Assembly (NCBI GenBank): GCA_011364975.1
Contig: RDOE01000043.1
Span: forward strand, 1 to 30,024
Length of the DNA stretch: 30,024 nt
Direction of reading: 5' to 3'
Source of the DNA: Promethearchaeota archaeon
GTDB taxonomy: Archaea; Asgardarchaeota; Lokiarchaeia; Sigyniarchaeales; SOKP01
Translations under genes and position numbers: made by a program
The notes under the pieces: generated by a model
Told to the model about the DNA's origin: nothing
The model's database searches: none
What the model saw: the letters and a program-made list of their open reading frames with translations, nothing else
Shown here: in pieces, positions 1 to 30,024 of the stretch
How positions within the stretch are numbered: the first letter of the stretch is position 1
Layout of the letters: every line of letters begins with the position of its first letter

Positions 1-1068
1 TAAGTCCATTCCTCCACTTCTTGAGCTACCTATCACACATAAGGTGTCATTAGAAAACAGGTAATGAGTCCCAATATTATTGGTTTGGGTAAAGTTATTA
101 GAATAGCAAGCGTAGAGATTATAGAAAAACGGTTTTGTCGTATTTGTCCATATATCTGTATAGGTTAAGGATCCTTCAGTTCCACTCCCAAAAGGACCAA
201 AAATGTGATTGGTTGGCCATGAATGTACTAGTACATGTACAAATTCATAATCATTTTTATTCAGTTGACTCATATAATTAGTGGAAGTCGTGAGCGAGTT
301 TGTAGAGTAAACATCCAGTTGACTACCTGTATATGCGGTGAAATTACTAGTCCAATCGTTAGTCCAAGCTGACCAATCGTCATCTATATATAGACATGCT
401 TTATGTGTACGTGAAATAGTGCCCATCCTATAAGCATGATTTCGATCGAAATAATCCTTTAACTCAGCCGTATAATTAACGCCTGGCATATTGATAGAAT
501 AGGGACTTATACGCCCAAGCCATATCTCAGGTTCCCAGTCTCCCGAACCATTGGTATGCTCGCCCATATCAATATCATAATAATTATTGAAATTCATATC
601 ATTCCACGAACCATCTAAATCCATAAGAAAAAGATCAGTTGGAAAATGCCAATATTTACCCCAAGATCCATCCCAGTGTCGTGCCATCGCACAGGGAAGT
701 TCTCCTATTAAAATTATTCCTTCTAACCCAAAATTATAATAAACAGATATATTTGTTTTAAGATTAATGACGTTGGAATCGGACCAATTTATTAAAGTCA
801 CATTATAGCCTTGATTTGATATGTCTTGAACATAACGCTGCACTTCTGTATTAATTAAACTACTAATTGTGGAGTTCACATAAATAACCACAACAGGGGC
901 TCCATTACTGCTTTTTGGATTGAAATAAACCTCATTATTAGCAGAATTATAGTACTCCTTCTGAATCGTATTTTGCTGAATTAATATAACACTATTAAAA
1001 AATAGTGCTCCCATTATGAATATATATAAGAATCCACAAAAGATTTGATTCTGTTTTTTATTATTCAA
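1..1068 (-). CDS. Secreted/membrane-anchored C25 (gingipain-like) cysteine peptidase, partial (runs off the window start)
   Basis: Not in the ORF track; most of the frame translated by hand. TTG at 1068 after AGGTG. N-terminal hydrophobic segment (IFCGFLYIFIMGALFFNSVILI), then C25-type motifs EGIILIGELP, FPTDLFLMDLDG, PEIWLGRI; candidate catalytic His in VHVLVHSW and Cys in FYNLYACYS. Confidence 0.75.
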   Translation of the reverse strand, partial: MNNKKQNQIFCGFLYIFIMGALFFNSVILIQQNTIQKEYYNSANNEVYFNPKSSNGAPVVVIYVNSTISSLINTEVQRYVQDISNQGYNVTLINWSDSNVINLKTNISVYYNFGLEGIILIGELPCAMARHWDGSWGKYWHFPTDLFLMDLDGSWNDMNFNNYYDIDMGEHTNGSGDWEPEIWLGRISPYSINMPGVNYTAELKDYFDRNHAYRMGTISRTHKACLYIDDDWSAWTNDWTSNFTAYTGSQLDVYSTNSLTTSTNYMSQLNKNDYEFVHVLVHSWPTNHIFGPFGSGTEGSLTYTDIWTNTTKPFFYNLYACYSNNFTQTNNIGTHYLFSNDTLCVIGSSRSGGMDL

Positions 1069-1330
1069 GTTTAACACCTGTTTATAACTCAATCATTATT
1101 TAATAAAAAGTCTAATTTATATTCAAACATACTATTGATAATATATATGTTTAACTAGTTCAAGAGATTATACTGAATACTATGAGAATTCTTGACTTTT
1201 AATTAGATATAATCAGAACGAAAATTTTCTTAAGTTTGGATAAAACACACATTTAACGAGTATTTCGATTATTTTGTAGTATTTTTGGAAACATACTTCT
1301 CCTTTTTTATAAAATTAATTGAAATCTACC

Positions 1331-1990
1331 TTATATTAACGAATAGATGATGTTTGGGTGCAATTCCTTAACGCTAGATAAAATTAGTGTTTTGGTTGAA
1401 CTATTTAGCCTTAATTCTTCAGCTGAATGGTTCCCTGTTAGTACCCCAATAAATGGAGCTTTAAGATTTTCTGCGAGAGCTCTGTCTTTTGGATGATCTC
1501 CGATAATAACAAAATAATATTCAGGATATTCCTTCTTTAAGTAATTTATAAGATTTGGATCCAATTTACTTTTCATAATTTTGCCGTCACCGATAATATA
1601 ATTAAAAAAGTGAGAGATACCCAATATATCAATAACTTTATCTGCCATTTCTTGTTTTTTAGAAGTTATAACTCCTAATGTAAATGAATTCTCTTTTAAT
1701 TCCTGCAGTTTTTCTCTAATTCCAGGCAGTAGCGTTGCTTGATAAATACCTTTAGTTCTGTAATATTCTCGAAAAGTTACAACTAAATCATTCGAGTCTA
1801 TATTTGTTATTTTTTGGAACATTTCGGTTAATGGTATTCCAATCATTCGTACAATTTCGGATTCTTTTAATCGTGGTAAATTAAATTTACTTATTGTGTA
1901 ATTAAATGAATTAATTATTCCATCTTTATTATTTATCAAAGTAAAATCTAAATCGAAACTTAGAATTATCTTATTTTTGCTAGGCATCAA
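1331..1990 (-). CDS. HAD-family hydrolase (phosphoglycolate phosphatase-like)
   Basis: Motif I FDLDFTL, motif II ITSK, motif IV IGDHPKD; 219 aa. Confidence 0.85.
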   Translation of the reverse strand: MMPSKNKIILSFDLDFTLINNKDGIINSFNYTISKFNLPRLKESEIVRMIGIPLTEMFQKITNIDSNDLVVTFREYYRTKGIYQATLLPGIREKLQELKENSFTLGVITSKKQEMADKVIDILGISHFFNYIIGDGKIMKSKLDPNLINYLKKEYPEYYFVIIGDHPKDRALAENLKAPFIGVLTGNHSAEELRLNSSTKTLILSSVKELHPNIIYSLI

Positions 1991-2166
1991 ATATCCATAG
2001 TTACGAAACTTAAGTTGAAGAATATAATATTAAGAAATATAAAAATTGTTTAAAAATAAATTAAATTTTTACATGAGGAATAAATTTCGGAGAAGAGTTA
2101 TTCTTTGCCTAAATTACATACTTAATGATATTTTATCTCTTTAGAATTAGACGGAATAGAGAGGCT

Positions 2167-3819
2167 TTAAGCAGTAACTTTATATCCTTTGAATAGCCTT
2201 AAGAGATACATAATTTCTTCAGAACCGTTGACTATTCTTTGAAGTTCGAAAGGAAGATTATTAAATTCTACTTGTTTACCTTCTTTAACCCATTTTATTA
2301 TTAGTTCTACGAGTTGCTTATATTTGTTAATTGTATTGCCCTCAAATTCTATTTCGGATAATATATGTAAAGCTTTATCTATTTTTCCATTCAAAACTGA
2401 AGATATAGCTGCTAAAATATAAGATTGTACGATGTGTGATGGGCCTATTTTTTTAAGATTTGCGGCTTTATAATAATATTTATAAACATTCCTTACCATT
2501 TCATTTACAAGAAAATCTTTCGCGATGTCTAGCTGCTGGTAAAATTTTATACTCTCTAAAATAAGAGTGGCAGAGATATAGAATTGTTTATTCTTCAATC
2601 CTTCTTTTGCGATGATATTTAGACCCCGAATTATTTGATTAAAAAGCCCAAATTGATTATATTCAAAACCACCTTCAACTGCGATATCATATGCCGTAAG
2701 ATAACATTCAGTAGAATCATTAACTTCTTTTATTTTCCAATAGTTATCACCTGCTTTAACATAATGTTTGTAAGCCATTTCAAGATTATTCATTTCCTTA
2801 AAAGTAAGAGCTGCATTATAGAAATTAGTAGCTGCTTCATCAAAATCCTCAATTTTTTCAGAATAATTACCCGCTAAGACAAAACAAGAAGCAGATTCTA
2901 TAAGATTATTGTTAATCTCTTGATAACACAATGCGGCACCCCGATAATATCGTCCGATTTTTTGATAATTTTCAGTTGTTTTTTCTAATCGTTCTGCTAA
3001 ATCTATATAAGCTCCAGCTTCTTTTTTTGAATAAGATACGAATTGTTCATCATCATTAATTAGTTGATATAAATTCTTCAAAACTTGAGCTATTTGTGAA
3101 ATAGCCAGATTATCATTTTTCTCTTCGAAATCACGATATAAATCAGTAAAAAATTCAATTCCATCGAGAATTATTTCATTAGATTTATTTATTTCATCTA
3201 ATTCTTTATAGCAAGTATATATTTGTTGGTAAGAAAAAGAAAGAAGATCAAGATATTGGAATTCTTTTGCGATATTTATAACATTGGTATAATATTTTTT
3301 TGCGTATTTGAAATCATTAATTCTAAAGTAAAGTTCCGCTATATTCTGATAATTTTGAGTAAGTTTACGTGATTCATTAAAATCTATTAATATTTTACTC
3401 TCTTGCTTTAGAAAATTAATACTATTTAAGGTATTTTTTCTGCATAATTTATAGTTATGGGCTTTTTCATATAAATCAGCGATTTTAAGATATATCTCGG
3501 CAATTTCGTGCAGCTTTCCTTGAAGTTTATAGGAATTAATTTGTCTTTCCCACAATTTTATTATAAAAGAATACATATTAGCAGGTGGATATTTAATAAT
3601 CTCTTCAAAAACTTCCGTAAAAGAGTATAAAAATTCTCCTGCTTCAAGATATTCTTCCGATTCCACTAAAGTATTAGCAAATGATGTAGCTTCAATGATT
3701 GTTTTTTGAATTAGGACTTCCTTTGCATTATCATCCTTAATATTATTAATCTCAAGTAATTGATCCCTTATTTTATCTAAATACTCTCCATCGTCATCAT
3801 AAATGTCTTCTTCTAATAT
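2167..3819 (-). CDS. Alpha-SNAP/TPR-like helical repeat protein
   Basis: Repeats such as SASCFVLAGNYSEK, AATNFYNAALTFKE, AYKHYVKAGDNYWK, STECYLTAYDIA resemble SNAP helical hairpins. The ORF track starts at GTG 3666, but the frame is open 51 codons further to an ATA at 3819 that follows GGTTGA by 6 nt; start is uncertain. Confidence 0.7.
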   Translation of the reverse strand: MLEEDIYDDDGEYLDKIRDQLLEINNIKDDNAKEVLIQKTIIEATSFANTLVESEEYLEAGEFLYSFTEVFEEIIKYPPANMYSFIIKLWERQINSYKLQGKLHEIAEIYLKIADLYEKAHNYKLCRKNTLNSINFLKQESKILIDFNESRKLTQNYQNIAELYFRINDFKYAKKYYTNVINIAKEFQYLDLLSFSYQQIYTCYKELDEINKSNEIILDGIEFFTDLYRDFEEKNDNLAISQIAQVLKNLYQLINDDEQFVSYSKKEAGAYIDLAERLEKTTENYQKIGRYYRGAALCYQEINNNLIESASCFVLAGNYSEKIEDFDEAATNFYNAALTFKEMNNLEMAYKHYVKAGDNYWKIKEVNDSTECYLTAYDIAVEGGFEYNQFGLFNQIIRGLNIIAKEGLKNKQFYISATLILESIKFYQQLDIAKDFLVNEMVRNVYKYYYKAANLKKIGPSHIVQSYILAAISSVLNGKIDKALHILSEIEFEGNTINKYKQLVELIIKWVKEGKQVEFNNLPFELQRIVNGSEEIMYLLRLFKGYKVTA

Positions 3820-4066
3820 CGGTGATCAACCCTTAAGATAGTAACCATTATTATGTAGTAAAATTAAATAACCCATAAAAAATAATGGTTTTTTCAATAA
3901 AAAAAGGAAAACTTTTTAATCTTACGGTTTAACCCATGAATCTATAAATCTCACGCTTAGTATCCTATAATGGTTCTCAACACTTTTTAATTTATAGAAT
4001 TAATTTTAAATACTTAAAGGGTTTTAATAATAATAATTATAAAAACAAATAACAAAGTAAAATAAA

Positions 4067-4276
4067 ATGAAAGAAACAGCTGAGCTTTTGGAAACTGGAT
4101 TATATGAAACTTACCATCCAGAAAAAGAAATGCTTGTAAAAGATTTACTGAAAGAGCTAAATCTTGAGGGAAAGTATTTCGGTATTCTTATAAATGGCAA
4201 AAAAGCAGATGAACATACCGTAATAAAAGAAACCGACGAAGTTGTAATACTCCCTCACATAGCAGGCGGAAGATAA
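4067..4276 (+). CDS. MoaD/ThiS/SAMP-family ubiquitin-like protein
   Basis: 69 aa beta-grasp pattern (VKDLLKEL...ILINGK...DEVVILPHIAGG), ends GG-R-stop. Confidence 0.85.
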   Translation: MKETAELLETGLYETYHPEKEMLVKDLLKELNLEGKYFGILINGKKADEHTVIKETDEVVILPHIAGGR

Positions 4277-4357
4277 ACCCAGTATTTTTTTATTCCTCTT
4301 TTTTATTATTAGATTAACATTCAACTAACATTAGGTCGATCCTTAACTAGAAACTAG

Positions 4358-5338
4358 TTATTTTAATATTATTCTTAAAAGATCCTCAGCTAAAATAGTA
4401 TTAGGAAAGATATTCTTAGCATCTTCTAGAAGTTTTATAGCATCTTCTTGATATCTTGATGAGATATGAGTAAGTATTAACTGCTTGGCATTCATCTTTT
4501 TGGCGATATTAGCCGCATCGATGGATGTAGAATGTTTTTTTTCTTTAGCATTTTTGTCTAATTCTTTAGAAAATGTGGCTTCATGAATTAAGATATCTGA
4601 ATCCATTCCTAAATCAATTAGGGAATCACATGGGGCCGTGTCTCCAGAATAAGTTATTTTGCGACCGACTCTTTTTGGCCCGATGATGCATTCTTTCAAT
4701 GGATCTATCTCTCTTCCGTTATAATTAATAACTTCTCCGTGTTGTAATCGCTTCCATATTCGACTTTCAGGAATTCCTAATTCTTTAGCACGTTCTGGAA
4801 AAAATTTTCCATACCGAGGTTTTTCAATAAAAGAAAATCCGTATGTTGCCACCGAATGTTCTACAAGAGTATATTTTAGGAGATATTTTTTGCATTCAAA
4901 TATGATATTATCTTTAATGGGGGTTTCTTTTACCGGCAGGTCCGAATCTAACCCTTCATATTCAATCAATTTATTATTGATATGATCAATCTCAATGATA
5001 TTGATTGGATATTCAGCTTTTAATCCTAAAATTTTACGATGGACATATAGATAAAGAAAAAGATTACGTGGTCCAAAAATAAGAAGAGGAGCATTCCGTT
5101 CACTTAATCCAAAACGAAAAAGTAAACCGGGTAGTCCAATTATATGATCTCCATGAAAATGAGAAATTAGGATTCGTAGGGGTTTATTAAATTTTAGATT
5201 CGCTTCAATAAAGCGTCTCTGAAGATCTTCTCCGCAGTCAAATAAGATGATATTATCCTTATATTTCAAGGCAATGGAAGATAAGTTCCTTTCTTTGACG
5301 GGTATTGCAGCGGCAGACCCTAAAATGATTAATTCCAT
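4358..5338 (-). CDS. rnz: Ribonuclease Z (tRNA 3' endonuclease)
   Basis: LFDCGE, SHFHGDHIIG, flexible-arm insert, YSGDT, IHEATF, HSTS, LTHISSRY. Confidence 0.95.
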   Translation of the reverse strand: MELIILGSAAAIPVKERNLSSIALKYKDNIILFDCGEDLQRRFIEANLKFNKPLRILISHFHGDHIIGLPGLLFRFGLSERNAPLLIFGPRNLFLYLYVHRKILGLKAEYPINIIEIDHINNKLIEYEGLDSDLPVKETPIKDNIIFECKKYLLKYTLVEHSVATYGFSFIEKPRYGKFFPERAKELGIPESRIWKRLQHGEVINYNGREIDPLKECIIGPKRVGRKITYSGDTAPCDSLIDLGMDSDILIHEATFSKELDKNAKEKKHSTSIDAANIAKKMNAKQLILTHISSRYQEDAIKLLEDAKNIFPNTILAEDLLRIILK

Positions 5339-5361
5339 CAGAATTCAGTTTAGATTCTTGA

Positions 5362-6657
5362 TTATTTTTTTCTTAACTCAGAGATTTCTATTCTTTGTTG
5401 GATATTTTGTTTTGTTAAATCTTCAACATAGCTTTCTAATTCTTTAATTCTTAAATCCAATTCGGGCTCTAACCCATAATCTGAGGACGATTTTATTTGA
5501 CCTTTCGTTTTATATGAATCCAACTCAGATTGCATATTTCTGATATTATACTCTTTTTGCTTTAATAGGTTTTCAAGATCCTCATATTTTCGCTTGATTC
5601 TTATTGCTTCATTTTTTATAGTTGTAATTTCTTCTTCTTTTACTTTTAATGCATCTTTTGAATCTTTTAGTTGTTTTTGTAAAAAACTTGCCATTTCTCT
5701 TTGAATTTTTAACTTTCCACTATAATCTTCGGAGATATCTACAGAATCGGTTTGAAGTTGGAAAGCTTTTAACTGCTCTTGTAGCGCTTTTATCTGGGTT
5801 CGAGATTTATTCAACTTAGTTTGTAATTCTTCCACTACTTTTCCTAAAGTAGGATTATCAGACAGATCAATTTTACTAAGATCTATATCCGCAGTGACAT
5901 AATCTGCCTTTTTTTCTAATTCCATAGTAAGCTCAACTATCCTACCTTTTAATGTTTCAATCTCTGAGGAATCTTCTCCTCTATTCTTTTTCGTATACTT
6001 TTCTAATTCTTTTGTTAATTCTTCATTTTTAAATTTAGCTTTATTTAGCTTATCTTGAAGGTCAGTAAGGAGCTTTTTATGTATAGAATCTAATGCCTGT
6101 GTATCAACAATACTAATCTTTGAACGCGCATCCTCAGTTTCCTGTGTTAGCTTTTCAACTTTTTCTTGAAGTAATTCGATTTCTTCATCTTTTTCTTTTA
6201 ATTGGATATTGAATTCTTCACTATCAACATTTTGGTATTTAAGTTGCCTTATTAAAGAGTCTTGTTTTTTAATTTTATCTTGGAGTTCTTGGAGTAATGC
6301 ATTTAAAGGAGGTTTATCTCGTAATTCCTCTACTCTAATTACAGAATTAGAATTTTCCTTCTTTAACTCTTCCAATTCTTTCTGAATTTCGATTTTCTCT
6401 TTTCTTAGAAAACCCATACGGTTTTTTAATTCACGAATTTCCCGATCCTTAGCATCCGATTCTATTTGAAGTTTAGAATCCTTAGTTTTTTTGGACTTTT
6501 TATTCGAGGTTTTTTCATCTACAACCTCCGCATAACGTATTATCTCATCTTCGAGTTCCTCAATTTTGTCAAGTAAATTTGCTATTTCTTCATCTTTTTT
6601 TTTCGTTTCTGCCTTTAAATCGTTAATCTGATTCTTTAAATTCTCTTCTTCCGTCAT
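5362..6657 (-). CDS. Long coiled-coil protein of unknown function
   Basis: 431 aa, K/E/L/Q-rich heptads throughout, no catalytic or TM motifs. Confidence 0.75.
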   Translation of the reverse strand: MTEEENLKNQINDLKAETKKKDEEIANLLDKIEELEDEIIRYAEVVDEKTSNKKSKKTKDSKLQIESDAKDREIRELKNRMGFLRKEKIEIQKELEELKKENSNSVIRVEELRDKPPLNALLQELQDKIKKQDSLIRQLKYQNVDSEEFNIQLKEKDEEIELLQEKVEKLTQETEDARSKISIVDTQALDSIHKKLLTDLQDKLNKAKFKNEELTKELEKYTKKNRGEDSSEIETLKGRIVELTMELEKKADYVTADIDLSKIDLSDNPTLGKVVEELQTKLNKSRTQIKALQEQLKAFQLQTDSVDISEDYSGKLKIQREMASFLQKQLKDSKDALKVKEEEITTIKNEAIRIKRKYEDLENLLKQKEYNIRNMQSELDSYKTKGQIKSSSDYGLEPELDLRIKELESYVEDLTKQNIQQRIEISELRKK

Positions 6658-6745
6658 TAGAGCGACTCTATATTTAAAAAGAAAAATATTTTTTTATATA
6701 TAGTTCATATTCTTCTACTTTTTAATCTTTTCTTTCCAATTTGAT

Positions 6746-8668
6746 TCAATAAATATCAAAATCTTTGATCGTAAATTTTTTAATTTTCTTTAAAATCGGG
6801 AAGAGACTAAGATAATTAAAAAAGAGAAATATAAGAAGAAAAATCCCGATAATTGTAAAAGGAATGGAGATATGGGGCAAATAGGTTCTCTGTAAGAGTA
6901 TTAAGGAGTTCAAAATCATTCCAATCCCCAAACTTAATGAAAGAGAGGGAATTATTATATAGAGCGCTTCAAAAAACATAATTCTCTTAATAAATTTATA
7001 TTTCGTACCGATAGCTCTCATAATTAAGAAATCTTTTGCTTTATCCATAATTCCCCCTTTTTGATAATTATATAGTGAAATAATCGAAATTATCACCATT
7101 ATTAAAATAATGAATCCAGGATACAATATGATGCTATTTATATAATTTACATTATTTTCAAAAGGAACTTCCAAGCTTAAAAAATTAAAATCAAGCCCTA
7201 AATTTCCCTGAATGAATGATTCCAAAACAGGTTTAAAATCATTGAAGGTATCAAATTTAATCTTAATTAATAAAATATTTATCTCATCAAGGGTGAAATT
7301 TAATTGAGATTGTAAAAATCCTAAATCAATATAACCTCCGAAGCCAGAATAGAATGTGTCGATAATAACACCATTAACACTGAACTGATGGCCAATTTCC
7401 TCAATATAAATTCTCTGATCGAAAGCATATTCAAAAAAATTATAGGCCAGTCCATCCCCAATAAATATATCATCATATGGAATTTCAATGTAATTCCCCT
7501 CTAATTCAAAATCTTGAATTAAGTTAGTAGAATTTACTCCCATAATTGGAATGAGAGCTCTTCTATCCTCCCCTACTAAATAACACCCACCATCCTCATA
7601 ACAATGGTACCCATCTCGTTCTTCCACATTAAAGAAGCTAATTAATCTATGATCCATAGCTTCAATTTCAGAAAAGTTACCGAGGGCTTCTATATCGGAA
7701 TATTTAAAGAGATATTGAGGATCAAGGAAATTTATATTCTCATTTGTGATAAGAAGATTGGGATTTGAAAACATATCATACATTAGAGCATAATTTTCAA
7801 TAACATCTTGATGACCGATTATGATAACGTTCTCGTTCTGGGATTTCTTCACCCATTCTTGCGAGGAGTTGCCTAAAACAAACATACCTAAAGTAAGAGT
7901 GAATAGAATTAAGGAAATTATTGAAAATACAACTATATACCGCTTAAATTCTCCCTTTCTTCTTATAGTATTAATTATTGAGATTTTAAAATTAAAGCCA
8001 ATCTTAGATAGCCATTTTGGGACAAAGGTTAGTCCTTTTGACGCATCGTAATCATAAGGGATATCTTTTGAAAATGATTTTATAATTCCTCGGGTTCCTA
8101 TTTTTCGAAGGATAACTCCTGGAACAAAATATATACCCAATAAACATGACACAAATAAAATTGGGATATATAGAAAGTCTATTTGGAATAGGATGGGAAA
8201 TCCAATAATAGTCATTATTAAACTAAATAGACCATAAGAGATGAACCCAAAAATTAATCCAAGTATGAATCCTATAAGAAACACTAAATATACTTCGGTT
8301 AAATAGAAGTGATATATCCTTATAGGAATTGAGCCAACTGCTTTCATTATGGCTATATCTCGCTTTTTAGTCGTAATCAACGTGCTGGTTATTATAATAA
8401 CAATTACAAATGCCAGTACTAGCATTAAAGCGATAATAAGAGTTGTAAAGTCAGTAAATACAATACTTATACCACCTAAAAAGTAATAGGGATTATTAAA
8501 ATTGTAGTTTATGAATGTGTTTAACCCAATCGAAGTTGTAAAATGAATTAAGAATACTACAAGGGCAATAATTAACGATATGACTAATATAAAGGGGTAA
8601 GAGATATCTCTTTTCCGATTAATATCTTTTAAAGCAAAATCAACTGACATAACTATAACTCCACTCAA
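6746..8668 (-). CDS. ABC transporter permease, FtsX/MacB-like (two permease domains)
   Basis: Two FtsX-type motifs (KKRDIAIMKAVG; KDFLIMRAIG), multiple TM helices, one large extracellular loop; directly downstream of the ATPase gene. Confidence 0.85.
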   Translation of the reverse strand: MSGVIVMSVDFALKDINRKRDISYPFILVISLIIALVVFLIHFTTSIGLNTFINYNFNNPYYFLGGISIVFTDFTTLIIALMLVLAFVIVIIITSTLITTKKRDIAIMKAVGSIPIRIYHFYLTEVYLVFLIGFILGLIFGFISYGLFSLIMTIIGFPILFQIDFLYIPILFVSCLLGIYFVPGVILRKIGTRGIIKSFSKDIPYDYDASKGLTFVPKWLSKIGFNFKISIINTIRRKGEFKRYIVVFSIISLILFTLTLGMFVLGNSSQEWVKKSQNENVIIIGHQDVIENYALMYDMFSNPNLLITNENINFLDPQYLFKYSDIEALGNFSEIEAMDHRLISFFNVEERDGYHCYEDGGCYLVGEDRRALIPIMGVNSTNLIQDFELEGNYIEIPYDDIFIGDGLAYNFFEYAFDQRIYIEEIGHQFSVNGVIIDTFYSGFGGYIDLGFLQSQLNFTLDEINILLIKIKFDTFNDFKPVLESFIQGNLGLDFNFLSLEVPFENNVNYINSIILYPGFIILIMVIISIISLYNYQKGGIMDKAKDFLIMRAIGTKYKFIKRIMFFEALYIIIPSLSLSLGIGMILNSLILLQRTYLPHISIPFTIIGIFLLIFLFFNYLSLFPILKKIKKFTIKDFDIY

Positions 8669-8679
8669 TAATGGGAAGT

Positions 8680-9432
8680 CTATACTATTTTTTCTTCAAT
8701 TATTTGGCCATCCTCGAAAGAAATTATACGAGTGGCTAATTGGATGAGATAATCATCATGTGTAGCAATTATAATTGTTTTTTCCCCATTTTTCATATCT
8801 AAGAATAAATCTCGAATAAATTCACTTGTAACTTTGTCTAAATTAGCTGTGGGCTCATCTGCTAATATAATAGGTGGGTTATTCGCTAATGCTCGAGCGA
8901 TAGCTACTCGCTGTTGTTCACCTGCTGAAAGTTGAAATGGTAAGTGTTCTCGTCTATCACCTAACCCTATTTTTCTAAGTAACGAAACTGCTCGTTCTCG
9001 TTGTTCTTTAAGTAACATACCAGCTAAATTCATCGGGAACATCACATTTTCTTCTGCTGTTAAGGTGCTAATGAGGTTGTAATTTTGAAAGATAAACCCG
9101 GTGTTCATTAGTCTGAATAATGCTAAAGATTCTTCCTGCATATCTGTAATTTTAACTTTATTGGTATAAATTGCTCCAGAATTCGGAAAATCTAACCCTC
9201 CTATTAAATTAAGTAAGGTAGTTTTTCCAGCTCCAGAAGGTCCTGTGATTACAACAAAATCTCGTTCTTTTACCCTCAAAGTTACATCATTCACTGCTTT
9301 AACAACAAAATCTCCGATTTCATAATCTTTAATTAAATTTTGGGCGAAAATTACAAGATTCTTTTCTTTTATCTCCTCTAAAACCGGAATTTCCTCTAAA
9401 TCTTTTGGTTCTTCTAAAAACTCTCGTTCCAT
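8680..9432 (-). CDS. ABC transporter ATP-binding protein (LolD/MacB family)
   Basis: Walker A GPSGAGKT, signature LSAGEQQRVAIARAL, Walker B ILADEPT, H-loop ATHD. Confidence 0.95.
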   Translation of the reverse strand: MEREFLEEPKDLEEIPVLEEIKEKNLVIFAQNLIKDYEIGDFVVKAVNDVTLRVKERDFVVITGPSGAGKTTLLNLIGGLDFPNSGAIYTNKVKITDMQEESLALFRLMNTGFIFQNYNLISTLTAEENVMFPMNLAGMLLKEQRERAVSLLRKIGLGDRREHLPFQLSAGEQQRVAIARALANNPPIILADEPTANLDKVTSEFIRDLFLDMKNGEKTIIIATHDDYLIQLATRIISFEDGQIIEEKIV

Positions 9433-9552
9433 GACAGATATTTTTGTAAAAATTTTTTATTCTATCTTTTTTTCTATAATCCTTATTCCTTTAAAATATT
9501 AATTGCTCACTTCTATGTCGAAATCAATATCAAATTATGTTTGCATTTTTAG

Positions 9553-9567
9553 ACAAAAGTTTATAAA
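9553..9567 (+). promoter_or_regulatory. Candidate archaeal BRE/TATA promoter for the downstream structured RNA
   Basis: ACAAAAG followed by TTTATAAA (9560-9567), ending 24 nt before the stem that starts at 9592. Confidence 0.45.
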
Positions 9568-9591
9568 TTAATGTGTTCTATTTAATGGTTA

Positions 9592-9718
9592 GAGGGAAGT
9601 CGTAGAAAAAGCATAAAATAATATCCCCTAATTTCCTAATTAAATGGTAACAAAAACTAAATTTTATCCCAAAATCTTGAACCTCATCATGAGGTTTTTC
9701 TTTTTTTCGGCTTCCCTC
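9592..9718 (+). ncRNA. Candidate structured non-coding RNA with paired termini
   Basis: GAGGGAAGTCG (9592-9602) pairs with CGGCTTCCCTC (9708-9718), extendable by AGAAAAAG/CTTTTTTT; internal hairpin GAACCTCA-TCA-TGAGGTTT (9679-9697); TATA upstream, T7 tract downstream. Confidence 0.5.
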
Positions 9719-9841
9719 GTCTTTTTTTAGATTTATTGCTTTGGAGCTGCAAATTTAACTCTATTTTTTTTTTACATTGAAAACATTTATTTGAGTTTGG
9801 ATATTTTATAATTAAAATGCATTAAAATAGGGATATTTAAT

Positions 9842-10477
9842 ATGGATTTTGAAAAGTTAACGGAATTGATTATTGAATTAGAGGTAGATGATATCGCAGA
9901 TGCAGTGAGAGAGGCTTTAGAGAAGGATGGAAAGGATCCTTTCGATATTTTAGAAGCGCTGACAAAGGGTATGGACGAAGTTGGTAGAAGATATGAAGAA
10001 AAGGAATACTACTTGACTGAATTAGTGTTAGCTGGTGAGACAATGAAGGAGGCATTTGCAGTTTTAAAGCCAGCGTTAGCTGCTGCTGATAAATCACTTG
10101 ATAAAACTAAAATAATCTTAGCAACCGTAAAAGGGGATAATCATGATATTGGTAAAAATATTCTCGGTTCTCTTTTACTCAGTTCTGGTTTTGAGTTATT
10201 TGATTTAGGAATGGATGTGGATGAAAAAACCATTGTGGATAAGGTAAAAGAAACAGGAGCTACCATAATAGCATTAAGTTCACTTTTAACCATGACCGTA
10301 GAGCAAATAAAAGCGGTGCATGAGGCACTTAAGACTGCGGGAATACGAGACAAAGTAAAGCTTATAGTGGGAGGAGCACCATTAAATATGGAACTTGCCC
10401 GAAAGCTTGGAGCTGACGATTTTGCGGATGATGCAGTTGATGGAGTTAAACATATAAAGCAATTAGCGGGGAAATAA
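9842..10477 (+). CDS. Corrinoid (cobalamin-binding) methyltransferase cognate protein, MtaC/MtbC/MttC-like
   Basis: N-terminal cap (LTKGMDEVGRRYE...LVLAGE), B12 motif GDNHDIGKN, LSSLLT, IVGGAP. Confidence 0.92.
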   Translation: MDFEKLTELIIELEVDDIADAVREALEKDGKDPFDILEALTKGMDEVGRRYEEKEYYLTELVLAGETMKEAFAVLKPALAAADKSLDKTKIILATVKGDNHDIGKNILGSLLLSSGFELFDLGMDVDEKTIVDKVKETGATIIALSSLLTMTVEQIKAVHEALKTAGIRDKVKLIVGGAPLNMELARKLGADDFADDAVDGVKHIKQLAGK

Positions 10478-10534
10478 TTCTTTTTTCTTAATTTTTCCTT
10501 TTATAAGAGTTTGAATGTTTATATATTATAACGA

Positions 10535-10571
10535 TTTAAGGTAAATTTATAAATTATAATTTAACCTTAAA
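10535..10571. promoter_or_regulatory. 37-bp imperfect palindrome upstream of tusA-iscS-iscU (candidate operator)
   Basis: TTTAAGGTAAATTTATAA-A-TTATAATTTAACCTTAAA, 16/18 arm positions complementary. Confidence 0.3.
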
Positions 10572-10712
10572 AGAGCTTGTAATTTCTTATTTTGTAATTT
10601 TATAATTTTAATTAAATTATAATCCGAAGTTTTATTTGGTTAAGGGCAGTTATATTTCATAGAACTAATTATTATAATAAAAAACATTTTTGAATGTTAG
10701 GAGGTCATAGAA

Positions 10713-10967
10713 TTGTCGGCAGAAAAGAAAGAGAACATTAAATATGACGAAGAGTTAGATACCCGGGGATTATTTTGTCCAGAACCATTATTTGAAGTAA
10801 GAAATTTTGCCGAGACATTGGATATTGGCCAGTGTTTTAAAGTATTAGCTGATGATCCTGCAGCGGAAGAAGATTTAACTAGATGGGCAAAGAAGACTGA
10901 CACTGAGTTAGTAGAATTCGTTAAGGATGGAGACGATTTAATTTTTTATTTTAAAAAAAGAAAATGA
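10713..10967 (+). CDS. tusA: TusA/SirA-family sulfur carrier
   Basis: LDTRGLFCPEP, VLADDPAAEEDL; TTG start after GGAGGT. Confidence 0.9.
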   Translation: MSAEKKENIKYDEELDTRGLFCPEPLFEVRNFAETLDIGQCFKVLADDPAAEEDLTRWAKKTDTELVEFVKDGDDLIFYFKKRK

Positions 10968-10999
10968 AACAATTAAGTTCAAAAGAGGAATAATGTTAA

Positions 11000-12181
11000 A
11001 TGAGTGTATACTTAGATAACCAAGCAGCAAAACCTGTTGATAAGCGTGTAATTGATGAGATGATGGATTACTTTAATGATAAGTTTGCAAATCCTGCATC
11101 TCTTCATTGCGATGGTGATATTGCTACAGACATTTTGGAAAAATCACGCCAAAAAGTCGCAGATTTTATTAATGCGCCTAATAGAGAAGATATAATATTT
11201 ACTTCAGGTGCAACTGAATCAAATAATTTGGCGTTAATTGGTGGGGCTCTTAGAAATAAAAAGAAAGGGAATCACATAGTCATATCCGAAATAGAACATA
11301 TTTCAATTTTAAACATTGCTAAATATTTAGAAAGAGAAGGGTTTGTAATAAGTAGAGTTCCAGTTGATCGATTTGGGATTATAAGACTTGATAAGTTAGA
11401 ACGTTTAATAAGAGATGATACGGTAATGATTTCAATTGCGACCGCTAGCAATGAAGTGGGCTCATTACAGCCAATTGAAGAAATTAGCAAAATAGCAACT
11501 GAAAAAGGCGTACTTTTTCATACGGATGCAGTTCCAAGTGAAAGTGTAATTCCTATCGATGTACAAAAAACTCCGATTGATATGATTTCGCTGTCTTCTA
11601 ATGACATTTATGGGCCTAGAGGAGTAGGTGCGTTATATCTAAAGAAGGGAGTTCGAGTAAATCCAATAATTATCGGTGGTGGTCAAGAAAAAGGATTTCG
11701 ATCAGGATCTGAAAATATCCCGGGAATCGTAGGATTTGCTAAAGCAGCAGAAATTATGAAACAGGAAATGCCAAAAGAAGTACAATATCTGAAAGGTTTA
11801 CGAGATAAACTGATAAAAAATATTTTAGAAATTATTCCAAAATCATACTTAAATGGGCATCCTGAAAAAAGATTACCTCATAATGCTCATTTTCGATTTG
11901 ATTATATTGAAGGGGAGTCCTTGATTTTAACCTTGAAAGAAAATAATATTGCTGCTGCAACTGGGTCTGCTTGCAGTTCAAAAACGTTAGAGCCATCTCA
12001 TACGTTAATATCTATGGGTTTACTTCACGAGGAAGCTCATGGTTCTTTATTAGTCTCTTTAGGAAGGACTACGAAGGATTCTGATATCAATAAGTTAATC
12101 GAAGTTCTACCCGAATCAGTTAAAAGGTTACGAAAATTGTCACCCTTAACGCCTCCTGATATGTTAAAAGAATTAAATTAA
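11000..12181 (+). CDS. iscS: IscS/NifS-family cysteine desulfurase homolog with the PLP lysine replaced by Asp
   Basis: YLDNQA, FTSGATESNN, EHISI, GGGQEKGFRSGSEN, GSACSS present; SSNDIYGP where S(A/G)HKxYGP is expected. Confidence 0.9.
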   Translation: MSVYLDNQAAKPVDKRVIDEMMDYFNDKFANPASLHCDGDIATDILEKSRQKVADFINAPNREDIIFTSGATESNNLALIGGALRNKKKGNHIVISEIEHISILNIAKYLEREGFVISRVPVDRFGIIRLDKLERLIRDDTVMISIATASNEVGSLQPIEEISKIATEKGVLFHTDAVPSESVIPIDVQKTPIDMISLSSNDIYGPRGVGALYLKKGVRVNPIIIGGGQEKGFRSGSENIPGIVGFAKAAEIMKQEMPKEVQYLKGLRDKLIKNILEIIPKSYLNGHPEKRLPHNAHFRFDYIEGESLILTLKENNIAAATGSACSSKTLEPSHTLISMGLLHEEAHGSLLVSLGRTTKDSDINKLIEVLPESVKRLRKLSPLTPPDMLKELN

Positions 12182-12195
12182 GGTGAGAAAAAAAT

Positions 12196-12999
12196 ATGAA
12201 ATCAACTGAATATTCAGATAAAGTTTTAGATCATTTCAAGAACCCGCGGAATGTAGGTGAAATAGAGAATGCAGATGGTGTTGGCAAAGTAGGGAATCCT
12301 GTCTGTGGTGATCTAATGTGGATTTACATTAAAGTGGGAAAGAATGATAAAGGAGAGGAAATTATTGATGATATTAAATTTAAGACATTTGGTTGCGGTA
12401 GTGCCATAAGTACATCATCAATGATAACTGAGATGGTTAAAGGGATGAAACTCGATGAAGCATATAAAGTTAGTAGACAGGATGTTGCTGATGAATTGGA
12501 TGGCTTACCACCTATTAAAATGCATTGCAGTAATCTAGCCGCAGATGCATTAAAGGCTGCAATCGATAATTATAGAACGGGAGCAACTCCTGAAGTGGAA
12601 ATTGCTACGTCTTGCCAGCTTGATGTTCGTGTAATTTTAGGTGTTGATGAATTTCTTGGTAAAGGAGTTTATAAAGATATTCCTTCAGACCTAGAAGAAT
12701 TACGCGATAAAAGAATTCTAATAGTGGATTCAGGAGACAAATCCTTAGAACTTGCGCTAAAGCTGACAAAATACACAGGTAGAGTAATTGTGGTGACCTC
12801 TGCTCAATCGATTCCCGGAACAGTTGAAATTAGAAAGCAATTAAAACATTCTGCTGTGAAAGTATTGCAACAATCAGAACTCATCGAAATAAAAGGAGAA
12901 TTGGATGAGCTTGATAAGGTTGTTATACACGACTACGACGAGGATGAGAATTACGATTTGTTTGTTGATGTCGTTATACTATTAGATTACAGAGGGTAA
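12196..12999 (+). CDS. iscU: IscU/NifU-N Fe-S scaffold with a C-terminal degenerate thioredoxin-reductase-like Rossmann domain
   Basis: YSDKVLDHFKNPRNVG, NPVCGD, FGCGSA, LPPIKMHCS in aa 1-128; aa ~143-267 align by eye to the TrxB NADPH domain. Confidence 0.88.
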   Translation: MKSTEYSDKVLDHFKNPRNVGEIENADGVGKVGNPVCGDLMWIYIKVGKNDKGEEIIDDIKFKTFGCGSAISTSSMITEMVKGMKLDEAYKVSRQDVADELDGLPPIKMHCSNLAADALKAAIDNYRTGATPEVEIATSCQLDVRVILGVDEFLGKGVYKDIPSDLEELRDKRILIVDSGDKSLELALKLTKYTGRVIVVTSAQSIPGTVEIRKQLKHSAVKVLQQSELIEIKGELDELDKVVIHDYDEDENYDLFVDVVILLDYRG

Positions 13000-13124
13000 A
13001 AGTTTTAATTAAAACTATAATTTATTTTTCAAATTGAATCATTTTACTTTTAAGCTAATTTAATAATTTATCCTGAAATCCGTATCAAGAAGGTATCTTA
13101 GATTTATATTTAAAAAAAGACTTT

Positions 13125-14285
13125 TTAAGTAGTAACTAATTTATAGAGATTTCCATCAAAAGCACAAAAATATAACTCTTTTTGGTTATCAATACCAAAT
13201 GAAGTAATTTGTAAATTAGTATCTACTAAAATTGTATTGTTTGTACCGTGAATTTCATCATATTCTAATGCCCAAATTTGGCCGTATTCAAAGTCTCCAT
13301 ATACATATTTTCCATATAATCCTGATAACTGTGATCCTCGATATACAAATCCTCCCGTTATAGAATGACCGATTAAATGTCCATATTCAAAAATAGGATG
13401 TTCTATTGTCGTAACATTGGTTCCGGGGTTATAAAGATGGGTTCCTTCATATGCATTCCATCCATAATTTTTACCACTTTCAATAATATCAATTTCTTCC
13501 CAGCTACTTTGACCTACATCTCCAGTCCAAAGCAATCCAGTGATTGGATCAAAGCTAAAGCGCCACGGATTTCTTAACCCGAACGCAAAGATTTCTTCCC
13601 TATATCCATTAGTATTTCCGTAAAATGGATTATCCAATGAGATATTGTAGGGGTCTCCAGAATTAATATCAATTCTCAATATCGAACCTAATAGATTCTC
13701 TCGATTTTGAGCATTTCCTAAAGGATCTCCCGCAGAACCGCCATCACCTAAGCCGATATAAAGATAATTATCTGGACCAAATGCAATTTGGCCTCCATTA
13801 TGGTTTGAATAGGGCTGCTCTACAGTTAGGATTATTTTCTGACTTGATTTATTGCCAGAATTGTTATCACCATTGTTTATTTTAAACCGTGAAATAATAG
13901 AGTCTCCAGTCGTGTTAGTATAATCCAAAAAAAAGTAGCCGTTAATGCTAAAATTCGGATGAAATGTCAATCCTAATAAGCCTCTTTCCCCTCCAGTAGA
14001 TATAATATCTGAAATGTCCATAAAAAGATATTTTTCTGAGGTGTTTAAAGTATTATTAAAAGTGTAAATCTTACCACCTTGTTCCAATACAAATAAGCGA
14101 TTAGTTCCATCATTCGGAGAATAAATACCCACAGGAGCTGAAAAGGAGAGGTTTGGGAATGCATTTTGAATAGTATACCCAAAAGGAGTTATAGTGTTTA
14201 AGAAAAAGTATACTCCTAAAAATATACCCAACGAAGTTATAATCACAATCGATAAAATGATAGTAATGATTTTTTTTTTCTTCAT
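13125..14285 (-). CDS. Membrane-anchored glucose/sorbosone dehydrogenase-family (PQQ-dependent type, HHIP-like) beta-propeller
   Basis: N-terminal K-rich + TM anchor; GERGLLGLTFHPNF, NHNGGQIAFGPD, GLGDGG, GLRNPWRFSFD, GDVGQ, NYGW, SITGG. Confidence 0.88.
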   Translation of the reverse strand: MKKKKIITIILSIVIITSLGIFLGVYFFLNTITPFGYTIQNAFPNLSFSAPVGIYSPNDGTNRLFVLEQGGKIYTFNNTLNTSEKYLFMDISDIISTGGERGLLGLTFHPNFSINGYFFLDYTNTTGDSIISRFKINNGDNNSGNKSSQKIILTVEQPYSNHNGGQIAFGPDNYLYIGLGDGGSAGDPLGNAQNRENLLGSILRIDINSGDPYNISLDNPFYGNTNGYREEIFAFGLRNPWRFSFDPITGLLWTGDVGQSSWEEIDIIESGKNYGWNAYEGTHLYNPGTNVTTIEHPIFEYGHLIGHSITGGFVYRGSQLSGLYGKYVYGDFEYGQIWALEYDEIHGTNNTILVDTNLQITSFGIDNQKELYFCAFDGNLYKLVTT

Positions 14286-14473
14286 AAAGTGAAAGAAAAA
14301 GATTGATGATATTATTGAGATGTAAATTCTGGTGATTTAAGTACTTTATATCTATGGATTAAAAGAATTTTATATCATAAATCTTATTTGTTAAAACTAG
14401 GCTTATTAAAATTAGACATAAACTTTAATCAATAATTCATAATCAAGAGATTTATATGAAATTTGTAATTTTG

Positions 14474-14527
14474 ATCATTAAAAGTAGTGATGTTGTGTAT
14501 CACGATTACACTACTTAATTTAATGGT
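14474..14527 (+). promoter_or_regulatory. Leader hairpin / inverted repeat overlapping the SD of the CoA-disulfide reductase gene
   Basis: AAGTAGTG (14482-14489) / CACTACTT (14509-14516), flanked by CATTAA / TTAATG that reaches GGTGA at 14525-14529. Confidence 0.35.
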
Positions 14528-14533
14528 GAGAAC

Positions 14534-16915
14534 ATGAAAAAAGTAGTAATTATCGGAGGAGTTGCTGCTGGGGCATCCGCAGCAGCTCGTTTGAGACGTT
14601 TAAAAGAAGATTATGAAATAATAATGTTAGATAAAGGTTCTTATGTGTCTTTTGCAAATTGTGGCTTACCTTATTATGTGGGTAACGTCATAAAAGATAG
14701 AGAGTCATTGGAATTGATGACACCCCAACGATTTCTCGAACGATTTAACATTGATGTAAGAATCCACTCTGAAGCTATTTCAATTGATCGTGAAAAAAAA
14801 TTGGTTAAGGTAAAAGATATTAATACGGATGAGCATTATAATCTTGAATACGATTACCTTCTACTAGCACCGGGATCAACTCCATTAATACCACCTTTTC
14901 CAGGTTTAGAGGATGTTCCTTCTTATTCAATATGGACTATTCCCGATGCTGTAAAGATTAGGGATTTTGTAGATAATAATAAAGTTAAGAATGCAGTGGT
15001 TGTTGGAGGGGGTTTTATTGGGTTGGAAATGGCAGAAAATTTAGTGGATAAAGGTGTGAGAGTTAAAATTGTGGAAATGCTTGACCAAGTTATGCCTCCT
15101 ATTGATAAAGAAATGGCTCAATTTATTCACCAGGAATTAATCTTAAACGGAGTTTGCTTGGTTTTAGAAGATCCTGTTGATTCTTTCGGGAGAACTAATA
15201 CAGATAAACCATATGTGAAAACAAAAAGTGGTAGAATAATTGAAACCGATTTAATTATTTTAGCTATTGGAATTAAACCTCAAACTAATTTAGCCAAAGA
15301 AGCGGGATTAAAATTGGGAAATCGGGGACATATCATTGTTGATGAGAGTATGCAAACATCAGACCCAAATGTTTATGCTGCTGGAGACGCGGTTTTAGTT
15401 AAACACCTTCAAACAAAAGAATCAGTTGCTATTGCATTAGCAGGTCCTGCAAACAAACAAGGTAGAATTGCTGCAGATAATATAGCAGGAAAGAATTCGA
15501 AATATAACGGAATTTTAGGAGCTTCGGTGGTGAAAGTATTTGATATGACAGTAGCAAGTGTAGGACTAACTGAAAAACAATTAAAGGGAGCTGAAATAAT
15601 ATATGAAAAAATTTATGTTCATCCTAATAATCATGCAAGTTATTATCCTGGGGCAGTTCCTCTTGCATTTAAGTTAATATTTGAAACTCCAACTGGAAAG
15701 GTATTAGGCGCTCAAGTAGTAGGAGGCCCTGGAAGCGATAAGAGGATTGATGTAATTTCTACTATCATAAAGATGGGAGGGACAGTTTTTGATTTAGAGG
15801 AATTAGAATTAACATACGCTCCACCTTATGGATCAGCAAAAGATCCGGTCAACATGGCAGGATTTGTTGCTTCAAATTTTCTAAGAGGTGATATGCCAAT
15901 TCAGCAATGGCATAATATAAAGGATTTTAAAACAAAAGGTGGCGTTCTATTAGATGTAAGATCTGTTGAAGAGTTTCAAGCACGGAATATTCAAGGGTCT
16001 ATTAACATTCCTATCGAAGAATTACGTGATAGAATGAACGAGGTCCCAAAAGGAAAACCAATACTAACATATTGTGAAGTGGGGTATCGAAGTTATTTAG
16101 CTACAAGAGTTCTATTGCAGAATGGTTTCGATGAAGTATATGACTTAACTGGTGGCTTTAAGACTTATGAAATGGCTAATACAACTACCGAAGAAATTGT
16201 TAATGCTTGTGGAGGATCGGAATCAATTATGGAAGAATTAGTTAAAGAAAAAGCTATTGAATCAACTGAATATGTCGAGATAGATTGTAGCGGAATGATA
16301 TGCCCCGGCCCATTGAATGCAATGATTAAATCTTTAGAAACTCTTCCCGAAGGTAAAGAGTTAAAAATCTATGCTACAGATCCAGGATTCAAATCAAGTG
16401 TAGAAGCATATGTTAAGCTCAACGAAGCAATAGAATTGATCCATTTAGGAAAGGAAGAGGGTAAAATAGTAGCGAAACTTAGGAAAGGGAAAATTAAGGT
16501 TGAAGAGATAGCAATGCCCGTTAAACCTAAGAAAAAGACTCGTAAGGAATTACGGGCTTCGAATGCACCTCCAGTATCTGAAATAAGTTCCGATGAATTA
16601 TATGAAAGACTTGATTCTGAAGACGCCCCTTCACTTCTTATCGATGTACGCACTCCTCAAGAGTATAGTAGTCCACATGGACACATTAAAGGTTCAAAAC
16701 TTCTTCCATTAGGAGAATTAATGTACAATATGGATGCTCTTGAAAATTATAAAAATGAAGAGATAGTTGTAATATGTCATAGTGGTTCGCGTTCTATGAT
16801 GGCCGCTCAACTTCTTGCTCAAGCTGGTTATAAAGACCTTAGAAACCTAACTGGAGGTATGATGATGTGGAACCGTAAAGGTTATCCCATAGAGAATGGG
16901 AGAGAGTCCTATTAA
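14534..16915 (+). CDS. CoA-disulfide/persulfide reductase fused to rhodanese, TusA and second rhodanese domains
   Basis: GGVAAG, SFANCGLPY, GGGFIG, YAAGD, YAPPY; rhodanese YCEVGYRS; TusA IDCSGMICPGP; rhodanese ICHSGSRS. Confidence 0.92.
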   Translation: MKKVVIIGGVAAGASAAARLRRLKEDYEIIMLDKGSYVSFANCGLPYYVGNVIKDRESLELMTPQRFLERFNIDVRIHSEAISIDREKKLVKVKDINTDEHYNLEYDYLLLAPGSTPLIPPFPGLEDVPSYSIWTIPDAVKIRDFVDNNKVKNAVVVGGGFIGLEMAENLVDKGVRVKIVEMLDQVMPPIDKEMAQFIHQELILNGVCLVLEDPVDSFGRTNTDKPYVKTKSGRIIETDLIILAIGIKPQTNLAKEAGLKLGNRGHIIVDESMQTSDPNVYAAGDAVLVKHLQTKESVAIALAGPANKQGRIAADNIAGKNSKYNGILGASVVKVFDMTVASVGLTEKQLKGAEIIYEKIYVHPNNHASYYPGAVPLAFKLIFETPTGKVLGAQVVGGPGSDKRIDVISTIIKMGGTVFDLEELELTYAPPYGSAKDPVNMAGFVASNFLRGDMPIQQWHNIKDFKTKGGVLLDVRSVEEFQARNIQGSINIPIEELRDRMNEVPKGKPILTYCEVGYRSYLATRVLLQNGFDEVYDLTGGFKTYEMANTTTEEIVNACGGSESIMEELVKEKAIESTEYVEIDCSGMICPGPLNAMIKSLETLPEGKELKIYATDPGFKSSVEAYVKLNEAIELIHLGKEEGKIVAKLRKGKIKVEEIAMPVKPKKKTRKELRASNAPPVSEISSDELYERLDSEDAPSLLIDVRTPQEYSSPHGHIKGSKLLPLGELMYNMDALENYKNEEIVVICHSGSRSMMAAQLLAQAGYKDLRNLTGGMMMWNRKGYPIENGRESY

Positions 16916-17110
16916 TCTTGTGTTTTTTTAATCCTTTTTAATTTTTTGACCATTTCCAACTCTCTTGTTTATTTTAGTGTTTGAAGCAATCCTATGATTG
17001 ATCATTTTTTATCTTATAAGTGCAAAAGTTAAAATAAAAGTAATAAATATATATTCAAAAATAAGTTATTTAATCGAAATTCCTAATAAAATTAAAATAA
17101 AGGTGAATAT

Positions 17111-17695
17111 ATGAAAGAAACGCCTAAAAAATTATTCGCTGCGTATGTTGGAGAATCTCAAGCTCGAAACCGCTATACATTCTTCTCTTCCATCGCAAAA
17201 AAGGAAGGATTTGTATTAATAACAAATATTTTCCTAGAAACTGCAGATCAAGAGAGAGAACATGGCTTAAATTTCTATAAAATGCTTCAAGAGTTTAAGA
17301 AAGAAGAGAATTTTGATGCATTTAAGGTTAGTGAAGAATATCCAACCACATATAGCACGACTATCGAAAATCTAAAGTCCGCTGTTAATGGAGAAAATAT
17401 GGAATGGCAAACGCTTTATCCAGATTTAGCGGCTACTGCAGAAAAAGAAGGATATCCCCATATTGCTAAAAGAACGAGAGCTATAGCCCGAGCTGAGCAA
17501 CATCATGCCGAACGATATGGTAAATTATTGAAACTAATTGGTGATGATGCGTTCTTTAAGAGAGGTAAAAAGATTGTGTGGGTTTGTATGGAATGTGGTT
17601 ATGAAGTAGAGATGGACCATCTTCCCAAAGACTGGAAATGCCCAAGCTGTGATCATCCAAGAGCTAACTTCAGAAAGAAATGTGAAGATTTCTAA
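17111..17695 (+). CDS. rbr: Rubrerythrin
   Basis: GESQARNRY, EREH, ENME, EQHH diiron motifs; C-terminal CMEC...CPSC. Confidence 0.93.
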   Translation: MKETPKKLFAAYVGESQARNRYTFFSSIAKKEGFVLITNIFLETADQEREHGLNFYKMLQEFKKEENFDAFKVSEEYPTTYSTTIENLKSAVNGENMEWQTLYPDLAATAEKEGYPHIAKRTRAIARAEQHHAERYGKLLKLIGDDAFFKRGKKIVWVCMECGYEVEMDHLPKDWKCPSCDHPRANFRKKCEDF

Positions 17696-17795
17696 ACAAT
17701 AGTTTGCGTGTTATAAAATTTAAGCATAATAATTAAATAATAATATACAAAAATTGAAACATAGCCTTATGGATTGTTAAAAGAGAAGATATTTT

Positions 17796-18188
17796 ATGAA
17801 ACAAAAAGAAATTTATAAATGCAATATATGTGGTAAAGTAATTGAAATTCTTCATCCTGCGGCTCCAGAAACCGTGTGTTGCGGTGAACCTATGAAATTA
17901 ATGGAAGAAAAGACTGCGGACTGGAAAGGAGAGAAACATGTGCCTAAGATAACCATTAAAGGTAACACAATTACTGTAGACGTAGGTATTTCTATGGGAA
18001 CTCCTCACCCTATGACTAAAGAACATTACATTATGTGGATTGAGCTAATCTGCAAAAATAATTGCTATAAAAGGCAATTTTTATCTCCTGGAATGGAACC
18101 TAAAGCAACCTTCGTTGTTTCTGACCCATCCGGATTAGTTGCAAGAGAATATTGTAATCTTCATGGTTTATGGAGAGGGGATAAATAG
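17796..18188 (+). CDS. dfx: Desulfoferrodoxin (2Fe superoxide reductase)
   Basis: CNIC...CCG desulforedoxin domain; EKHVP, HPM, EHYI, CNLHGLW. Confidence 0.95.
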   Translation: MKQKEIYKCNICGKVIEILHPAAPETVCCGEPMKLMEEKTADWKGEKHVPKITIKGNTITVDVGISMGTPHPMTKEHYIMWIELICKNNCYKRQFLSPGMEPKATFVVSDPSGLVAREYCNLHGLWRGDK

Positions 18189-18346
18189 AAAAAGCTTTAA
18201 CTTCTTTTTATTTTTTTTCTTATATTTCACATTTGGTAATTTAAATTTTAGTTTGAATATTAAATAGAATGAACATTTCAGATTATAATTTAAATTATTT
18301 CTTAAATTTATAAAAATATAGAAGAGAAATAATTTAAGGTTAAATT

Positions 18347-19039
18347 ATGATTAAAGCGATAATGTTTGATTTAGATGGAACACTTATTGGACAAAAAAAG
18401 GCTAGTTCCGTGGTCTTAAGTCAATTTTATTCAGAAAACAAGGCACGATTTGGCAATATGGAACAAAAAGAATTTTTTAATAATTGGTTTAAAGCAGGTC
18501 GAAAAAATCTCCAAGATTTTCTTAAAGGCGAAATCACATTTGAGGATAAAATGATTACTCAAATTTTAGAGTTTTTTCAAAATTCAAATAATAAAATCGT
18601 AGAAAGTGAAGCAAGTGAAATCTTTAATAAATTTTTACCGATTTATGAAGAAAATATTATCTTATTTGATGATGTAATACCATGTTTAGAATATTTATTA
18701 AAAGAGAAATATCAACTTGGAATAATTACAAATGGACACAGTAAGGATCAAAGAGAAAAGCTGCGTAGATTTAATCTTGAAAAGTATTTTCCTACAGTAA
18801 TCGTTTCAGGCGAAATTGGGTTTGCTAAACCTAGTGCAGAAATATTTCTCGAATGTGCTAATATCCTTAAGTTATCTCCCAATGAAATAATGTATATTGG
18901 AGATATGGTTGAAATGGATGTAATTGGAGCTAATGAGGTTGGAATACGAGGAATTTGGCTCAACAGGGAATCTGAAAAAAACCAAAATGATATCCTTTCT
19001 ATATCAACGTTAAATGAATTAAAAAATCTAATAGAGTAA
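18347..19039 (+). CDS. HAD-family hydrolase (YjjG-like)
   Basis: FDLDGTL, ITNG, AKP, IGDMVEMDVIGA. Confidence 0.88.
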   Translation: MIKAIMFDLDGTLIGQKKASSVVLSQFYSENKARFGNMEQKEFFNNWFKAGRKNLQDFLKGEITFEDKMITQILEFFQNSNNKIVESEASEIFNKFLPIYEENIILFDDVIPCLEYLLKEKYQLGIITNGHSKDQREKLRRFNLEKYFPTVIVSGEIGFAKPSAEIFLECANILKLSPNEIMYIGDMVEMDVIGANEVGIRGIWLNRESEKNQNDILSISTLNELKNLIE

Positions 19040-19069
19040 ATATATACAATTAAATTAAAGTCAGGGTTT

Positions 19070-19621
19070 ATGGAGCAAAACGAAGCCATCATTTTAGATA
19101 GAGATGGAGTCTTAATAGAGGATAAAAATTATTCCTATAAAATTGAAGATTTAGAGATTTTACCCGGAGTTATAGAGGGTTTAAAATTATTGCAAGCCAA
19201 GTTCTTATTTTTTATTGTAACCAATCAATCAGGGATTGGGATGGGTTATTACACAGTTAAAGAGTTTCAAATTTATAACGATCACTTAATCTTTCTTTTA
19301 AAAAAGCATGATATACATATTCAAAAAACCTTTTTCTGTCCACATCTTAAGGAAGAAAATTGTGAATGTAGAAAACCTAACCCTAAATATTTGTTTGAAA
19401 TTAGAGATGGTTGGGATATAGATTTGAAATCATCATGGGTATTTGGAGATCATCCATCAGATATCATTTTTGGAATAAATGGAGGATGCAAAACAGTATA
19501 TATGGTTACTGGTCATGGTGAAAAACATTTAAAGGAATTGGAATCTCAAAATATTAAACCAAATCTAGTAAGCTCGAAATTTTTTAATGCCGCAAAACGG
19601 ATCCTTGAAATCTCTGATTAA
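19070..19621 (+). CDS. HAD-IIIA phosphatase (GmhB / histidinol-phosphatase-like)
   Basis: LDRDGVL, VTNQSGI, CPH...CECRKP, GDHPSD. Confidence 0.88.
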   Translation: MEQNEAIILDRDGVLIEDKNYSYKIEDLEILPGVIEGLKLLQAKFLFFIVTNQSGIGMGYYTVKEFQIYNDHLIFLLKKHDIHIQKTFFCPHLKEENCECRKPNPKYLFEIRDGWDIDLKSSWVFGDHPSDIIFGINGGCKTVYMVTGHGEKHLKELESQNIKPNLVSSKFFNAAKRILEISD

Positions 19622-19735
19622 ATTCAGAAAGTTTTGTTTTAAAACTCACCTTATCTTAAATAAGAGGCCAATATAAAAGCGTAGTATAATATATCCAAAT
19701 TATGTGACCATATCACCTTTTTTATTTAATTTAAG

Positions 19736-20200
19736 ATGCTCAATAAAAAAATAAATAATGCAACCCTTTGGGATAAAATTCGGAAACTAAGAGAGCTGAT
19801 TAAGTCAGAAATAGAATTCAAAGAAAGAATTTGTTGGAATTGTGGTAAAGGTTTAAACATCTATGATTTTATGAGTGATAATGTTTATTATAGTCCAGAA
19901 TATATTCTAAGATTATGGCAAGCTTCTGTACTTCAGTTTCATTGCTGTGATTGTTTTAAAAATTTAAAAATAGATGAACTTAAAAATATTGAACAAGAGT
20001 TAGGTAAAAGATGTTGTTTGTTTTGTAATAAATCAATGGATATTTATCAATTTAGCAAAATTAATAGTGATTTGAAGATATATGAGCTAAAAATTCTCTG
20101 GCTTGATAGGAATTATGAGCTATTTTGTGATAATTTGTGTAAACGGAAGTATTACAAAAAATATTATGATTTTCTTAATAAAATAAAAAATAAAAAATAA
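19736..20200 (+). CDS. Hypothetical protein with two tandem Cys-rich putative metal-binding repeats
   Basis: CWNC...CCDC and CCLFC...FCDNLC with shared IYxF and LW spacing. Confidence 0.7.
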   Translation: MLNKKINNATLWDKIRKLRELIKSEIEFKERICWNCGKGLNIYDFMSDNVYYSPEYILRLWQASVLQFHCCDCFKNLKIDELKNIEQELGKRCCLFCNKSMDIYQFSKINSDLKIYELKILWLDRNYELFCDNLCKRKYYKKYYDFLNKIKNKK

Positions 20201-20216
20201 TGTTATAAAATTGAAT

Positions 20217-21398
20217 TTAATCTCTATCTCTTTTAAACACGCTAGGCAAAGCATGTTCATATTGTTTCATAACAAAACGAGAGATAACTATTCTTTGTAT
20301 TTCACTTGTTCCCTCGTAAATTTGATATAACTTTGCATCTCTAAATAATTTTTCAACAGGATATGTCCTTAAATACCCATATCCACCAAATATTTGAATC
20401 GCTTCTGTAGTTACATTCATTGCCACATCTGAGGCAAATGCTTTAGCAATCGAAGAACTTAAATTGTTATCCATCCCTTGATCCGCTTCCCAAGCAGCCT
20501 TATAGGTTAAGAGCCGTGCAGCTTCTACATCCTTATACATATTTGCTATCTTTTCTTGAATCATTTGATAATTTCCTATTGGTCGGCCGAATGCTTCTCT
20601 CTTGTTAGCGTAATCTATTGAATATTCCATTGCTGAACGAGCGCATCCTACTGCGAATGCTCCTATTGCAGGGCGAGTATGAGCAAAAGTTTGCATTGCT
20701 AAAACGAATCCTCTGCCAGGTTTCGCAAGAACATTTTCTTTTGGAATTCTCACGTTTTTAAGCCCTACAGCAACAGTATTAGAAGCTCTTTGTCCTAATT
20801 TTGGGATATGTTTCCCCAATCGGACTCCTTCCGATTTTGAATCCACAATAAATGCTGCGATTCCTTTATGCTTTTTTTCAGGATCTACTGTAGCAAATAC
20901 GGTAATATAATCAGCAAATCCCCCATTAGTTATCCAAAACTTATTTCCATTTAAGATGTACTCATCACCATCTTTTTCAGCGCGGCATTTCATCCCGGCA
21001 ACATCTGAGCCCATTGAAGCTTCAGAAGTCGCAAAAGCAATTAATTTAAAGTCATTTATTAATTCTCCTAAAATTCTCTGCTTTTGCTCTTCATTACCTC
21101 CAATTATAATTGGTTCTGCACCAAGATTATTATCAAAGATTGAAGTCGCAATTCCAGGACAAGCAGATGACATTTCTTCTACTACGATACATGAATCAAG
21201 TAAACCATACCCAAGACCACCATATTTCGTTGGAATAGCTAAATTCAACAGATCCTCTTCCCAAGCTTTTTTAATGACGGGAAGGGGGAACTCCTCTGAA
21301 GCATCATATTTTTGAGCAACCGGTAATACTTCACGAATAGCAAACTCTCTTGCTTTCTTTTGTAATGCTTTTTGTGCATCTGATAACATAAAATCCAT
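20217..21398 (-). CDS. Acyl-CoA dehydrogenase
   Basis: FATSEASMGSD, LNGNKFWITNG, REAFGRPI, AIQIFGGYGY, IYEGTSEIQ (catalytic Glu). Confidence 0.95.
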   Translation of the reverse strand: MDFMLSDAQKALQKKAREFAIREVLPVAQKYDASEEFPLPVIKKAWEEDLLNLAIPTKYGGLGYGLLDSCIVVEEMSSACPGIATSIFDNNLGAEPIIIGGNEEQKQRILGELINDFKLIAFATSEASMGSDVAGMKCRAEKDGDEYILNGNKFWITNGGFADYITVFATVDPEKKHKGIAAFIVDSKSEGVRLGKHIPKLGQRASNTVAVGLKNVRIPKENVLAKPGRGFVLAMQTFAHTRPAIGAFAVGCARSAMEYSIDYANKREAFGRPIGNYQMIQEKIANMYKDVEAARLLTYKAAWEADQGMDNNLSSSIAKAFASDVAMNVTTEAIQIFGGYGYLRTYPVEKLFRDAKLYQIYEGTSEIQRIVISRFVMKQYEHALPSVFKRDRD

Positions 21399-21410
21399 TT
21401 TTTATTACCT

Positions 21411-22619
21411 CTAAATACTCATTTTATCTATTAACTTATCGATAATGAGCTTAAAGTCTAAATCAGCTGGTTTTGGAACATATTTAATTTTGATTTTTTC
21501 ATCCATAACATCAAATTTAGTATCCTGTAAAATTTGGACAATCTCATCAGGGCATTGACCTGACCATCCATAGGACCCAAATGCAAGCCCAATCTTATTC
21601 ATTGGTTTAAGTCCTTTCTGATAAGATAAATACTCTGCAACTGTTGGATATAACCCATTGTTTAATGTTGGACTTCCTACTAAAATGGCCTTTGCTTTCA
21701 TAGCTTCTGTTATTACATCTGAGTAATCAGCAGTGGTAAGTTTAAACCTTTTAACAGCAATTCCTCGATGTTCGATTTCATTCTGAAGAGCTTTAGCTAT
21801 TTTTTCCGTACTACCCCACATAGTATCATAGACTATAAGAACGCTTTTTTCATCTAGCTCTCCTTTACTCCATTTAGTATACGCTTCCACAATATCTTTA
21901 ATATTACTTCGCCAACAAACACCATGAGAAGGACATATAAGATCAATTGGTAAAGATCCAACTTTAGGTAAGACTTTTGCGATCAAACCTGATAAATGAA
22001 GAAGGATATTCGCATAATACTTTTCTGCTTCTTGCATTATTACACACATATCATTTTCATCATCCCAACGCTTAGATGTAGCAAAATGCTGACCAAAGGC
22101 ATCATTAGAAAAAAGTACATTCTTTCCCTTTTCATCAGTCATGAAAGATACCATAGAATCTGGCCAATGAATCATAGGAATTGGAACAAACGTAAATTTC
22201 TTTCCATTACCTATGTCTAAAGTATCTCCCTCTTTGACTGCTCTAATTCTGTTGAATAGATCATCTGCTAATTCTTCATGATAATGTCCTCTTAATGCAT
22301 CAACTCCTCTTTCGGAAGCTATAATTTCTGTATTGGGAAGATGCTTTACAATTAATGGAAAAGAGCCTGAATGATCAGGTTCAACATGATTGACGATTAA
22401 ATAATCTATATCTTCAAGCTTGCATATTGATTTTATATTCTCTAAGAAATATTCAAAATAAGGACGCTTAACGGTATCTATTAAAACTGTTTTCTCTCCC
22501 TTAACTATATAAGCGTTATAGCTACTTCCTTTATGAGTGCTATACCCATGAAAATTTCGCACCTCGAAATCAACATATCCTACATACCATACATCTTTCA
22601 TTAATTCTAAATGTGTCAT
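21411..22619 (-). CDS. fprA: Flavodiiron protein (FprA, O2/NO reductase)
   Basis: HVEPDH, HWPD, SNDAFG, PSHG; flavodoxin domain YDTMWGSTE, GSPT, FGSYGWSG. Confidence 0.95.
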   Translation of the reverse strand: MTHLELMKDVWYVGYVDFEVRNFHGYSTHKGSSYNAYIVKGEKTVLIDTVKRPYFEYFLENIKSICKLEDIDYLIVNHVEPDHSGSFPLIVKHLPNTEIIASERGVDALRGHYHEELADDLFNRIRAVKEGDTLDIGNGKKFTFVPIPMIHWPDSMVSFMTDEKGKNVLFSNDAFGQHFATSKRWDDENDMCVIMQEAEKYYANILLHLSGLIAKVLPKVGSLPIDLICPSHGVCWRSNIKDIVEAYTKWSKGELDEKSVLIVYDTMWGSTEKIAKALQNEIEHRGIAVKRFKLTTADYSDVITEAMKAKAILVGSPTLNNGLYPTVAEYLSYQKGLKPMNKIGLAFGSYGWSGQCPDEIVQILQDTKFDVMDEKIKIKYVPKPADLDFKLIIDKLIDKMSI

Positions 22620-22809
22620 GATTAGTTTAACTCCTTTTTTAGGATTTAATTTATGTTATACTTCTTTTTGTATTTAATAAATTTAATTTCTTTATCTTAT
22701 AAATTAAATCTAAAAAAATTGAAGATGATAAGGATTAAATAATTAAAAGAAATAATTATACATGTAAAAATAAGAATCCAATAAAAATCGTTTAATTTAA
22801 GGATGCTAA

Positions 22810-23484
22810 ATGAGAATTTTAAAAAAGCAATTTAAACATTATGTAATTACTTATTTAATCCTAATAGTATGGTACCTTATTTGTTGCGTAATTTTCATAC
22901 CTTATCTAATTTTAGGGGGTTTTATCAATATTATATTATATATTGCGTCTGTATATACTTTTTATAAATATTATTTTACTCTCAGCTTTAAGCTTGGATT
23001 AAGTGCAACTATTTTTTATTTCCTACCTTTTGGTTTAATTTTTCTTTTTGGATTTTACTTTAGTCCAATAGCAGCGATGTATCTAATATTTTTTCCAATG
23101 TCGATAATTTCATGGGTCGGGGCTATAATATTCCTTGTTATATTAAAAAAGTATTTAGAAATTGAGCCTAATTTAAAAGAAGAACATGAGATTGAAATGA
23201 AAGTAAGAAATATGGATTTTGAGACAAGAAAGAACCGATTATTGGGGATGGTTAGGATTGATAAATTTTTGGATCTTGAAAAGGCTCAACTTTTTCTTGG
23301 AATGAGTAAATACGACATCAAAGCTCTTATCTATGATTTAGCGGGTGAGAAAAAACTAGAAGGTGATTTTAAAGATAATAGGTTTATTATTACATCGAAT
23401 ATTGATGATTTCTTGTTAGAATTAGAACTTAGTTTCATTAATTGGCAAGAAAAGACCACTTTGAGTCATACTAAGGTAAGATAA
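22810..23484 (+). CDS. Membrane protein (about 4 TM helices) with a C-terminal PCI/winged-helix-like domain
   Basis: Hydrophobic aa 10-112; then LDLEKAQLFLGMSKYDIKALIYDLAGEKKLEGDFKDNRFII, a winged-helix pattern judged by eye. Confidence 0.6.
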   Translation: MRILKKQFKHYVITYLILIVWYLICCVIFIPYLILGGFINIILYIASVYTFYKYYFTLSFKLGLSATIFYFLPFGLIFLFGFYFSPIAAMYLIFFPMSIISWVGAIIFLVILKKYLEIEPNLKEEHEIEMKVRNMDFETRKNRLLGMVRIDKFLDLEKAQLFLGMSKYDIKALIYDLAGEKKLEGDFKDNRFIITSNIDDFLLELELSFINWQEKTTLSHTKVR

Positions 23485-23553
23485 ATAACTGCAAGCAACT
23501 CTACCAGATTATTAGAATTCAATAAAAAAAAGAAAAATAATAGTATACAAAAC

Positions 23554-23694
23554 TTAATCAGATATTTTAGTAAAAAAACTTTTGTCAACACCACAGACAG
23601 GACATACCCAATCATCAGGTAAATCTTCCCATTTGGTGCCTTCAGCATCTTCATCGTAGATATAGCCACAAGCACCGCATTCGTATTTTGCTAT
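23554..23694 (-). CDS. Rubredoxin (46 aa) with apparent ATA start
   Basis: Hand-translated (M)[45 protein letters not shown]; AGGTGA 6 nt before ATA. Absent from the ORF track. Confidence 0.9.
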
Positions 23695-23869
23695 GAGTTT
23701 TCACCTATTTTAAGTTATTTTTTAATTTTCTTGATTATTTTGGATTTATGAATTGAATCTATGTTAAAAATATTAATTTAATAATTTATAAATAAGATAG
23801 ATTTTTTATCGCGCTTAAAGGACTATTTTATTAGTTTTTATCGAAGGAAAAAAAAAGAAAATAATGAGA

Positions 23870-24082
23870 TTATATTTTTAATTCAATGACTCTTTCTTGA
23901 TGGTCTTTTACTTTATCTGGAGTCAATTTATAGAATTTCCAGAATATAAGAGTTCCAATGAGCATTATAATACCAGGAATTAAAGCAAAATGAAGATCGA
24001 TTCCAAAGAGAGCAGAGCTAGAAGTAGGATTAACGTCAAATCCAGTTAGAATATGAACAATCGAAAATGAAGCGGCTTGCAT
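23870..24082 (-). pseudogene. C-terminal fragment of an MFS/GPH-type transporter
   Basis: IVHILTGF...LHFALIPGIIMLIGTLIFWKFYKLT resembles the last helices of MelB/GPH-like transporters; in-frame TAA two codons upstream and only 49 nt to the previous gene. Confidence 0.55.
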
Positions 24083-24131
24083 TGATTATGAAATTTCAAA
24101 TAGAAAGGAAAAAAGTATTTTGGAAGGAGGT

Positions 24132-25754
24132 TTAACTAGCTCTTCTAAGAATTTTACCCGGATATTTTCTCTTCTGCTTTCCATGATCTACAACAATGAC
24201 TCCGTTGACAATGACATACATAATACCTTCCGGAAATTGGATGGGATTATTATAAGTTGCTTTATCCCTTATTCTTTTTGGATCAAAAACAACAACATCC
24301 GCCCAGTTGCCTTCATAAATCAATCCTCGGTCTCTTAAACCAATTTTTCGAGCAGGAAAGGATGTCATTTTGCGAATTGCCTCTTCCCATCCTAGTAATT
24401 GTCTTTCACGCACGTATAGAGCGAAAATTCTCGGATAAGTTCCAAAGAGTCGTGGGTGAACTACTCCAATCATAGGATTAGCGGGGACCCCAGCTCCATC
24501 CGTTCCTATCATTTGAAACGGACTAGTCATTATTCTTTCTATATCCTCATCGGACATTGATTCGATGGTAATCATCACATCAAAATTCTCATCAATTAAT
24601 AATTGAAAGAAGGTTTGCCAATCATTGTCTAAGCCTTTTATTTTAGTAATTTGAGAGATGGATTTTCCTCTAATCTCTTTCCATTTTTCAGTTTGAGCTG
24701 TAGAAATATATAGTTTATCGAATCCATTGTTTTTAATCCAATTCTCCCACCCTTTAATCCCTTTTTCGATATCTGCTATAATCTTTTTTTGGATAGCTGT
24801 GTCTTTTATCCTTTCTAAAGATTTTTCTCTTCCTCCCTCCAAAACCCAGGGAGGAAGAGCAGTTGGAAGATTTGACATCCCTCTTTTATACGGATATTGA
24901 TCGAATGTTATATTTAACCCTTTTAAGTTAGCTTCCTCAACTAATTTTAAAGCTTTAATACTGTTACCCCAATTTTTTTTCCCAGATACCTTAAAATGTG
25001 CTATTTGGCCCCCAATACAATTAGATTTTTCCACTATCTCTATAAATTCTTTAATTGCAGTAAGTAAATTCTCATCCTCACCCCTAAGATGCGAAAAGTA
25101 AAGGCCTCCATACTCTGCGACTATCTTACACAATTCAATCAACTCATTTGTCGATGAATATACCTGAGGGGGATAAATTAGCCCTGTACTCATTCCAAAT
25201 GCTCCTGCTTGCATTGCTTCTCTAAGATATCGTTTCATTGTTTCCATCTCTTCTTGGGTGGCAGGACGATTTTCAAATCCTTGACCTCCAGCAATTCGGA
25301 TATTTCCATATCCTACGAAAAATGCAGAATTAGCCGGACATCTGATATCTTCCATGTTAGCTAAATATTCAGAAAAGGAGTTCCATTTAAATTCATATTC
25401 TTTATAAAGCGAAGATTGCGCCGTGAGTATATCTCTAATAGGCTCAATTTTCTCAGGATGGAGTGGAGCTAATCCATCACCACACATCCCTATTGTTTGG
25501 GTTGTTATACCTTGTTGGATTGTAGACTCTACCTTAGATAAAAGGGGAAGGACATAATCAGTATGAGAATGAATATCTATAAATCCAGGACAGATTATAC
25601 AGCCTTTAGCATCTATAGAAGTGGCAGCATCATCCTTTAAATTATATCCGATTTTTTCAATTTTACCATGTTTAATTTCGATATCACTTGTATATGCAGG
25701 ATTTCCTGTCCCATCAATAATTCTACCATTTTTTATAACAATATCGTAGCTCAT
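24132..25754 (-). CDS. D-aminoacylase (N-acyl-D-amino acid deacylase, amidohydrolase family)
   Basis: IKNGRIIDGTG, PGFIDIHSHTD, GMCG, GMSTGLIYPP, SHLRGE, IAHFK, IGTDG, HPRLFGTYPR. Confidence 0.92.
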   Translation of the reverse strand: MSYDIVIKNGRIIDGTGNPAYTSDIEIKHGKIEKIGYNLKDDAATSIDAKGCIICPGFIDIHSHTDYVLPLLSKVESTIQQGITTQTIGMCGDGLAPLHPEKIEPIRDILTAQSSLYKEYEFKWNSFSEYLANMEDIRCPANSAFFVGYGNIRIAGGQGFENRPATQEEMETMKRYLREAMQAGAFGMSTGLIYPPQVYSSTNELIELCKIVAEYGGLYFSHLRGEDENLLTAIKEFIEIVEKSNCIGGQIAHFKVSGKKNWGNSIKALKLVEEANLKGLNITFDQYPYKRGMSNLPTALPPWVLEGGREKSLERIKDTAIQKKIIADIEKGIKGWENWIKNNGFDKLYISTAQTEKWKEIRGKSISQITKIKGLDNDWQTFFQLLIDENFDVMITIESMSDEDIERIMTSPFQMIGTDGAGVPANPMIGVVHPRLFGTYPRIFALYVRERQLLGWEEAIRKMTSFPARKIGLRDRGLIYEGNWADVVVFDPKRIRDKATYNNPIQFPEGIMYVIVNGVIVVDHGKQKRKYPGKILRRAS

Positions 25755-25841
25755 AACTAATGTTTAGGAAACAAATATATTATGATTTACTATAAATCAA
25801 AAGCGTAAAAGAAAGAGAATGAGATTTAAATAAACCTTGAA

Positions 25842-25982
25842 TTAAAGCTCTTTTTTAACGAAAAAAGACTTAGATGCCCTACATTTAGGACATTTGAAAT
25901 CTTCTTCAACTTTTTCAAATGGTTTAGCTTGTTCATCATCTAAATAAAGATAGTTACATCGTTTACATCTATGAATACTCAT
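25842..25982 (-). CDS. Rubredoxin-like protein (46 aa)
   Basis: Hand-translated MSIHRCKRCNYLYLDDEQAKPFEKVEEDFKCPKCRASKSFFVKKEL*; GGAGGA SD upstream; begins 14 nt after the oxidoreductase stop. Below ORF-track length. Confidence 0.88.
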   Translation of the reverse strand: MSIHRCKRCNYLYLDDEQAKPFEKVEEDFKCPKCRASKSFFVKKEL

Positions 25983-25996
25983 ATTTTGTATCCTCC

Positions 25997-27379
25997 TTAA
26001 TCAATTTTTTTCCTAAAATACTCCTTTGATGCGCCACAGTTGGGGCATTTATAATCATTGGGTAAATCTTCAAAAGCAATACCCATTTTTGCTTCATCAT
26101 ACAGATCTCCACACTTCTCACATCTATATATATATAAATCTAGCAATTTTCGAAGCTCATCTTTATTAACATCCTCTTCCATCTTTTTGTATACATATGA
26201 CACAGCTTTTTTTTCTCCGAACAATATTGCACCCTTTAGCTTGTTATCTTTAAGGATAATCTTTTGATAACAGCAATCTTTTACATCAGCTTTTTTTAAA
26301 ATATCCCAACTTCCCCCTTCTCCTTCCACAGGATTTATTATTCCAATTGACGTTAAATCTAATCCCATGATTTTTAACGTATTTTTGGGGATAGTACCGT
26401 CATATTCCTTAGTTTTAGCACCTATAATAGTGGCTGCGATAATTTTTGATTGCTCCATACAAGCTGGAATTATTCCATATATTTGGTTATTATATTCGAT
26501 ACAGTCTCCTACCGCATAAACATCTGTTTCGCTTGTTTCTAAATATTCATTAATAACTATCCCTTTATTGGTTTTAATACCAGCATTCTTTGCTAAATCA
26601 ATAGTAGGATTGATTCCTGCTTGTATTAATACAATACCTGCATCAAATTGACGACCATCTTTTAATTTGATTCCTGCAACCTTACCATTTCCTAGTATTT
26701 CTTGAGTGGTTGCATTTAAAACGACTTCAATACCTCTTCTTTCAATCTCGTCTTTAAGCATTTTTCCGCATTCTTCATCTAATTGCCTTGGTAATAATCT
26801 TGGAAAAAATTCAACGACAGTTGTTTTCAATTTTGTGTCCTTAATTTGATTTGCTAATTCAAGTCCCAGTAATCCACCTCCAATAACGATTGCTTTTTCA
26901 TTAGGGATTGAAGCAATAAAATTTTTAATTTCCAAAGCATCATCAATGTTACGTAATGTGAAAACTCCTTGTTTGTTATTTTTCATTTCTACTGCTTTAT
27001 TAATAGGTGGAATATTAGGAGTACTCCCCAAGGCTAAAATTAGTTTATCGTAGTTTATAGATTTATTTTTATTTGAAAAATGAACTGTTTTATTTTCGAG
27101 GTTAATATGTTCTGCTTTATGACCCAAAAATAGCTTCAAATCTTTGGTTTTATACCAATCCTCATCAAATACAATTAAATCTTGAATTAATTTTTTACCA
27201 GATATAACTTCGGGCAAATTAATTCGGGTATAATAAGGATATGCTTCTTGAGTATAAATTTCAATTTCAATCTCCTCATTTAGAAATCTAAGGTTTTGTG
27301 CTGTAAAGGTACCCGCAACATTATTACCTATTATCACTACCTTCATAGGTTTATTAGCTTTAACATCCTTTTTTAACAT
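25997..27379 (-). CDS. NAD(P)H:rubredoxin oxidoreductase-like flavoprotein with C-terminal rubredoxin domain
   Basis: IIGNNVAG, LILALGS, GGGLLG, YAVGDC; C-terminal YRCEKCGDLY...FEDLPNDYKCPNCG. Confidence 0.9.
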   Translation of the reverse strand: MLKKDVKANKPMKVVIIGNNVAGTFTAQNLRFLNEEIEIEIYTQEAYPYYTRINLPEVISGKKLIQDLIVFDEDWYKTKDLKLFLGHKAEHINLENKTVHFSNKNKSINYDKLILALGSTPNIPPINKAVEMKNNKQGVFTLRNIDDALEIKNFIASIPNEKAIVIGGGLLGLELANQIKDTKLKTTVVEFFPRLLPRQLDEECGKMLKDEIERRGIEVVLNATTQEILGNGKVAGIKLKDGRQFDAGIVLIQAGINPTIDLAKNAGIKTNKGIVINEYLETSETDVYAVGDCIEYNNQIYGIIPACMEQSKIIAATIIGAKTKEYDGTIPKNTLKIMGLDLTSIGIINPVEGEGGSWDILKKADVKDCCYQKIILKDNKLKGAILFGEKKAVSYVYKKMEEDVNKDELRKLLDLYIYRCEKCGDLYDEAKMGIAFEDLPNDYKCPNCGASKEYFRKKID

Positions 27380-27526
27380 TTTTATTATGATTTCTAAATT
27401 ATAAGGAAAATAAGGGTTTGAGAAGATGTTCGCGAAAAAGATTATAATTTTTACAAAATAGGTTTTTAAGTGAAACTACGCTAAATTGTAATTAATATTA
27501 TATTAAAATGTAAAAGGTGAAATAAA

Positions 27527-29431
27527 ATAGAATTAGAAAGATTGTCCCATCATAAATCCGTTCAAAAAGTATACGAACGGATTAAAAAGGATGGGATGAA
27601 TAATATTTGGGACCGATTTGAAGCTCAAGGATTTTCAGGGGATCCAGATAAGAGATGTCCATTTTGTTTAAAAGGAGCCCGTTGCGATTTATGTTCCAAT
27701 GGCCCGTGTAGATCAGATGCCTCGATCGACAAACGGGGAGTTTGTGGTATCACCGCTGATGGTATGGCTATGCGGATGATGTTATTAAGAAATGTAATGG
27801 GCGCATCTACATATCATTATCATACAGAGGCAACTTTAAAAACGTTAAAAGCAACAATCGAAGGAAAAACCCCTTTTAAAATTAGTGAGCCTGATAAACT
27901 AAAAACATTTGCGAGAAGACTAGGACTAAATGTGTCAGAAGATATCAAAAAAGTAGCCAAAGATCTTCTGGAATTTGTTAGAGAAGACCTTAATCGCCCT
28001 CACACTGAAAAGAGTAAAATTGTCGAAAAATTAGCTCCAGAAGAAAGAAAAAAGGTATGGAATGAACTAGGCATTTTTCCGGGAGGTATCTATGGGGAAA
28101 TGATGTTTTCGACTAGTTCATGTTTAACCAATGTGGATGGATATTATGCTAGCCTTGCGCTTAAAGCTATGCGTTTAGGGATCGCAATGGCATATCAGAG
28201 TCAAATAGTAAATGAATTCATTCAAGATATATTGTTTAACATTCCACGACCTCATAAAATGCGTGTAAATTTGGGTGTATTAGATCCTGATTATGTAAAT
28301 GTCCTACCTAATGGTCATGAACCGTTCTTAGGTTTTGCCATGGTTCAATTAGCACGTAAACCTGAATGGCAAGAAAAAGCTAAAAGTGTAGGCGCAAAAG
28401 GATTAAGAATAATTGCTAATATTGAGACAGGTCAGGAAATGATTCAAAGATGGGAAATGGATGATGTATTTTATGGATTTACCGGAAATTGGATTATGCA
28501 GGAAGCCATCCTAGCAAGTGGCTGTATTGATCTTTTTGCTTGTGATATGAATTGTTCAATGCCTATAGATCCAATCTACGCTAAGAAGTACAAGTTTAAG
28601 TTAATCCCCGTTTCAGATGTCGTTGTTTTTGAAGGAGTTAATGAGCGATTAGATTATGTCCCTGAAAAAGCCGAAGAACAAGCCGCTAAATTACTTCAGA
28701 TGGCAATTGATAATTTTGAAGAACGTCGAAAGAGCATAGAGCCAGTCACAGGATTAGATATGAATGAGGCTGTGGTTGGTTTTTCGAAAGAAAGCATTTT
28801 AGCAGCATTAGGGGGGACTTTAGATCCTCTTTTAAACGCGATTAAAGACGGTACAATAAGAGGGGTTGCCGGGTTAGTATCTTGCACAACTCTTAGAGAT
28901 ACTGGTCAAGACGTACACACCGTCCGTGTAGCAAAAGAATTAATTAAGCGAGACGTATTGGTGTTATCTATGGGATGTGGTAATGGTGGGCTTCAAGTTG
29001 CTGGGTTATGTGTCCCCGAAGCTAAAGACTTAGCAGGACCAGGTCTGAAAAAGATATGTGAATTATTGGGAATACCACCTGTCCTTAGTTTTGGTACTTG
29101 TACCGATACAGGAAGACTTGCGGACCTTGTTGGCGTCATATCTGATGCTCTGGGAGGAGTTGCAATCCCTGATTTGCCTGTAGTTGCTGTTGCCCCTGAA
29201 TACATGGAGCAGAAGGCCACAATAGATGCTATTTTCGCTCTAGCCTTCGGATTGTACACCTATGTTAATCCTGTTCCCACAGTCACAGGAGGACCTAATT
29301 TAATCAAGTTACTTACCGTTGATTGTAAGGATGTAACAGGTGGGATATTACATGTTGAAACTGATCCTTCAGTGGCCGTTGATGCAATGCTTGACCATAT
29401 AGAAGCAAATAGAAAAAAGCTTGGTATTTAA
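27527..29431 (+). CDS. cooS: CooS/HCP-superfamily CO-dehydrogenase-like protein with divergent C-cluster ligands
   Basis: CPFC...CDLCSNGPC...GVCG; NGH, DMNC, VSC, GCG, GTCTD. ORF track starts at TTG 27542; an in-frame ATA at 27527 lies 6 nt after AGGTGA. Confidence 0.9.
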   Translation: MELERLSHHKSVQKVYERIKKDGMNNIWDRFEAQGFSGDPDKRCPFCLKGARCDLCSNGPCRSDASIDKRGVCGITADGMAMRMMLLRNVMGASTYHYHTEATLKTLKATIEGKTPFKISEPDKLKTFARRLGLNVSEDIKKVAKDLLEFVREDLNRPHTEKSKIVEKLAPEERKKVWNELGIFPGGIYGEMMFSTSSCLTNVDGYYASLALKAMRLGIAMAYQSQIVNEFIQDILFNIPRPHKMRVNLGVLDPDYVNVLPNGHEPFLGFAMVQLARKPEWQEKAKSVGAKGLRIIANIETGQEMIQRWEMDDVFYGFTGNWIMQEAILASGCIDLFACDMNCSMPIDPIYAKKYKFKLIPVSDVVVFEGVNERLDYVPEKAEEQAAKLLQMAIDNFEERRKSIEPVTGLDMNEAVVGFSKESILAALGGTLDPLLNAIKDGTIRGVAGLVSCTTLRDTGQDVHTVRVAKELIKRDVLVLSMGCGNGGLQVAGLCVPEAKDLAGPGLKKICELLGIPPVLSFGTCTDTGRLADLVGVISDALGGVAIPDLPVVAVAPEYMEQKATIDAIFALAFGLYTYVNPVPTVTGGPNLIKLLTVDCKDVTGGILHVETDPSVAVDAMLDHIEANRKKLGI

Positions 29432-29595
29432 ATTTAAATTATATTCTTTTTTTTCTTAACTTTTTGGTTTAAATCTCGATTTCAACCATTTTATTATTAT
29501 TTTATTAATTTTGTTAGTGAATAGTAAATTTCAATATACTAGTAATTAGTAAAAAAATTTAAAAAATAGAAATTAAAAAAAACCTCATCTTTATT

Positions 29596-29925
29596 TTATT
29601 CTTCTGGAGGGGGTTCCATTCCTAAAATTTTATAAGCTTCTGCTATATGAAAGTAGGTTTCTATTTGGTATTTAAAACCCTCAATTTCTAAGGCATATTC
29701 TTGATATTGTTGTGCAAGTCTAGCCATGAAATCTTCAACCTTACCTTTCTTAACATCACCTACGGCTAAAACTTGCATTCCTTCTACCGTGGATCTAACC
29801 CCAATTACAAGTGTGCTCCCTATAGAAGGATCAGAAGGATATTTTTTAATCATTTCAATATTCTTTTTTGCTACTTTACTTGATTTTGCATGTGGAAATA
29901 TTACTGTAGCTACAATTAATACCAT
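29596..29925 (-). CDS. Hypothetical protein (109 aa)
   Basis: ATG after CGTGA; protein-like composition; convergent with cooS; no recognised motif. Confidence 0.65.
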   Translation of the reverse strand: MVLIVATVIFPHAKSSKVAKKNIEMIKKYPSDPSIGSTLVIGVRSTVEGMQVLAVGDVKKGKVEDFMARLAQQYQEYALEIEGFKYQIETYFHIAEAYKILGMEPPPEE

Positions 29926-30024
29926 TTTTTATCACGTTTTTTTTAAAATTATTGAATTTCAAGTAATAAAAAATAAAATCCGCTATTATTTAAAATTTGA
30001 GTCTAGATCTAAGCATTGAAATGG

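Follow-up and report, generated by a model that had tools for sequence, protein, structure and literature searches.

A candidate Lokiarchaeal form of the widespread archaeal Fe-S module tusA-(dsrE)-iscS-iscU, with a lysine-less IscS and an IscU fused to a thioredoxin reductase-type domain

How an Fe-S cluster assembly operon might operate when its IscS lacks the PLP-binding lysine and its IscU is fused to a domain of thioredoxin reductase (TrxR) type is the question raised by three adjacent genes in a 30,024-nucleotide stretch of DNA from a Promethearchaeota archaeon (GCA_011364975.1, RDOE01000043.1:1-30024; this whole stretch is the window). The genes tusA (10713-10967, 84 aa), a MisS-like iscS (11000-12181, 393 aa) and an iscU fusion gene (12196-12999, 267 aa) are co-oriented on the plus strand and separated by gaps of 32 nt and then 14 nt. 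The start codon of tusA is TTG, with GGAGGT 7 nt 5' of it. The open reading frames bear out the anatomy described in a first-pass annotation of the window, namely tusA, a lysine-less IscS and an IscU-TrxR-like fusion. No hscAB/fdx-type gene adjoins the iscS-iscU pair in the window. Metatranscriptome contigs of at least 99% identity cover short parts only of all three genes, and one contig spans the tusA/iscS junction with 6 differences in 247 aligned bases (∼97.6% identity); such contigs cannot demonstrate a transcript, and DNA carry-over is possible.

The IscS homologue has the class-V aminotransferase fold and sequence, matching Aminotran_5 over residues 3–366 (6.5e-77) and IscS entries in the PDB at 1e-133 to 1e-93, and scores below all NCBIfam equivalog cut-offs (for example NifS, 462.5 versus 530.75). 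In place of the canonical Ser-Gly-His-Lys PLP site it has S199-S200-N201-D202 (codons 11594-11605; SSND pattern match 11594-11628), with N201-D202 at the His-Lys position, and the replacement of the PLP lysine by Asp202 removes a membership feature of type I cysteine desulfurases. An enzyme unable to form the PLP-lysine aldimine is most likely devoid of cysteine desulfurase activity, a conclusion drawn by homology to Archaeoglobus fulgidus IscS, for which a review reports absence of the activity. The A. fulgidus protein (4eb5/4hvk, E 1.4e-133) is also the nearest PDB relative and shares the identical motif SSNDIYGP; entry 4r5f has Lys at the Asp position (SSNK) and is identified in a review as the D199K variant. 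The mobile-loop residue Cys325 (codon 11972-11974), located in a GSACSS motif, is kept, as it is in all 24 aligned sequences, and the SSND motif recurs in the IscS genes neighboring the fusion in relatives (19/19 and a further 4/4). By its motif the window's IscS is thus of the A. fulgidus type, and a lysine-less IscS core is not new.

The N-terminal 128 residues of the fusion protein (12196-12579) form an IscU scaffold domain with the full set of cluster ligands. NifU_N matches residues 5–128 at 9.6e-48, TIGR03419 scores 197 bits against a cut-off of 187.9, and Foldseek aligns the domain to IscU structures at 5e-17 with TM(target) of 0.8–0.9; the best NCBIfam NifU_proper score, 155, lies under its cut-off of 273. 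Ligands C37, D39, C67, H110, and C111 and the LPPIK motif (L104-K108) are invariant or nearly so. A flexible linker follows (aa 129–145, 12580-12630), in which residues 136–144 have AF2 pLDDT values below 50 and which carries Cys141 (codon 12616-12618). One lone cysteine on a flexible linker or tail is found in 41 of 45 distinct short fusions, in the linker in 38 and in the tail instead in 3, and no cysteine occurs in the C-terminal domain core of any of the 45.

The C-terminal domain (aa 146–267, 12631-12999) is, as judged from its sequence, a monophyletic remnant, held under purifying selection, of a complete CxxC-less, TrxR-like NAD(P)H flavoprotein. Residues 130–260 of the fusion match positions 100–230 of the 300-position model TIGR01292 at 9.6e-11, far under its cut-off, and the domain matches Pyr_redox at 1.4e-3, also under the cut-off. 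AF2 predicts a Rossmann fold with high confidence, and Foldseek aligns it to TrxR NADPH domains (3f8p, 2q7v, 2zbw) at 2e-10 over ∼120 columns with an rmsd of 1.8; the NADPH domains of low-Mr TrxR and TrxR-like ferredoxin-NADP+ reductases (2Q7V, 3F8P, 2ZBW, 3LZW) superpose on it. Alignment to full-length fusions indicates that both halves of the FAD domain are deleted, and GKGVYKDIPSD stands where TrxR has GVSxCATCDG, so that the CxxC is absent. In TrxR, GGGDSA is the dinucleotide loop and HRR the motif for the NADPH 2'-phosphate. The window's domain has DSGDKS and TSA where one full-length fusion (locus L133) retains GGGDSA and HRRDELRA; the first two glycines of the loop and HRR are replaced in all short forms, and the middle glycine (G180) and the next Asp are nearly invariant in them. 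Lacking the FAD domain and the CxxC, and with a degenerate Gly-rich loop and HRR, the window's protein cannot be a reductase of the TrxR family. The ratio dN/dS is 0.056 at a dS of 0.95 for this domain and 0.02 for the IscU domain, and the reading frame of the fused domain stays open throughout Loki- and Thorarchaeial families.

In a phylogenetic tree the short domains form a single clade (support 100/100) outside the canonical TrxR clade (95/95). Their sister group is a polytomy, for which reason descent from a full-length IscU-fused flavoprotein is the most economical reading of the sequences and is not proven. The fused-domain family is narrow: a search of 1.84 billion sequences at E≤1e-3 yielded 81 representatives. 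Representatives of 150–200 aa that might have been stand-alone C-domain proteins turned out to be fragments starting at an internal Met of IscU, and none that stands alone was found among them. Of 134 genomes in the window's own family, 120 have matches to the domain at E≤1e-5, a few of these being weak (∼1e-6) and probably true TrxRs, and other classes match at E values of 1e-20 to 1e-34.

Conserved association of the fusion with the lysine-less IscS, which the first-pass annotation had put forward as a check, was found. In 20 loci picked by the fused C-domain alone, the order tusA-iscS-fusion is present in 19, all 19 IscS proteins having SSND, and five further genomes agree; taken together, an SSND IscS lies directly upstream in 24 of 25 fusion loci and a lysine-type IscS in none. 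One Thorarchaeal locus (G368) has a fusion without an adjoining IscS, and two masked stretches of 100 N are located nearby. The corresponding Jordarchaeial operon comprises tusA, an SSND iscS and an IscU fused to a complete TrxR-like protein (Pyr_redox_2, 3e-44) that keeps the FAD motif GGGPAG. This full-length partner aligns to TrxR and TrxR-like structures over ∼300 residues at 1e-43 to 1e-29, and alignment to 2q7v places no cysteines at the CxxC position. A stand-alone TrxR-like relative in Thorarchaeia was considered as a gene of the isc locus and set aside, as it sits away from that locus in 5 of 5 genomes.

Structure prediction suggests that the remnant domain docks on IscS beside the Cys loop, a result that concerns a modeled interface and not measured binding. 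The complex of the IscS dimer with the C-domain scores 0.65 (0.65, 0.64, and 0.68 in three runs), the best of three controls scoring 0.00; 58 of 80 solved complexes attain this mark, as do 2 of 110 mismatched pairs, counts that are a rough guide here because the complex was run with custom alignments and as a three-chain job. The runs agree in 100% of contacts, with partner pLDDT of at least 87. The predicted interface involves IscS residues 121, 123–125, 132, 135–136, 337–340, and 342–343, and on the domain side the most conserved residues, R173, R196, K222, L224, E240, Y253, and D258. In Escherichia coli IscS the substitution R340E is described as weakening or abolishing binding of ThiI, IscX, CyaY, and TusA; the modeled footprint covers residues 337–343 of the window's IscS, which correspond to E. 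coli 340–346 if the offset of −3 given by Cys325/Cys328 holds. The modeled partner would differ from those of E. coli in being tethered in cis to IscU.

The cluster extends far beyond Asgard archaea. When genomes were scanned for the SSND codon pattern, 62 of the first 80 flanked loci contained TusA, 41 contained a DsrE-like gene, and 70 had an adjoining IscU; these loci come from Bathyarchaeia, Hadarchaeia, Thermoplasmatota, several methanogen orders, Archaeoglobi, Thaumarchaeota, and Asgard archaea, with the reservation that taxon labels of metagenome-assembled genomes may be wrong. A reversed control pattern gave 0 matches in 400 genomes. The exact pattern matched 154 of 400 genomes of the phylum and C-domain matches were found in more; the pattern thus under-detects, and no claim of absence is rested on it. 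The gene cluster tusA-(dsrE)-iscS[SSND]-iscU is pan-archaeal, and the linkage of TusA, usually with a DsrE-like carrier, to SSND IscS so far outside Asgard archaea fits a sulfur-relay input, as far as gene neighborhoods indicate. No TusA lies within 2 kb in 18 of the 80 loci, some of which are cut by contig ends, and a DsrE-like gene is absent in 39. The window's TusA scores 65.8 bits against the Pfam cut-off of 28.6 (3.2e-18), has Cys22 in a CPEP motif, and falls under the NCBIfam TusA equivalog cut-off (47 versus 78). CPxP is kept in 82 of 82 operon-linked TusA homologues, and VC[ED]xS occurs in 49 of 55 DsrE-like proteins. No dsrE is present in the window's operon or in 5 of 19 relatives' loci, and a search of the window's 99%-complete genome with an operonic DsrE query found no orthologue; a DsrE gene adjoining a TusA on another contig of this genome (C138) was rejected as the orthologue, being merely 24% identical. 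The thiosulfate importer YeeE/TsuA (PF04143) was not found in the genome.

Several known systems share parts of this arrangement. The A. fulgidus IscS-IscU pair (4EB5/4EB7, 4HVK; D199K, 4R5F) resembles that of the window in its SSND motif, its retained loop Cys, and its adjoining IscU. According to reviews, A. fulgidus IscS is proposed to be a scaffold that donates one Cys ligand to a [2Fe-2S] cluster assembled from sulfide, its active-site Cys being the fourth ligand in the structure with IscU D35A. A first-pass suggestion that the three-part combination is undescribed must be given up for its central part, since the lysine-less IscS and the cysteine-independent, sulfide-fed, Cys-ligand scaffold are already in print for A. 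fulgidus, and they are likewise noted for IscS1 (MA0808) of Methanosarcina acetivorans isc1, which lacks the catalytic lysine. There the partner IscU1 (MA0807) is unusually large (24.2 kDa), and four genes whose functions are unknown cluster with the pair. Archaeoglobi also have TusA upstream in 2 of 2 loci (L112, L140), and the IscU proteins of both loci have an acidic tail at the C-terminus that terminates in a single Cys, paralleling the lone linker or tail Cys of the short fusions. Unlike the window's fusion, the IscU of A. fulgidus (153 aa) is plain and lacks any reductase-derived domain, and the descriptions consulted mention neither TusA/DsrE linkage nor an electron donor. Similarly, the MIS system (MisS/MisU; Garcia et al., 2022, as summarized in a 2026 review) is delimited phylogenetically and is presented in that review as a two-component archaeal IscS/IscU-like pair without chaperones or carriers that can use sulfide; its electron donors are called unknown and an intermediate sulfurtransferase is assigned to SUF only. 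MIS is thus described without extra components, whereas here the pair comes with conserved TusA/DsrE carriers and with a fused reductase, either whole or as a remnant.

Two further comparisons concern electrons and sulfur. NifU, like the window's fusion, joins in one polypeptide an IscU-like N-terminal scaffold and a redox module proposed as electron donor; in NifU the module is a ferredoxin-like [2Fe-2S] domain followed by Nfu, and here it is a TrxR-type flavoprotein (Jordarchaeia) or its NADPH domain (window). In E. coli, TusA and IscU both dock near the Cys loop of IscS (IscS-TusA, 3LVJ; IscS-IscU, 3LVL), and TusA receives its sulfur from the persulfide that IscS generates with PLP. As the window's IscS cannot make that persulfide, the flow must be reversed relative to E. 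coli or bypass this IscS. Adjoining tusA and dsrE-family genes with intact carrier cysteines, as in the window's relatives, are also found in the Metallosphaera cuprina DsrE3A-TusA and sHdr-associated cascades, which feed dissimilatory sulfur oxidation or Hdr-like complexes; here, by contrast, the TusA/DsrE pair precedes IscS and IscU. A literature search, which did not cover Garcia et al. (2022) and its supplements, returned no published tusA/dsrE-IscS/IscU linkage or IscU-TrxR fusion, and the pan-archaeal cluster, the flavoprotein-remnant domain, and the lone linker or tail Cys were not found in print. No link to the eukaryotic ISC machinery was found, even though the system occurs in Asgard archaea.

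The reading that we prefer, with a probability of roughly 55% for the mechanism as a whole, is that the operon is the Lokiarchaeal form of this widespread archaeal Fe-S module, an A. fulgidus-type, MIS-like IscS-IscU pair by its sequences. The lysine-less IscS would probably serve as a dimeric platform to which IscU binds and whose loop Cys325 acts as persulfide carrier, cluster ligand, or both. Sulfur would probably be delivered as protein-bound sulfane sulfur via TusA, joined in most relatives by a DsrE-like carrier and in some by a neighboring rhodanese/TusA-fused flavoprotein. The ancestral scaffold may have been fused to a whole NAD(P)H:flavin reductase, as it still is in Jordarchaeia, which presumably provided the electrons both for cluster coupling and for the reduction of S0 to S2-. 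Loki- and Thorarchaeia no longer have the FAD domain or the nucleotide motifs and would have kept a cis-tethered module that docks on IscS beside the Cys loop, along with a lone linker Cys. The analysis itself establishes anatomy, homology, motif loss, synteny, monophyly, purifying selection, and a modeled interface, and the route and direction of sulfur, the electron route, and the roles of the C-domain and Cys141 are what we infer in this scheme; sulfur flow from TusA to IscS Cys325 and on to IscU is purely conjectural.

The window's genome also encodes an IscS that keeps the lysine (canonical SAHK), a plain IscU of 136 aa, and a SufB-like gene, indicating that the SSND operon is a second, specialized system. 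The cysteine independence envisaged in the first-pass annotation consequently does not extend to the organism; the lysine-type IscS could supply persulfide, so that sulfur need not come from the environment or a relay. The same genes are compatible with a different division of labor, in which the housekeeping role falls to the lysine-type IscS/IscU and the SufBC-like system and the SSND operon is a stress-linked module for Fe-S repair, storage, or sensing, keeping a stable IscS-IscU [2Fe-2S] cluster under oxidative or sulfur stress. An oxygen-defense set lies downstream in the window (rubrerythrin, desulfoferrodoxin, a flavodiiron protein, a rubredoxin reductase-rubredoxin fusion, and a hybrid-cluster protein), and the M. 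acetivorans proteome is reported to have consistently contained IscS2/IscU2 only and not the lysine-less IscS1. The stress-gene neighborhood was, however, examined in this window alone, the operon is kept in very different contexts across phyla, and the IscU assembly ligands and LPPIK motif are all intact, making this role very unlikely.

Supply of free S2- from a sulfidic habitat, with IscS as structural partner and Cys ligand and with TusA/DsrE employed otherwise, in thio-cofactor synthesis or persulfide buffering, is the proposal already made for A. fulgidus IscS, and reviews say that MIS can use sulfide. The loci that lack TusA or a DsrE-like gene, the window's own dsrE-less operon among the latter, agree with it. 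Yet sulfide needs no carrier, and TusA is linked across many phyla with its carrier Cys intact; neither does it need a reductase, and some lineages have an IscU fused to a complete NAD(P)H flavoreductase. On balance, this sulfide supply seems unlikely. Quite unlikely, too, is that the C-terminal domain has kept the ability to bind NAD(P)H or some other dinucleotide and acts as a sensor of redox or energy state, or as a flavin-free hydride relay, instead of a mere docking module: the confidently predicted Rossmann fold, the near-invariance of G180 and the next Asp, and the strong purifying selection would all suit such a role, but the loop glycines and HRR retained in the full-length relative, whose functions are taken from general TrxR knowledge, are lost in every short form, and no flavin domain remains as hydride acceptor. 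Were the domain a decaying, functionless remnant, the loss of FAD domain, CxxC, and nucleotide motifs would be explained, but hardly its low dN/dS, its maintained frame, its single clade, or a confident modeled interface built on its most conserved residues, and this account is scarcely credible.

Returning to the preferred module, a more far-reaching joint reading is tentative and rather doubtful as a whole. In it, tusA-dsrE-iscS(Lys to Asp)-iscU would be a persulfide-relay-fed, desulfurase-free Fe-S machine whose scaffold once carried its own electron supply in the form of an NAD(P)H:flavin reductase fused to it, intact in Jordarchaeia and pared in Loki- and Thorarchaeia to a domain docking on IscS at the surface used in E. 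coli by frataxin, IscX, and ThiI, and a gained linker Cys would act as a swinging arm that accepts sulfur delivered by TusA or completes the ligation of the cluster. If true, two gaps in the "minimal" archaeal system would be filled, those of the intermediate sulfurtransferases and of the electron donor. Cluster assembly by an A. fulgidus-type IscS-IscU without desulfurase activity, and the electron donors of minimal archaeal systems, are open questions according to two reviews; the gene context offers candidates, TusA and DsrE-like carriers for sulfur and a scaffold-fused NAD(P)H flavoreductase for electrons. The lineages provide a natural "deletion series" of full-length, NADPH-domain-only, and plain IscU forms, and the short fusions appear, on the modeled docking, to be a clear example of an enzyme domain that persists as a docking module without catalysis.

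Further downstream in the window, beyond a GSDH gene on the opposite strand (13125-14285), lies a plus-strand gene (14534-16915) for a CoA-disulfide/persulfide-reductase-like flavoprotein, which has Pyr_redox_2 and Pyr_redox_dim domains followed by rhodanese, TusA, and rhodanese domains in Pfam searches. In 6 of the 25 loci of relatives, the gene immediately following the fusion gene encodes a homologue of this CoADR-rhodanese-TusA protein.

The three genes are co-oriented on the forward strand exactly where the first-pass annotation had placed them: tusA at 10713-10967 (84 amino acids; Pfam TusA 3.2e-18), the IscS homologue with Asp202 of an SSND motif replacing the PLP lysine, here IscS*, at 11000-12181 (393 amino acids; Pfam Aminotran_5 6.5e-77), and the iscU fusion at 12196-12999 (267 amino acids). 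They are separated by gaps of 32 and 14 nt, and a purine-rich GGAGG-like stretch lies upstream of each. Every detail of that description is borne out, including the loop cysteine Cys325 of IscS*, and the fusion of IscU to a pseudo-thioredoxin-reductase (TrxR) domain is confirmed by a NifU_N match (9.6e-48) followed by a weak Pyr_redox/TrxR match, the C-terminal part aligning with positions 100-230 of the 300 of TIGR01292 at 9.6e-11, below the cut-off. Close relatives of the window IscU carry Lokiarchaeota or Promethearchaeota labels in public records. Metatranscriptome contigs of at least 99% identity touch all three genes; such contigs cannot prove a transcript, and the expression evidence for the operon is weak.

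Judged by its sequence, IscS* is of an already known IscS subtype, on which the primary papers are reportedly Marinoni 2012, Yamanaka 2013 and Pagnier 2015. Its best solved relative is the IscS of Archaeoglobus fulgidus (PDB 4eb5, 4eb7 and 4hvk; E 1.4e-133 over residues 3-383), which has the same SSND in place of the PLP lysine within an identical SSNDIYGP. In PDB 4r5f the Asp position is occupied by Lys (SSNK), and the accessible sections of a 2022 review (PMC8918507) identify this entry as the D199K variant of the A. fulgidus protein. The same sections describe A. fulgidus IscS as having Asp199 for lysine, bound PMP and no desulfurase activity, report the proposal that it is a pure scaffold contributing one Cys ligand to the IscU-bound [2Fe-2S] cluster, and explicitly leave open how assembly proceeds. 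Methanosarcina acetivorans IscS1 likewise lacks the lysine according to the accessible text of PMC7585200, in which IscU1 is given as 24.2 kDa and IscS1/IscU1 are clustered with four genes of unknown function. Because these reports are in print, neither the lysine-less IscS nor the idea of cysteine-independent assembly is new. No description of a tusA/dsrE linkage to lysine-less IscS, of an IscU-TrxR fusion or of its remnant was found in open-access full texts (subscription journals lie largely outside this corpus); in the accessible part of an Asgard preprint, TusA/DsrE come up only in connection with Hdr. Nor is the organism cysteine-independent: its genome (3.74 Mb, 200 contigs, estimated completeness 99%) encodes a second IscS of 386 amino acids on contig C164, with a canonical lysine-type SAHKLYGPKG and 51% identity to IscS*, a plain 136-residue IscU on the same contig, two further NifU_N matches and one SufB-like gene.

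A search with the C-terminal domain alone at E ≤ 1e-5 matches 245 of 400 genomes of the phylum, a count that includes weak matches around 1e-6, probably true TrxRs. Matches occur in 120 of 134 genomes of the window's own family, in 9/14 and 4/4 genomes of the second and third families of its order, and in 2/3, 1/2 and 2/2 genomes of three further families of its class (f5, f6 and f7). In a family labelled Thorarchaeia, tallied jointly with two others (77/89 genomes), most listed genomes match at E 1e-19 to 1e-32. Among 20 loci fetched to span genera and families, 19 have the order tusA-iscS-fusion, with SSND and GSAC in all 19 IscS proteins. The exception, a Thorarchaeal locus (L075; G368:C1:1443000-1453200), carries a fusion without adjacent iscS or tusA and may be only apparent, since two masked 100-N stretches lie near the fusion gene. 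Five further genomes have an SSND IscS directly upstream of the fusion, so that, across 25 loci whose selection ignored IscS, the fused domain adjoins a lysine-less IscS in 24 and a lysine-type IscS in none; the co-occurrence implied by the first-pass annotation thus holds. The SSND codon pattern itself is present in 154/400 phylum genomes (reversed control pattern, 0/400). In one Asgard family 14 of 19 genomes carry the pattern, and the sole C-domain match (1/19), at E 7.4e-6, is at the level of probable true TrxRs; four large families have neither pattern nor domain (0/31, 0/12, 0/22 and 0/12 genomes).

Linkage of TusA to SSND IscS reaches far beyond Asgard archaea. A scan of species-representative genomes with the codon pattern S-S-N-D-x-Y-G-P-[KR]-G-V-G yielded at least 120 stretches, 80 with 2-kb flanks, and among the matches listed the labels of these 80 comprise 25 Bathyarchaeia, 19 Asgard, 2 Archaeoglobi and 9 bacterial-labelled MAG contigs, as well as Hadarchaeia, Thermoplasmatota, Methanomassiliicoccales, Methanocellales, Methanosarcinales and relatives, Methanophagales and Thaumarchaeota/Nitrososphaerota. 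Among the same matches listed, a TusA gene is found at at least 62 of the 80 flanked loci, a DsrE-like gene at at least 41, and an adjacent IscU at at least 70 (45 plain, 23 with the short domain, 2 with a full reductase), all lower bounds because several loci are cut by contig ends; L078, tallied as plain, is a frameshifted fusion. The carrier cysteines are kept in 82 of 82 TusA (CPxP) and 49 of 55 DsrE-like proteins (VC[ED]xS). In 14 of 19 Asgard loci a DsrE-family gene encoding 119-124 amino acids lies between tusA and iscS (Pfam DsrE 4e-10 to 2e-14). It is absent from this position in the window and five relatives, and a query search found no orthologue of the operonic DsrE elsewhere in the window genome. 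That genome has a separate dsrE-tusA pair beside a LysR-type regulator (contig C138:76132-76720), whose DsrE is only 24% identical to the relatives' operonic DsrE. The same tusA-dsrE-iscS(SSND)-iscU::domain cluster is seen on bacterial-labelled MAG contigs (L078 and L119, also L094, L106, L122 and L150). Two Actinomycetota-labelled contigs have a GC content of 63-67%, versus 32-44% in Asgard loci, which suggests real transfer rather than mis-binning.

In the AlphaFold model of the fusion (alignment of 30 sequences; mean pLDDT 86.7, pTM 0.50) two domains are predicted with confidence, and the linker between them falls below pLDDT 50 at residues 136-144. Foldseek relates the first domain to IscU structures (5e-17). 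For the second it finds the NADPH domain of thioredoxin reductases and of TrxR-like FNRs, at about 2e-10 with rmsd 1.8 over about 120 columns and 20-28% identity. Of 1.84 billion representatives searched with the domain alone, only 81 proteins match at E ≤ 1e-3, 29 of them at E ≤ 1e-10; no stand-alone form was seen among the shorter matches inspected, which start with MHCSNL and derive from fusions whose start had been called at an internal Met. The probable source of the domain is visible in another Asgard family, labelled Jordarchaeia ('Freyarchaeum'), where a 448-residue IscU gene product continues into a complete TrxR-like flavoprotein (Pyr_redox_2 3e-44; 1e-43 to 1e-29 over about 300 residues against TrxR/FNR structures in the PDB) that keeps the GGGPAG FAD motif and has Tyr/Thr at the TrxR CxxC position, in the order tusA, SSND iscS, a 136-residue ORF without Pfam match, and fusion. 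For one such frame (L071:5510-6856, genome G117) one source lists a 326-residue 'NAD(P)/FAD-dependent oxidoreductase' and others the 448-residue protein, so that some annotations conceal the fusion. Two additional full-length fusions were found (L093 and L133), and in the alignment the window domain corresponds precisely to the NADPH domain of the full-length fusions, both halves of the FAD domain being gone. A tree was built from 39 of 42 domain sequences, the other 3 matching over too short a stretch. All 14 short domains group together on a long stem (100/100), apart from a clade of canonical TrxRs (95/95), and full-length fused and stand-alone TrxR-like forms fall in a polytomy. A single truncation of a scaffold-fused reductase is therefore the most economical reading, though one that this polytomy, which includes the sister group of the short domains, does not prove.

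The IscS* dimer was modelled with fusion residues 145-267 using custom alignments. The complex scores 0.65 (runs 0.65, 0.64 and 0.68; best of three controls 0.00), with agreement between runs in at least 100% of contacts and partner pLDDT of at least 87; among solved complexes 58 of 80 attain the score mark, and among mismatched pairs 2 of 110, only a rough calibration for such a job. The model supports, but does not demonstrate, binding of the remnant to IscS*. No solved complex of this pair is known to us, which makes it unlikely that the model merely reproduces a memorised structure. The modelled interface involves IscS* residues 121, 123-125, 132, 135-136, 337-340 and 342-343, just past the Cys loop, and domain residues 171-173, 194-196, 222, 224, 236-240 and 253-258, among them the invariant or nearly invariant R173, R196, K222, L224, E240, Y253 and D258. 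The counterpart of IscS* 337 is Arg340 of Escherichia coli IscS, provided that the Cys325/Cys328 offset is valid; there R340E is described as weakening or abolishing binding of ThiI, IscX, CyaY and TusA, but not of IscU. Because of this correspondence the remnant, its modelled footprint including the Arg340-equivalent position like those accessory partners, may occupy in cis the accessory-protein site beside IscU, which would also account for its retention when the rest of the reductase was lost.

Exactly one Cys is present in the flexible linker of 38 of 45 distinct short fusions (Cys141 in the window, codon 12616-12618). Three others, all of one Lokiarchaeal family, have none there and exactly one in a short C-terminal tail; the remaining four, all from bacterial-labelled contigs, lack Cys in both, and the domain core contains none in any of the 45. 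The linker Cys is absent from all three full-length fusions, and 37 of 40 plain IscUs with a recognisable motif adjoining SSND IscS are free of Cys beyond that domain; the plain IscU of Archaeoglobi (2/2 loci) has an acidic tail that ends in a single Cys. There are thus three arrangements in which a flexible arm carries a single cysteine, a candidate for accepting persulfide or for adding a ligand to the cluster. The survey covers the window and loci L043-L155.

The reading preferred here, with a probability of roughly 0.55, is a relay-fed, desulfurase-independent Fe-S assembly module. TusA would bring sulfane sulfur, together with DsrE and rhodanese-type partners where present, IscS* would serve as the platform with Cys325 as carrier or ligand, and IscU would be the scaffold; the fused flavoreductase would be a former electron source, the window lineage would now have to draw electrons from elsewhere, and the remnant would act as a docking or gating module. 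The minimal iron-sulfur system (MIS), an archaeal IscS/IscU-like pair, was reportedly defined by Garcia et al. in 2022. A 2026 review describes MIS as free of further components, assigns an intermediate sulfurtransferase to SUF alone and gives the electron donors of MIS as unknown.

Alternatively, the scaffold might be fed by sulfide, with TusA and DsrE serving some other purpose. Sulfide is named as a possible sulfur source for A. fulgidus IscS-IscU in the accessible sections of PMC8918507; this explanation is considered unlikely. A little less probable again is residual nucleotide binding by the remnant. The motifs GGGDSA and HRR, presumably the TrxR-type NADPH/dinucleotide-binding motifs, have decayed stepwise: L133 has GGGDSA/HRRDELRA, Jordarchaeia have GNGDQA, and the window has DSGDKS/TSA. 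Slightly lower still ranks a role in stress-linked repair or sensing. That the remnant is functionless is highly improbable: between the window and its closest relative, dN/dS of the domain is 0.056 (dS 0.95), the IscU and linker values being 0.02 and 0.05 (pairs farther apart are saturated), and the domain is not decaying.

Returning to the preferred relay-fed module, a rhodanese-type partner could be the CoADR-rhodanese-TusA protein encoded at 14534-16915, a homologue of which immediately follows the fusion gene at 6 of 25 loci, these loci reaching only about 2.5 kb downstream. In the window a glucose/sorbosone-dehydrogenase-family gene on the reverse strand (13125-14285) separates the two genes; in L045, among other relatives, they are co-oriented neighbours. 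Just upstream of tusA lies a two-domain B12-binding (corrinoid) protein (9842-10477), and such a neighbour is also present at 7 of 25 relatives' loci. Farther downstream, 17111-29431 is an oxygen/redox-defence neighbourhood with rubrerythrin (17111-17695), desulfoferrodoxin (17796-18188), a flavodiiron protein (21411-22619, reverse strand), a rubredoxin reductase fused to rubredoxin (25997-27379, reverse strand) and a hybrid-cluster protein (27542-29431). At the other end of the window, a TPR-type protein of 499 amino acids encoded on the reverse strand (2167-3666) shows a match at 4.9e-10 to SNAP (soluble NSF attachment protein), a family typical of eukaryotes.

Follow-up and report, generated by a model that had tools for sequence, protein, structure and literature searches.

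An archaeal IscU scaffold fused to a degenerate thioredoxin-reductase-type domain, a probable non-catalytic module predicted to dock on IscS

We analysed one gene in a 30,024-nucleotide stretch of Promethearchaeota DNA (contig RDOE01000043.1, positions 1 to 30,024; hereafter the window) in which an Fe-S cluster scaffold and a remnant of a thioredoxin reductase (TrxR)-type domain are encoded together. A first-pass annotation had drawn attention to positions 12622-12999, i.e. residues 143-267 of the ORF 12196..12999. The gene, its parts and its neighbours are as follows.

9842..10477, + strand: B12-binding-domain protein, an often-conserved upstream neighbour (PF02310, PF02607; synteny)
10713..10967, + strand: TusA-type sulfur carrier with a CPxP motif, a conserved upstream gene (PF01206, E 3.2e-18)
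11000..12181, + strand: IscS/MisS-like protein, on which the C-domain is predicted to dock; Asp202 (SSND) stands where the PLP-binding Lys would be, and the Cys loop GSACSS is kept
12196..12999, + strand: IscU/MisU scaffold plus degenerate TrxR-type pyridine-nucleotide domain in one ORF of 267 aa (labelled here the C267 type)
12196..12591, + strand: IscU domain, residues 1-132, with cluster ligands C37, D39, C67, H110 and C111
12592..12627, + strand: disordered linker, residues 133-144, with 'EIATSC' and Cys140 (12613-12615); AlphaFold2 pLDDT <50
12628..12996, + strand: C-domain, residues 145-267, a Rossmann-type NADPH-domain relic judged non-catalytic (profiles, PDB matches, Foldseek)
12727..12744, + strand: destroyed dinucleotide-binding motif D178-S-G-D-K-S183 (GxGxxA in TrxR; counts in 78 fusions)
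12928..12969, + strand: invariant acidic hairpin H245-D-x-D-E-D-E-N-Y-E-L-F-V-D258 (counts in 78 fusions)
14534..16915, + strand: CoA-disulfide-reductase (CoADR)-like flavoprotein fused to rhodanese-TusA-rhodanese, 793 aa, conserved downstream (Pfam matches)

The order TusA / IscS / IscU-fusion / CoADR-rhodanese is conserved. A TusA gene was found upstream of the fusion wherever a related locus reaches that far, the 793-aa CoADR-rhodanese gene downstream in most related loci, and a DsrE-like ORF between TusA and IscS in 29/80 loci. Genes for rubrerythrin and desulfoferrodoxin are also linked to the cluster. In the window, the IscS-like gene lies directly upstream of the IscU-like gene, as in systems of the MIS type (described in PMC13066941 and reportedly defined in the study of Garcia et al. 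2022), and this pairing is upheld in the related loci that reach far enough upstream. No chaperone, A-type carrier or ferredoxin family was present among the Pfam matches of the window ORFs. The top PDB match of the window IscS is the IscS of Archaeoglobus fulgidus (4eb5_A, E 1.4e-133), which has an identical SSNDIYGP motif, and all 77 IscS genes adjoining a fused IscU carry an acidic residue (SSND or SSNE) at the PLP-lysine position. The A. fulgidus protein is described in an excerpt of PMC8918507 as devoid of desulfurase activity. As the window IscS is of this Archaeoglobus type, with an acidic residue replacing the PLP lysine, it presumably does not act as a cysteine desulfurase but serves as a co-scaffold by lending a Cys ligand. 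The A. fulgidus IscS-IscU pair (PDB 4eb5 and 4eb7; IscS alone, 4hvk) shares with the window the Asp at the lysine position, an IscU domain 66% identical (Foldseek) and the organization as a two-gene minimal system; its IscU, unlike the window protein, is a plain single domain of ~138 aa without a C-terminal domain. An Asp-type IscS does not, therefore, require the extra domain, since A. fulgidus pairs one with a plain IscU (4eb5_C). According to an excerpt of PMC13066941, archaeal Fe-S assembly appears to rely on minimal two-protein systems whose electron partners or donors and accessory factors are unknown.

PF01592 (NifU_N/IscU) matched residues 5-128 of the window protein (E 9.6e-48; 162 bits against a cut-off of 22), and TIGR03419 (NifU_clost) scored 197 bits, above its cut-off of 187.9. 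The IscU fold was recovered by Foldseek (top match IscU 7c8m_A, 67% identity, E 1.4e-17, TM(target) 0.87), and the five ligands C37, D39, C67, H110 and C111 were all found in the window protein and in 78/78 fusions. Judging from its sequence, the gene would encode a working IscU/MisU Fe-S scaffold. Its architecture is not that usual for NifU, as the first-pass annotation had stated: TIGR02000 (NifU_proper) reached 155 bits against a cut-off of 273.3, matching over profile positions 3-123 of 290 alone, and neither the central ferredoxin-like [2Fe-2S] domain nor the C-terminal Nfu domain of NifU was found in the protein. NifU likewise joins an IscU-type scaffold to accessory domains of redox-protein ancestry (ferredoxin-like [2Fe-2S] and Nfu), whereas the accessory domain of the window protein is unrelated to these, being a Rossmann relic without a cofactor site. 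The AlphaFold2 model of the whole protein has a mean pLDDT of 81.8. A stable intramolecular interface between IscU and the C-domain was considered and dropped, the monomer model having no fixed domain arrangement (pTM 0.49, linker pLDDT <50).

The peptides from which a degenerate TrxR-type NADPH domain had been proposed, GVDEFLGKGVYKDIPSDLEELRDKRILIVDSGDKSLELALKLTKYTGRVIVV, ELIEIKGE and LFVDVVIL, are present in the translation of the ORF 12196..12999 (+ strand), and the proposal was borne out by profile, sequence and structure searches alike. TIGR01292 (TRX_reduct) aligned residues 130-260 with its positions 100-230 of 300 (E 9.6e-11); its score of 41 bits against a cut-off of 343.45 sets the window protein apart from full-length TrxB, and PF00070 was sub-threshold on the C-domain (19.5-21.4 bits against 22). 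With phmmer, the top PDB match was the thioredoxin reductase 4up3 (E 1.9e-8), and almost all of the 32 matches at E<=1 were TrxR or TrxR-type FNR; the family profile retrieved 2zbw at E 1.3e-14 among 47 PDB matches at E<=0.01. Foldseek of the AlphaFold2 model, a check that had been suggested at the outset, returned TrxR NADPH domains (E ~2e-10, rmsd 1.7-2.7 Å over ~120 residues), with 3f8d, 2q7v, 2zbw and 4a5l giving the pyridine-nucleotide domain fold. A search of the ESM Atlas with the C-domain gave generic Pyr_redox clusters and nothing else. Chance is far from sufficient to explain how closely the C-terminal part resembles the TrxR pyridine-nucleotide domain. The resemblance covers both the fold and the sequence signature which that domain has in low-Mr TrxB and in TrxR-type ferredoxin-NADP+ reductases (e.g. 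2zbw, 3lzw, 3f8d, 4up3), the two strands crossing to the FAD domain included. Unlike these proteins, the window protein has no FAD domain, CxxC, GxGxxA or HRR, and its domain is attached to IscU instead of forming a stand-alone enzyme.

Residue conservation was counted over 78 full-length fusions. In the GxGxxA motif, the first Gly has become Asp178 (76/78) and the closing Ala Ser183 (76/78), the middle Gly180 being kept in 77/78. The HRR position is Thr201 in 78/78 (T201-S-A in the window), and none of the 78 proteins has a Cys at positions 160-165, equivalent to CxxC (K-D-I-P-S-D in the window). The FAD domain is absent: the ORF stops at residue 267, residues 123-232 and 375-448 of the 448-aa relative P0200 (see below) have no counterpart, and the Foldseek alignment to TrxR structures is confined to the NADPH-domain part. 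With such motifs, the C-domain is expected to bind neither FAD nor NADPH; since flavin and NAD(P)H binding appears impossible and the redox cysteines are absent, the domain is not regarded as an enzyme, in agreement with the first-pass view that it is no catalyst. Other positions are strictly kept: H245, D246, E249, D250, E251, Y253, L255 and D258 each occur in 78/78 fusions, the hydrophobic former crossing strand LFVDVVIL, to which L255 and D258 belong, is retained and conserved, and C140 of the linker is found in 76/78. The hairpin loop of locus L078 contains an HDHDHD expansion. The net charge of the C-domain is -8.

Homologous fusions, another search suggested at the start, proved numerous. 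Database proteins matching at E<=1e-3 amounted to 335, the best 120 being nearly all 267 aa long with PF01592. We confirmed 183 genome loci and kept 80 for comparison; IscU and the C-domain lie in a single ORF in 79 of them, the 80th being cut by a contig end. The labels of these loci are mostly Promethearchaeota (Loki), and the domain spans several Asgard labels. From 39 ungapped coding sequences (741 pairs, 96 of them with unsaturated dS), the C-domain had a median dN/dS of 0.114 and the IscU domain one of 0.045. The C-domain is under purifying selection. No longer protein carrying it (469-2000 aa) was found at E<=1e-8, which the design of that search makes weak evidence. A literature search returned no paper on an IscU-TrxR-like fusion, supplements, where a mention is possible, being outside its scope.

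The C-domain profile scored best on a family of 448-aa proteins (P0199-P0213, E 1e-29 to 1e-26) with PF01592 and a full Pyr_redox_2, labelled Jord/Freyarchaeia, one of which is named 'Fe-S cluster assembly scaffold protein NifU [Candidatus Jordarchaeaceae archaeon]'. We found these IscU::TrxR-like fusions as database entries only, and no paper on them in the literature. By BLASTP against P0200, the window protein is 71% identical in its IscU part and 35% in its C-domain (E 4e-17). The AlphaFold2 model of P0200 (pLDDT 85.9) is a complete TrxR fold, with TM 0.87-0.90 to TrxR in the FR conformation. The 448-aa fusions share with the window protein the IscU domain, the HD..EDE hairpin and the lack of CxxC and HRR; unlike it, they have a complete FAD domain, with GGGPAG and GD motifs, and their GxGxxA is undamaged (GNGEQA), so that they could be real flavoenzymes.

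In the tree, supports (ultrafast bootstrap/SH-aLRT) were 100/99 for the 267-aa clade (C267) and 100/99 for the 448-aa clade (F448); the C-domain is sister to the NADPH-like domain of the 448-aa fusions, a grouping that, with P0181, received 83/97 in an unrooted tree of 127 columns. The group falls within the CxxC-less archaeal TrxR-like proteins, and the CxxC-bearing TrxRs form a separate one. The HD..EDE hairpin is common to the IscU-fused forms (267 and 448 aa) and P0181 only, and is absent from stand-alone relatives. A CxxC-bearing TrxB as donor was rejected on the tree placement and on the nearest full-length relatives (ranked by the C-domain profile), all of which are without CxxC. The C-domain thus probably descends from a CxxC-less branch of TrxR-type ferredoxin-NADP+ reductases and looks like what remained of a whole fusion after loss of the FAD domain. 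Being the remainder of a CxxC-less flavoprotein, it need never have lost a CxxC. Of the motif losses listed by the first-pass annotation, the destruction of GxGxxA stands, and the loss of a CATC inherited from TrxB probably does not; HRR is absent in 78/78 fusions and already missing in the 448-aa relatives. The linker 'EIATSC', which aligns with 'ILATGT' of P0200, reads as a relic of the ATG-motif strand from the lost FAD domain. The direction from full fusion to relic is suggested by domain topology and this strand relic, not by a rooted phylogeny.

A docking module with IscS as a possible partner had been put forward at first sight, and a controlled complex prediction lends it support. IscS (a single protomer), IscU residues 1-132 and C-domain residues 141-267 were modelled with ESMFold2, eight linker residues being omitted and the C-domain being the scored partner. 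The C-domain scored 0.66, 0.64 and 0.69 (median 0.66), as against 0.00 for the best of three controls. In calibration, the mark was reached by 58/80 solved complexes and 2/110 mismatched pairs, counts that hold only roughly here because three chains and custom alignments were used, unlike in the calibration. The runs agreed in at least 88% of contacts, with a partner pLDDT of at least 85. All confident contacts of the C-domain in the model are to IscS; they involve K172, R173, T194-R196, K217, K222, E240, Y253 and L255-D258, so that the second strand of the hairpin (Y253, L255-D258) falls within the predicted interface, and on IscS the residues 121-136, 283, 337-343 and 385-387. Searches of the PDB (phmmer, family profile, Foldseek) turned up no solved structure in which IscS is paired with a TrxR-type domain, so that the score does not obviously reproduce something already known.

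Conservation of the 16 predicted contact residues of the C-domain is 0.91, against 0.77 for the rest, a value reached by 31/10000 random sets of 16 positions. The contact set of IscS is not more conserved than the remainder of that protein (0.80 vs 0.82). In the Lys-type IscS paralogue of locus L073, which pairs with a plain 128-aa IscU, the contacts K132, R135, L136, L342 and H343 are replaced by E, D, S, E and T. The two features whose conservation is most striking, the hairpin tip (H245-N252) and Cys140, lie outside the confident interface, and the model does not account for them. Frataxin/CyaY, IscX and ferredoxin are accessories that sit on IscS/NFS1 beside IscU, and the C-domain would be an acidic module placed beside the scaffold in a comparable way; unlike them it shares one polypeptide chain with IscU, and its fold is unrelated to theirs; the comparison concerns the general position on IscS only. 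The contact with IscS is a prediction and expresses a model's confidence.

We therefore favour, with a probability of about 0.55, a reading of the C-domain as a non-catalytic IscS-docking module left from a TrxR-like flavoprotein that IscU once carried in full. A CxxC-less archaeal TrxR-like (FNR-type) reductase would have been joined to IscU, an architecture that appears to survive in the 448-aa proteins labelled Jordarchaeaceae, with their FAD site seemingly intact. The window lineage would then have deleted the FAD-domain segments that flank the inserted NADPH-type domain, after which the nucleotide site would have decayed (GxGxxA to D-[ST]-G-D-x-S, HRR to T-S-A), the remnant being retained under purifying selection as a putative protein-binding module. 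Hanging off the end of the C-terminal helix of IscU on a flexible linker of ~12 residues, it may dock on the neighbouring IscS-like protein, as the complex model predicts; the scaffold would thereby gain a second anchor on IscS, which could make the IscS-IscU assembly complex more stable or fix its orientation. Sulfur would come from sulfide, or from a co-encoded TusA / DsrE-like / rhodanese-CoADR relay. Most likely, the dead remnant of a reductase persists as one more means for the scaffold to hold on to IscS.

The features that the docking model leaves aside bear on two other readings, both of which we consider unlikely. The H245-D-x-D-E-D-E hairpin, perhaps with Cys140, might bind Fe2+ weakly and pass it to the assembly site of IscU, functionally like the acidic ridge through which frataxin/CyaY bind iron and IscS; such an iron-handling role may also act alongside docking on IscS. 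It would fit the invariance of H245, D246, E249, D250 and E251, the near-invariance of C140, the HDHDHD expansion in L078, the net charge of -8, a hairpin tip unused in the confident IscS interface, and the presence of the hairpin in both IscU-fused lineages and not in stand-alone relatives. Acidic surface loops are common, however, the neighbouring proteins are acidic too (-8.3 for TusA and -6.6 for the B12-binding protein per 100 residues), and the hairpin might touch the second IscS protomer, which is outside the model. The same hairpin and Cys140 could, just as doubtfully, serve docking to a partner other than IscS. Candidates would be thioredoxin, which the first-pass annotation had suggested, a ferredoxin or a flavodoxin, with which TrxR-type FNRs exchanged electrons ancestrally, and, from the cluster itself, TusA, the DsrE-like protein and the CoADR-rhodanese protein. 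TusA is conserved beside the fusion, as is the CoADR-Rhd-TusA-Rhd protein in most loci, the DsrE-like ORF occurs in 29/80, and the electron donors of MIS are called unknown in an excerpt of PMC13066941; but the IscS interface already accounts for the conserved surface residues, and a thioredoxin gene was not found among the scanned window ORFs.

The remaining readings fare worse. After loss of the FAD domain, the dimer interface of TrxR-like proteins, the conserved hydrophobic former crossing strands (LFVDVVIL, with L255 and D258) might indicate a dimerisation or structural module that holds two IscU domains for the reductive coupling of two [2Fe-2S] into one [4Fe-4S], and IscU dimers are implicated in [4Fe-4S] formation in an excerpt of PMC13066941. 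In the complex model, though, the strand L255-D258 is buried against IscS. TrxR NADPH domains are not known to self-associate, and this function seems very unlikely to us. A residual ligand sensor, in which the Rossmann remnant would bind a nucleotide-like small molecule and regulate the scaffold, is more improbable still: the fold is retained with high model confidence and Gly180 is nearly always kept, but an acidic side chain such as Asp178 at the Rossmann turn is expected to repel pyrophosphate, the closing Ala is replaced by Ser, and HRR is gone throughout. The derivation of the domain by domain loss and the disappearance of all its catalytic motifs would also suit a functionless relic that is simply tolerated, an explanation brought close to refutation by the dN/dS of 0.114 over the 96 unsaturated pairs, the many positions invariant in 78/78, and the retention of the domain in 79/80 loci under several Asgard labels.

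Beyond the docking module that we prefer, a more elaborate stepwise history may be drawn, rather improbable as a whole, in which a reductase was built in, its FAD module was lost and a tethered clamp with a hand-over site was left, exposing the missing redox partner of the minimal system. On such a history, the 448-aa Jord/Frey form would supply or take up electrons during sulfide-based cluster assembly, and the Loki-type remnant would be a frataxin-like accessory clamping the scaffold to a desulfurase-dead IscS. The invariant HDxDEDE hairpin and the linker Cys140 would form an iron or sulfur hand-over site, and the co-encoded CoADR-rhodanese-TusA sulfur relay would have taken over the redox role.

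For the biology of these archaea, two testable handles emerge: the 448-aa fusion of the sister lineage, in which a minimal Fe-S system may have its reductase built in, and the C-domain, a tethered accessory predicted to grip a desulfurase-dead IscS. More generally, the fusion would show cleanly how an enzyme domain can lose its cofactor sites and be put to new use in binding.

The gene 12196..12999 encodes a 267-aa protein in which an IscU scaffold and a degenerate pyridine-nucleotide domain of thioredoxin-reductase (TrxR) type, hereafter the C-domain, form a single ORF, whose translation contains all the peptides quoted in the first-pass annotation. It belongs to the following cluster of the window (G+C ~31 %):

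9842-10477, B12-binding-domain protein, precedes TusA in many loci; its connection to Fe-S assembly is not obvious
10713..10967, TusA gene, preceding the IscS-like gene
11000..12181, IscS-like gene, upstream of the fusion with a 15-base gap
12196..12999, + strand, IscU::C-domain fusion ORF, 267 aa
14534..16915, 793-aa CoA-disulfide-reductase-like flavoprotein fused to rhodanese-TusA-rhodanese, downstream of the fusion

Every active-site Cys motif of the 793-aa protein (14534-16915) was present in its translation. The closest public locus, also from a Promethearchaeota archaeon, was 91 % identical to the window in the C-domain and 95 % in the IscU part.

Both domains were identified by profile searches. 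Residues 5-128 matched PF01592 (E 9.6e-48) and TIGR03419 (197 bits, cut-off 187.9), with 5/5 cluster-site residues kept, and residues 130-260 matched the thioredoxin-reductase model TIGR01292 (E 9.6e-11) over profile positions 100-230 of 300, i.e. its pyridine-nucleotide domain. Among solved structures, the best C-domain matches were TrxR and TrxR-type ferredoxin-NADP reductases (E 1.9e-8 for the query sequence alone, 1.3e-14 with the family profile). An AlphaFold2 model built from an alignment of 35 fusion sequences (mean pLDDT 81.8) comprised two confident domains joined by a disordered linker (residues 133-144); Foldseek assigned the N-domain to archaeal IscU 7c8m (67 % identity) and the C-domain to TrxR NADPH domains (rmsd 1.7-2.7 A over ~120 residues). 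The initial proposal of a degenerate TrxR-type NADPH domain on IscU is thus upheld by profile, structure-database and fold comparisons.

The C-domain is catalytically dead but conserved. Among 78 full-length fusions (77 related loci and the window), the GxGxxA motif has become D-[ST]-G-D-x-S (Asp178 and Ser183 each in 76/78), the HRR position is occupied by Thr201 (78/78), and no Cys was found at the CxxC-equivalent positions; the window fusion has no FAD domain. The loss of GxGxxA and HRR and the absence of an FAD domain had already been noticed at first pass. Median dN/dS was 0.114 for the C-domain and 0.045 for the IscU domain, indicating purifying selection (39 ungapped coding sequences, 741 pairs, of which the 96 with unsaturated dS were used). 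Surface positions of the C-domain are often invariant in the 78 fusions, foremost the hairpin H245-D-x-D-E-D-E-N-Y-E-L-F-V-D258, and the linker Cys140 is kept in 76. One related locus (L078, 5599-6393) shows an HDHDHD expansion inside this acidic hairpin (KIHDHDHDHDEDEEYE) that resembles a metal-binding repeat.

A word-indexed protein search with the C-domain returned 335 proteins (E<=1e-3), the best 120 being nearly all 267 aa long with PF01592. When 1.84 billion cluster representatives were searched exhaustively, 78 matched at the same threshold, fusions or fusion fragments ranking best, followed by full-length TrxR-like proteins. Scanning one genome per species confirmed 183 loci, 80 of which were kept for study; the two domains formed a single ORF in 79 of these, the 80th being broken by a contig end, so that the fusion is clearly shared by relatives. 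Labels of the 80 loci, counted by hand from record titles as deposited, were:

Promethearchaeota / Promethearchaeia, 53 loci
Hermodarchaeota, 6 loci
Hodarchaeota, 5 loci
Thorarchaeota, 3 loci
Odinarchaeota, 1 locus
Helarchaeota, 1 locus
'uncultured archaeon', 8 loci
bacterial names, 3 loci (L023 Nanopelagicaceae, L077 Deltaproteobacteria, L079 Aerophobetes)

L023 is probably mis-binned, as its G+C (0.33) and synteny are both Loki-like; L077 (G+C 0.51) and L079 (0.46) form a divergent branch without Cys140 at the aligned position. The order TusA, IscS, fusion was conserved wherever loci reached far enough upstream; most loci also have a gene for the flavoprotein-rhodanese after the fusion, and many have a B12-binding-domain gene upstream. 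Five short database proteins (P0162, P0124, P0134, P0148 and P0158) carry the C-domain, or half of it, with non-IscU sequence, in one case the IscS C-terminus; errors of assembly or gene calling, or else uncommon further architectures, may account for them. The fusions are named in databases only as NifU or IscU scaffolds. Full-text literature searches (main texts without supplements) found no published account of an IscU/TrxR-like fusion, and none is described in the accessible portions of two reviews (PMC13066941 and PMC8918507). The scaffold is known; the new part is a non-catalytic accessory domain of enzyme ancestry.

The first-pass annotation had regarded this domain as a docking module, possibly for thioredoxin or IscS/TusA. 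Predicted complexes of the neighbouring IscS, IscU 1-132 and C-domain 141-267, modelled from a separate alignment per chain with the C-domain as scored partner, scored 0.66, 0.64 and 0.69, the best of three controls reaching 0.00; these scores express the confidence of a model. In the calibration of the tool, 58/80 solved complexes and 2/110 mismatched pairs attain this mark, counts that apply only roughly here, the job having combined three chains with custom alignments. Runs agreed in at least 88 % of contacts, with partner pLDDT of at least 85. Every confident contact of the C-domain (residues 171-173, 194-196, 217, 220, 222, 236, 240, 253 and 255-258) fell on IscS (residues 121, 123-125, 132, 135-136, 283, 337-340, 342-343, 385 and 387). 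Recall of a known structure is unlikely, since PDB sequence, profile and Foldseek searches revealed no solved IscS complex with a TrxR-type domain.

Two independent checks fit the predicted docking: conservation at the 16 C-domain contact positions is higher than elsewhere in the domain (0.91 vs 0.77; only 31/10000 random 16-position sets reach 0.91), and in the Lys-type IscS paralogue of locus L073 contact residues K132, R135, L136, L342 and H343 are replaced by E, D, S, E and T. Taken together, however, the IscS residues in the contact do not fit it, being no more conserved than IscS overall (0.80 vs 0.82). The acidic hairpin tip and Cys140 lie outside the confident interface; they could possibly touch a second IscS protomer, left out of the model, bind iron, carry sulfur or bind a further partner.

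Active desulfurases carry S-[GA]-H-K at the PLP-lysine motif; the window IscS-like protein (11000-12181) reads SSND, Asp202 being encoded at 11603-11605. All 77 IscS adjoining a fused IscU have an acidic residue (D or E) at the PLP-lysine position and keep the Cys loop (77/77). The best PDB match, A. fulgidus IscS (E 1.4e-133), shares the motif of the window protein; it is reported to lack cysteine desulfurase activity, and the proposal is that it serves purely as a co-scaffold contributing a Cys ligand, while sulfur might come from sulfide (PMC8918507). A DsrE-like ORF (120 aa) lies between TusA and IscS in 29/80 loci (e.g. L073, 3967-4329) and is missing from the window; linked rubrerythrin and desulfoferrodoxin occur in 48/81 and 47/81 sources. 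Together with TusA and the flavoprotein-rhodanese-TusA-rhodanese, these neighbours suggest an Fe-S system fed by a sulfur relay and possibly linked to stress. In L073, positions 1-3429, immediately before the fused system, hold another, canonical pair (Lys-type IscS with a plain IscU of 128 aa) along with two PP-loop ATPase-like ORFs, so that in this genome the fusion belongs to a second, paralogous Fe-S system. The window holds an oxygen/ROS defence gene cluster, from rubrerythrin to hybrid-cluster protein:

17111-17695, rubrerythrin
17796-18188, desulfoferrodoxin
21411-22619, - strand, flavodiiron-type protein
25997-27379, - strand, rubredoxin-fused NAD(P)H oxidoreductase
27542-29431, hybrid-cluster protein

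Elsewhere, a 499-aa ORF (2167-3666, - strand) matched Pfam SNAP (soluble NSF attachment protein, E 5e-10), a eukaryote-like TPR protein of a kind reported from Asgard genomes.

The account of the domain's origin needs correction: the redox CxxC had been listed among motifs lost from TrxB, and the full-length TrxR-like proteins closest to the C-domain profile all lack CxxC. The closest of all, P0154, is a partial sequence from a family of 448-aa proteins (P0199-P0213) with NifU_N and a complete Pyr_redox_2 region; one of them is deposited as 'Fe-S cluster assembly scaffold protein NifU [Candidatus Jordarchaeaceae archaeon]', while gene calls of shorter length carry the labels Freyarchaeum and Jordarchaeum. 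These proteins are IscU joined to a whole TrxR-like flavoprotein, modelled as a complete TrxR fold (pLDDT 85.9, TM 0.87-0.90 to TrxR structures). Unlike the 267-aa fusions, they keep intact FAD motifs (GGGPAG and GD) and GxGxxA (GNGEQA). They have YKE in place of HRR, and both forms lack CxxC. The window protein is 71 % identical to member P0200 in the IscU part and 35 % in the NADPH-type domain (E 4e-17), and has no counterpart of P0200 residues 123-232 and 375-448, the two FAD-domain halves. Its linker 'EIATSC' aligns with 'ILATGT', the ATG-motif strand of P0200, and is an FAD-domain relic. The corresponding connecting segment holds a conserved Cys in 14/15 motif-matched sequences of the 448-aa family (11 full-length fusions and 4 shorter gene calls); a motif search found none in stand-alone relatives.

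In an unrooted maximum-likelihood tree built for this domain from 108 rows and 127 columns (support as ultrafast bootstrap/SH-aLRT), the 267-aa and 448-aa forms each made one clade (both 100/99) and grouped with one more protein, P0181 (83/97), among CxxC-less archaeal TrxR-like proteins and separate from CxxC-bearing TrxRs. The FAD domain of TrxR-like proteins is interrupted by the NADPH domain, and relics of the two crossing strands persist in the window protein; most simply, then, a stand-alone CxxC-less reductase would have been fused to IscU and afterwards have lost its FAD domain. As the tree is unrooted and short, this direction of change is an inference. With its intact FAD site, the 448-aa fusion is a candidate built-in redox partner of a minimal Fe-S system.
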